A program made the translations under genes and the position numbers. The notes beneath the pieces were generated by a model, which saw only the letters and a list, made by a program, of their open reading frames with translations, searched no databases and was not told where the DNA came from. A stretch of DNA of 62,495 nucleotides, filler included, from Sphacelaria rigidula (lineage: Eukaryota): assembly GCA_964200075.2 (NCBI GenBank). It is 10 parts of 10 records of this genome, joined end to end, with 100 filler letters (N's around TTAATTAATTAA, not from the genome) between each part and the next. Parts side by side here need not be neighbours in the genome. Positions count along the whole stretch, not along the records: positions 31,301 to 37,459 come from CAXNAA020021863.1; 9 more parts are not named here. One strand, given 5' to 3'. Below are positions 1 through 62,495 of this stretch, one piece after another. The stretch's first letter is position 1, and each line of letters starts with the position of its first letter.

Positions 1-59
1 CTTTCCGGCGGGTGTAGGGCCGGAATCACCTTCAAGGAGTGATTCCTTCTCACCACCAC

Positions 60-600
60 CCCTGGCCAAGGCCGTAGGAGCGGACCTCCTATGGGGTTCA
101 CGTCGGTTGGCGATGGCGCTATAAAACACACCACTCACTGCGTAAGCTAGGCAACCAGGCTACCGATTGTTTTGCGCGCTTGAGTTTTTTCTTGCGGTAA
201 CTATGATGGTAGTCGAGCTGAATCATGTGGTGCGGGGTGGGAGAACCTCAACTCCGCACGGAGGGGATGATCGTACTACGTAGTGTTTAAATGGTGAGAC
301 ACCCATGAGGCAGTGTATGAGCCGGGGCTGTCTCTGAAAGTAGCCGTACCATAAAATGAAGCAACTTATTGTAGGCTGTCATCCAAATGCAGATAATCAG
401 TACACTTCGGGCCGGACGATCTTAGCAGGATGCAGCTCACCCTTCATGCGACCCGCTGAACACACCACGGCGCTTCGCGCTTGGTGATAGATTGCGAACC
501 TGATCCGGCGAAAACCCGGTGTGATTTGCCCCGGCTTCGTAGAGATACGAGGTCAACGGCCATATGACTATGGCATGCAAGATCACGAGTACATCCCCCA
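60..600 (+). mobile_element. Non-coding retroposon family A (LINE-tail-bearing), near full copy
   Basis: Homologous to 640-797+2285-2560, 4449-4912 (rc), 13860-14415 (rc) and 18781-18838 (rc). Ends ...GATCACGAGTAC followed by a C-rich run. Confidence 0.8.
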
Positions 601-797
601 TGCAGCCCCTCCTCCTTCCCCCCCGCGCGCCTTTCCGTTGGCTATCGGGTTACGGTTATTTTCTTGCTTGCATTTTTTTGCGGTAGCCATGATATTGCTC
701 GAGCTAGATCACAGTGTCCGGGTGGAAAACATCAGCTCCGCGCACAGGAGATGATTATACTGCGCAGTGTTTAAATGGTGAGACAAGCATGAGACAG

Positions 798-2010
798 GTA
801 CACCGACGGCCTGGCAGAGTTCTCCAGGGGTGCCGGCAATGTACACGCGTCCCACCTGCCGGACCGTGTCATCGTGGACAGAATTACGGAGGTGGTCATA
901 GTCGCGACCCACCTCTAATGTGTTCTAGGTGAGTCGGCGCGCGCACGTGTGACATATACGTGGGCACGCATACATGTGACAGGTGCCGTAGGTCCGTAGG
1001 TAGTAACTACGTCCCTGTGACCCTGCGTACCCGTTACAGGTCCGGTGCGACCGTATGCCGTAACCGCGACGAACACCATGTCCAGTACTGTAGCGCCGGC
1101 ACTGTTCTGGTGTGCTGTGGCACACAAAACTATCCCGTCGCTTCTCAATACCCTGGTGTTCCCTCCCTTTTTGCCCACGCCTCCTCAGGAACCAAACACG
1201 TCCTGACCGATGGACAGTGGCATCCCACATCAGAACACAAAAAACCAACGAGGATACACTCGTATAATGCAACGCACTGTGATCTATCGTCCAAGTGTGT
1301 GTGTGTGTTTTCCCGTCAACGCACCGACGTACTAATGTACCGACGTCCCGACGTACCCCCGTACCCCCGTACGCGTATCGGTATCCGAAAACTGCCAACG
1401 CGCCCTCATACCAATTATCTATGCCATCGCCCTCCATCTTCCTTTTCCTGCGACAGGGAGGGCGAGACAAACACCCTGCATCCCTCGTGAAACATCCCCG
1501 ACTCTCGATGCCAACGTTCGAGGCCGAGGACCACGTCTAGACGGACCGACGAACAGCGCGAACGCTCACAGTCGGCCCTGATCGCACCGGCGCCTCCGAG
1601 AAGAACGCCAACTCTCGTGAATAACATAATGCAACCGGAACCAAAAGCGGTAATGTATCCGACGACCGGAGCTGGTACGGCGGACGCGGGGGCGGTGAAG
1701 AAGGGAAGGGCCAAGACGGGGACGGTCAAGACGGCCGAGACGGCCGAGACGGGGACGGCCGAGCAGCCGCCGCCACGAGAGAGGAAACACCGACAACGCC
1801 CACCCGTCGCCACACCCGAAGACGGGGAGGCCACTCCTGCACGAGGCACCGGCACCGCCGCGAGATCCGCCGCCATTTCCGTGCTCCCACAGCCGCCGCA
1901 GAAGCCGAAGCCGAAGGTGAAGGAGGGAAGCATTACCTCGTCGGCGGCGGCTGACCTCGCGGAATCCCCCGATGAGCCGATGACGACGCAGACTTTCTAC
2001 CCTAGGGGGT
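798..2010 (+). pseudogene. Captured exon-intron-exon gene fragment (low-complexity protein)
   Basis: Donor AG|GTGAGT at 929 and polypyrimidine+CAG acceptor ending 1456. The phase-2 join links the 714 frame to the GC-rich frame open 1491-2327, with one in-frame TGA at 1488. Confidence 0.35.
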
Positions 2011-2279
2011 CAATAGTAGGTGAAGACGGCACACGTCCAAGTGTCCGGAAGTGGAAGCCGAAGAAGAGGAAAAATCCCCGTCTTGGCCGTTTTGACCGTC
2101 CCCGTCTTGGCCCTTCCCTTCTTCGCCGCCCCCGCGTCCGCCGTACCAGCTCCGGTCGTCGGATTCGTTACCGCTTTTGGTTCCGGTTGCATGACGTTAT
2201 TCATGAGAGGTGGCGTTCTTCTCGGCGGCGCCGGTGCGATCAGGGCCGACTGGGAACGTTCGCGCTGTTCGTTGGTCGC
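1544..2279. repeat. ~200-bp inverted duplication (1544-1745 / 2076-2279)
   Basis: The arms are near-identical reverse complements. The peptide EQRERSQSALIAPAPPRRTP..MQPEPKAV..PTTGAGTADAGA is encoded on both strands. Confidence 0.9.
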
Positions 2280-2655
2280 AAAGAAGCAGCTTGCCTCTGG
2301 AAGTGGGGAGGGGATACCAGAAAATGAAACAACCAATTCGAGGCTGCCATCCATACCTTCGGGCCGAGCAATCTTAGCAGGATGCAGATAATCCCTCATG
2401 CGACTCGCAGAACACATCACGACGCTTCGCGCTTGGTGATGGATTGCGAGCCTGGTCCCGTGAAAATCCGGCGTGCTCCGTCTCGGTGGTTTTGTATAGA
2501 TGCGAGATCAATGGTCTCATCACTACGGCATGCAAGATCACGAGTATAGCCCCCCTCCCCTCCCCACTGTGGGATGGCTATGGGAAAGCATATTCACCCG
2601 TACAAGTTAGCTGCACCGGACAGGGCATAGGTAGCCAAGCCTCCTTCGACTTGCA

Positions 2656-2695
2656 CGAGGTAGGCGAGGTAGGCGAGGTAGGCGAGGTAGGCGAG
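2656..2695. repeat. 9-bp tandem repeat (CGAGGTAGG)x4
   Basis: Direct reading. Confidence 0.9.
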
Positions 2696-3296
2696 CAGTC
2701 ATACAGGGTGCAAAGGCTGGCGAGGAAATCGCCGTCCAAGGATCGACCTTCTCAGCGCGATGTCACATTTCGGAACAACTTCCATCGGCTGACCTTTAAG
2801 GCGGTGAATAACGAGATTATAGTTGAGCAGTCCCTCGCTCTTCGTAAGCACCAAGTCCAAAAAAATATACTACGTAGTGTATACATATATCACACCTTGG
2901 ATAATATATGGTCAATAGTTTCAATGGACAAAACAAAATGTACTGCCTAAAGTACGGACCTATTGCAACTATTGTCACATGACAACAGTAGCAATAGGCC
3001 TATACTTTACGCAGTATATTTCTTGTCTACTGCGACTGTTGACCATATATTATCCAAGGTGTGATGAATATAGTTCGGGACGTTTTCAACCCCTGCACTC
3101 CCTCAGGACGAGTCCGCAGTCTCTGAGGCACCGATCAACCCTTCTCTCCTCCTGTACAGGACATGCCTATTATAGCGTTTTCGGTACCGCCGATTGGTCC
3201 AGCACTCTCTCCAACGCAGTGTCGGCTCTCGTCCTCTACATTTTCTTTGCTGCTCATGCCCTCGTGTTTTCAACGACAGGGACTAGGTACTCCTCA

Positions 3297-3485
3297 GGCC
3301 GTGTCTCAGCACTTTTTTTTTCGATCGAAAAAGTGCGGTGGAAAACAAAAATCCTAATCTGATAGGTCATGATTTTAACCATCTTCAAAATAAAGGACGG
3401 TGGTTGAAATTACGGCCTATTAGATCAGGGTTTTCGTTTCCCACCGCACTTTTTCGATCGAAAAAAAGAGTGCTGAGACACGCCC
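3297..3485. mobile_element. Foldback MITE, PIF/Harbinger (Tourist)-like
   Basis: The whole element is an imperfect palindrome. TIR GGCCGTGTCTCAGCAC / GTGCTGAGACACGCCC; flanks TCA/TTA. Confidence 0.8.
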
Positions 3486-4336
3486 TTAGAGCAAAAACAA
3501 CAGGAAGAAAAAACGCACACTATCCGCCGCGATGCAAACTCTCATCTCCTGCCCTAACCTGTTACACCGTCGGCAATATATTTGTGTGTGTATATATGTA
3601 TCAGTATATGTATGGGCAGTGACTTCCGCGGTTGCCAAGCCCTGATGCTGTCAGATTGTTTCGAGCAAAGCAATCCTTCTCGACGTATTTCAGTAGTCGT
3701 TTTGAGGTCGATTTGGCAAGGTGTCGCGCTCAAGGTGTCGAAAAATTAAGGCCTAGGCCCTTCCGACTGAAGATTGGGGCGAAAAAATTGACCGAGTCTC
3801 CTCTTGGAAGATTCACTTCCCTCACAACTCACGACTGTTAAAAGTCAGGGACGTTTGCAGCTCGAAGAGAAAACGGAAGCAATCCCCTGAGGTCTATTGC
3901 CGTTCTGCATATGTCTACATTTTGTATTGATTTGGTTTGATTTGATTTGATTTGATTCATAGATTGATTGGAAAAACTCGAAGACGAGGAATGAAAAACA
4001 AAGATGAGAACAGAGTAAACAAGTCAACGAAAAGGAGAGACGTGACAAAATCCAAATCCGAAAACAAATAAACAATACAACAACAAGACAAACAAATCAT
4101 AATAACACAAGAATAAGGGAAAGAGGCGAACAAGAACCACTTGTTCAGATGAAAAGCATGATGACAAGCGACAAGATGGACGACCCCTGCAGCATGGACG
4201 ACTCCAGGTGAGAATGGCCGCGCAATGAAGAAAAATGAAGGGGAAGATAACACATGCAAACGAAAAAGTAGACAAAACGAAACGAAAGAAACAAAAAATG
4301 ACGTTGAATATACATACCGTACACATATACACAACT

Positions 4337-4368
<32 letters not shown>

Positions 4369-4448
4369 CGCGGTGGCGAAGCAACGCCCCAGAACACTAC
4401 TACAGAAGCGTGCTCTGCTTGTGGAGAAGAAACCGAGACGAGAAGGGG

Positions 4449-4912
4449 TGTTCTCATGATCCTGCATGTCGTAGTCATATGACCATTGACCTCGCAGCCC
4501 TACAAAGCCGGGACGGAGCACGCTGGATTTTCGCCGGACCATGCTCGCAATAAGTCACCAAGCGCCAAAGGGTCGTGATGTGTCCGTCGAGTCGCAAGAA
4601 GGGTGAGCAGCATCCTACGAAGATTGTTCGGCCCAAAGCGTACTGATTATCTTGCATATGGATGGCAGCCTCCAATGAGTTGCTTCATTTTCGGGTATCC
4701 CCACTTTCAGAGACAGCCACGCGTTCCACACTGCATCATGGGTGTCTCACCATTTCAACACTACGTAATATGACCACCCCCTTCGCGCGGAGTTGAGGTT
4801 TTCCCGCGACGCACAATATAATCTAGCTCGAACACCATCATGGTAACCGCAAATAAAAAAACGCAAGCGCGCGCAAAACAAAAGGGTGTAACCTGGTTGC
4901 CTAGCGTAGGGC
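4449..4912 (-). mobile_element. Family A copy, 5'-truncated, with 12-bp TSD
   Basis: Reverse complement of ~140-595. Flanked by GACGAGAAGGGG (4437-4448) and GAGGAGAAGGGG (4913-4924). Confidence 0.8.
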
Positions 4913-6160
4913 GAGGAGAAGGGGGAAGGTTGGATCAATCTTTTATCACATGTATCCGAGGTGTCGTCTCCTCTGTTTCTAAAACCTTTCTTATGGTTGG
5001 ACACGGTCGGGATAAAGACACCACATCCTGGACAAAGACCAAGAGATTCCATTGGCAAACGGTGAACTGCATACAGTATCGGCTATTGCGTCTATTGCAA
5101 TAAGACAAAAGATTCCACACTGTACACAGCACACTTTTCGACGATGTAATCGATGGTTATTATCCAGGGGTGTAAAATATACGCACGCACAAGATGACTT
5201 TCTTACACGCAACAACCGGATCGAACAAGAATTAAAAAAATAAATAAACGATCAAGGGCGTGAGAAGGTCGGAGTCGTGTACAGAGAGGTTCGGTCCTCT
5301 TTTTCAATTTTCGCGATTCGATCAGCAATTAGTCCTGTGTACGGGCTGGGCCGCCTAAGAAGCGCACTTTCCTTCAGCCCACTCTAACTGACGATGTATC
5401 GCGAGTTGTGCCTGCTATGACATATCGTGGTGATCGGCAAATCAGCGCGCGTCTTCAGAACCATATAGCACTGCGATCCGACAAGGTCTCATCGAACGAA
5501 ATATCAAACTGTAGTCAAGTGCGAAGTATATAGAGTTGAGAGTACCATGTGCAGCGGAATTAGCAAAAAAAAAAAAACGGCCGAAACGGGCAGTTTGGTA
5601 ACAGGCACGCGGGCCGGGCCCCCCCCGCGCCCCGGCCTCTGGGAGTAGTNNNNNNNNNGGAATTAGCAAAAAAAAAAAAACGGCTGAAATTGGATTTTTG
5701 GTTACAGTCAGTTGTGCCGCGTGGTTCCCGAGCTGCAATCAATCAATCAATGTCGCACTAGGCGAGCAGTGTCCAAGATGGCACGCAGACGAGGCCCCCA
5801 TCGCGCCAAGGCGTCTGGTAGTAGTGTGCGAACCAACGAGCAGTTTGTAAAGACCTCTGAGCCGAAAGTAGAAGACGAATCGATTTCGAGTCGTTTCCGG
5901 TGAAACTTTGACACGATGTACAGGACGTATGTGCGAATTCCCCTTCTTTCCTCCCGTGTTTTTTTCTTCTTCTTCGTGAGTTATTGGCGACGGAACATTT
6001 CAGAACACTTTTTCGAAACAAAATTGCCAATAACTCACGAAGAAGAGAAAACAAAACAGGAGGGGGGGGGGGGGGGGGGGGGTGGGAAGTGGGTTGAGCC
6101 AAGAAATCTGTTGCAGGGGCTCAAATTTTACCCAAAAAAAAAATTGAAGTTGGTCGGCTT

Positions 6161-6260
6161 NNNNNNNNNNNNNNNNNNNNNNNNNNNNNNNNNNNNNNNN
6201 NNNNTTAATTAATTAANNNNNNNNNNNNNNNNNNNNNNNNNNNNNNNNNNNNNNNNNNNN
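6161..6260. other. Artificial scaffold linker (N44-TTAATTAATTAA-N44)
   Basis: Identical 100-bp linkers also occur at 12421-12520, 18681-18780, 24941-25040, 31201-31300, 37460-37559, 43719-43818, 49978-50077 and 56237-56336. Intervening pieces are 6160 then 6159 bp, which indicates a size-sorted concatenation. TTAATTAATTAA gives stops in all six frames. Confidence 0.98.
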
Positions 6261-6708
6261 CTTTTGTGCAAGACAGATATGCCACTTCAGCCCCATATTT
6301 TGTATGAACCCCAAAATATAAAATCGGCTGTTAGCTGCTCACGGGATGTATCATTATCATTTCCTTGGGTGCAGAAAGTCTTCGTGAAATTTCAGGTCAA
6401 AAGTCGCCAGATTGGGCCGTGCGTGCAACGTTTTGCGTGACACTGCTGCACCCCTAGATGTGATGGAAGTCTCGACTTTTGGAGGTCATGAGTTCGAATC
6501 CCGAAATGTTCTCTTATTTTTCACCGTCCGTCATTAAGGTTATACATTATGCAGTATATTCCGTTTCATTTTTTCATTCAGCGGTGGTGCCGTTTGTTAC
6601 CAGGTTGGTCTACACTTCACAGTGATATGCTTACATCGGGTTCATTTGGGAATCTGGGAAAGTTGTGGTGTGAGCAACTGTTAGCCGCTTTCAAGCTGGC
6701 CTAGCTCG
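6261..6708. mobile_element. Mariner-like MITE family F, partial
   Basis: Reverse complement of parts of 39043-39440. Ends GCTGGCCTAGCTCG|TA. Confidence 0.7.
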
Positions 6709-6889
6709 TATGCGGACAGTACTTGCACACCCGGTACGGTCAATACTAGCCGTATGTGTCGCAACTAGGAGCTAGAAATCATGTACGACGGATACAGCCT
6801 TTCATGCGCAATGAAACGCCGGAAGGCCATGGGGATCATCATGAGCGCGTGGATATCGTGAATATGAGCGCGCCGATCGATACCACGGA

Positions 6890-7605
6890 GACATGTTCGT
6901 ATAAAAACTGTGAAATTGTTTTTTTTCACATCTGACGGGGCCGGACAGCAGCCGTTTTGAGGGCATCAAATAGGTTCGAATTTTCGGAGCATGCCGTACC
7001 TGTGTGGCTATCCAGAAACAGATTGCTACAGGCAGTCAGTGACAATGAGTTGTCTGGGATTCTTCCAGCTGAGTAAGCTGCTTGAAGACTAGCTCAACCT
7101 ATCTTAGACAACAAGACTCTTTTGGCCAGCGGTTGGCGGCGTTGCCCATCAATGAGTCAGCAAGTAGTTTGTATGTTGCGAGAACGCCTTCGCTCCCCGT
7201 GGAAGCATATCTCGCGTCGAGAAAAGAGGTGCGATAGCTTACGCAAAGTTTAGAATGTGAACGAAAGAACCCTCCCCGAGCACACCGACAGTACATCTCA
7301 TAAGCTGCAGCTCTCAGATCACAATACGCCAGCCCACATGTGGATTACGCCAGCAACAGCTAAGTCACCGCCAGAGGTATTATTCACTCTGCATGCCAAG
7401 TCTTCATGGACGTGTGATCTCTACTACAATGTCCCCCCGACCCGGATGTGTACGACTGCCCTTGAACCAAGCGCAGGCCAAAATCAACGATACCCCCCCC
7501 CCTCCCCCACATGCGATTGAAATTTCGCGGAATGGTCATTCCTCTCGCGCGCGTGTATGTGATAAAGGGATAGCGGTGACAAGAACATCGCCCTGTTTCT
7601 CGACC
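6890..7605. mobile_element. Repeat family B, subtype 2, inverted relative to the copy at 7610
   Basis: Reverse-complement homology to ~41860-42600 and to 8085-8600. Confidence 0.7.
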
Positions 7606-7609
7606 GAAC

Positions 7610-8750
7610 AACCGATTCTCAGAAATGGATTTGAACAATAAAACGAGGTTCAAATGGCATAAATGATTTCCAGTAAGGGTGCGAAACTGTTGCACCAAGG
7701 GCAAGCATCTTCCCCTCAAACAATATGTAGCAGTTATTAAGCAGGTGCGGCTAGGTGCACTGGACAAATGCGGTGTACACGCGTGTCGATGACGATATCA
7801 CCAGAGGGAAGAACAAAGCCGGAGAGGAAGCTCCTCGCCGGTGTCCTTTCTGTGTCTTCATTCGGTGATTCCCAATCGCGCGAGAGATCGACACCATGTT
7901 ACCATCACATACCCAAATCGCCATGTGTCGGCAGGCGGGTTCTTGTAGCACAATCCCGGAAACAAGATCGGGTTTCCCACGGCTGTCATCTCCTGTCTGT
8001 GGCGCTGACCAATGCAAAGATCGATTCCTCTCTCCCTCTCGGCTTGGACAGGACGTGCCTCTGTGAGCAATACAACACATCGTTGGAAAGCAGGGCGATG
8101 TTCCCGTCACCGCTACTGTTCTCTCTCACACACATGCTAGCAGCAATAACAAGATCCAATCGCAACTTCGTGGTGGGTGTTGTTGTCATGGTTGATTTTA
8201 CCCGACCTGCGTGTTCACCAGGACAAGTCTACCACACCCCAGTTCGGGGGATGTATGAGAGATCAAACACACTGACAGTAGACATCTTCTAGGCATGTGG
8301 AGTGAAAAAAGGAACCTCTGCCGGTGACCTAACTGTTGCTGGCGTGACCCATGTGGAGGCAGCCACCCTGTAATCTGAGCTGCTCTGATGTACAATCGGT
8401 CGGGTGCTCAACAGGCTGTGTGTGTGCGTGTGTGTTGCAATGGCAAAGCAAAATGTAATGCGAGGCCATACTAAGCTGAGACGAGGTAGGGTTATGGTCT
8501 CACCAGGAACAAGGGTGTTCTATGATCAAGCACTTGGCGTTGTATTTGTGACCCACGCCATCAAGCGCCGACCACAAAGGTCGTAGCAAAAACAGCTTTC
8601 GAGCAGAGTGGTCGGCATATTACCACGTCAAACAATCCGTGACAGCTTTAGTTGCTCTGCGTACTTGTGCTGACTGACTGTCTGTAGAGCAGCCATCATA
8701 GCACCGAATTTGACAATGCTTGGTAAACCTGAACAGTTTCGTTTCCTTGA
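7610..8750. mobile_element. Repeat family B, subtype 1
   Basis: Homologous to the rc of 38940-40940 and to 41486-42370. Begins with the shared motif GAAATGGATTTGAA..GAGGTTCAA. Confidence 0.75.
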
Positions 8751-10106
8751 ACTTGTTCCATACACTCAAAATGGATCTACAAAGCAGCGGGAGGGCGCCT
8801 TCCCCTCCCTCGCCAGGGATAGAAAAACGACGACACATAAAGTTTGCTTCGAATGAAATTCCGCGTTTTATTACGTATAAAGCGTTTAATCAGACCAATT
8901 TTCTCTTTCGAACTCAAACCTGCCCATTGTAGGTCGGCTCTATACTGATCGCTTTATGAAAATCCCAGAATAGTTTGAAATATCCGTTTGACAGTATCTT
9001 CGTAGATTTGACCGAATCCGAAACAAGCACTTTCCCGCGACTATTGAGAGCCGTTTTGACCGGTGTTCCTGTCTCAGCCGAAATCGGCCTTAGATCAAAA
9101 TGCTCCGCCCAGCGCCATCGAAGGATCGTCAGAACCTCGGGTACTCCACAGGGGTGCGTACCAGATAACTCCTCGTCTTGACGATGCCCTGCGTCTGTCA
9201 TGTGTTGCTTCCATGTAGTACTGCGTTCATATTACGGGTGCTGCGAGGGTGCTGCAAGAAGGTATGGCCCGTTCTTTTTCCCCCATGCATATCTCCTTTT
9301 TTGCGCTGATTACGTGCTCGAATTGCTGGCGCTAGGCAGCTAGAATTTACCGCGGTTTTGAAGAGATGTGAAGCCAAATGGCGTAATTTTCTTGCCTCCG
9401 GCGGCGCCTCCAGCGGGCCCGCCTCACCAGCCGGGGGGGAAGGTACTCAAGCCGGGGGGGGGGGCGTTTTAAGCGACTCCGCCGCGTTGCCTTACCGGGC
9501 AACGCTGGCGGAGTTGCGAGGCGGCTTCACCGCCATTTATCCAGTTTTAACTGGTATCTGTAACTGGTTGTAATTTTCTGCAACCATTTTACTGAGTAGC
9601 CAAACCAGTTCACAACTCTACCAAAAAAAGCCTAAAATCGAGGTGCTCTCGATGTATGGCCTCAACGGCCCTATATCGGTTGAAGGCCGCTATGGATGTG
9701 AGGCCGCCTTTTTCGGGATGGATCAGGGTGATCTTAAATCGGGTCACCTACTGTAGTTGTTATTCATCACAAAGCCTCCTCTTCCTAGAGGCGAGTCCGT
9801 GGTCTCAAGGGATCAACCCATCTCTCCCCGGTACACATGTTCATTTCGGTATCGCGGGTACTGCCATCAGGTAAAGTATCTTCGCTACTCATGTCCTCAC
9901 GTTTCAAACGACGGAAATCAAATTTTACCAGAAAAAATAAACAGCAAATGCATCTGTCGGGAATCCAACGCGCATTTTTTCGACCTCGTTGGTGCCAGTT
10001 TTATGAATTCGACCACCGGAGCGAGGGAGTATGCTTAAAGAAACGATCATGCCCACAACGAGCGCGTTCAAGTCTTACCGGAAACACTGAAACTGCCATC
10101 ATAATA

Positions 10107-11188
10107 CAAGCTGGGCCCGCCGTACAATGTGCATACCCCGGGGACGCAACAACTTTTCAGTTTCCCGAATCAGCCCGATGTGCTTATATAGCTGGGAACT
10201 ACAGACCAAACGGGTTATGCACGGGTCCGCCGTGGTCCGATTGACACAATTTTGGCGATGATGTCATTGTACTGCATTGAGGACCGGTTGCGTCTCATTT
10301 TATTGCGTGACAGCGTGTTTGGAGTCTTGTTTGTCAATAAAATGCGGCGGAATTACATTTGAAAACTTTGACACGCACTGTCGAGACTGCACTGGCAATG
10401 CTGCGAGATTGCATCAAGCTCGTCAGCAGCTCCATCATGGGAGAGAACCTCCGAGCTGAACGCCACATGCAACGAGCACAGACACAAGTATCGAGGTGGG
10501 ACTCGGCTGCAACTCTTTTTTTCTATTCAATCCCCGATGGTGATCATTTTTTCACATCGTTGGGGGGAAAGGTGCTGACGGCAAATACCGCAATTGGGCT
10601 CTTAGGGAAGCGGAAACGTGTCCTAGATAGGCCATGGAGAAAAGCCTGACCCACTCTGAGGTGAGAAACACACTCTGTTCACTCATTGTGCGGCGGAAGC
10701 TTGAGCGAAAGTGTCAAAACCAACTTTTTCGACTGAAAAAATATATATGTATCAAAAATTACCTCAACGATCATAACAAGATTCTGCTATCTACGGGAGT
10801 TACGTCGGGATTAGACTCGTAACCTCTTTAACTGGAGTCTCCTGTATCGGCTACACCACCGGGGTGCAACGGTGTCAAACAAAACGTTGCACGCAAAGCC
10901 CATTTTGAGGAGTCTTGAGCGGACATTTTGATAGGATCTTCTGCACGCAAGTTAAAGGTTCGCGGTGGAAGCAGCAACAGTTTTTGTCTTTTTCATGGAG
11001 TCATGACACCATCTCATTTTTGGTGAAATTTCAAATCGCTCGAACTTTCATTTTCTTTCTTTGCTGCTTCTAACATGTCCCGCGTATATTAATAAAAAAA
11101 AATCGTGCAAATTTTGACGCCCGGTTCCTAATATTAAGCCGTGCATTCCCTGCCAACCGCAATAGATCCTGCCGAGTGGCCCAGCTCG
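10107..11188. mobile_element. Mariner-like non-autonomous element family F
   Basis: TA|CAAGCTGGGCC ... GGCCCAGCTCG|TA. Internal homology to 39190-39560. Confidence 0.7.
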
Positions 11189-13287
11189 TAATCACACCAG
11201 ATGGACAATACTTGCAGATTACCTGGCAATTGTGATCCGGTAGTCCCAGACGATAACCGAGTGGTATATATGTGCTTAGAACATGTTCATAATGAATCAT
11301 GCATACAATGTTCACTCATGACCATACAATGGTCACTTGCTACGATACAAAGACGCCAGCCTCCTAATGTCAGCATCTTAGGAAGGCATCTCCCAAGGAT
11401 GGCATGGTCCTCCACAAATCAAACAATCATTCAGCTGAAATACAGAAACGTGAGAAGTCCAAACAGGTTTCCCAAAGCACATACTGGTTGTCCCATCCTA
11501 TGAATTTTCCTGTTTTGAACAAATTAACTACTACCGCACCATCGTATGGTTTTCTCAAATAACACCAACCTACAGAGGAGGCGTGGAGGGCACGCGTGGT
11601 CGTCCCCGCTTCGAAGGAACATTGCATGCTCTCATTCCTGAACCCGGAGACATTTGCTTCATACTGCTGTACGTAATGAAAACTTGCCATCCCCAGGTCC
11701 AATGCAAATTTTCTATGGCGCAATCAATGACTTTCGATGGGGCAAGACATCCATTTCAAATAAAAAGGCACGGATGCGTGCAATCATAACGAAACGTTTT
11801 GTCACACACGAGTATGCCACACATTGACACGACTTCCTGGGTATAACACCTCGCGTTGTGTGGCGTCGCACATCTGCATGTATGTATCATGCTGTATACC
11901 TAGAACCCATCTCGTACTTTGTTTGGTGTCGTGATGAATAAGACAGCCCAAGCGAACACGTTTTATACACCCCGCGAGCGATGGAGTCGTAGGTGTAGGC
12001 AATAAACCATACCACCTCTGGCCGAAAATCGGCCACATTGCCAATAACGAACAATAAAGACCTCAAGATAAACAAGAAACGAGTCTTAGTTCTGAAATGA
12101 GTCTCGCGGACCCGTTCTTTTGCAAAATGTTTCACCTCCGAAGTATTTGCGCCACAACCATTATATTGTGAATATCTCAAGACGTAAGATTGTCGAAAAT
12201 AATCAAGTGCTTGCCTTCCCGAGCGAGGCCTGTGGCCCCTTTTGAAAATCACCTTTAAAAATGCTGTTTGTTGGCCGAAGATCTTTCGCTGCAACTATTT
12301 GGGACACGTCACATGGAATTCGTATAATAACCCGTAGGTGTACGGACAAATAACAGCCGATTTTTAAAAATGGGGTTGAAAAAAAAAATGAGGTTCAACT
12401 CAAAATTCGTGCTTTCCCTTNNNNNNNNNNNNNNNNNNNNNNNNNNNNNNNNNNNNNNNNNNNNTTAATTAATTAANNNNNNNNNNNNNNNNNNNNNNNN
12501 NNNNNNNNNNNNNNNNNNNNCATTCCATGTCAAAAAGTCCTTTGACCTCGTCCCCCACCAGGCCGGGGCGGGGCCGCGCCGGGGGGGGGGGGGGCACACA
12601 CGCTAGAAAAAAAATCCGCGCCTGCTCCTGTCATCATCATACGGCAGGAACAAAAACAACAGCTAGTGAACGAACGGTCGAGTTCGTCAGCCCACCAGAT
12701 GCACTTGGACAATGAAAATCCCACGTGTACCGCCGCTCTAAGCTTTCCTTACATGACGCAGCAGCATTAAAGGATCCCGTTTCGTCGGTCACCCAACAAA
12801 ATTTCAAAAATCGAGAAATATTTTCAACTCGCCAGTGTTTTTTCTGCGTCCATTGGCCCGTCCTGACCGCGGGTCTGACTGATCAAACTGACGGTGAAGA
12901 TAAAATGACTGAATAGAGCATCTCCCGCCGTCGTCGTGGGCAGTGAACTCTGTTTTTTCTTTGAACAAAATATCGAAGCCGCAAGCAAAACCGCGGAACG
13001 CTGTCCGAACTTTCAAAACACACCCACGCATTGCAGTACGACAGCGGACACACAACCCAGGACACCAGTTCGGATCAATGTGTTTACCTGGGCTGTCCCC
13101 GAGCTGTGCATATCTGGTGAACAAAGTCTTGATCGCCCGCGAGCTTGGACCCTTGGTGCTTTTGCGGCCAAACCTGAAATCGACGGTTACACATTACACA
13201 CGCGCGTGCGCGAAACGCAACATAATAGGGTTAAACAAATGAGCAAACTCGCCCAAGCCAGCATTAATAAATCCTATGCCGCACTCT

Positions 13288-13570
13288 GGGCCCCGGTGGT
13301 GTAATGGTGCGACTGTCACCATTAGGGTGGAGATAACGAGGGTTCGATTCCCGATGCGTTTTTTTTTTTTTCACCGTGGAAAGCGTGAGAACGTGAGTAA
13401 ATAAAGTAGTCGACTGAGTTTGCTCGACGTGAGTTGACGCGGTGCGCGACCGCTTATTCAGCCGGCGAGACCAAAATGCAAGTTGTGTACCGGGGAGAGA
13501 TGGGTTGATACCTCGAGACCATCGACTCATCCCGGAGAAGAGGAGGGGTTGAGACTGCGACAAATAGATA
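13288..13570 (+). mobile_element. tRNA-headed SINE family D
   Basis: A box TGGTGTAATGG and B box GGTTCGATTCC. Body shared with 49560-49890, rc 44960-45260, rc 28008-28170 and partial 9775-9840. Confidence 0.8.
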
Positions 13571-13859
13571 TTACAAGGAAATACTAAACAACAAGAAAAC
13601 TTCCGGCGGTCCGACCGGTACACCAATACGCCAGTCAGTCAGGGGGAGAGATGGCGGGATCGAAATCCGACATGACGCGGAACTTTCTGAGGTCTCTTTG
13701 AGCTGAATCTGGGTCTCGCCGTTGACAGCGCGAGGACACGAGTGGGGTGCGGGAATACTGATGGTCATGATCCATTCTGCGATGCCGAAACGTCAGGCAG
13801 GTACCGGGGGAGAGATGGGTTAATCCTTCGAGACTACGGACGCGTCTCGAGGAGGGGGG

Positions 13860-14415
13860 AGGGGTGTACTCATGATCATGCATGTCATAGTCATGGGGCC
13901 ATTGGCCTCGCATCGCTACAAAGCCGGGACGGAGCACGNNNNNNNNNNCTCATATCACCAAGCGCGAAGCGCCGTGGTCTGTTCGGCGAGTCGCATGAAG
14001 GGTGAGCTACATCCTGCTGAGCTCGTTCGGCCCGAAGCCTACTGGTTACCTTGCATTTGGATGACAGCCTACAATTAGTTGATTTATTATCTGGTATCGC
14101 CACTTCCAGAGACAGTCACGGCTTATACACTGCCTCATGGGTGTCTTACCATGTAAACGCTACGTAGTACGATCATCCCCTTTGTGCGGAGTTGAGGGTC
14201 TCCCACGCCGCACAACATGATCTAGCTCGACTACCATCATGATTACTGCAAAAAAACCCCGCAAGCGCGCAAAATAAATCGGTAACGTGGTTGCCTAGCT
14301 TAGGCAGTGAGTGGCGTGTTTTATAGCGTCATCGCCAACTGACGCCAACCTTATTGGGGGTCCGCCCTTACAAAGCCGGGACGGTGCACGCCGGGTTCTT
14401 GCCGGACCAGGCTGA
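13860..14415 (-). mobile_element. Family A full copy (internal N gap)
   Basis: Reverse complement of 60-600. The 5' end CAGCCTGGTCCGGC..GTCCCGGCTTTGTA is repeated near the 3' end, and both flanks are C-rich. Confidence 0.8.
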
Positions 14416-14439
14416 TGACTCGGGGGGGGGAAGGGGGGG

Positions 14440-14597
14440 AGGAGCGTACTCGTTTGTTGCTTGCCTTGGTCGTTTAAACATTGACCACGCATCCCTTTCG
14501 AGACGGAGCACCGAGGAGGAGAGGGGGGGCGTACTCATTTGTTGCCTGCCTTGGTCATTTGACCATTGACCACGCATCACTTTCCGGACGGAGGACA
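14440..14597 (-). mobile_element. Dimer of ~70-nt RTEX-LINE 3' tail
   Basis: Two tandem copies of GTGCTCCGTCTCGAAAGGGATGCGTGGTCAATGGTCAAACGACTAAGGCAAGCAACAAATGAGTACG-like sequence, each followed by a C-rich run. Confidence 0.85.
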
Positions 14598-14869
14598 AGG
14601 GGTGAAACGAATTATCCCCCGAATATCCATCAGTGGTGGGCCCTATCTTATGCCATTACTTGTATACCACTTCAATTTCATGCCGGCTTCTCTCAGGGTA
14701 CACGAAAATATTCAGCTCATGCCGCTTTTCCCTTGGGCTTCGGTACACGGCATCAAATTTGATTGCATGCCAGTTCGGCACAAAACCTGTCGCCCAACAT
14801 TGTGCAGGCTCGGCGTGAAATCGAGCAATTGAGCGAGAGCAGCAGGGCTGCAGTCAGTAACACAGCAGC

Positions 14870-15060
14870 AATTGTCAGCTGGAAAGCCAAGCCGTGTGCG
14901 TCAGGGCAATGCTGCAAGTTGCCGAGACATACGCCAGCCCCCCCTAACATCACATTACATTGGTGCCGCAAGAGTGGCGAGTACCTCCATGGCATATGCA
15001 TCGTGCAAGACCCGGATAGCGACAACGAGTGCAAGCGTGTGTGTGTGACTCGGAGTGTGC
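14870..15060 (+). pseudogene. Cys/His-rich (PHD-like zinc finger) coding fragment, possibly a transposase N-terminus
   Basis: Translation CASGQCCKLP...HWCRKSGEYLHGICIVQDPDSDNECKRVC within ORF 14763-15227. No catalytic domain is visible. Confidence 0.3.
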
Positions 15061-15499
15061 ACTTGCTGGACAGCATCCGGCGGGTAAGGGAAACGGTACC
15101 GCGACCCGAGCGCGGATCACACCTCTCAGCTCGTCCAATGGCGGCCCGTCATCCAATGCCGAATCTAGTGATGGTCAAAAACTACAGCCAGGGAGAGATG
15201 CATGGACGATGTGTCATTTCACCTTGAGAAGGCGAGGGTGGCATGGATCACAGCGCATGTTGGGAGCAACAAGTGTCTGAAACAGCAAAATTTTCGCACT
15301 CTTTTTCAACCCATAATGCTGTACTAGATATGCGTGCAGGTGTTCCGTGCGCTGCAGAACTTGTGGGAGTGAATCGCCCAGAGAGAGCGCCGCAACGAGC
15401 AACCTAAATCTTCGCGGAAGGGACCAACAGGTGTTTCTTGTGACCACGTCGTGAGACGCTGTCATGAGAGCAACTGTGCATCAGCAACGGGTAGATAGA

Positions 15500-15880
15500 G
15501 CCGGTCGCCGCGGTGGCTCATATGGTAAATTCGAAACCTTCTGACGGTTGAGTCGTGGGTTCGAATCTCAGTGCAGTCACACGATCTCAGATTTTTTCTC
15601 ACACAATGCCCAACAGGGAAGAGCGATTATGTCGTGGGTACACAAAACTCGACCTCACGGTCGACGAAGGAAAGGGAGTGAAAGGGAGTGCTGAACCCCC
15701 CTCGCGATGACAAGTACAGTAAAGGCAAGCACCGCAGAAAAACGATGGAGAATTGAAGAAAAAAAAAAAAACTTCCGTGTTGGCCTTCCTCCTGTTTGAC
15801 CCCGGCTCGTGCGCCCACATATACCGAAAGGTGTAGACTGGCGTTCAGAATAGATGGGACTACAACACACAGAGAGATAC
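15500..15880 (+). mobile_element. tRNA-headed SINE family C
   Basis: A box TGGCTCATATGG and B box GGTTCGAATC. 3' end TGGCGTTCAGAATAGATGGGA..ACAACAC. Copies at 20247-20930 and 58892-59225, plus rc fragments. Confidence 0.8.
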
Positions 15881-17504
15881 AGCAGATGAGACTTCCGTAC
15901 CGCATAGTACAGAAAACATTATTGCTTGAGCTACACAAATGTTTCCACGTCTTTCTGCATAACAACAATTCTCAAGAGAGTGGCCATCCATCCGTGCTTC
16001 AAAACGCACCTAACGTCTCCCAGAAGCACGCGGTTTCACATCCACCGGGTGTTTTATGAAGCACAGTCGTGCTTGGCGAATTTTTTCAATTATGTGCCGA
16101 ATCGGTGTAAGAGCGGACCCCGTTTTTATACCGAATTGACATAAAAACGACCACATGCCAATTCAATACTATGTCGGTATTTTTTGGGGTACACTACCCG
16201 GTGTAACATTGGGTCCACCACTGTACCAAGTTTTGTCGCTCTGGGGCTATGGGTGTATGACGAGTATCAACGTGTGAATTTGTGTCATGGTCGGTTGTTT
16301 CCAGCGGGTGCGTCCCGCCATTGCGGGAGACCGTGTTTGTTCTCCACAGGATACAAGCGGGTACTCGAAGTCAGAGTTTGTCGGCTGTGAAGGTCCCCCC
16401 CCCCCCCCAAAAGCGCCGAGAATCGGTAGCGCCCTCCCTCCAATGTTGCGTATCTCAGCTCGTTCCAAAAGTTCTTCCAAACACCAAGTTCGACGTTGCA
16501 CATCACATTGCCGGAGAGTAGCATTTACCATACATGGATCACAAGAACGTTATAAAACAACAGTCAAAACGATTTGACCTTCCTCTCCGGTAGCGTTTGT
16601 CGTTCGGGGAACGATCCAGCAGTGGTCATGCATCCTGCGGTGTTTTCTCTGACCCATTTCTACCCATCGAGCGCCCATTATTTCTGTTCCGATATATGTT
16701 GCGGCTAACAGCCTGGCGAAATTTTGGAGGATATTTCATGTTGGTGTGAGACCAACTTTTATGACAGTTACCAATCTTGATTTGTACGCAGATCGGGGGA
16801 CCTTAAATCGGGAAACGCGTTTGATGCACCCCAATATGGGGCAAATCGGGGAAGCGAAAATCGGGATGTCACTATTTGAGAACGTTTTCGCTGAGGTCCC
16901 CCCCGATTTTGAAGGTGACTTACGTAAATTGACGTACGATGCGAGGGTAAGAGGCGTCTGATATTTGTCGTGACTGCGCATAGGGCATCCCTGCCCGCGC
17001 CAGCTGTTGGAGCGGCTTCGCACAGGGTTTGACAAGCGGATAAGAAGTGTTGACGCCGTACCCTGCTGCTATAGTAATATTGTATGCTGCGCTGCGCTGT
17101 ATATATCATCACAACGAACGGTACTGTTCTATCCTACTCTGTTGTCGCTACTGCAGGGTGATATACGGCACTACTCTATTTAGCTCTTCTCACACACTGT
17201 TCACGGTTCTCGCAATGCTAACTGTGCCGTCACCCATCACTGTATTGCCCTAGGATATCACGGTACAACACTGCACTCGAAGGATTTTTCACCGTCTGCC
17301 TGCTCTTCGGTTTCACGACTTCGCGATACCACACTCATACAGAAAATGGCCGTCCGTGTACAGAACTATTTTCACAAATCTGCGAGACTACTAAGCGGTG
17401 CCCACGGAACTGACTTTCGCGAATATGATTCCCCCCGATTTTGCACCGATTGGGGTCTCCACAGAATCAAGATTCGCTTCCATAAAAGGTGCTCTGAGTG
17501 GAGG

Positions 17505-17607
17505 TTAACCCTTTGGGAACCGTCGGCTTTATTTTGACTTGTACAATGACTGAAAATGATGCCGATTCACAAAAACAGATATCGTCACTGGGTTCCCAAA
17601 GGGTTAA
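17505..17607. mobile_element. Minimal piggyBac-like MITE (coordinates include both TTAA)
   Basis: TTAA-CCCTTTGGGAACC ... GGTTCCCAAAGGG-TTAA: perfect 13-bp TIR and TTAA TSD. Confidence 0.85.
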
Positions 17608-19784
17608 CGCTTGGGCTGCGAGCTTCACCTTGGAACAGTTTCACCGACTGACGGTCCAGGGATATCTACGGGTTTCCAGTGGGCAAAGGGATGGTTTTCG
17701 ATGGGGAGTGGGTGCCTGTCCCTTGAACAATCGCAAAAACCCATGAACTCGACCATGTCTGCCTGGAAATTTCAGAAGTTTCAAGTCGGGTATGAAACCC
17801 CAAGATATGGAAGTGGTCATTCTTGACTACTTTGATTGGTCAGTCCGGCCACGTTGTTCCCATCCAGAACAGCGAAATAACAATTGCCTCGCGGCCTGGC
17901 AGTATTTGACCACTTGAGAAACGACCACTTCACAGAAAAACACTAGCAAAAGAGGTGCTTCTTGCTTTGTGGCTAGTGTATGTGCCATGCCTTGCCCCTC
18001 GTGCGTTTGTGAAGATAGCTGCTGCACACTGTAGTATCGTTGAGCAACACCAAGCAGAGACGGTAGTAGCATGCAGTAGCCTGTTCGGTGAAGTGCGATG
18101 ACACACGCATTGCTTCATACCACTGTATTCAGTCGCCGTCATCGACAACAAACGTTTTCGTGTACTATACAGAAGCAGCAGCAGCAGCAGCAGCAGCAGT
18201 GCAGACAGTGACGGAGTACACTCATGACGACACATGGGACAGGCGTGCAAGATTGAAACAAGCTTGAGGTGTGCCAGCACGGCAAAAATGAAACAAAATG
18301 AACGCAAACAAGTAAATTAACAAAAGCGAGGATGTACTTTTATATCGCAGCAGGCAGGGGATGGCTGTCAGCGTATACCACCTCCAATGCATGAAAGCAT
18401 GTACCCCATGGGCACAGCTCGTCGAAGAAAGAAACTCACGGTGTACTTGTACGCACTTGACATGTGGCTAAAACAGGTCAGCGGTTCTCCAACTCTAATT
18501 CCTTTACGGATGCTCAACTTCCATATCTTCATGTAAAAGGCCGTTTCGTTTTTTGGAAAAACAGCTGATTTGAATCCCAAGTATGGCGTAGTCGATCTCG
18601 GTTGACCAGTGGGGTGTGTGGAGGGGGAGGGGGGGGGGGGGGGGGCGGTTTAGTGGGTTGGGGGTAGGTGTGGAGGTAGGNNNNNNNNNNNNNNNNNNNN
18701 NNNNNNNNNNNNNNNNNNNNNNNNTTAATTAATTAANNNNNNNNNNNNNNNNNNNNNNNNNNNNNNNNNNNNNNNNNNNNGGGTCCGCCCCTACAAAGCC
18801 GGGACGGAGCACGCCGGGTTCTCGCCGGACCAGGCTGAATTGGGGGGGGGGGGATCTCAAGGTCCCCAAGTTTACTTCTTTTCATCTTGCCCTCACATTC
18901 TCCATACAATTTTTTGAAGTGCAACTCTCAAATCTGAGGTGATAACCCGCCTGCCAACCACAGATCCGCTTCTGGGGCTGGCCCAGCTCGTCGCGTTTCC
19001 GATCGCAAACATGCGGCGGAAAGAGATGAAGGGTAACTTGACTCTCATCTTGCGGGCCACCACGCCAGATACCACCCAACACGAGATACAATAATTTCTA
19101 GGTCAATTTGTTTTTCGAGGATGACCCTTGGGAACCTTCATACGCATTGAAATATTTTCGGAATAAAAGTGCAAGTGCACTCTCCGGTCGTCATGTGTGG
19201 CCTCGCTCATTCTCAAAAGAATTAATCCGCAATTTGTAAAACCCTGATTGTCCACACACTTCTTTTCTTTGATACCTCAGAATTTTGCGGAGTTTTCGGA
19301 CTCTGCGTTCAGACTTCTCCGAAGTAGCGACTTGATTTTTTCTCCGAAGCTTCATTTCTAGAAAAGTCATAAAAATTCGGACTAAAACGCAACACTTTGG
19401 GGGACTGCTCTGTGCGTACACCGTGGCGCTCGCAAGCATTCGAGAATCATCAGGTTCCTTGCCGGTCCCGAAATTTTCAGAGATCTCCGAGAAAGCAATG
19501 TCGATAGTAATGGGCCTTAACCCTCACACAGCGAGCGTCGCCTCGGAACAGTTTCACAGGCTGACAGTCCAGAGACATCCGGGGGTTTCGAGCAGGCGCG
19601 CGCGCGCGGGGGGGGGGGGGGGGACAAGGGGTTGGGGGCCTGCTCGTAGAACAGCCGAAGAGTTCCCCAAGTCAACCATGTGTGTTTCGAAATTCCCCAC
19701 GGAAAATTATAAGCCAGGAGCGAGACCGGAGAGGAGCGGAGTGATTATTCGAACCAATCATGGCTATCGAAATGGTCACTTTGT

Positions 19785-19955
19785 TCCCGTGTGTGTTGTC
19801 GCATACCATCTTTCTGGACGCCAGGGTTCACCTTTCTTCGGTGTGTGTGGGTGCACCAACCGGGATCACTCATCAGGAGCATGGCGAATACAGGAGTTTT
19901 TCTTTTTTGTTTGTTCCCCATCTTCCTTCTGCGGTGAGCGTCCCGGTTTCAGCAG
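19785..19955 (-). mobile_element. SINE family C 3' fragment
   Basis: rc homology to 15690-15870. Other fragments at 24375-24530 and 47640-47730. Confidence 0.6.
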
Positions 19956-20246
19956 AAAGGTGATATGTCGAAAGCCAACGCCCAGAAAATCGGAGAGTTT
20001 ATCTGGTTTGCTCACAGCTAGCCGAAAACCATTGCCCAACGGACTGGGGTCCGAAAAATCAATCCACGGGAGAAAATCGCCTGTAGACGGGCTGAAATCC
20101 TCATATTTGTATAAATCGAGATTCGTGGCCATAAAAGTGGGTCTGACACGGGATTTTACAACGTTCCCGCACTGATGCCGCACAAGAAAAGTGGATGATT
20201 TGGGGAAGCAAATGTACTACATGTAAATCAAAAGGAAAGACGTCTT

Positions 20247-20930
20247 CGGTCGCCCCGGTGACTCAGTCTGTAACCTCTAAAACCTTGTGACGGCTGGGTC
20301 ATGGGTTCATATCTCGGAGCGATCTAGGATATTCGCACACAATGCAACACAGTGGAGAGCGACTATAGCGACGTAGGTATACACAAAATTCGACTTAACG
20401 GTCGACGAGGGAAAGGGACTGCTGAACCCCTCTCGCGACAACAAATAAACGGCAAGCACCGCGGAAAGAAGGTGGAGAACGAAAAACAAATGGAGAGGAA
20501 AAGAACTCCTGTGTTGGCCTTCCTGCTGTTGTGTGACCCCGGCTAGTGCGCCCAAATAATATAACAACGTTTTAGTGAGATTGAGAGTAGAACGCTGGTT
20601 GAGAGTGGCTTCGATCATTCGCTTTAACTTGGCCAAATTTTCATTCCGTGAATGCTTTTCTTTGCCTTTTTCACTGGCGTGTGCTTACAGCTTCACGCCG
20701 ATATCCTACTTGGGAATATCAAGGCGGGTCTCAGTGGCAAGTTACTACAGAAAGCATATCAGGCCTCGTGGAGGGGCATTTCGGAACTGAAACAATTCAT
20801 GAGCTAATTTACGGTTTTTCACTCTCAATCGTATCCTCTACTCTCAATCTCACGAAAACATTGCTAGATACCGAAAGGCGTAGACCGGCGTCCAGAATAG
20901 ATGGCGCGGCGACACTACACGACAACGCAC
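20247..20930 (+). mobile_element. SINE family C copy interrupted by a MITE
   Basis: Head/body 20247-20563. The tail resumes at 20865 (TACCGAAAGGCGTAGACCGGCGTCCAGAATAGATGG). Confidence 0.75.
20564..20864. mobile_element. MITE family G (TA-flanked)
   Basis: TIR ..TTTT(A/C)GTGAGATTGAGAGTAG, with TA on both sides. A second copy lies in the opposite orientation at ~29874-30200. Confidence 0.75.
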
Positions 20931-21434
20931 ACATCAAGCACCTGAGAACTCCCACACGTCGGATCGTTTTCGCCATCAATGCCGTCCAAATGAGGCGCCT
21001 CATCATCCAGTCTGGAGTCACTCATCACATGCTGTATGGCCATTTTCTTCGTCACCGCTTTGGGGCTGGTTTGGGGTGGGGGGCCTACAGTACCGCGGCA
21101 TCACCCACGGATGAATTTTTTTTAGGGTGACCGAGGCCACACATAACGACCGGAGAGTGCATTTGCATTTTTGTGCCGAACATATTTCGATGCGTATGAA
21201 GGTTCCTACGGTTCATCTAAAAGAAACTTGCGCAATTAGTACATTTCCATGTTCGGCTAGGCTTTTGCTCCTTGTTATGCTTTCGCATACTTCGCTGCAT
21301 AAGTAATACGTTGTTGTTTTTCGGTCTTCCAGATTAAAATCAAGCAATTTTGAGGCCTCGGCGAGTTTTCCGCTTCAAAATGATCCCCTTCCGAGCAAGA
21401 CGGATACTTATCCTACAAAAATAGCGTACTGTTA

Positions 21435-21919
21435 GGCCGCTCCTTACAGTAACGTACAAAAATGAAAATCTGGAAGAGTGCCTTTGTGGAGTTCTTACGT
21501 CGTTTTACACCCCCAAGGGAGCTAAGCGGAATTTGACACCTTGGAATGATTTGCTCCACTAGTTGAGGCGGTTCCAGGACATCTTGCCATCTTCCGGTGG
21601 CCGCAGTTTTTATTTTAGCAAAACAAGAATTCTTGTCGAAGACGGTAAAAAAACGGTCAAATCTGGAAAAAATCACCACTTTTCTCTGGACTTGACTTTT
21701 TTCTACCGTTCTTGGACAAAAAATCTTGTTTGGCCAAAATGAAAACTGCGGCCACCGGAAAACAGGAAACTGTCCTGGAACCGCCTCAACTAGTAGAGCA
21801 AGTCATTTGAAGGTGTCAAACTCCTCCTACGGTAGCTCTCTTTTGGGGCGTAGAACGACGTATAGCTCCAAAAAGGCGCTTTTCCAGAGTTTAATTTTTG
21901 TATCTTATAAGAAGCGGCC
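21435..21919. mobile_element. Foldback MITE, PIF/Harbinger-like
   Basis: ~240-bp imperfect inverted arms: TTA|GGCCGCT ... AGCGGCC|TAA. Confidence 0.8.
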
Positions 21920-22117
21920 TAAGAAACAAGAGCCCATGTTCGACCGTGTTTTAACGATTTAACGAGACAAGAAAAAAGTGAGAACGCGCCGCGAGAGTGA
22001 GAGTGGTTCTGCGCTGTTGTTCATCCTCTTTGCTCTTGTCCTCTCAATTGGTTGCCCATCTGCTCTCCCAATCGGAAGGGCAAAACAAAAAGAAACAAAA
22101 ATCATCGAAACCGCCAG

Positions 22118-22120
<3 letters not shown>

Positions 22121-22204
<84 letters not shown>

Positions 22205-22312
22205 TACACACACACAGACACACAGACACACAGACACACAGACACACAGACACACAGACACACAGACACACAGACACACAGACACACAGACACACAGACA
22301 CACGCACACACA
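22121..22312. repeat. Compound microsatellite (CT)30-(CA)n-(GACACACA)n
   Basis: Direct reading. Confidence 0.97.
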
Positions 22313-24004
22313 CGGCGCGTCTCACTTTACTTGTCTCGCAGGAGTGATCCGCTGCACTTGCAATTTTTTCGCTCGTACGCTCGGACTCAAACAGTGCAAA
22401 ACAATCTGATTCGAACGAATCGATTCGTCGCACTTCTATCTTCGATCAAAAATGAATTTGATAAGGCACGCCCCAAGACACGCCCCAAGACACGCCCAAA
22501 GACGCCCCTTCAAGACTTGCCGAGGTCTTCTCAAAAATTGACCGATCAACAGATCAACTCTCCTCCTCATTATCGAGTTATCAAGCGGGGAAACTCGCTC
22601 CCATCCCTGTGCGATCACGTGCGATACCCTGCATCTTGTTACGGTACATCTTTTCCGCACCGACTACGGTACACCTACATATATATACATGGTACAGTCC
22701 ACGATCGGTAAAGCACTTGAGCGGCGACGTCGAACAACCATTTTTCATAACTTAGCCTGCTTCTCTCTGCATAGCAGTTCATGTAACGGTACTACTGTAA
22801 TGATGCATGACCATCGAATGACCACAGCATGTTTCACTTTGTCGTGATAGATGGCGGTACTAAAAGAAGCTGTGAACTCGTCCAACTCGTCTACACACAA
22901 AAAAAAAGGCAATTAAGATCTAGGAACAAGGGGGCGACCTGCATTCTTTTCCGGAGCGGCACGCGAAGGGGCTCGGGAAGCACAGCAGTATGGGTGCGGG
23001 ATCTGTTTCCGCACATGCTCTTGGTTCAGAGACATGGACAAGCGAAAGAGACGAGTAATAAAACTGGTCGTGTGAAAAGCTAGTCCGGCTTGAATCTTTG
23101 TAATTTTGGCCGCGACGACGTCACCCGTATATCCGTGGCGCTCAGCCTCCCGCGTAGGTTAGCCCATGTTAATGCGCAGCTCCTGTATTATGATTCCTAC
23201 AAATATTATCTAATGTGCGTGGACGTTTACCACGCAGTCATGTAGGATGCAGCTGCGTTTTTTGCCCCGTGCACATGAAACGATTTGTCTACGTATCTCA
23301 TGCATAAACTGCAAACGTTTGACTCGTACGGTACTGTACAGCAACAGAGTATAGGCTGTCCACAGACAGTAATATCCTAAGGTTGCGCGCACACCTGCGA
23401 TACTAAGTGTTGCATGGTTGCTCCTGGTGATTCTCACACGCCACTCCTTCAGCTGATGAGATAGTGGCTAGGCGCGGTATATATTATTTTCCCCTGTGAA
23501 GGTGTGGCTGCACTGCGATGATTGTGTCCGAAAAGGTGTGACTGCATGGGTAGATTGGTGAAGAGACCAAGAGTTTGGAGTGGTGGCACTTTGGTTCATT
23601 TTATACGGGGGCGTTTTCTCAACGCAATTTTGTCCACGCTGAAACGAAACCGCCTGCGAAGGGATACTACTGCTGCTGCTGTTGTACCGCGAGTACGTTT
23701 TACTTCATACCTGTAAATTGAGCTCTCTCATGAGTTGCTGCGCGTGGCACAGCAGGAGCTAATAAACTGTTTCGAGTGCTATTCGTCGACCCCGCCACCA
23801 AAACGCCCAAACCATACAACCGAAAATCCATGCCTTCCATCAAACCCGTTCATCGAAAACCCAAAGCCACCCAAAATACCAACCCCCGCCAAACGTGCGT
23901 GAAAACTTGAGCGACTTCATAGCCGCGTGGTTGGGACACTATTACTATTACCGAGTAAAACTGAAATAAAAAAGTTGCAGCTGTCCGGGCTGTGCTGTAC
24001 TATA

Positions 24005-24218
<214 letters not shown>

Positions 24219-25040
24219 ACTATTGGCTGGCTGTGGACCATGCTCCATGTGGCAGCCTCTCGCAGATAGATGCGCGTACGTATGAAGATTTTGAAACACT
24301 CTTCTTTGTGTCATCCCGTCTACTCCGGACGCCAGTCTACATGATACATACACCACGGTTAATATGTATGTGAGCGCATCAGCCGGGGTCACACAGGAGG
24401 AAGGTCGACACAGAAACATATGTTTTGCTTGCTTCTAGCACACTCCACTTTCCTCGTGCGTTGCCTGCATTCCTTTTTGTAGCGAGAACGGTTCGGCGAT
24501 CCCTTTCCCGCGTCGACCGTGAATTTGAACTTTGTTTAGGCAGGATACAGCATATTTGTACTAGTCTCTCTCCACTGGCGTAATTTGTGTGTGTGTGGGG
24601 TGGGGGGGGGGGGAATGCCAGATAATATAAGAAAATGAGGTCGAAAATAATAATGAAAGGAGTCTCAACCCCGAAACAGTCAGGTAGTTCTAAAGTCGTC
24701 ACAAATGACTTCCATACTCGTATGAACGACCCCATCCACCCCGATCTCCCTGAAACTGCTTTTGGGGGTTGCCCGCCTTCCGTTCCGGTTACGGCGGGTA
24801 TATGGGATAGCACCCTCTTTTCGCATCGATTTCGGACTGAAAATAGGGACGCTTTCAGCCCGAAAAAATGCCAAACTGGCGGGGGTCGGCAGGCACAGAT
24901 TTTTACGCGCAGATCTTTGTTCCGCGGCCAATTTCGAACCNNNNNNNNNNNNNNNNNNNNNNNNNNNNNNNNNNNNNNNNNNNNTTAATTAATTAANNNN
25001 NNNNNNNNNNNNNNNNNNNNNNNNNNNNNNNNNNNNNNNN

Positions 25041-25205
25041 GTACACCGCATTCGTTAGGTGCACCTAGCCACAGGTGCTCAACTGCTGCGGACATTTGGG
25101 GGGAGATGGCTTCGCTCGGTCGCAAGTGTTTCGCGTCTTCCCCGCAAAAGAAAAATGTCACTTCAACCCCATTTTCGAGATCAACCCCAAAAATTAGGAT
25201 CCTCT
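25041..25205. mobile_element. Family B terminal fragment
   Basis: Direct homology to 40775-40940. Confidence 0.7.
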
Positions 25206-25861
25206 GTTCGATGTAAGGCCGCTTTTTGTGTGTCAAGAAAAACAATCTTGTTGCAAACTGCCGCCTTTGCGTTTTCCGGTGGCCGCAGTCGCTTTGCTAT
25301 CGTAAAAATCCAGAGTTTGTGCCAGCGGATGACGAATTTTAGCATGATGGGGTTAGATATTTTGGGTGGGCGGATGACGGATGCAACTCGTCAGATTTTC
25401 AATTCTTCCACGTTCATAAACGGCGACTGAACGGGTAATGCGTTTTGATTCCGAATATCTACTGCGTTTTCGATTCATCAGTCGATCGTCAAGCACGCTA
25501 GAGAGGGAGGCCTTACCTTGGACAGTAGATGGAATTTATTCAGTGTTTTGCCCGCCTCCTTGGGCTGACGTTCATCAGGGCGGACCAGCTTCTCTTGGAA
25601 GCGTGCACCATAGCCATTGGCTCTTGCTTGTTCTTTCCATAGGCATTTTTCACCAATCACCATCTTCTTCAAGGCCAGTGTGGGGACCGTCATATTTTCC
25701 CGCGTGCCCTCAACGGGGTACACGAGAATAGTGTAATTGCTATCCTCACCGTGTTGCCTGTCGCTGTCGCTGCAGTGTAGTGAAAAACAGAAAATCGTAG
25801 GGAAGATGCGGGACCCCCGTGATCCAGACGCATTGGTTGTTTTGGAGTTAATGTGAAAGAA

Positions 25862-26306
25862 CAACATCCAATCATCGAAATTGAGGATGGAGCTTTTCAT
25901 TCAGGATATGAACCCCTGGGTTAAACCCTTCGTATCCATATCGAATCTGCGAAATGTGGTTCCATTTCTTCACCTATTGGTAGCTATTGACAAGAACTAC
26001 ACGTCATATAAACTGTGGTTTCGATTACCGAAATGTTGGGGTCCTAGGTGAAAAACCAATTGCGGGGGATTCCCGCGATCCGATCGGATCATCTTAACTC
26101 CCGAAAATTGTTTCTTCGTCTAGGACCCCAACATTTCGGTAATCGAAATCCAAATTTGTGGAGCGTGGAGCAGTTGTCAAAAGCTACCAGTAGGTGAAGG
26201 AATGTGAACATATTTCGAAGATTTGATGTGGATACGAAGGTTTTTATCCTCCGGGTTCTCATGCTCAATGAAAAGCTCCATCCTCAATTTCGATGATCGA
26301 CTGTTG
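25862..26306. mobile_element. Foldback MITE
   Basis: ~200-bp inverted arms (ATCATCGAAATTGAGGATGGAGCTTTTCATT and its rc). No clear TSD. Confidence 0.75.
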
Positions 26307-26944
26307 AAAGTTGAAAGTGGATCAGTACGCTGCCGCACGGCCCGTGTGGTACTTTATTTACTCGTGTTGAGTACCACGGAGAGTGGGACGAGACACTTTT
26401 CAGTAGAATAAATTGTACTTAGCGTCATTTACGACATCGTTGTCAGATACAAGGGACAACGTTTCTCGACACTGCGCCGGGTTCATGAACGCAAGCGATG
26501 CGTTTCGAGGCACACTTTGAGATACATGAGACTAAGATACCGGGGTGGTTGGTACCATCGGAAAGTTGAGGACAGCTGCTCTGCCCGACAACGCGCATCG
26601 TATGCTCCATGAATTTATCTCAGGCTCGTTGGTCATGAAAAGAGTAAAGCACCGCACGCAGCAGAATGCCTGCGCTTGGAAGCCTCGTGAATTGTCAGAC
26701 GACCACTTATTTTCAACACCAGAACACCAGACGTTTTGCTCAGGGACAGGATTCCTGGATCAATATATCTCTAAGACCACACCACGTGACCACTCAACGG
26801 CAACGTAAATCCCGAGGGTTAACGCTACCCACGAAAGCCATCAGCGCGCGCTCCGTAGCTAACATGACGGAACTGGCTGTGAGTGTGTTTGTGTGTGTAT
26901 TGTAGTGCTCGGAAATGGTTTGTCTAACCATTAACCAGTGAAAA

Positions 26945-27221
26945 CACTATATTCGTGAGATTCAGAGAGTAGTTTCAGATTCAGAGTCAGGATTTCAAAC
27001 GGAAGAAAGGAGTTCTTCGTGGTCGATTCTTATGCGAAACAGTTCGCGTCACCAATAAACCAATCCGAGTAATAAACGTGCGTGTTTTCACAGCCTCCAA
27101 TGTTGGTTGATTAGTGACGCGGACTGTTTCGCATAAGAATCGACAGCAAATAAAACAGTTCTTCCGTTTGAAATCCTGACTCTGAATCTGAAACTACACT
27201 CTGAAGCTCACGAATATAGTG
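26945..27221. mobile_element. Foldback MITE with CACTA..TAGTG ends
   Basis: ~120-bp inverted arms CACTATATTCGTGAG.TTCAGAG.GTAGTTTCAGATTCAGAGTCAGG. The TIR resembles family G. No TSD seen. Confidence 0.75.
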
Positions 27222-27589
27222 TTTGAAACAGTTACGCGTAGCGACCTCATTAACCACTTAATAAATGGTACATAGGTTTGGTCATCGAGCGGCGCAGTCG
27301 CGAGCCCCCCCCCCCCTCCCCACCCGGCAGAGGGGGCGCCGCTGGAGGCGCCGTGCCGGAGGCACATTTTTACGCGATTTGGCTTCACGAGAGCTAAAAA
27401 GTACGTTATAGTTGGGCCAATTTTCAAGGGCTATATGTGGCATACGTAGCCGGTAACGGTAGATAATATTTTGAAACGATTTTCCCAAACTTTCATGTAA
27501 TCATCACCATTATTACCATCATTACCATTATTACCATTGTATTGATAATGGCCGGTTATAACTGGTACCATTTTCGAGCTCTAGTGTGT

Positions 27590-27769
27590 TGTTATTCGTG
27601 GCAGGACCGCGTGCTTTTTGAACCACGTCGGAGTTTAAACACCCCTGGGGTTAGGGTCAGGGGCGCGGTCCCCGCAGGGACTGGCCCGAGTGGTCTTGAA
27701 ATGCGTCGATCCTGGGGTGTTCAAATTCCGATGCGGTTCAATAAGCAGGCGGTCCCCCCACGCATCACG
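27590..27769. mobile_element. TTAGGG-bearing MITE, copy 1
   Basis: TIR AGGACCGCGTGCT; homologous to 28912-29128; a single internal TTAGGG. Confidence 0.75.
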
Positions 27770-28170
27770 CGGTGTTGTCATCCCATCTATTCTGGACGCC
27801 AGTTTTCGGCATGTATATATGGGTGCATCAGCCGGGATCACGCAAGAGGAAGGTCGACACAGGACATTTCTTTATATATTTATTTTAGTACTCCACCTTC
27901 CTTCTGCGGTGCTGGCCTTTCTTTTTATCGCGAGAAGGGTTCAGCGGTCCCTTTCCCACGTCGATCGCAAACTTGATTTTCACGTACTACTCACGATGAG
28001 GTCGCTCTCAGCACTCCCGCACCGCGTCAACTCACGTTACACAAACCCAGTCGACTACTTTGTTTACTCACAACCTCACGCTTTCCACGGTGGAAATCAC
28101 ACATTACGAAGAAAAACCCCAACGCATCGGGAATCGAACCCACGTTCTCTCTACCTTAATGGCGGCAGTC
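27770..28170 (-). mobile_element. Chimeric SINE: family D head joined to family C body/tail
   Basis: 28170-28008 aligns to D (B box GGTTCGATTCC). 28008-27770 aligns to the 3' half of C in the same orientation. Confidence 0.7.
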
Positions 28171-28629
28171 GAACCCTTACGCAATAGGTATGGAAGATAG
28201 ATGTATCGTAAGTGGTTCTCCATCTTGACAGAAACGTTTACGTCTAGAGAACTAGCAACTCAACGCTAGATCGATATGCTTCGAACGATATGTATATATC
28301 GTACATGTCGGACATAAAACAGTCATAGCCTGAGACAACAGGGGCAGACTTGCTGAGTGAACGTACAAGTGTGCGCGTCGTGCGTCTGAACATTGAGCGA
28401 GGATGGTGGGCAATATCCACGTCAAGCAGAAAATTCGACCGCACTTTGGTGACCAAACTCAAGTTCTTGTCTTCCCCTCCCTGCGGTTCGATCCTTCGGA
28501 AGAAAGGAAGAGTTCATAGCTCTTAGCCGTCGAACACGCTTGAACAAAGACCTCGACTTTTGTTGTTATAATTTTTGCTCATCTCCCCAATCGATCCATA
28601 GTTCGTTCCCAGCCACTCGAACCCACTCA

Positions 28630-29620
28630 AGAGAACATGCAGATAAAGAGGTTGCCAGCTATAGTTGTGTAGTTGATAGGGATGTATGGAAGAAAAGTAC
28701 AAAGGGTCAGGCTGGAGTCAGGTGGGATAAAAAAGTCGAGAAAAGATAGAAGGGGATAAATGGGAACCAAGACGAAGTACTGTCCATAGACGAAGGCGCG
28801 GGGTACAAGGCAAAAAAAGTAAAAGATATGACAAATATAGCGGGAAAAGGAGCGCTCAGACGCAAAGTAGACGAGAAAGAACACCTGGATATACGGGTGG
28901 TTGAGAGAGGGTGAAATGCGTGAAAGGACCGCGTGCTTAGAGGACCGCATCGGAATTTGAACACTCCCATGGTCAGGGTTAGGGTTAGGGTTAGGGTTAG
29001 GGTTGGGGTTATGGTCAGGGGCGTGGTACCTGCACGGACTGGCCCGATCGGTTTAGAAAAAGATCGATCCTGCGGTGTTCTGAACTGCGGCGCGGTCCTC
29101 TTAGCACGCGGTCCTCTCACGCATTACAGAGGGGATAGGGATAAAAGCATATCTGCATGGCCCAATGGATGCTGCGAAAAATATGAAACTGTAATTTCGA
29201 GAAGAAATAGATTTACCAGTCGTCGAAAGGAGGAGGGAGTAGATGGACAGAACGGCCTCTTTGGCAAAGATATAGAGAACAGGAGTCATAAGTGGCAGGA
29301 TGTGAACCATACAATGAGGAACGGGACGTGCTAGAGAGGGAAATGCGGGACGTAAACAAAGGTGGCATGAAATCCCTTGATGCATTAGACAAGAGGGAGA
29401 AAACGATGACTATACCTGGAGATGGTGGCCACAGACGGCGAAAGAGGGCGGGGATAAAGTATGTAAAAGGTTCTTGTGTGATGTATGGAAGAAACGTAGT
29501 GAGCGCCAGAATGTTGTAGGTGGCTCTATCAGAAGTAGGAATGGTGCTCCGTCTCGAAAGGGATGCGTGGTCAATGGTCAAACGACTAAAGCAAGCAACA
29601 AATGAGCACACCCCCCCTGC
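28630..29620 (+). mobile_element. RTEX-like LINE, 5'-truncated degenerate copy
   Basis: Homologous to the rc of 59635-60415. Ends AATGAGCAC + C-rich run; interrupted by the MITE at 28912-29128. Confidence 0.85.
28912..29128. mobile_element. TTAGGG-bearing MITE, copy 2 (Ginger-like TG..CA ends, 5-bp TSD)
   Basis: TIR TG(A/T)AATGCGTGA.AGGACCGCGTGCT. TSD GAGGG at 28907-28911 and 29129-29133. The empty site is visible in the LINE copy near 60145. Confidence 0.85.
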
Positions 29621-29873
29621 CCCACCCCTTCCCTCCCTCTCATTTAATCTCCCTCCATCTCTTCCCAGCAAATTGATACAGGAACGGGGTGGTTATATAT
29701 CAGCTTGATCAGCTCGGCGCGCCGGCGATGAAGAGTGGCGAAGACATTTCAGAGTACCCTAGACACACAGAACACCTGGCGCTCCAACGACGCGAGATAC
29801 GTTTCGATTTCACCCTTCCACCACCGGTGTGGCCATCCGTTGAGTCGACATGATTTCCATCTGAAAAACCGCT

Positions 29874-30200
29874 GCCAATATATTTTCGTGAGATTGAGAG
29901 TAGACGATGCGATGGAGAGAGAGAAGCGGTCAACTGACAAATACATAGTTTCAGTCTCGAAATGCCCCTCCGCGAGGCCCGATACATCTTCTGCAGTAGC
30001 TTGCCTCGGAAGCCCTTGATAATACCATTATTCCTGAATAGGATAATATACCGACGTGTAGCTATAATATAAGGGCACGCCAGCGTTACAAGCAAACACA
30101 CACACAGAATAAACATGTGTTCATCCAAGTTGAAGCGAATGATAAACCCCACTGCCAGCCAATGCGCTACTACTCTTGACCTCACGAAAATAAATGTTGC
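29874..30200. mobile_element. MITE family G, copy 2
   Basis: rc homology to 20564-20864. Confidence 0.7.
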
Positions 30201-30322
30201 TACTGTGAGGCTCAGATGACCGACCCTGGCGGTCAAAGGGTCGTCGCATTCCTTTCGTATCACTTTTTGTGATCCGTCCTTCCTTGATTGATCTAAAATA
30301 CATACACGTACTCGTAACATAC

Positions 30323-30678
30323 CTTTGGCCTGGGCTACCGCAAAAAAAGAGGAGTTTTTGCAGGACGTAATTGTCTGTAACTATGTCCACGCAATCCAAG
30401 TTGAACTCGGGTGAACAAATCCGTATCGCGTCCGAAATAATTCCCAGCTTGGTGCTGAACCGGCGTCCTGTAACCTCCGAGGGCCCGGCCGGATCACGAG
30501 TACGTGCGCCGTCCGGGGAAAGGACAAATTTTTCATGAATGACCTCTGGGACGAGCAGCGGTGCGTATCCTGGCACAAAGACCACGGGTTTCTGCGGGTC
30601 ATCATCGACTTCGGCCCAGTGGTAGCTGCCGACATGCGCGCGTTCTCTAGGGTATACGTCGGGATCACCACTTCTGGC
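30323..30678 (-). CDS. Internal exon of a putative RAI1/DXO-like nuclease-fold protein
   Basis: Branch-point-like ACTAAT, acceptor CTGCAG| and donor AAAG|GTATGT. The motif order GSYHW..VFVPG..P..LSPD..DP..VDIVTD..LQKLL.F recalls that family (from memory, not searched). Confidence 0.5.
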
Positions 30679-31300
30679 CTGCAGTGGCCATGGTTGCAGA
30701 ACATATTCGGGAGCGACGAGCACGAAAAATTAGTTTCGGGAATATTTGTGCATTTACGGTGGCACGTCGTGCAGAGACTAACTGACATCCATGTGCAAGC
30801 AAGTACAGCACACACACGTTTTCTATACGTGCCGAGTACAGCAGCTCTCTTGCGAGATTATCATTAGCGTATACTTTCTGACGTACGTACTCAGAGACTT
30901 TTGCTTGATGAACTGGTATGATGAGTCACTGGCTATATACTTGACACCATGTTGCATCGATCTGCGGACGGAGAACAACTCAGGAATAATGTATTGAGCT
31001 TCTTCAGCGAGTATTCCCGTTTTGTTTTATAACTCGGGTACGTCTCTCAAGTGACCACGGTTGGATCCCTGAAGGATCAGTCAGGGTGCGACAATAATAA
31101 ATCAATATCAGGAAATCAACTATCTTCAAACAGCCGATTCTCGAAAATGGGGTTGAAAAACAAATGAGGTTCAACTCAAAAGCCGTGCTTTCCCTGACCT
31201 NNNNNNNNNNNNNNNNNNNNNNNNNNNNNNNNNNNNNNNNNNNNTTAATTAATTAANNNNNNNNNNNNNNNNNNNNNNNNNNNNNNNNNNNNNNNNNNNN

Positions 31301-31403
31301 GTACTCTCGCATATTTTCATAAGTTGTGTTTTGGATGAGATGAAGGGCTCCTAACAATTCTAACCTCAGAAAATATTTGTGTACCCCTACCGTAGCATCA
31401 CTC
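31301..31403. mobile_element. Sola-like MITE, right end
   Basis: Near-identical to 37150-37253. Confidence 0.75.
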
Positions 31404-31421
31404 GTCTCCTTGATCCCTTAC

Positions 31422-31705
31422 CGGATTACTCTCCGGCGGAAGCGATAGATAGCCAAGATGTTCTGCGTCAGTTTGGCGTCCTTCAAAAAGGCGAATATCA
31501 CTCTCACTCCCACGTGTCGGCGCCGCTTCCAGCTCTCCGCTGCTTTTGGAATCCACTTTTTCAAGAGGCGTACTTTGTTGTTTGAACTCTCGCTGCCAAC
31601 AACTCCCCCTTCAGCCCCAGTGTCTCCTGTAAAGGAGCGTCCGTGCCTTTTTCTGATGAAGCGCTGAACTTTTATGGCACTCACCTCCAGTTCGGCTAAC
31701 GTTCC
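31422..31705 (-). CDS. Same gene, exon h with IQ-like motif AIKVQRFIRKR; the gene continues past the scaffold end
   Basis: CATAG| acceptor, CG|GTAAGG donor, 284 nt open. Confidence 0.7.
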
Positions 31706-32239
31706 CTATGTTTTGAGTCGACGGCAGGTGGTGCAGTCAGTCGTCGAGTGTATACCTACCAAGTGTGTGCGTGTGCGGTATATTGCCCAGCTCGCGATCC
31801 CGAAACGTAACAAGCACGTGTCACGGACTATTTGCCCTCCTTTCGAGGTCTGGTCGCTGAATCAACACGACAAAAGTGTCGGCCGGTGCTCGGCCGAACG
31901 TAGACGAGAACGGCATACAGAGCAGGAGTATGTCGTCGTGGCCTGGTGACGACAATCTTCTGAACATGCCACATAGAATAATACCACAAAAGCCACATGT
32001 ACTAGTCTACATATCTGTGGGAGGTCTTTCTGCCAGTTCTTGTGTGCGTGTCTATGTCTATGCATCCGCATGAACACTGGTAGTAGAAGAGCACACGCTA
32101 GAAACTGGCATCAACCCTGCGGCCAGCTTGCACGAATGCTTGAGACATCAACACTGCGGAGAGATTTCAGCACTAGACTCAAACCACATGAGAGCTGTCC
32201 CGAAAAATGAAAAACGGAGACGTCTGCCCTGTTTTTTGC

Positions 32240-32281
<42 letters not shown>

Positions 32282-32976
32282 GTTTTTTAGCTTTCTATCT
32301 TCTTTTTTATGTCTGGGGTGTTTTTGGTTTGTTCGGCGAGNNNNNNNNNNGTCAGCCCCCGAAAAAAAAAAAACGGCACCTTCTCCCTTTTTTTTTGCCC
32401 CCCCCCCCCCCCCCCCCAACGTTTGCCGTTTTGTTTCGCTAATCTGGACATTTGCACGATTGTTTTCCGTTGGCGCTGTTCGTTTTGAAAAGTGGCACCC
32501 TCAGGAAGTCAACACTACTGCTTGTTTCAGTCAGTTTGGAGGCACACGCAGCCTCGATACTGCATACAGCACGACGGAATTGCATGATGCGATGTAGCTG
32601 TTGTTGGGCGTCGTCATGATGACGCTGGTTTCTTGCACCGGGGGCATGACACCATGTGATGAGGTAAGGAATGTAAGACATGAATGCGAAAGTGTCTAGC
32701 AAGAAACTGCCGATTTCCCATTTTTTCAGGTGGCAAATAGAAAGCGGATTGTATTTGCCAGACGTCAAGAACGGGCGTAGCTCATTAGTTGAAATCCATG
32801 GAAGACCAGATGCTTGCATTACGTGAAGTGACGACGACCAGGGCGAAGATGGAGCGGTGTGCGTGTGCTGCATGCCAAATTCAATATCCTGACTTCTATC
32901 CTTCCCCTTCCCTCATGCTTCCATCACACCTCCCCCGTCCTTTGGTTTTCTCCTTACAGAGTACCCTCTCCGTCAC

Positions 32977-33138
32977 CTTTTCCCCGTCGCCGCCGCTCAT
33001 AGCTGCAGCGAGTTTATCCAACATCCATTTTCGACTTTTCCAAAATCCTCTCCACTCTACGGCAGAATTCACCGCCACCACCGCCGTCAGGAAAAACCGT
33101 TGTCTCCGAGTAAGGTCTTCGGACTGCTGCTGGGTTCG
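32977..33138 (-). CDS. Same gene, exon g (RTQQQSEDL...GDGEK)
   Basis: TTTCAG| acceptor, AAG|GTGACG donor, 162 nt, phase 0 to 0. Confidence 0.65.
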
Positions 33139-33434
33139 CTGAAACAAAGGCAGATGCCCCGACGCAAAGAGGGCGCGAGGGAGGAGGAGCGAGAGGTTTA
33201 AGGGAAGAAATGACACTTGAAGGTGGTGAAATAAGCTACCTGTATTGAGTCCGTCGATCGACACGGGGGATTGTCGTTGTCTTTCTTTCACCCCATGTTG
33301 GGAATGTTGAAAGATACTCCCTTCGCACATGTCGCTGTGCGTTCATCAATGGACGGCGTCGCATCTTGTTGTCATATTAGAGCCAGGCGGTTGGATCCAA
33401 ACTTTCCCACTTTATATTTCCCCTCCAAGAGGAA

Positions 33435-33584
33435 GTGCTCCGTCTCGAAAGGGATGCGTGGTCAATGGTCAAACGACTAAGGCAAGCAACAAATGAGTAC
33501 GCCCCCCCTCCAAGTGCTCCGTCTCGAAAGGGATGCGTGGTCAATGGTCACACGACTAAGGCAAGCAACAAATGAGTACGCCCC
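33435..33584 (+). mobile_element. Intronic dimer of the ~70-nt RTEX tail with 15-bp TSD
   Basis: TSD CCCCTCCAAGAGGAA at 33420-33434 and 33585-33599. The two units are almost identical. Confidence 0.9.
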
Positions 33585-33676
33585 CCCCTCCAAGAGGAAA
33601 TGTTGCCAACGCTAAACTTTCCCGCCCTGCCCCCTCGAACGATCGATCCAGGCAGAATAACCTCCTCGTGGCTCAC

Positions 33677-33812
33677 CGCCTCCGCCAGGCTGGGTCCTTC
33701 GCGCTTTTTCCGCGCTGCTTCAGCGATTGCGTCTCTGCGCCGATCCATGCGCCTCTTCCTCTCTCGATTCGCTTCACGCCGTCGCTGCGCCCGAGTGGCT
33801 AATTCCTCTCGC
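33677..33812 (-). CDS. Same gene, exon f (charged helix REELATRAQRRREANRERKRR...)
   Basis: CTCAG| acceptor, GCG|GTGAGC donor, 136 nt, phase 2 to 0. Confidence 0.7.
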
Positions 33813-34257
33813 CTGAGGATAGTGTGACGGCACAGTTTCGTGTCCTTCTCCCTTCATGTCAGACTCTTGTCCACTTTGACCGATATATTGTATTCCACGT
33901 CTGTGTAGTGCGTGGGTCTTTGAGGACGGAGGCAAGGGGGATGCCCGAGTCAAAATCCGGAGTACTATCGAACCATACATGCCACGCATTCGGACTCAAG
34001 AGAAGTGTTTATGCCCATGCCTTCCGACACAGAGACATGCAAGTAGCAAGTGGCGGTACCGGAACATACCGTGGTGAAGGTTCGACCAACACGATTCGCT
34101 GGAGTCCTGTCGACAATGTGATTTCGTGTTATGTGCGGTATTTGCGTGCGCAGCACACGTGTGCACTCGTACACACTCCGTCACATAAGTATGTTCTCGG
34201 CCATGTCTTTATGCCTTGAGGGAGTCAACTATATCCCTTCCCGTCTCTGGCACTCAC

Positions 34258-34355
34258 CGAACCACAGAAAATTGCGTATCTTCCAACACGCACATCGCGC
34301 GGTTACGCACGATGAGCTCTTTCGCAGGCTGCCTTGCTCTGTGCCAAGCAGCTGC
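34258..34355 (-). CDS. Same gene, exon e (AAAWHRARQPAKELIVRNR...)
   Basis: AACAG| acceptor, CG|GTGAGT donor, 98 nt, phase 0 to 2. Confidence 0.65.
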
Positions 34356-34704
34356 CTGTTTACGAAACGGGGTTTTGTGGTGCTGCTGACGTTAGCGCAG
34401 GACTTGAGCGAGGAGAACGCATACCATGCATAGAGGCGGCGCGTTCGGAATGATTTTCCACTTCAGTTTATTGGCAATATAGAGAAGACAATTGATGAGG
34501 GTATGTGCTGTGGGATCAATGGTCAGAACAGTGAGATGCGGGGAACGCAACACCAGAGCTAGACCTCCCTAAAGAGCTGTTTGCAAATAGCCAACTGGTG
34601 CCCGAAGAAGATACAAAAACGCTGTGCGATAAACACTGCCGCTACTGAGGTTTCGAGTAGGTGAATGGCTTCGACTTGGAGGCAATTCACACGAGATGTA
34701 TCAC

Positions 34705-34852
34705 CTGAGCCTTTGCGAGAAACTGGGCAACAGCAGTGTTGTCACCCCGAAGATCCGAGATACGGGCCTCCAAGGCAGGACAGAGACCAAGGATGGGATC
34801 ACGCACACCTGTAGACGGGACGTGGATGCCAACCGCCAGTGCCCGCGACTTC
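34705..34852 (-). CDS. Same gene, exon d
   Basis: CGTAG| acceptor (alternative at 34910), CAG|GTGATA donor, 148 nt, phase 2 to 0. Confidence 0.55.
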
Positions 34853-35137
34853 CTACGTTGATAGATACCCAAGACGTCGCAAACGTGGTGTGCGGAAACT
34901 GGGTATGGCTCTGTAATTAGGACGGAAGAACGATCAAAGTGTAGCACGACCAGCTACGATCAGCACTCGAGTCGTGCTCACATGGACAGCCGAAAAATGT
35001 GCGTAGAATGTATACGTTCACACAGGTGGCCGGACGAATTTGCGACGTCCGAGGCGCTGGTAAAATCGTCAGAGGCGTACACATTGGGCAGCTTCAGGAC
35101 AACGCGTTGGTACGTCGCGTACACGCTGTCAACGTAC

Positions 35138-35194
35138 CAGCACGTGGAGCGTTGCAGTATCCACCTCAAGGGCCGCTCTAGTAGCCTGTACAAC
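35138..35194 (-). CDS. Same gene, exon c (LYRLLERPLRWILQRSTCW)
   Basis: CATAG| acceptor, TG|GTACGT donor, 57 nt, phase 2 to 2. Confidence 0.45.
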
Positions 35195-35463
35195 CTATGC
35201 ACGGTGTGAAAACGCTATTTTGTGCTTACATCGAACGCCGATGTGAGACTGAGAGTACTATCCACGGGACAATATGCATGGCCAGAACCGAAATTTGGAC
35301 ATGAGAACATGAGCGGAATCGGCCCAACGCCAGGGTTTTAAGTGCAAAATCTTGCGTTCGGCGGCGTCAATTTTGCTCAATTGACCGGCAACTGGCTCGC
35401 CGGACCCACCTCTTCCCCAACTTTGATCTCGTTTACAGAAAACATATTTTTATTTTCCGTTAC

Positions 35464-35761
35464 CTTCGCCGACGGACACGATCGTTCCCCGCAGATGTTC
35501 CTCGAACAGCACACCAAGGATGTCCGCGGGGGGATTCAACGGAAGGTCCTTCATTAGTAGAAACGATTCCAGTGACCGTGAAAGGGCGTGCAGTCTTCAG
35601 CTTCGCGTGCAGCGGTGGTTGTGCTCTGTCCTTGCTGTTCAGGGTACTGCCGTCGACAGGAGGAGCGCACGGTAGTCTCGGGGGTATGTTTGCCTTGTCG
35701 CGATCAGCTGTCCATGATGTGTGCTTCTCACGGTCCCTCTCCAGCCTCGTAATCTGAGTTT
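35464..35761 (-). CDS. Same gene, exon b
   Basis: GACAG| acceptor, AG|GTAACG donor, 298 nt open, phase 1 to 2. Confidence 0.5.
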
Positions 35762-35947
35762 CTGTCGATCGAGCCGCGCAGCAGGGCATCCTTGGAGACC
35801 ACCGAGTATACGCGGTTATTGTTTGGTAAAGTGACGTTGGTTCGGTGGTTTCTCAGAAGTTTACGGTGTGGCGTGCAAAGCTGTGTTGTTGCAAGGTGAT
35901 GCCCCCCCCGCCCCCCCCCCCTCCAATCCCTTTCTCAACACACGAAC

Positions 35948-36128
35948 CTGCTCCTTGTTCAGTCGCAGCTGCTGCGAATCCATCCTGTGCTTGGGTATTT
36001 CTCATACGCTGTCTACGTAGAAGCGCGACAAAGGGACGTAGGTCCTCTGCAAGCCCATCGCCAGTGTGCGCTGACTCTACGCTTGTCTCGTCCGCATCCA
36101 CAGTGTCGTCCTTTCGCTGACCCAGAGC
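35948..36128 (-). CDS. IQ-motif/coiled-coil protein fragment, exon a (ALGQRKDD...EQGA)
   Basis: CCCAG| acceptor, G|GTTCGT donor, 181 nt, phase 0 to 1. Confidence 0.55.
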
Positions 36129-36996
36129 CTGGGCGAGTCAATGGATGAATCAACCTATTATGCCGAAGGGTTGGCCATCACATCATGACTCCTGGCAAAT
36201 TCTTGCCCTATCTATGACGACCAAAGCGGCCACGTCTACAAAGTAAGCTCAAACTACTGGCGCCCCGTCTCGCAATGATGGATATACTGCACACACACAG
36301 TCCAGGTTTTCGAAAGATACGCAAGCTGGTTCAGGGTGAGTGCCCAACTTTTCCCCCACAAGATACATAACGCAAAACTGACCCGATCGAAGCACAGTTG
36401 GTATCAGAGTGACCCCCACGAGCAAGCGAACAGTGTGGCGTGACCAGATTTTTCTTGCGTTCTTTGCCGTGGCGCTGGTACGAGGTGAAATATTAATTGA
36501 GGAATCAGGGGCCTTCGAACTGTTCTGAAATTTAAAAAGTGAATTTCCGACACAGTTTCAGTTTATACCCAATCTCATCACGAATCAAACCTTAACAACT
36601 GCCATCAGCTAGGGAATCTAACGCAGAATACACACTCAAGAATGATTTGTATGAGATCGAGCTTATACCCCAGAGCGTGGTATTCACGCGATGTGGAGTT
36701 TTGGCGTCGTCTGATTTCTACTGGTTTTATTCACCACAGACCCAGGAAGCCTCTTAACGTCTTCCCTTGTGACAGTCGTAGGAAAGTCCCAATTATCCTC
36801 AGACTTGGTAGTTTGATAGATATAGGTGTTGCAAATAGAAGAAAGAAAGTCGTTGAAGAATATTTCAAAGTTCATCCGCTCTATGCCGGCTTCCGGAGGT
36901 CCCAGCGTGAATATTGTCTCAAAACTAATATTTGACTCATCCCGAGGTAGTCCAAGGGACGTTTGTACAGCGATGTGTAACCCGAAAAGCTGACCC

Positions 36997-37253
36997 GAGC
37001 AATGCGACGGTAGGGGTGCACCTTTTTCGCGAAATTTTGTTTGGTTTAGGGGCTCCCAACAATCCCAGACGCACAAAAATATGGATCAGGGCATCCCCGT
37101 TTGCAGATTTATCCATGATATCCCCAGCACATTGGAATGGTAATCCTGGCGTGCTTTAGCATATTTTCATAAGTCGCGTTTTGGATGAGACAAAGGGCTC
37201 CTAACAATTCTAACCTCAGAAAATATTTGTGTACTCCTACCGTAGCATCACTC
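36997..37253. mobile_element. Sola2-like MITE (GAG..CTC ends, 4-bp TSD)
   Basis: TIR GAG(TG/CA)ATGC(T/G)ACGGTAGG; TSD ACCC at 36993-36996 and 37254-37257. Confidence 0.8.
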
Positions 37254-37559
37254 ACCCCAAACGGTAGATGCCAGCGTAAACACACGAGAAAAAGGTTCGT
37301 AGCATACGGTAATCGAGTAATTCGGGGGATTCGAGGTGCCCTTGTACAGCTTAATGCACACGCACGCAATTTCTGACGCCCGTATTTTGAGATGTTAGAC
37401 GCTGAAATTTGCACAGGAGTGCTCTGGGATATAAACTCGTATGGAGTTTTTTTTTTCTANNNNNNNNNNNNNNNNNNNNNNNNNNNNNNNNNNNNNNNNN
37501 NNNTTAATTAATTAANNNNNNNNNNNNNNNNNNNNNNNNNNNNNNNNNNNNNNNNNNNN

Positions 37560-37617
37560 CGTCATTCCTGACCGGCCTCATCGGTCGTTCTGGAGGCCCG
37601 GTCCCAAAAGGGTTAAT
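37560..37617. mobile_element. piggyBac-like element end
   Basis: Ends GGTCCCAAAAGGG-TTAA; a homologue lies at ~43845-43897. Confidence 0.55.
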
Positions 37618-39042
37618 AGATGAGACGACAACACACAATACACACAACCGGCTGGGGGTCCGAAAAAATCAATCGACTAGAGAAAATCGACTGTGGACGG
37701 GCTGAAATGCTCATAATTGTACAAATACGGATTGGTTGCCATAAAAAATGGTCTCAGAGTCAACAGAACTTGCCGGCAGAGTAAAGTCAGCTCCAAAGGA
37801 CATTTGTGCAAACTCGCCGGTCCAACCAACATCATTTTTCATTCACTCGTGCACAATAGAGCCGACACATGGCGTGCGCGCAGCGCACGGCTTGCAGGCA
37901 GCCGACCTGGCTACTTCTATGTGTGCACATTGATGATTTTTATACACAGTACAAGGTTCTCCTTCGGGAGGTTGGTACGGGCCTCCCGAGGGAGACGCAA
38001 GTCGACAATATATGGTTGAGAGAAGCTACTGTTGTATCTCGATGTACGGTAGTGATCGTGGCTGTACAAAACATCGCAGGTATCATCGAATGTCCTTCGG
38101 AAATATGGAAGTTTGGACGGAGGCCGACTGCGGAACCGCCGGCGTATGACATGTGTGCTATTTCCGATGTGCCAGAATGCGAAGTAGCTCTCGCATCACA
38201 AAGCCATGACAGGGAGAGACACTTCTCGACAAGTTGGAATGCGTGTAACATTTTTGGCATGTCCTTCGTACATCACGGTGACTTCCACATCACCGAGCCT
38301 TTTTTAAAATAGGGTGATCGTTTTTTGCGGCAAAACACTCCTGTGCTGCCGTGCTGCTGTGCCTTGTTCAACTCGGCCCATTGCACGGTCTTGTGTTCGC
38401 TGCTGAATAGGCCAAGGCAATATTCAATTGTTTTCAGCTGCTTTGCCCTCAGGTTCTCGTGACATTGGCGGCATAACTGGTGTGTTCGAGCTCCCAAATG
38501 AACGAGAACGCGACGTAGAGGACCATGGGGAAACAATACCCCGCCAAAAGTGATCCTGCTTGAAGTTTTCATTACCTTGAACAGGCTTTTGTGGTTCAGG
38601 TTCCTGTTTCAAGTTTCCCGAAATCTTGAAAAGGCTTTAATCAGCAGATTTTAATTTTTGGGGTCGATCTCTGAAATGAGGTTCAAGTGGCATATCTTTT
38701 TTGCAGGGATGACGCGAAACAGTTACACAGAGCGTTTCCGTTTCATGCGCATCGTTTTCTAATAAGAAAGTTAAACCTGTCGGTTTCTGTTCAGTTTTGT
38801 ACTGATTGTCTCATGCCAATCCCAGCAAGTTTGGTATTGCTGCTCGACAGTATCATCGCACGTTTGACCGGACCCAAAGCGGCCACTTTCCCTGAGCTCC
38901 TGATAGCTCTTTCAATTCTGTGGAATTAATTGAAAAAATCGAACTGTTTAGGTTTAGCAGCCGTTATGAAACTCCGTGCATGCATGTTGTTACGGTGACT
39001 ACTGTGCAGATGACAGTCAGTACAGTAGAGCAACGACAGCTA

Positions 39043-39660
39043 CGAGGTGGGCCAGCTACAAAGCGGCTAAAAGTTGCTCACATCACAGCTTTCCCAGTTT
39101 CCCGAATGAACCCGACGTAAGCATATCACTGTGAAGTGCAGACCCACCTGATGACAAAGGACTGCGTCGCTGTTCGATTGGCGTCGTATTGCCAATGACG
39201 CTATTGTATTGCATAGAGTACGGGGCGCGCCTCATATCGTTGGGCGATAGCGTTTCGGAGTACTTTTGTTTTTATTGCGGTGGGTTCACGTCAGCAATCA
39301 CCCCGCAATGGGTAAAAGTGGGGTGCAGCAGCGTCACGCAAAACGTTGCACGCACGACCCAACTCGATGAATCTTGAGCTGAAATTTCACGGAGACCTTC
39401 TGTACCCAAGGAAATGATGCGTTCCGTGAGCAGCTGCAGATTCTCATTTTTTTGCTGGACTCATTGCATTATCTTGTTTTTCTGAAATTTCAAATCCCCA
39501 TAACCCACTGCTTTTTTCTTTTTTTTCTTTGCTGCGCATGTGATGTTCTGCATGCTAATCATAAAAGCGGAAGTAACAATTTCAGCTTCCAACCCTCAAC
39601 ATCACGCCGTGCGTCGCCTGAGCGAGAAAACCACCCATTATTGTTGGCTGACCCAGCTCG
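39043..39660. mobile_element. Mariner-like MITE family F, complete
   Basis: TA|CGAGGTGGGCCAGC ... GCTGACCCAGCTCG|TA. Confidence 0.8.
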
Positions 39661-40170
39661 TAGCTATGATCTGGTTTGCCTTACGTACTACCGCCAGCGT
39701 TGCTTGAAAGCCACAAGACCGTTGCGGTCGGAGGTTGATGGTGTGGGTATCAAATGCAACGACAAGTGGTTGATCATAGAGCACTCTTGTTCCCCGTGAT
39801 TATGTCGCCCCAGCTCGTAATGCATGACCTCCTCACATCGGAGTTCTGGGAAGCTACTGTACCGCGGTGTTCACGCAGCGGGTGTGTGCTCCAGATTGCA
39901 GCACGGAGGCACTCCTATGTGCCACGCCAGCAACAGTTGGGTTACCACCATGGATATCTTTTTCCACTCCGCATGTCGAGACGATCTTCACAAGCGTTTG
40001 ATCTCTCATACACCCCCCCAGCTGGCGTGTAGCACGCTCTTGTCGTCGCACAACCAAAGGGTTGCATGTCGGGTAAAATCAACGATGAATGACACCCCCA
40101 CCAAGTTCCAATCGGATCTGTTATTGCCGCAGCACCGTCCTTGCTGGCATACGTGTGACAGAGAACAGTA

Positions 40171-40429
40171 CAGTGGACACTTTCTACGATAGCCCCCCCC
40201 CCAAAAAGTGCCTGCTTTGAGGAGGCACAATCTTCCCGTAAATCGAAACGGAAAAGGCCGAGCACAACGGGCAGCTTGGGACCCCCACGCTTGGGTTCGT
40301 TCTCGCCGATGTCGCGCATATGAGGCGCTTCATGTAGCCTGAACCCAAACATCAGGCGCTGTATGACCATTTTTTTCGTGACACTTTTGGGCTGTTTTTT
40401 TTGGGGGGGGGTATCGTAGAAAGTGTCAG
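40171..40429. mobile_element. Tc1/mariner-like MITE
   Basis: TA|CAGTGGACACTTTCTACGATA ... TATCGTAGAAAGTGTCAG|TA. An empty site with a single TA is present in the paralogue at ~8105-8125. Confidence 0.85.
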
Positions 40430-41364
40430 TAGCGGTGACGGGAACATCGCCCTGCTTTTCAACGACGTGTTCTACAGCGCACAGAGGCGCGTCGTGTCCA
40501 AAACGAAAGGCAGAGAAAAATCGATATTTGTATTGGTGAGCTCCGCAGGCAAGTAGAGACGGCACCCCTCCGCACCTCGATTTTTGGGAGGGGGCTGTGC
40601 AGCAATACAACATGCCTACCGGCACATGACAAATTGGGTACATACTGGTAATATGCATGACGCCAGTTTCTCGAGCGACTGGTAACCGGCGAGCGAGGAC
40701 ACAGAAAGGACGCGGGTGAGGAGCTTCCTCTCTCTGGTTGCTTCTCTCTCTGGTGATATCGTCATCGACACGGGTGTACACCGCATTCGCTCGGTGCACC
40801 TAGCCTCAACCGCTTAAGTGCTGCAAAACATCGGAGGGAGATATGCTTTCGCTCTGTGTAACTCTTTCGCGTCATCTCTGCAAAAAATAAATGCCACTTG
40901 AACCTCATTTGGGATATCAACCCCAAAAATTCAAGATCCGCTGTCTTTTGTGGTTCGGGATCGACACCCCGCGAAAAAGGGCCCGTTTGAGCGACTTTCG
41001 GTGGCCAGAAGACGCGCCACAGGTATCAGATGACGCCCGAACCTGAGCGATAATGTACCGCTGAACCTTCTTAGTGCGCTGCAAAAGAAAGCGCGAATAA
41101 AATGACTTGTCGCCAGAGAAAACTCGGCAAAAGTGGTGAAAAATGTGGAATGATACATGTGCATATATATGTATATATACCCCGCAGACAGTAGTACGCT
41201 ATTGCACAGCATCGTCCCCAACCCAGACACCGCAAGTGCACAGCTTGCAGGCAGCCAACCCAGCTAGTTTTTTGCGCTTAGATTGACTGATTTTGGCAAA
41301 TACATACCCCATAGAAGTACACGACCGCATAGCATTGTTCTCCACATAGACAGTAGCAAGTAGA

Positions 41365-42600
41365 GGGTCCTGGAAAATGGGTTTAATCATTCAAATGGGA
41401 TTCAAGGCACCTTACGAAAATCCGCATGTGTTCCGGAATAGTTTTGCACGATAAAAGTATTTGCGGTTTCTTGTTTCTGGTAAACCTAAGCAGGTGTGGT
41501 TTGGTGCACCCAATTAGTGCGGTGTACACGTGTGTCGATGGCGATGCCACCGGAGCAGAAGCAATGTCGAAGACGAAGACTCTCGCTCGTTCCCTTTGTG
41601 TGCCTTCGGCGATTTACAATCGCTGGAGAGATTGACGTCATGTCACCACCACATTCCCAATTTGCCATCGACAGCACAAGCACGACAGGCGGTTCATTGT
41701 ACAGCCCCCAAGAAGATGATTCTACTAGGGTTGCTGTATCTTGACTGATATTATCGTGCCTTGTCTGTGGTGCTGACCAATGCGAAGATCAATTAATTCC
41801 TCTCTGCCTCTTGTTTTGGATAGGACGTGCCTTTGTGCCCTACAGAACACGTCGTCAAATGCAGGGCGATGTTTCTGTCACCGCAATCCGATTTTCATGT
41901 ACACACTCGCGGGCAACGACCGTTGCGCCAAGATCCAATCGCTTGTTGGGGGACATTATGTCGTTGATTTTGCCGAACGTTTGGCACAAGGACGAGAGTT
42001 TACACATCCCATTTTGGAGAATGTATGACAGATCAAATGCTCATGGATACTTTCTCGGTATGCGGAGTGAAAAAATACACCTGTGGCGGTGACTCAGCTG
42101 CTGCTGGTGGCGTGACCCACATGGGGGCTGGTATTATGTGATATGTGAGCTGATGTCATGTACAACCGGTGCGCGTGGGGAGAGATGTTTCTTTCAAATT
42201 TTCAACTCTGAGAAGGCCATCACAACCTTTTGCCTGAGGCGAGATATGGTTTCACCAAGAACAACGGCGTTTTATTATTTACTACTTGCCGTTTCATTGG
42301 TGATCCACGCCGTCAAGTGCTGACCAGAAAGGCCTTGTCTGAGATATGTTGTCGACCTAGCTTTCAAGCAGCGGAGTCTGTAGCAGTTGAATGAAGCTCA
42401 GACAATTCGTTATCGCACTGACTACCTATAGCAAGTCAATACTTAGAATTACACGTATACGGAAATCTCTCATAATTCGAACTAATTTCATATAACCAAA
42501 ACGACTCCCGAGAGCTGAAGTAGTGCCCGTTCCCCAACTCCCGACAGATGTAAGAAGTTATTCCAAAGTTTTGCGAGAACTAGGCGATTTTCTTATATCT
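41365..42600. mobile_element. Family B subtype 2 copy
   Basis: Direct homology to 7740-8610 and rc homology to 6890-7605. Confidence 0.7.
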
Positions 42601-42645
42601 GACGAGGACAGGAAGTTTTCTTCGAATAAAACTTACCATTTTTTT

Positions 42646-43657
42646 CAGGGCTCTTTACGTTACATATTACACGTTACGTCATAAATGTGACTTATAAAAA
42701 TATTTACGTTACGTCACGTCACACTTTGTGACGTATGAAAAATTATACGTCACGTCACGTCACGCCACGTCACATTCTTCACGGTACGGTACGTTACGTC
42801 ACACTTGTGACGTATCAAAAAATTATATGTTATGCTACGTCACAGTAACGGTTTTTGAAACGTTCCCTCTAACGTGTGTCGTATTTTATACGTTACACGT
42901 CACAATAACCGTTGCGCGTTACATTATTATACGTTTGTAACGTCTGAATGACCGTCACAATCGTCACACGCCCAACTTGTACCAACATTTGTGTGAGACT
43001 AGCATATGTAATACTCGCATGATGTGATACATGGGTTCGAGAAGAGCGTGCATACGCCATCGTAATACGCACGCGATGTAAGCGCAAGTTCAGCGCCACG
43101 GCAGCATGCACCGCCACACCAAACCCAACCATTGAACAAAGAACAAGCGATTATCGGAATCCGAAAGCACGAGTTTCGAATTTCCGCATTTCATTTTTTC
43201 ATATTCTATACGAGGTTGGCACCGACAGGGTGGGAGCGACGTGTAACGTAACGAGGAGCGCGGCCCAGGATACCGTAATGATGAGCGCGGCCCAGGGTTC
43301 CCCTTGCACGGCAGAGGTAGAGGGTGCTGCAGGAGAGAATCGTGCAGCAGACGGGGCTTTGGACCTCCCTGCTTCCGACAAGTCCACGCTCGAAAATCTC
43401 GAGCGGAAGGAGGTGAACGTCGCCGCGAGTTTTTTTCGCGATTTGTTGAAACGTTTCCTGTAACGCGTAACGTATTTCATACGTTACACGTCAAAATAAA
43501 CGTTATACGTCACAAAAATGTTCCAAAACACGTTGCACGTCACAAACGTAACGTTTCAGGATACGTTACACGTCACAAACGTATAATTATGTGACGTGTA
43601 ACGTAAAAATACGTTATACGTTACATCAAACGTTTCAAACTAAATTCATGTGACGTA
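42646..43657. mobile_element. Probable hAT-like non-autonomous element with ACGT(C/T)AC subterminal arrays
   Basis: Starts CAGGGCTC, with dense CACGT/TACGT blocks at 42655-42960 and 43460-43657. The right end is cut by a family F terminus (TA|CGAGCTGGGCCAGC at 43658). Confidence 0.55.
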
Positions 43658-44959
43658 CGAGCTGGGCCAGCTCAGAAACGGATTTAACCTGGCAGAGCAA
43701 TATCTCATCACCGGAAACNNNNNNNNNNNNNNNNNNNNNNNNNNNNNNNNNNNNNNNNNNNNTTAATTAATTAANNNNNNNNNNNNNNNNNNNNNNNNNN
43801 NNNNNNNNNNNNNNNNNNACTGTTTCGTGCAGACGCCAGACACTTCATTCCTAACCAGCCTCATTGGTCGTTCTGGCGGCCCGGTCCCGAAGGGATTCAT
43901 TTCTGCCACAACGAGCAGCCCAACGAGTGCGATTGCCACGAGTCACACTCGTGCTCGTCCGACGTGTGAACAATTTGAAGGCTCCTCATTGGCTGAGACA
44001 CGTTTTCTCTTTGGGCGCCACAGCAGAGGACGCGAGAAAAACGTGGCTGTGTCACGCTGTTCGCCTGCTCGTGGGGGTCACCGCACTGTGATACCAAATA
44101 TGTTTCTATCGGTTCAGTATCGCGTCCTGTATCTAGTGGGGAATAATTTATGAGCATTCACCCTGAACCAGTTGTCTACAGTCAGATCAAAGTGCGTTGG
44201 AAGCATACTCACACATACACACACACAAAGCATAAGTGCCAATAAGGTAGTTTGTCAGTGTTGTGCGATTAAGTATTTTGGCACTGGCGATCGAAACGTG
44301 TGGATTTCAAGGTGCCAATTATTTAACGACATGTGGTTGAGATATTTACAGCTTTCAAGCAAAACTAATACTGTAGCCTGAAGCTTGTTCTTCAGACCCG
44401 TATACAAATGTGCCCCAGTGTAGCACGGGACTCAGTTTATACGAAATAGACAGGTGGTGCTGAGTTTTGTTTCAGGTACGCAACTGCTAATTTTGGCTGT
44501 GTGCACAAACTTTAACAAACTTGACCCGTTTCTATATTGTCGTCCCCTCGTCCTAAAAAATCTGTTTTTCGCTTTAATTGGTGTTCAAAATATTCCTCAC
44601 GGCGTTTCTCAGACGTACGTCAAAACGTCCCTCACTCTCACGCAATCGTACACCATGCACGTTCGGAGGTCACGGCCAATATGCACTAATCTCTCGATGG
44701 TGGGGACCAATGGTAGTAATGTACACATTATGAGCACATACCGTATCGCCTGCCCAGGTTCTCGCCCGCTCTTCCCTACCGAAATCACTCCTTGCCAACG
44801 CCAATTCATCCCCGCCTCATGCCTGCGCTGGTACGTCGTCCTTTCCAAGCCCACTTCGAATAACTCGTACACGTTACAGGTACTGTATAATAACACTTAT
44901 ATCACAACAGAATCGGCCCTGTACATCCCATAAACCCACGGCAATTACACATCATTGAT

Positions 44960-45260
44960 TTACTTGTTTTGTCGCACTTTTGAACATCTCTCCTTCCTCG
45001 GTACGAGCCCGTGGTCTCAAGAGATCAACCCATCTCTCCCCGGTACACGCCTTGTAGTTTGGTCTCGCGGATCCGGTCAGCACTCCCGCACCGCGTCAAC
45101 TCACGTCAAACAAACTCAGTCGACTACTTTGTTTGCTCACGGTCTCACGCTTTCTACGGTGGCAATCAGATACTACGAAGAAAAAAAACAACGCATCCGG
45201 AATCGAACCCTCGTTCTCTCCACCCTAATGACAACGGTTGATCCATTATACGACGGGGGC
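44960..45260 (-). mobile_element. SINE family D copy
   Basis: rc homology to 13288-13570, including the B box. Confidence 0.8.
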
Positions 45261-45540
45261 GCGGCGGCTGGACAAAACCAATCCGACCGCACCGGGGTGA
45301 CACTTTTGGTGCCTGCATGGTGTATGCTGGTGGATTCTTCTGTGGCATTCCGCAGTAAAAATGTTTCCCGTCGGTATTTTCTGTTACAATTCCTTCTCCT
45401 TTTTCAGGGCTTGAAATAATGAGCGTCTGGGACCGAAGGGGGGCTTTTCCATAAGGTTAATCTCAGTGCGTCGTCAGATCGGAGAACCATGCTATTTTTG
45501 TGAATATTTTCGCGCTCTTTTCAAGATGGGGGTATATTTT

Positions 45541-48062
45541 CGCGCAGTCACAAGCATACCCTTTTTTGTGAAACCACCGAGGGCAGGTCGAGTAGAGTAT
45601 GCACTTTTGATTACTCGAGTGAAATACTCGAGTATTTACTCTACTCGAATATTGAGTAAGCACCGTCAGTAATACTTGAGTTTTGAGTATCAGTTGGGTA
45701 TGACCTCAGTACTCCACCCAAATTCTGAGTAGGTCGAGTACGGCCTCAAATACTCTACTCAATTTGTGAGTAGATCGAGTACGACCTCAAATACTCTACT
45801 CAACGTTTGAGTAAGCACTCTCCGTAATACTGGAGTACAGAGTATCACTTGAGTATGACCTCAATACTCCACTTAAGTTTTGACTAGGTCGAGTACGGCC
45901 TCACATACTCAACTAAAATTTTGAGTAGATCGAGTACCACCTCCAATATTCTACTCAAATATTGAGTAAGCACTCCTCGTAATACTTGAGTATAGAGTAT
46001 TACTTGGGTATGGTGAGTATCCGTGCTCGTCGGCGACTTCGTGACGTCACTTCACAGACTACGTTGAATACATTGGCGAACGATGGCCATTAATTAGATG
46101 GGTGGTGTTATGTTACAGGCTACAAGGAGTATAATCGAATGATGGCCGTAAAAAACAAAGCGTGTAGGTGAATAAGCAGTGCAAGACTTCGACTGCCCAA
46201 TACTTCGATATGATTTCTACGCTTTCTAGTACCCCCGCCAGTCTACACGGTACGATCCGAACGTCCTTCGACAATACCGCAATATTCGTTCTACCCTAGT
46301 ACTGTACCATTTGGTCCTGATCCAAATGCCTTCTCGAATATACTGTATCCGAATGTTTGCTGAAGTTTTATCTTGAATCAGCACTTATCATGGGTGGGCA
46401 ACTCTGGGAATACCTCGGTATTTCCTATACCCCGGTTTTAGTACCTTGCATACAAACTTGAATACTGAAGTTGAACTTATAGGTTTTCGGTACAACGGGT
46501 CCGGCCTCAGACACTCTACCCAACTCTGGGGTAGATTGGGTATGACCGCAAATACGCTACTCAAATTTCGAGTAGGTTGAGTACGGCCTCACATACTCGA
46601 CTCAAAGTGTGAGTAGATCGAGTACGGCCTCAAATACTCGACTCAAAGTTTGAGTAGATCGAGTACGACCTCCGATACTATACTCAAATATTGAGTAAGC
46701 ACTCTCAGTAATACTTGAGTATAGAGTATCACTGGAGTATGACCTCAGTATTCTACTCACATTTTGAGTAGATTGAGTATTACTTCAAATACTCTACTCG
46801 AAATTTCGAGTACTAGAAGTATGACTCTTCGAAAACACTGAGTATTGAGTAAACTCGACTCGACCTGCCCTTGGAAACTACACCTCGCCAAGAAGGCCAA
46901 AACCCAACGACCAAGAAGTCGTAGCCTGCTGCTCGTTGGCACGTAGACGTTAAAGACCCGACGATGCATGCAGGGCACGAACGCTTGTGTGCCGGAGGTC
47001 ACAAAGATCCAAACATGTGTGAAAAGCCTGTTATGCTGCAAGGCGTCGGTGGCTCCGGCCCTTCATCACTCCAAGCGGACCTCCTCAACGACGGAAGATT
47101 CGTTCGCCACGTTGACTGGCCCGAGGACGGCGTTCGATCGCCTTTTTCGCAGGGCCTCCCAATGGTGAGTGACGGGCGAGTCGCAGGCAGCGAGAGCAAG
47201 CTGTACCGTTGCGCCGGATGTGTAATGAAGGCCGACGAGAAAGAGGCCAGTGGGGGCCACGTGATGACCCACGCTTGCGTTATGTGTCTGTATGCGGACA
47301 CGAGGACCTGGCACCAAATGGCCTCTTTCTCGTCCGGTTTCCTAATATATCCGGCTCGACGGTACAGCTTGCTCTCGTTGCCCGCGACTCGCCCGTCACT
47401 CACCATTGGGAGGCCCTGCGAAATAACGCGCTCGGATGCCGCGCTCAAGTCAGTCACCGTCGCGAACGAGTCTCCGTTGTTGAAGATGTCCACGTGGAGT
47501 GGTTGGAAGGGCCGGTGCCACCGCTGCCTTGCAGCGTGACACCGTTTATGGGGGATTACTGACATCGTTCCACTATGGTGTGGCGTGTTGAGCTTCGCTC
47601 TCCTCGAGAATCTGGATTTTTTCTGCTGCACTTCCTCGGCTGTGTGTGCGTTGTATTCCCATCTATTCTGGACGCCAGTCTACCGCTTCCGGTATACATG
47701 TGTGGGTACATCAGCCGGGATCACAGCATCACATCCGGTGATGCGTAATCCGATTCGCACGTCCTACAATCCGATCGGTAATCTTTCGTCCCGATCTGCA
47801 AGTCGCAGACCCAACGCTCTGATTTTCCACACGGTGACGCCATATGATGCCGTTTGGGCGTGTGTGTGCCGGCAACACTTTTCACACATGTTTGGACCTT
47901 TGTGCATCTCCCCCACACGAGCGTCCGCGCCCTGTATGCATCGTCGAATTTTTGTAGCCTACAGGCCAACCAGCAGCGGGCTGAAATTTCTTGGTCGTTG
48001 GGTCTTGGCCTTCTTGTCGAAGTTCAGTCTCACAACAAGGGGTAGGCTTATGACTGTTCGTC
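45541..48062. repeat. Long foldback (hairpin) element carrying nested insertions
   Basis: Left arm 45541-45577 + 46882-47260 pairs with right arm 47306-47537 + 47875-48062. Confidence 0.8.
45578..46873. mobile_element. hAT-like non-autonomous element with ~41-bp semi-palindromic subterminal repeats
   Basis: TIR C(G/A)AGGGCAGGTCGAGT.GAGT. 8-bp TSD GAAACCAC (45570-45577) / GAAACTAC (46874-46881). Repeat unit TGAGTAGATCGAGTACGGCCTCAAATACTCTACTCAAATTT. Confidence 0.9.
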
Positions 48063-49559
48063 GTATCTTGTGCGGGGCCCGAGGTACGGTGATCACTTGA
48101 CAAAGAGGGGGCACATACGTGAGCATGAAAGGGTACGCAGATGAACAAAAATGGGTATGAGATGACTTTGTAGCAGAGAGTCAGGTGTACACTGCTAGCT
48201 TGTTGACAGAAAAGGGGTGCTCTACGAGGCTCCCCTTTTCCGCGCCGTACTTGAGCCTAATGCCCTGCGTCAAAGAAAAAGGTCAGGCATGCTGCCCAGG
48301 CAGGTCGGGCGTGGGGCTGAGGCGCTGGAACGTGTATTCGACGTGCTTAGCCCGCGTGCAGCGCCGCGCCCCGAACCGAAAAGTGTACTACCCTCTTTTG
48401 TTTCTAACGCACGGGGTATACCCTATTTCATGCTCCCCTTCATTGATTCCCGAGGGACCTAGCCGTGGTCACAAGATGGACGTGCGTACCCCAACGTAGG
48501 CAAAACGGAAATGCTCGCTAAAGACAATCAACGTGACACTAAGAAACGAGTACATGTGTCGACCGTGGATGTCACGAGTCGCTCAGCGACGAATATTGTC
48601 GGGCGTGGGTTCTGCTTTCTGTTTACGATGGTCCTCGTGGTATTGTTTTGCGGGACCCTGTAGAAGATACAGGCGGTGAATCCGGATCCGGTAGAAACAC
48701 AGGGGCGCTCCTTGCTCCTTTGTGTATAGCTTTACGTTCTCATTTTTTCTCTTCCTTCGCCTGAGCACTTCCTGCCATACATATCCTCATGAGGACATTT
48801 TTTCGGCTGTTTGACCCTTTGTCTCGTTTCTTCTTTTTTGTTTTTTTTCGGCCGGCGTTCCCCTTTTCGTCTCCGTTTGTTGTGCCCTCGTCGTTTTACT
48901 CCTTTTTTTGCTTTTCTCTTTCTCTTTCGTTTGTGTATATGTGCTTGTCGTGCGATATCTGGGTTCGTGTTGGTCATGGCTCCGTCGGGACTGTCTCGGA
49001 TTTTGTGATACGACCAATCTTCACTGACCGTGCCGCCACTACCGCGATATTTGTGTCGACGAAGCTCTCACACTCCTTCGAGGTACGACCCCATGACCCA
49101 CTCCATCGTCTGGGATGATGCGCTGTGCTTCCCTGTTCGCTACAGAGATCTCGACCGAAACTCGCAGCTGGTGAGTAGGTGACGATTCCAGCATAAAGAT
49201 GGTACTCTTTAAAAAAGACTCAATTGTTGGGTTCTTGATGAATGAAAGCACTTGTGCAGGACTGCGTGTATTATATATGACATATATTCATGTCGTACAT
49301 TTTCATTTTGCTCAGCTTTGTCGCACAGCCTCTTGTCTTCAATATTATTCTGTACGTATCGCGTCTTTTTTTTTCCCTTGCAGATTGACCTCGTTATTCA
49401 TTGTCCCCAGTCATATATATATATATATGTATATATGTGTGTGCGTATATTCCCAGCAAGCTGTATCCTGTGTCCGTGTCTCTCAAGCATAGCAGCATCA
49501 GCAATAGCTCTAGCCAGAAAAAATATGTGTGTGATGATGCTGCGAACATATACGCCGCC

Positions 49560-49890
49560 ATGCTCTGGTGGTGTAATTGTGCAACTGACACCATTAGGGC
49601 GGGGTGAATGCGGGTTCAATTCCCGCTTGATGCGTACACTCCGGCTCGTCTCTCGGACGTGTCTGATTCCCGTCGGTGAAGGCGTGAGTAGCAAGAAAAG
49701 CATGTTCGGCTGAGTTTGTCGTACGAGAGTCGACGCGGTGCGGGACTGTTGGTCATGATCCAATCCGCGAGACCAAGATGGCAAGACGTGTTCCGGGGGG
49801 AAGATGGATGGGTTGATCCTCTGAGTAGATCACGGAGTCGTCCCGAGGATGGGACGGGATTGGAAGTGTGACGAAAAAAAAAAAAAACGT
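49560..49890 (+). mobile_element. SINE family D copy (diverged, A-tailed)
   Basis: TGGTGTAATTG / GGTTCAATTCC boxes, body homologous to 13288-13570, A run at the 3' end. Confidence 0.75.
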
Positions 49891-52719
49891 TCCTCGGCGG
49901 TCGATGTCGCGGGTGGTTTTTTTTTTTTTTTTGTTTTGTTGGGGGTGGGAGGTCCGTTTGGAGATGCTGGTAGTTTTNNNNNNNNNNNNNNNNNNNNNNN
50001 NNNNNNNNNNNNNNNNNNNNNTTAATTAATTAANNNNNNNNNNNNNNNNNNNNNNNNNNNNNNNNNNNNNNNNNNNNTTCGAGCAACACATGGCCCAAAA
50101 TACCTCCCCCCCACCCCCCTATCGTAGGATGACTCTTCAGCAGTCATGCCAACAATAGCATCAACTGTAGTGTTCAAGGCCACAGCATGCGCGACTGTGA
50201 CAGTCCATGCATCAATGCCTTCGATCTCATGAACCCTAAATTGCAGGACAATGAACCCGCGTGGCGCCGATGGCAAAAACGCATGCGCGACTATCGTCCA
50301 CCAAATCGAAATTTCCGCAAAAATTTGAACCAACGTGGCAACTCAAGCTCTAATCGCGGTCGCCAACACAACAACAATCCCGGAAGCCCTCGCCAGAACG
50401 ACCACAATTCTCGCGACAACAAACGTTCCGCTGATAGACACCACCGGACGGGACCGACACAAACTTCCAATTCCAACACCAGAAACCCTGGTACCTTCAC
50501 TACGGATCGCCTAGATCCATGACGTGCCGACGCCGGCGTTCTCCGGTCTTCCACGCCGTCGATAGCACGAGCGAAGACTTTTTCAACACAGCCCGTGGAG
50601 TCCGTGTCAAAAACTGCTCACTCGACTCTCCCGGAACTATCCAGGAGCGTAACTGACGGCCGTTCATATCGACCCCCGTCTCGAACCTCTACACAATTTT
50701 CAACACCGCCTGCCGAGCCCGCGACTAAGGGAGTCGGCCCGGCTCTCCCGGCACTATGCAGGAGTGCAGCTGACGGCCGTTCAAATCAACCCCCGTCTTC
50801 GTCCCTCCACACACCGCGTAACAGTTGTGTCACCCCGCGACTCAGACCTACACCCGGCACTGAACTTGGTCCTTCAGTACCGAATATATGTCTGAGGTGT
50901 GGGAAGACCAACCGCCAGTCCCTGAGGCAACGGCTTCCCTCAGCGTCCGCACGTACAGGTAGCACCAAGCCCTTTTCAGCTGACCCAAGTGTTGCTGATT
51001 TGAACCTGACCACATTGGATCATGTAATTCCCAATCAGTTCAATCGGGCTTCTTCCCCGCGATTTTCAAGACGCACGGACCTACCTTCGGCCCGTTTTAC
51101 TAACGACCGTCCCAACATATCTTCGGCTATTCCCCAACAGCCAAGCTTGCCTACGGAAAGCAGCCCACAAGTTTCGCTCCGTCATGCCCCCATGCTGACC
51201 CCATCCACGCAACTGGACGCAGTTGTGGTTTTATCCCCAAATGTTTTGGAAGTTCCCCGACCTTTGTCACGGCGAAAGAGAAAGCCCCGTAAGCATGCCG
51301 CCAAGGACGCGCGCGCATCATGACGTACACCTCTTTCGAACGGAAATCCTCGACCTCAATCTCTCCAAAATGCGAAGACTTTGAGCTCGACGGCTCTATC
51401 AAGTATCCCGGAAGAAAACGAATCACATGATTCTGACGGCACTACTTCTTCAATCGACGGCTCCAGCCCCGCACATTCTGGATCCCCCTTTGACGGTGAT
51501 CCCTGTCAACCAAAGACGATCATTTACGAAATCGCCGATGACCGTGCCACACCTGGAAATAATATACCGTCCACCCCCTTCTCCGGTGAGACATCTGACC
51601 CACCGGTGGATCATCCGCCGTGCGTTTTTGCTGTCAGCCCCACTGATTCTGACCAGTTTACCTTGCCGGAACACGGGCCGGATCTTGTCGGCGGAAAAGT
51701 GTCTGTAGATCCGGCCACTTGCACTACTCGCGTTGCGATCCATGCCGGTCCGAACGTTATCACGCATACGAAATGCGTATCCTTCTTGGACAGCGGCATT
51801 TATTCGAGAATCAACATGGGAACACATGAAACAGACTGGCGCTGCTTGTGAAACCACCACCAAACCTCGAGTGTGGGGGTGGTTTTGGTGATTCTGCCGC
51901 ACCGCTGACGACACGTAAATCCGCACACCTCAGTGTGCAATTCTTTCACAACACGATTCGATCTGCCAGCCTGACAGTCTGGGCATACTTTGTCCCCGAC
52001 AGCACAATGCATCACGCCATATTATTGGGCAGATATAGCTATATACGGTTTAATAAATGAACCTAATGCACGCTGCCACCACTAACGCCACATTCCACGC
52101 CGCGTGGAGAATTCAACCGCGAGCACTTTGGTACTCTCCACGGCGGCCTGGCTTATCACAAAAATCCTCAAGCAACCGGAGCTGCGTACCACCCACGATA
52201 TAACGGTAGTGTGGGTATTACACTCTCCGACGACCCCCAACTTCTTGAAGTTGCACTAGTTCGCCGAAATGGCATGCCAGCACTCAAGGGCCATTATCTT
52301 GTCGAAATGCTACCCCGTATTGGCGCACCAGCCGACACAGAACATTTTGTGTCGGCGAGATAACACCTCCCTCTTACGGGCCATGCTATCTTGGAACCCG
52401 GCGATGTTTTAGGAATCACCGCTGCTCCCCTGATGCACACCCCACTCGAGACGTGCGTCACAGAGCCTGCCGCGCCAAACACCTCATCTCCGGCGGAGTC
52501 AGTTCATTGTGTCGATGAACCCTATTTCGATCTCGCCTCTGCGACTCCACCCCATGTCCACACCGTGGATCCTGTCCAGTCAAATTCCGATCCTCCTCCT
52601 GAAGTGCTTCAACGCTTATCACCAAATTCTCGGAATAGTTTCTTGCACATGTGGAACCAACTGCCGCCACACATGCGCGACATCAATTTTGGCCTTCATG
52701 GGCCCGGCTGGGAGCCGGC

Positions 52720-54171
52720 CGTCATCTAAGAACTCAGTGATGCCCTGCTACAGTACCAAGATCGATATCCCCGATCCAAGACGGATCTTGGGCATTGCAA
52801 AACACTGCCCTTTGAGGTTACCCTTTAGCCTGGTGTCTCGACGATTTCTTCTCGGCCATATCGTACCAACCCAATCCTTACCAAGAAAGTTAACGCCATC
52901 TTGGATGCGTATTTGGGAGCGGGACTAATACAACATTCCTCCTCTCCTTGGGCCTCGTCACTTGTGGTCGTCCCCCCAAAAGGATGAAAACATACGCATA
53001 ACCGTGAATTATCAACGGTTGAACCACATCACTGTAGTCGGTAAACTTCCAATTCCCCGCATTGATGAAGTCTCCGACTCCTTGGGCGAAGGGAAAATAT
53101 TCAGCACCTTCGACCTCGCTTCTGGATTTTTTCAGAATGCTTTACACCCTGACACAGTCCCACTGACGGCTTTTTGTACCTCGTCCGGACTTTATGAGTG
53201 GCTTCGAATGGCACAAGGCGCCGCCACTGCCCCGGGATGCTTTCAACGCTTAGTGCAACGCGTCACCGAGGGCCTCGAGCACATCACCATGTACTTAGAT
53301 GACGCTCTCGCTTTCAATGCCTCACCTATTGCCTATTGCACATATACGCACCCTACGAGGATTTCTCTCTCGCCTACGCACGCACGATTTGAAACTGTCT
53401 CCATCCAAAGCTCACCTTGGCGCGACTGACTTGGATTTCTTGGGGCATTCCATTTCGCCAGCAGGCGTGCATCCGGATACAAACAAAATCAAGGCGATGA
53501 CTGATTTTCCGATGCCAACTAACATTTCTCAACTTCGCTCATTGTTGGGTGGACTATCCTACTACCGCATATTTTTGCCGAAGTTATCGAAACGGATTCG
53601 CGCTCTTACTGAGCTACTCAAGAAAGGAGCCGTGTTTTCTTTCACCACAAAAATGGAGGGTATCACCCGCGAATTACTCAAGACACTTACCGAAAAGCCC
53701 GTACTTTGCTTTCCTGATTGGGAGGCAGTACAAGGTGGCTCCCGCCTTTTCCAACTCCATAATGATGCCAGCACAAATGGATTTGGCGGAGTTTTGAACC
53801 AACCTCAGGTTGATGGCTCTGTCCGACCCATCCTTTATATCAGCCGCGCTACCCTGCCCAATGAGGCCAATTGGAGCCCGCTAGAACTGGAAGGCGGAGT
53901 AATCACTTGTGCCATTAAGCACCTTCGACAGTATCTGTTTCACGTGCCCTTCGAGATATATACGGATTACGGAGCATTTGAACAACTCGCCAAGGTTGGT
54001 GAACACAACCCTCGTGTACAACGATGGTTGGAGTTTCTAACAGCATACCAGTATACCATTAAGCATCGTCCCGGCAAAACCAACGGGAACGCGGATCTTC
54101 TTTCCCGCCTACCTCTGCCGCCTACGGCCGCAGATTCCAGCCCGGCTTGCCCTTTAACGGAACCCGATTAA
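52720..54171 (+). pseudogene. pol: Gypsy reverse transcriptase-RNase H
   Basis: SPW..LVVV, RITVNYQRLN, LPIPRID, FDLASGFFQ, YLDD, FLGHSIS, LRSLLGGLSYYR, DASTNGFG, ELE, RVQRW, NADLLSR. Confidence 0.93.
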
Positions 54172-55059
54172 CCCGGAATTCACGCGATCAGACGTTTTTC
54201 AACGCCCGTTTACGCCCTCGACCTCCAGTGCCCGAAAACTGGTATGCATATGGCAGGACCTCGCCCTCTACCATATGACGCCGTCTTGGGTGGGTTAAAG
54301 CCCACTACCTCCGATTTTGTCGATTTTCGCACTTTCGGTACTCGTGCGAAGCTCTTCGCGGAGACACCTCCAGTCACCCACCTTATCTCCGACAACACGC
54401 GCTCCCGGTCTGCCGCCCGCACCACACCGAGTGCCCCGCCGCCACCAACAACACCTTCAACCTCTATGAGCCACCCAGCACAAGTTCCACGGTCCAACAC
54501 ACAAAGCTCCGCGAAACATTCTGCACCGTGCGCCACGCGCCGCGAACAATCTTCGCCGTGCACTGATACAACCTCGCCGCCAATAACGGCGCCGCAAACA
54601 TCTCCTACCTCCGAGCACGGAACTGACGACTCGTCTCCTGCTCCCGGGACAAATATTGACGTCGGCATTTCTGCCCCATCGCCTATTCCCCCGCCGCCTG
54701 CCCTACCATGTTTGGTCGGCTCGCCAGCGGAAGGTCAACTACGCGAGTTTTTCGCCAGCTACTACCACCGCGATTGGGCTCGCGAACGGAACGCAGAACC
54801 GCTATGTCGCGCAGCCATCCGGTACTTACAACTTGACTGTCCAGTCCCTTTTCCGTCAACACTTCTGGCCCCGGTTGGAACACTGCCACCACCAGTTATT
54901 TCTGACGTATACGAGCTCGTGCGTAAAGGCACCCTCTTTACTACGGATGAAGGCGTGCAACTACTCGTACGTCGGCCCACGCCCTTGACAGGCGCAATTG
55001 CCGCCTCAACTACGGAACGCACCGCACGACTACTCAATGACGAACCAACGCGCATATAT

Positions 55060-56164
55060 GTGCCATTATTGATGCGTCCCTGGGTCATGAAAGGCTGCCA
55101 CACAGACTTGTCATGTCACCTTGGCGTCACCCGCCCCCTCGCGCTCTTGGAACGCTGATACTGGTGGGTTGGCATGGAAATTTCAACCCGCTTCTGGATT
55201 CGGCGATGCTTTAATAGCCAAGCCCGCAAAACTTCACGACAGACAGTACGCTGGCCCGTGATCTCTGTGGGACTCCCCGACGAGCCCGGCCACCTTTATC
55301 CTTTGACTACTTCGGCCCTCGCCCCACCACAGGTCGCGGCAACACCTACATCTTACTCTTCACTGACCGCTTTAGCCGCCACGCGTCCATGTACGCGGTA
55401 AGCGCCGCAGATTTCACTGCCGCCGGAACGGCCGACACACTGGACCATGATTACATTAACCACTTCGGCGGCCCGAAGCGACTTCTTTCAAACAATGGTC
55501 AGCAATTTTGTTCAGACCTCTCTGATGAGCTTTACAAGCTCCTGGGCATCCGTAAAATTGCAACGAGCGCCTACCACCCGAACGGTAACGTTGATACCGA
55601 AAGAGTCAAGCACACCATGACCCAGATGCTCTCTATGGTTGTCAATGACCGCAAAAGTGACTGGGACCTATATCTCTCGCACATCATGTTGTCCTACAAC
55701 TACTCGGTTAACGCCGCCACAGGCCTTTCTCCGAACGAACTCCATCTTGGACGTTACCCTCGGCTGCCTACCACCGCGTTTGAGCGACACACGTTCGACG
55801 GCCACCAAAGATTGGATCAGGATCAGCTATCCTACCACAAGCTAGCGCACGCGTGACAACGCAAAGCATTCACCCTCGTGCGCGAACAACATGCTATCAA
55901 TGCCTTGCGCCTAGAGAGATCTAACACTGCTCTCTACAACCTCATGCACAAACGCCCTAACTGGAAACTTGATTGGGTTTGGATCTACAACAGCTTGTCG
56001 ACCATCCGCCAAGGCACCAGCAAGGCAGCCAACGAAAACATTTTGAAGACAAAATTGTCCCTCAATTGGACAGGACCATTCAAGATCCTGACAGTCGGAC
56101 CATCGTCATCATCACCGGATGAAAACCCCATTGGTGACAAACTGCTCTATCTCGACTTGCCTCG
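55060..56164 (+). pseudogene. Gypsy integrase
   Basis: H..SCHLG..YWW..C zinc-finger remnant, DYFG-like, TDRFS, LLSNNGQQF, SAYHPNGN..ERV, W.GPFKIL. Confidence 0.9.
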
Positions 56165-56236
56165 GAGTGATGCTACGGTAGGGGTACAGAAATAATTTCT
56201 GAGATTAGAATTGTGAGGAGCCCTTTATCTCATCCA
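56165..56236. mobile_element. Sola-like MITE end inserted in the Gypsy integrase
   Basis: GAGTGATGCTACGGTAGGGGTAC is the rc of 31330-31403. Confidence 0.8.
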
Positions 56237-56336
56237 NNNNNNNNNNNNNNNNNNNNNNNNNNNNNNNNNNNNNNNNNNNNTTAATTAATTAANNNNNNNN
56301 NNNNNNNNNNNNNNNNNNNNNNNNNNNNNNNNNNNN

Positions 56337-58690
56337 CGTCTGTCCTGTTGTCTAGCTAGGGCTCCTGCGAACAGCAGTCGCCGTTGCCGAACGATGGCTT
56401 CAGCACTCTCGCAGCCGATCTTCTTGAGGGCCTGGGCGTACGATAACTGCCGGTATGTGCCGCGCACCCGGTGGTACCTGATAACCCACAACCGAAGCCG
56501 GAGGTGTACCGTCCTCAGTAACCGATAGTCATGTATCCGTACAGTAGAGCCTCCATCGCCTCTGCCTTCAGTAGGCGGACCTTGATTCCCCACGGTGCTT
56601 TCGGTCGGTCAAAGAGTTCTCGGGAAAATCTTCTGATGCATGCCCACGCGGCTCTGCTCCGGTTGTTGATCTCTTGTGTGAGCTTGCCATCTTCGGTGAC
56701 TAGCCCGCCCAAGTATCGGAACTGCGTGGTTTGTGCGTATATCTGGCCCGCTGCTTCGATGACTAGTGGGGGTGGGGGTGTGGGTGGGGGTGGGGGTGGT
56801 GGCTCCCCTTTCTCTGGTGGTTTCGCGGGTACGCGCATCAGAAGCGTCTCTGTCTTCTTTTCCGAGACCGTCAGTTCGAAGGCCCCGAACACCTGCACTA
56901 TAACACTCATCATTCTCGCCAGACCGTTGGGTGACCTCGATACGACGGCCGCGTTATCGGCGTGAAGCATTCCTCATACCACCCGCCGTGCGCGTTCTAG
57001 AGGTGTCTCCGTCTCCCTCACCGTTTCCTCGTCGAGGTATACCATGTCCTCAAGGATTATGTCGTCCTCGCTGAATCACACGAGAACTACCTCGAGCGCC
57101 GCAGCGAAAAAGATATTGAACAACAGCGGGGACAGCACACAGCCTTGCCGTAGGCCTTGGGTGACTTCGAACCACTCCGAGAGTTCCCTATTGTCCATGC
57201 GTACGCGGGCCTTCATGCCATCGTGGAATTGGTGGAGCACTGCTATCATCTCATCCGGAACCCCAGCTTGGGCAAGCAGCTGCCATAGGAGCTCTCTGTT
57301 TACCGAATCGTAGGCCTTTTGGAGATCGACGAAGCACATGTACAGAGGTATTCTCCGTCGTCGTCCCAGCTCTTGGAGTCGGCGCACTACGAACAGCATG
57401 TCGATGGTGGATCGATCTGGTCTGAACCCGCACTGTTCCTCCGGCAGTATCCCGTGTGCTTCGCAATATTCTCTGAGGCGGTTGGCCACTATCTTCAGGA
57501 GCACTTTCCCTGCGTGCGATACTAGCGAGATTCCTCGATATTTGTTGCAGTTGGAGTTGTCGGATTTCTTGTAGAGCACTTTGATCGTGGCGTCCTTCCA
57601 CTCCTGCGGGACCTCACCTCCGTTCCACACCTTGACGAGAATGGCATGGAATCGTTCGATAACGATGGGCTCGACTCGACCGTCGATCTTGAGCAGTTCT
57701 ATCGGAAGGGAGTCGTGTCCCGGCGATTTCCAATTCTGCATCCCTCTAAGTGCTCGTATGGTCTCCAGCGTTGGTGCTGATCCAAGCGGTATCGAACCTC
57801 CGGTGGGTAGTGCTGTCGGTCGCTGCTGCACTTCCATCGATGATGGTTGGGTCCAGATTTGGCGATTTGGTGTTCAGCAGGGTTCGGAAAAACATCGCCC
57901 ATCGCTTCAGGATCTCGATGGGGTTCCTCAGTAGGACTCCGTTCTCGTCTTTTTTAAACTGCTGCCCCCCTGTCTGTCTTCCGTCGAGACCTACCGGGCC
58001 CTTGAGGTGTTTGTAGAGGCCTCGCCACGTACCTTTCCAGGTGTGCATGGACGCCTTCGCCTATCGCAGTACGTACGCCTTTGCACGCGGCTCTGAGTGC
58101 TTTCCACGTTGTTGGGGTCTGGTTATCCTTCAACAGGCGCCGTGCCTCCCGTCGGCGGGCAAGCGCTGCCTCCATTGATGCTCTCGTCTCGGGGTTTTCG
58201 CACCATTCCGACATACGTGGTATTCGTGTTTCTGCCGGGAGTACGGTTTGTGATGCCTCGAGGATAGCTCCGGTGAACTCCCTCGCGGCCTCCGGTGTGG
58301 AGGGGGGAGGCTGGTATGCTCGCTCTCCCAGGTTGTGTGAACCTTTGGACCACATGTTACCGGGTAGTTTCGACGTGCAGCTGCTGCCTACTGAAACGCC
58401 GCTGTTTCGGTTGAGTTCGCATGGGGCGGTTGTGGGCGAAGCGGCCAACGAGATCAACAGTGGCTACCACCATATTGTGGTCAGAGTCCGCTTTGGCCGG
58501 GGGTGCGGGTAGGGGGTGTATGATTAAATTGCGCACTCTACCTCGGTGTGCCTGCCCAGTAAGTATGTAGTCTGTGCGCTTGAAGTCACTGGCACGGTTC
58601 CCTGCGACACCGTTGTACGTGTGTGGTATTCCACCTTTGCGCGTGCTGAAGAAGGTGTTCGTGACGGCTAGTCTGTTGTCGGCTGCAAAG
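56337..58690 (-). mobile_element. RTE-clade LINE ORF (AP endonuclease C-term + RT), degenerate
   Basis: AVTNTFF, DYILT, SDHNMV (endonuclease); [52 protein letters not shown] (YADD position), FRYLGG. Confidence 0.93.
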
Positions 58691-58891
58691 GTAAATAGTG
58701 AAGACTGAACCGCGCCACTCATGTTGTACAGTTGCGTGTAACCCTGAACGTACTCCTTTATTTCTGTGCTGTGTGGATCTGCTGTAGCCGTGTGTGTCGA
58801 CTTGAGTTGGTCCATCATTTGCTCCCGCACGCCTCAGGCACAAAGATCGCGTTACACGACGAAACCGCCTCTTTTTTCAGTACGTACAGCT

Positions 58892-59225
58892 CGGCTGGTC
58901 GCCCCGATGGCTCAGTTGGTAACCTCGGTGCAGTCACACGATCTGGGATGTTTTCTCACACCATGCCCAACAGTGGAGAGCGATCATGTCATGTGCACAC
59001 AAATATTCGACTTCACAGTCGACGAGGGAACGGGACCGCTGAACCCCTCTCGCGATAAAAGATTAGGCAAGCACCACAGAAGAAAGGTGGAATATTAGAA
59101 CAAAAATTAAAAAAAAAAGCTCTTGTTTTGGCCTCCTTCCTGTGTGATCCCGGCTGATGCGCTCACATATACCGAAAGGTGTGGACTGGCGTTCAGAATA
59201 AATCAGATGACAACGCACACACAGC
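58892..59225 (+). mobile_element. SINE family C copy (B box deleted)
   Basis: A box TGGCTCAGTTGG joined directly to CTCGGTGCAGTCAC; body homologous to 15570-15870. Confidence 0.75.
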
Positions 59226-59634
59226 TTATCAACCCTTCTTTGATGGTGTGCAACCCTATCCTGGGCAAAAATGCTTGTCGGTTGGCTTGAAAAACGCTTG
59301 AAGAGGACTCAACCCCGGGATATGTCAGCGTTGTGGAGGTGGAGGTGTAGCGTTTGAATAGGGAGGGGTGTCACAAAAACCCTTGGACATCGAGCGTCGC
59401 CTCGGGACATTTTCATAGGCCGACACCCCGGAGGTTTCCGCTAAGCGAAGGCACAGCAGCATGCAGCAGACTGTGTTCCGTGAGAGCGATGGCACACGAA
59501 TGTATATTGCCGTGATATCCGGCGAAGACATACAGCACGCATTCTGACTCTGTACTTACGTAACCACTACGAAAGAAGGAAGTAAGCGTAATTATTCGGG
59601 ATGCTAAACGGAGGGGGGGGGGGGGGGAGGGGGC

Positions 59635-61647
59635 GTACTTGCTTGTTGCTTGCCTTAGCCGTTTGACCATTGACCACGCATTTCTTTCGAGACAGAGCAC
59701 CGCTCCTACACCCAATATAACCACTTTCAACATTCCGGCACTCACTACGTTTCTCCCATACATTACACAAATCCTTTTACATATCTTATCCCCGTCCTGT
59801 TTCGCCGTCTGTGGCCACCATCCATCTCCTAGTATAGCCATCGTTTTCTCCCTACTGTCTAATGCATCAAACGATTTCATGCCACCTTCATTCACGTCCC
59901 GCATTCCCCCCCCCTGCACGTCCCGTTCCTCCTCGTAAAGTATAGTTCACATTCTGCCACTTGATGACTTCTGCTCTCTATTGCTTTTCCACAGGGGCGG
60001 TTCTAAGCATCTGCTTCCTCCTCCACACGACTACTGGTATATCTCCTTCATCTTTCTGGCAGGTCCAGGTCCCCCACCCGAAATCGCAGTTTCAATGTTT
60101 TCGCCGCGTCCATCGGGCCATGTAGATGTGTTTTCATCCCGATCCCCTCGCTCAACCCCCCGTATATCTTCAGGTGTTCTTCCTCGTCTACTTTGCGTCT
60201 CAGCGCTCTTTTTCCCTTTATTTCTGTCATGTCCCTTATTGTTGTCTTGTACCCCGCGCCTTCACCTATGGACAGTATTTCGTCTTGGTTTCCTTTTATC
60301 TCCTTCCATACTCTCTCGAGTTCTCTATCCCACCGTATGCCAGCCTGCCCCTTCGTATTTTTCTTCCATACAGCCCTATCAACGATAGCTGGCAATCTCT
60401 TCCTCTGCATGTTCTTTACGCTATATTGTCAACTCAATTTCCTCATGTCTCTGTTGATTTGAAGTGAATACATCCCAACTCTGCTCTCAATTCTGTATTA
60501 CTCGTTGTTCTCGAGCATCCCCAAGTATCTTCTTAGCTGCTGCCATCTGTATAGTTTCCAACGTTTTCGCCAATTTCGCGTTCCCCTTCCATACTTCTCC
60601 TGCATATTCCAGCTTTGGTACGATCACGTTCGTCAGGGTACATATCTTGATCCTAGTGTCTAGATGCGAGTCTCTGAGGACCACGTCCATCCTTTCCATC
60701 TGTGCCTTACCATTTTCTATTACTTTGTTCATGTGTGCATCCCAACTACAGTTTCTTGAGATTTCTACACCACGGTATGTAAACTGGTCTGCGATCGGCA
60801 CTTCCTCTTCTTCCCACTTCCATTTAAACTTTACCGGATGTTTCTCATCTTCGTTACATACGAGTACCGCGCATGTGTTGACGTTCGCTGTTACTCTCCA
60901 TTTCCTAGTGTATTCCGAAGCCATTTCTATTTGTTTTTGTAATCCTTCTGGTGTTCCTAGAATCCCCACAAAATCATCTGCGAACATCAATTCTGATAAC
61001 GCATTTTCACCCACCTTGACTCCTTGAGTTTCTGCTTCTATCACGAATATCAGATCATCAATAAACACCTTAGAAGAAGGTGGGTGATAACGTACATCCT
61101 TGTGCAACTAACTCCTTGTAATGTATCAAAACACTTCGATATTTCCTCGTCTAGCATCATAGCACTTTTGGCACATTGTGTCATATTCTTTATCCTTCTC
61201 CACATCTCCGCTCTGATTCCAGTTTCCCACAACTTTTTCCACAGCTCATTTCTCCATACTGTGTCAAAAGCCTTTTGCACGTCCAGAAAGAAACAGTACA
61301 CCGTCAGCCCGGTGTCTTTGCTACCTCGAATAATCCCACCTAGTGTGTACACACGGTCTACGCGAGTACGGTTTGGCCTGAAACCTGCTTGTCCCTCGCT
61401 GATTTTCTCGTCCTTTTCTAGCACCGTTCCTACTCCATCATTCAGAATCTTCCAGATGTTTTCCCTGCCGTGCTCAGTGGCGGTATCCCTCTGTAGTTCC
61501 CTGGATCAGCCTTGTCTCCTTTTTTGAAGAGGTTGACAACTACTCCTTCTCTCCACCTCTAGGGTGTCTACTCATTTTTCCATATCCAGTTGTACAGAAT
61601 ATTGAATGAATTTCTGAAGTACGGAGGGGAAAGGACTGATTACCATG
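59635..61647 (-). mobile_element. RTEX-like LINE, 5'-truncated, with short 5' inversion
   Basis: WREGVVVNLFKKGD..NYRGI, GQAGFRPNR, FLDVQKAFDTV, MFADD, LKLRFRVGDLDLPER, a C-terminal PCG..ES.SH..AEC.LY knuckle, and a 3' tail ending AGTACG + poly(C). Confidence 0.88.
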
Positions 61648-61722
61648 CGTACTCTTCAACTTTGCATCCTACCATCGCCCCCTCTTTCTCCCATGACTCT
61701 TGAATTCTTGCTATATCCCGGG

Positions 61723-62424
61723 TTAGCCCCCGAAAAGTGTCCGGACTGTTCGACGACACTCACCGACCATATGCCACTCGTGACGGAGGATCCTGAGAAA
61801 TGGGGTTGAACATTAAAATAACGTTCAACTTCAGAACAGAGCTGACCTAAAGTAGTGACATAACACTTTCAGATATGGACGGGCTCATCCCGCCCAATCT
61901 TCCTGACAATATTTTGGGGGGTTTCCAGCCTTTCGTTCCCGCAGAGGGTATGACTATGTGCGAAGAAGCATTTTTGTTTGGATTTTGGGGTGAAAAAGGG
62001 AACGCTTTTCAGCCCGATGATGATTTTTCGCACATAGTCATACCCTATGGGGAAACGGAAGCCTGAAAACCCCCCAAAATAGTTTCAGGGAGATCGGGGG
62101 GGGGGGGGGGGAGGGTGAGGTCCCCCAAATAAAAGTAAAAAACAATTAGTTCAAGACGGGAACAATTTTCCCAACAGTGAAANNNNNNNNNNAAGTTACT
62201 ACCTTAGGGGAAAAGGAAGCCCGAGAACCCCCCAAAATAGGTTTGGGGGGGGGGGGGGGGGGGGGGGGGGGAAGGGTTAGGTCGCCCATATGAAAGTCAT
62301 ATGTCATTAGTTCAAGTCGGGAATCATTGTTCCGAAGTTGAACAATATGTTGATGTTCAACCCCATTTCTCAGGACCCTCCGTGAAGAGTGGTCTACGGA
62401 CGGTGGACACTTTCCGAGGGCTAA
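61723..62424. mobile_element. MITE with ~100-bp imperfect TIRs and internal duplication (piggyBac-like ends)
   Basis: TTAGCCC.CG.AAAGTGTCC ... GGACACTTTCCGAGGGCTAA; inner TIR GAGAAATGGGGTTGAACA. A related fragment lies at 24650-24900 (rc). Confidence 0.75.
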
Positions 62425-62495
62425 GAGCTTCCCCCGTGCCCCCTCGCCCCCCCCCCCCCCATCACCCCCCCTCCAGCCCCCCTTCCCCTTCCGGT

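Follow-up and report, generated by a model that had tools for sequence, protein, structure and literature searches.

A probable double insertion of an oligo(C)-tailed LINE 3' end in one short C-run target of Sphacelaria rigidula, with proposed priming on a G-run

Results

Layout of the double insertion

The window, i.e. the whole stretch of DNA that was analysed (62,495 nucleotides from Sphacelaria rigidula), consists of ten pieces of ~6.16 kb separated by linkers of the form N44-TTAATTAATTAA-N44 (9 blocks, including 6161-6260 and 12421-12520). The repeats spaced by ~6,260 bp correspond to these linkers, and a biological origin was rejected for them. Positions 33420-33599, in piece 6 (31301-37459), harbor two tail-only copies of a LINE 3' end, units X and Y, bracketed by a 15-bp target-site duplication (TSD) that is identical at 15 of 15 positions (33420-33434 and 33585-33599; Table 1). 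TRF analysis of the X/Y region yields a period of 79 bp, with 2.0 copies and 97% matches. The C-run counts 4 residues in the untouched 5' TSD copy and has 7 after X and 8 after Y, and the spacer between both units is composed of a C-run and the target prefix, (CCCC)TCCAA, without GAGGAA.

Table 1. Coordinates of the C-tailed retroposon features in the window, with the basis of each assignment.
Feature	Position	Strand	Basis or remark
5' TSD copy, CCCCTCCAAGAGGAA, 4 C	33420..33434	+	exact match to 33585-33599
Unit X, tail-only, 67 nt: last 21 codons, TGA and GTACG of the family-A ORF	33435..33501	+	tblastn to P0003 residues 1339-1360
Spacer, C7 (33502-33508) and TCCAA (33509-33513)	33502..33513	+	C-tail of X and first 9 target bases
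Unit Y, tail-only, 67 nt	33514..33580	+	1 mismatch to X (98.5%), start base as in X
C8 (33581-33588) and TCCAAGAGGAA (33589-33599)	33581..33599	+	4 extra C, then 3' TSD copy 33585-33599
Family A tails	33435-33501, 33514-33580, 29544-29609	+	sequence comparison
Family A tails	14445-14511, 14530-14596, 59634-59700	-	sequence comparison
Family B 3' ends	597, 2554	+	sequence comparison
Family B 3' ends	4449, 13866	-	sequence comparison
Family-A LINE fragment without its 5' part, with C-terminal ORF, tail and C7	28629..29617	+	P0003 residues 1113-1360 (piece 5)
Decayed family-A LINE fragment, RT and C-terminal domain	59613..61717	-	P0003 residues 711-1360 and 197-221 (piece 10)
Tail-only units of family A, second head-to-tail pair (14530-14596, 14445-14511), spacer C7 and TCTCCTCCTCG	14445..14596	-	
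Family-B non-autonomous element, ~550 bp including a 10-N gap	13866..14414	-	3' end GAGTACA and CCCCTCCCCCC
5'-truncated family-B element	4449..4912	-	between TSD copies 4437-4448 and 4913-4924
Family-B element	74..597	+	3' end GAGTACA and TCCCCC; without clean TSD
Partial family-B copy	2292..2555	+	3' end GAGTATAG and C6
Family-B head fragment 18781-18837, cut by piece end; upstream AATT and C12 (18842-18853)	18781..18853	-	

Two related families of C-tailed 3' ends

A preliminary description of this DNA had reported ten GAGTAC-like 3' ends on five unlinked scaffolds, tailed by a C-run and never by poly(A). All ten were located, spread over pieces 1, 3, 5, 6 and 10, and the copies found outside the window agree with them (4/4). 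The ten ends split into two related families, A (n=6) and B (n=4). Family A ends in ...GGCAAGCAACAAATGAGTACG, with six copies of 66-67 nt that display 89.6-100% identity to the query copy, and a 20-mer of its tail allowing up to 3 mismatches finds 6 matches in the window vs 0 in 100 shuffles. Family B ends in ...GCATGCAAGATCA(C/T)GAGTACA, with four copies of 78-88% identity, and the tails of both families have in common a 39-nt core of 82% identity.

Behind each of the ten window ends, directly or 1-2 bases on, at least 4 C are found. The runs are C4, C5, C6, C7 (three times), C8, CCCCTCCCCCC, CTCCTCCCCCCC and CCCCCTC15; they vary in length from copy to copy and give way to unrelated sequence. 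An A-run or poly(A) stands behind 0 of 14 tails (10 in the window and 4 in metagenome contigs), the reverse of what is expected for a poly(A)-dependent, L1-type element. The data hence support that these elements are non-LTR retroposons with a terminal oligo(C) of variable length and no poly(A).

Copies outside the window

When the A tail was searched as a degenerate pattern, marine metagenome contigs yielded four loci, all of them LINE 3' ends lacking a 5' boundary, which read ...ATGA(G/C)TACG followed by C8, C11, C10 or CCTCCCCCCC; the same pattern found 0 loci in a viral contig collection. Contigs of four public runs from three studies were mapped to 33100-33900, three of the runs being probably DNA and one (X6) guessed to be RNA. 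The contigs that match the tail number 75,971, 27,433, 57,109 and 2,221 per run, and the unique flanks are at single-copy depth (61.5 in X1). Behind 33508, 33511 and 33588, the three DNA-type sets show loose ends whose consensus opens with 10-21 C (146-509 contigs each, among the best 24 of 807 loose-end entries). In X6, tail and C-run lie inside longer contigs and are uninformative on the element 3' ends. Since C-runs also lie behind the outside ends and open the loose ends, the C-run is terminal, variable and general. The preliminary description had named as a refuting case a C-run of fixed position within the 3' UTR, with a different tail behind it; the variable run behind the tails of both the outside copies and the contig sets rules this out.

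The contig sets also contain junctions from a tail and its C-run to the start of a further tail. The joint 33588 to 33435 occurs in 13, 3 and 13 contigs (X1, X3 and X4), the joint 33507 to 33435 in 7 (X1) and 3 (X4), and further joints present short spacers such as CCTCCA or GCCCCCTTCTTCG and 5' truncation at 33438, 33440, 33448 or 33459. These varied truncation points and spacers favour serial retroposition into resident C-tails over amplification of a fixed unit. An opposite-strand joint between 33507 and 33588, C-run against G-run (tail to tail), is present in 6 contigs each of X1 and X4, and may reflect convergent insertions or a homopolymer assembly artefact. Concerning the locus itself, no empty or one-unit allele of 33420-33599 was seen in the contigs of X1, X3 and X4, which is no proof of fixation: the flank contigs of these three sets enter the tail from both sides and stop there, and none spans or skips the insert.

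The tail encodes the C terminus of a LINE protein

The RT ORF at 61050-61505 (-) yields 13 longer protein matches, in which unnamed ENA entries display 71-74% identity and Ectocarpus entries 41-60%. Among named entries, the best matches to the window RT, and likewise to the full-length proteins related to it, come from Ectocarpus, and the putative RTEX label given beforehand agrees with the published Ectocarpus curation. The full-length relatives P0003, P0005, P0011 and P0013, which measure 1255-1509 aa, each combine Exo_endo_phos with RVT_1 in a single polypeptide, and a C-terminal CPCG...H...C motif is found in both P0003 (1360 aa) and P0005 (1328 aa). The C terminus of the latter two, ...NGAPSRKGCVVNGQMTKASNK, is the translation of the 67-nt tail; therefore the conserved tail is coding, and the 3' UTR amounts to GTACG plus (C)n. 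The stop codon is the TGA within AAATGAGTACG, 5 nt ahead of the C-run. ORF 29381-29602 matches the final 61 residues of P0003 with 75% identity and has its stop at the corresponding position, a 346-aa frame (L001) is open to the family-A stop, and a C-terminal peptide motif, APS..G.VVNG, is common to the window element and P0008. A second, distinct LINE RT is located at 56839-57873 (-), with 26-30% identity to the family-A protein; no 3' end or tail was recognised for it.

In the window, family A is represented by fragments only, namely those of pieces 10 and 5 and four tail-only units. The tail of the piece-10 fragment (59634-59700, -) is followed by CCCCCT and C15 (59613-59627). The piece-5 fragment is split by an unrelated insert of ~216 bp (28912-29127) with inverted ends (GTGAAAGGACCGCGTGCTTAGAGGACCGC ... 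its complement), which contains telomere-like (GGTTAG)n and resembles a small TIR element. The second pair of tail-only units leads into a C-rich run and then a B element, and the region 13866-14596 (-) reads as a same-orientation chain of tail unit, tail unit and full B, each behind the preceding C-rich run.

Family B is a non-coding element of ~550 bp. In the copy that ends this chain, the head, CAGCCTGG, is located 7 nt behind a C9 run. The B head repeats 48 nt of the element's own 3' region with 85-92% identity (14366-14413 and 18789-18836, both -) and may derive, by this resemblance, from the B tail region. A search of the whole window with Rfam found no family at gathering score, and no Pol III-type head (tRNA, 5S, 7SL) for either B or the 67-nt units. 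Family B and the 67-nt units therefore show no Pol III-derived head of the kind by which a SINE is strictly defined.

Target sites and 5' flanks

Clean TSDs are available for three insertions only, and every one of them starts with C4-5. The B copy at 4449-4912 is flanked by GA(C/G)GAGAAGGGG at 4437-4448 and 4913-4924, i.e. CCCCTTCTC(C/G)TC in element sense, conserved at 11/12 positions; this pattern has exactly 2 matches in the window vs a shuffle mean of 0.03. The insertion brought no gain of C, with 5 C in the 5' TSD copy but 4 where the 3' end meets its flank. The remaining 7 of the 10 tails have an ambiguous TSD, or a 5' end that is absent or cannot be placed with certainty, and a search by eye around 74-597, 2292-2555, 28629-29617, 59613-61717 and the pair at 14445-14596 found no convincing TSD.

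A CCCC is present within 20 nt upstream of 7/7 sharply defined 5' ends vs 5.5% of background positions (6,720/122,578, both strands), a count that leaves out the uncertain 5' ends at 74, 2292, ~28629 and ~61717. As Y, the unit at 14511 and the B head at 14414 each follow immediately on the C-tail of a neighbouring copy, these seven represent four independent cases. In the independent 5' flanks, T follows the C-run in 3/5, and the target is hence best called a C-run (a G-run on the nicked strand) rather than the word CCCCT. The two CCCCT-starting TSDs proposed in the preliminary description are thus both real and do begin with a C-run, but the exact word is not general.

G/C tracts and other features of the window

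Runs of at least 10 nt are more numerous for G/C (18) than for A/T (11) in these 61 kb of ~49% GC. An A or B tail precedes only 1 of the 18 long G/C runs (59613-59627), and 1 more stands before a B head (18842-18853). The elements exploit C-runs and are able to extend them, as at 33420-33599, but the window does not reveal them as the main source of the tracts; the case for this family as the source of the long G/C tracts of the genome is weak.

Several of these runs belong to other structures. Those at 40193 and 40403 were considered as retroposon tails and rejected, being the two ends of an inverted-repeat insert: compared with a related repeat of piece 2, the insert at 40171-40426 has the inverted ends ...CTACGATA(G) plus C10 and G9 plus TATCGTAG..., so that some C/G runs belong to inverted-repeat elements and not to tails. 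Likewise, the runs at 62096 and 62245 were rejected as tails because they are internal to a tandem repeat. Runs of C36 (32241-32276) and C20 (32398-32417) lie 157 bp apart across an N gap, each behind a T-run and a similar AAAACGG...CCCT motif. At 9433-9464 (-) a GAGTAC word is found between two C-runs (C11, GGCTTGAGTACCTT, C7), perhaps a tail that was inserted into a C-run after extreme truncation. Other features of the window are an LTR-retrotransposon pol at 50523-55856 (+) with RVT_1, RT_RNaseH and rve in the Gypsy-type order, spread over several frames, a 9-bp tandem array of ~30 copies at 23960-24253, and, at 22141-22336, a compound microsatellite of the form (CT)n(CA)n(CACAGACA)n.

Probable order of the insertions and proposed mechanism

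By the arithmetic of the junctions, the spacer at 33502-33513 would be the 5' TSD copy of a second insertion. The simplest reading is that X was inserted first, with a 15-bp TSD, and that the junction it left at its 3' side then received Y, this time with a TSD of 9 bp. This order follows from the spacer, which holds the target prefix without GAGGAA, a layout that no other order yields. Insertion of Y into the left TSD copy was rejected, as was a 9-bp event preceding the 15-bp event, since in either case GAGGAA would stand in the spacer.

A mechanism that fits these junctions can be proposed from the sequence. The endonuclease would nick the bottom strand just 3' of a G-run (GGGG^AAAT at 33420-33599 and GGGGG^AAGG at the B copy), whose 3' end would pair with the oligo(C) of the element RNA and prime reverse transcription, the register of this pairing deciding the number of C at the junction. 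A top-strand cut 9-15 bp downstream would then produce a TSD that begins with the C-run. As an equal or longer C-run would be left behind each copy, the site could be hit again, resulting in head-to-tail clusters. B elements and the 67-nt units would share the LINE machinery through the tail core of ~40 nt and the C-run. Since polyadenylation is excluded as the source of the tail, the C-tail would be copied from the C-run of the parent element or made by slippage.

We therefore read 33420-33599, with a probability of roughly 70%, as the result of two insertions, one after the other, of the very 3' terminus of a LINE of the Ectocarpus RTE-X type, with a single ORF for an AP-type endonuclease and RT, in one short C-run target, through priming of the C-tail on a G-run.

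The same junctions bear on the possibility that the endonuclease alone picks the target, in which case the C-run would be target DNA present beforehand, the RNA would have no C-tail and no pairing of tail and primer would take place. The B copy at 4449-4912, which gained no C beyond its TSD, is what this predicts, as are the C-runs that flank many genome-wide copies on both sides and the wording '(C)n termini/TSD' in the Ectocarpus table (PMC12477816). The increase from 4 C to 7 and 8 at 33420-33599 is harder to accommodate, since 3-4 C per insertion would not come from the target unless slippage occurred later, and the '(C)n 3'' is given as part of the curated RTEX-1 consensus in that table (PMC12477816). 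On balance we regard selection by the endonuclease alone as unlikely.

It could also be thought that the pair arose in a single event, the RT switching template from one tail RNA, at its 5' end, to the C-tail of a second, or that it was duplicated later through unequal crossing-over of a 79-bp unit. X and Y have a common start base and a single mismatch in 67 positions, TRF detects the 79-bp period with 97% matches, and longer tail-(C)n-tail arrays do occur in the genome. A template jump, however, would leave no target bases, yet the TCCAA of the spacer corresponds to target positions 5-9; a plain duplication of unit and TSD would carry all 15 target bases, whereas the spacer has 9; and clustered copies elsewhere show differing truncation points and spacers. 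An origin by a single event or a later duplication is quite improbable. That the polymerase makes the C-run at integration, by non-templated addition or by slippage on one or a few terminal C instead of copying a long inherited RNA tail, is in line with run lengths from 4 to >15 C among the copies and with the slippage model published for the (TGTAA)n tail of UnaL2 (PMC3747384), but this would be a variant of the main model, indistinguishable here from a templated tail and no alternative to priming on a G-run, and is given very little weight.

Fixed start and fold of the 67-nt unit

Returning to the reading as two insertions primed on a G-run, the tail-only units have a further common trait. 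Three of the four in the window share one start base with a large class genome-wide, and before 33436 the loose ends consist of C-runs in 241, 218 and 232 contigs (X1, X3 and X4; among the matches listed). Random 5' truncation alone does not explain this common start. GUGCUC at the unit start is able to pair with GAGUAC at its end, but the predicted fold of the 67-nt unit (MFE -19 kcal/mol, z = -0.78) is no better than those of shuffled sequences. In an alignment of 10 sequences of the unit, 96% of the cells are paired with 0 compensatory pairs, and the score does not exceed that of shuffles, the sequences being too alike to be telling. Nor does Rfam match any ribozyme or other described RNA in the window that might define the constant start of the unit.

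A broader proposal can be made only tentatively, and we lean against it at present: the 67-nt coding tail plus (C)n would be mobile as a unit in its own right, a micro-retroposon that ranks with the smallest elements dependent on a LINE and whose fixed start comes from a defined RNA or a programmed RT stop. Each insertion would remake and lengthen its own landing site, leading to head-to-tail pile-up, minisatellite-like arrays and longer C/G homopolymers across brown-alga genomes.

Discussion

The locus at 33420-33599 preserves, in natural sequence and with clear junctions, the way in which a LINE whose homopolymer tail is not of A selects its target and restores it. Should the pairing model be correct, the rule known from L1, under which the tail and a homopolymer at the nick pair, would reach C/G in a stramenopile lineage, with a tail made without polyadenylation. 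It would offer a possible route to head-to-tail retroposon clusters and to some of the C/G tracts of brown algae. Such tracts break assemblies, and every flanking contig at 33420-33599 ends inside the tail.

The advance is a modest one, and the feature cannot be claimed as new: Ectocarpus RTE-X is in print with a (C)n tail, with C-rich TSDs and with copies in tandem (PMC12477816). In the TE table of that genome, RTEX-1_Ec32 is described as 'single EN-RT ORF; (C)n 3'', with a 'C-rich' TSD and RTEX-4_NV as best blastp match (Genome Biol 2025;26:320, PMC12477816), and RTEX-2_Ec32 as having '(C)n termini/TSD' (PMC12477816). The Ectocarpus elements are assigned there by best BLASTP to RTEX-4_NV and RTEX-1_BF (PMC12477816). 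Two shorter entries accompany them, RTEX-N2_Ec32 of 188 bp and RTEX-N1_Ec32 of 607 bp; the latter is the commonest family of the genome, 'can be present in tandem', has a head whose origin the table leaves open, and ends in 60 bp that are 83% identical to RTEX-1/2 (PMC12477816). RTEX-1 has also been reported for Saccharina. A literature search for a described priming mechanism of C-tailed non-LTR or RTEX elements returned nothing relevant beyond the Ectocarpus paper.

The elements described here are like those of Ectocarpus, as far as the table entries describe the latter, in the single EN-RT ORF, the (C)n 3' end and the C-rich TSDs, as well as in the very high copy number and the tandem occurrence. 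The non-coding partner of ~600 bp with ~60 bp of common 3' end has its counterpart in family B, with ~550 bp and a 39-nt core. As every descriptive trait is on record for Ectocarpus, the present family is a new member of a catalogued family. The kinship is suggested by the common architecture and the protein matches rather than by a base-by-base comparison, and the Ectocarpus entries differ at the protein level, with 41-60% identity vs 71-75% for unnamed ENA proteins. What is added here is that the tail is coding, that it forms a fixed 67-nt unit, and that one target holds a two-step record; the RTEX entries of the table, in the form given there, do not include a stop 5 nt from the C-run, 67-nt units of fixed start or a locus hit twice.

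Among better known systems, the stringent-type LINEs have a 3' end common to their partner elements and simple-repeat tails that vary by slippage (PMC3747384). UnaL2 and UnaSINE1 of eel, with (TGTAA)n, and the I element, with (TAA)n, are alike in the partner-shared 3' end, the simple-repeat tail and the variable number of repeats, which slippage or the choice of register during priming would produce (PMC3747384). UnaL2- and I-type elements differ in that the repeat is here of a single base, C, and the conserved tail is coding instead of 3' UTR; the hairpin of the stringent type is here without covariation support (0 compensatory pairs among alike sequences).

A second comparison is with the microsatellite-targeting R1-clade LINEs, reportedly treated by Kojima and Fujiwara in 2004, which are alike in the simple-repeat target and in a tail that matches the target repeat. 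They differ in belonging to another clade, and in place of a long microsatellite array the target is here a run that may have no more than 4 C, with unique DNA around it. Finally, mammalian L1 nicks at TTTT/AA, and its poly(A) tail pairs with the T-run primer. The resemblance lies in a homopolymer tail complementary to the homopolymer at the nick, a TSD that starts with the tail base, and an insertion that lengthens the homopolymer. The present elements differ from L1 in using C/G and not A/T, in a tail without polyadenylation as its source, and in a 3' sequence shared with a partner, as in the stringent rather than the relaxed type.
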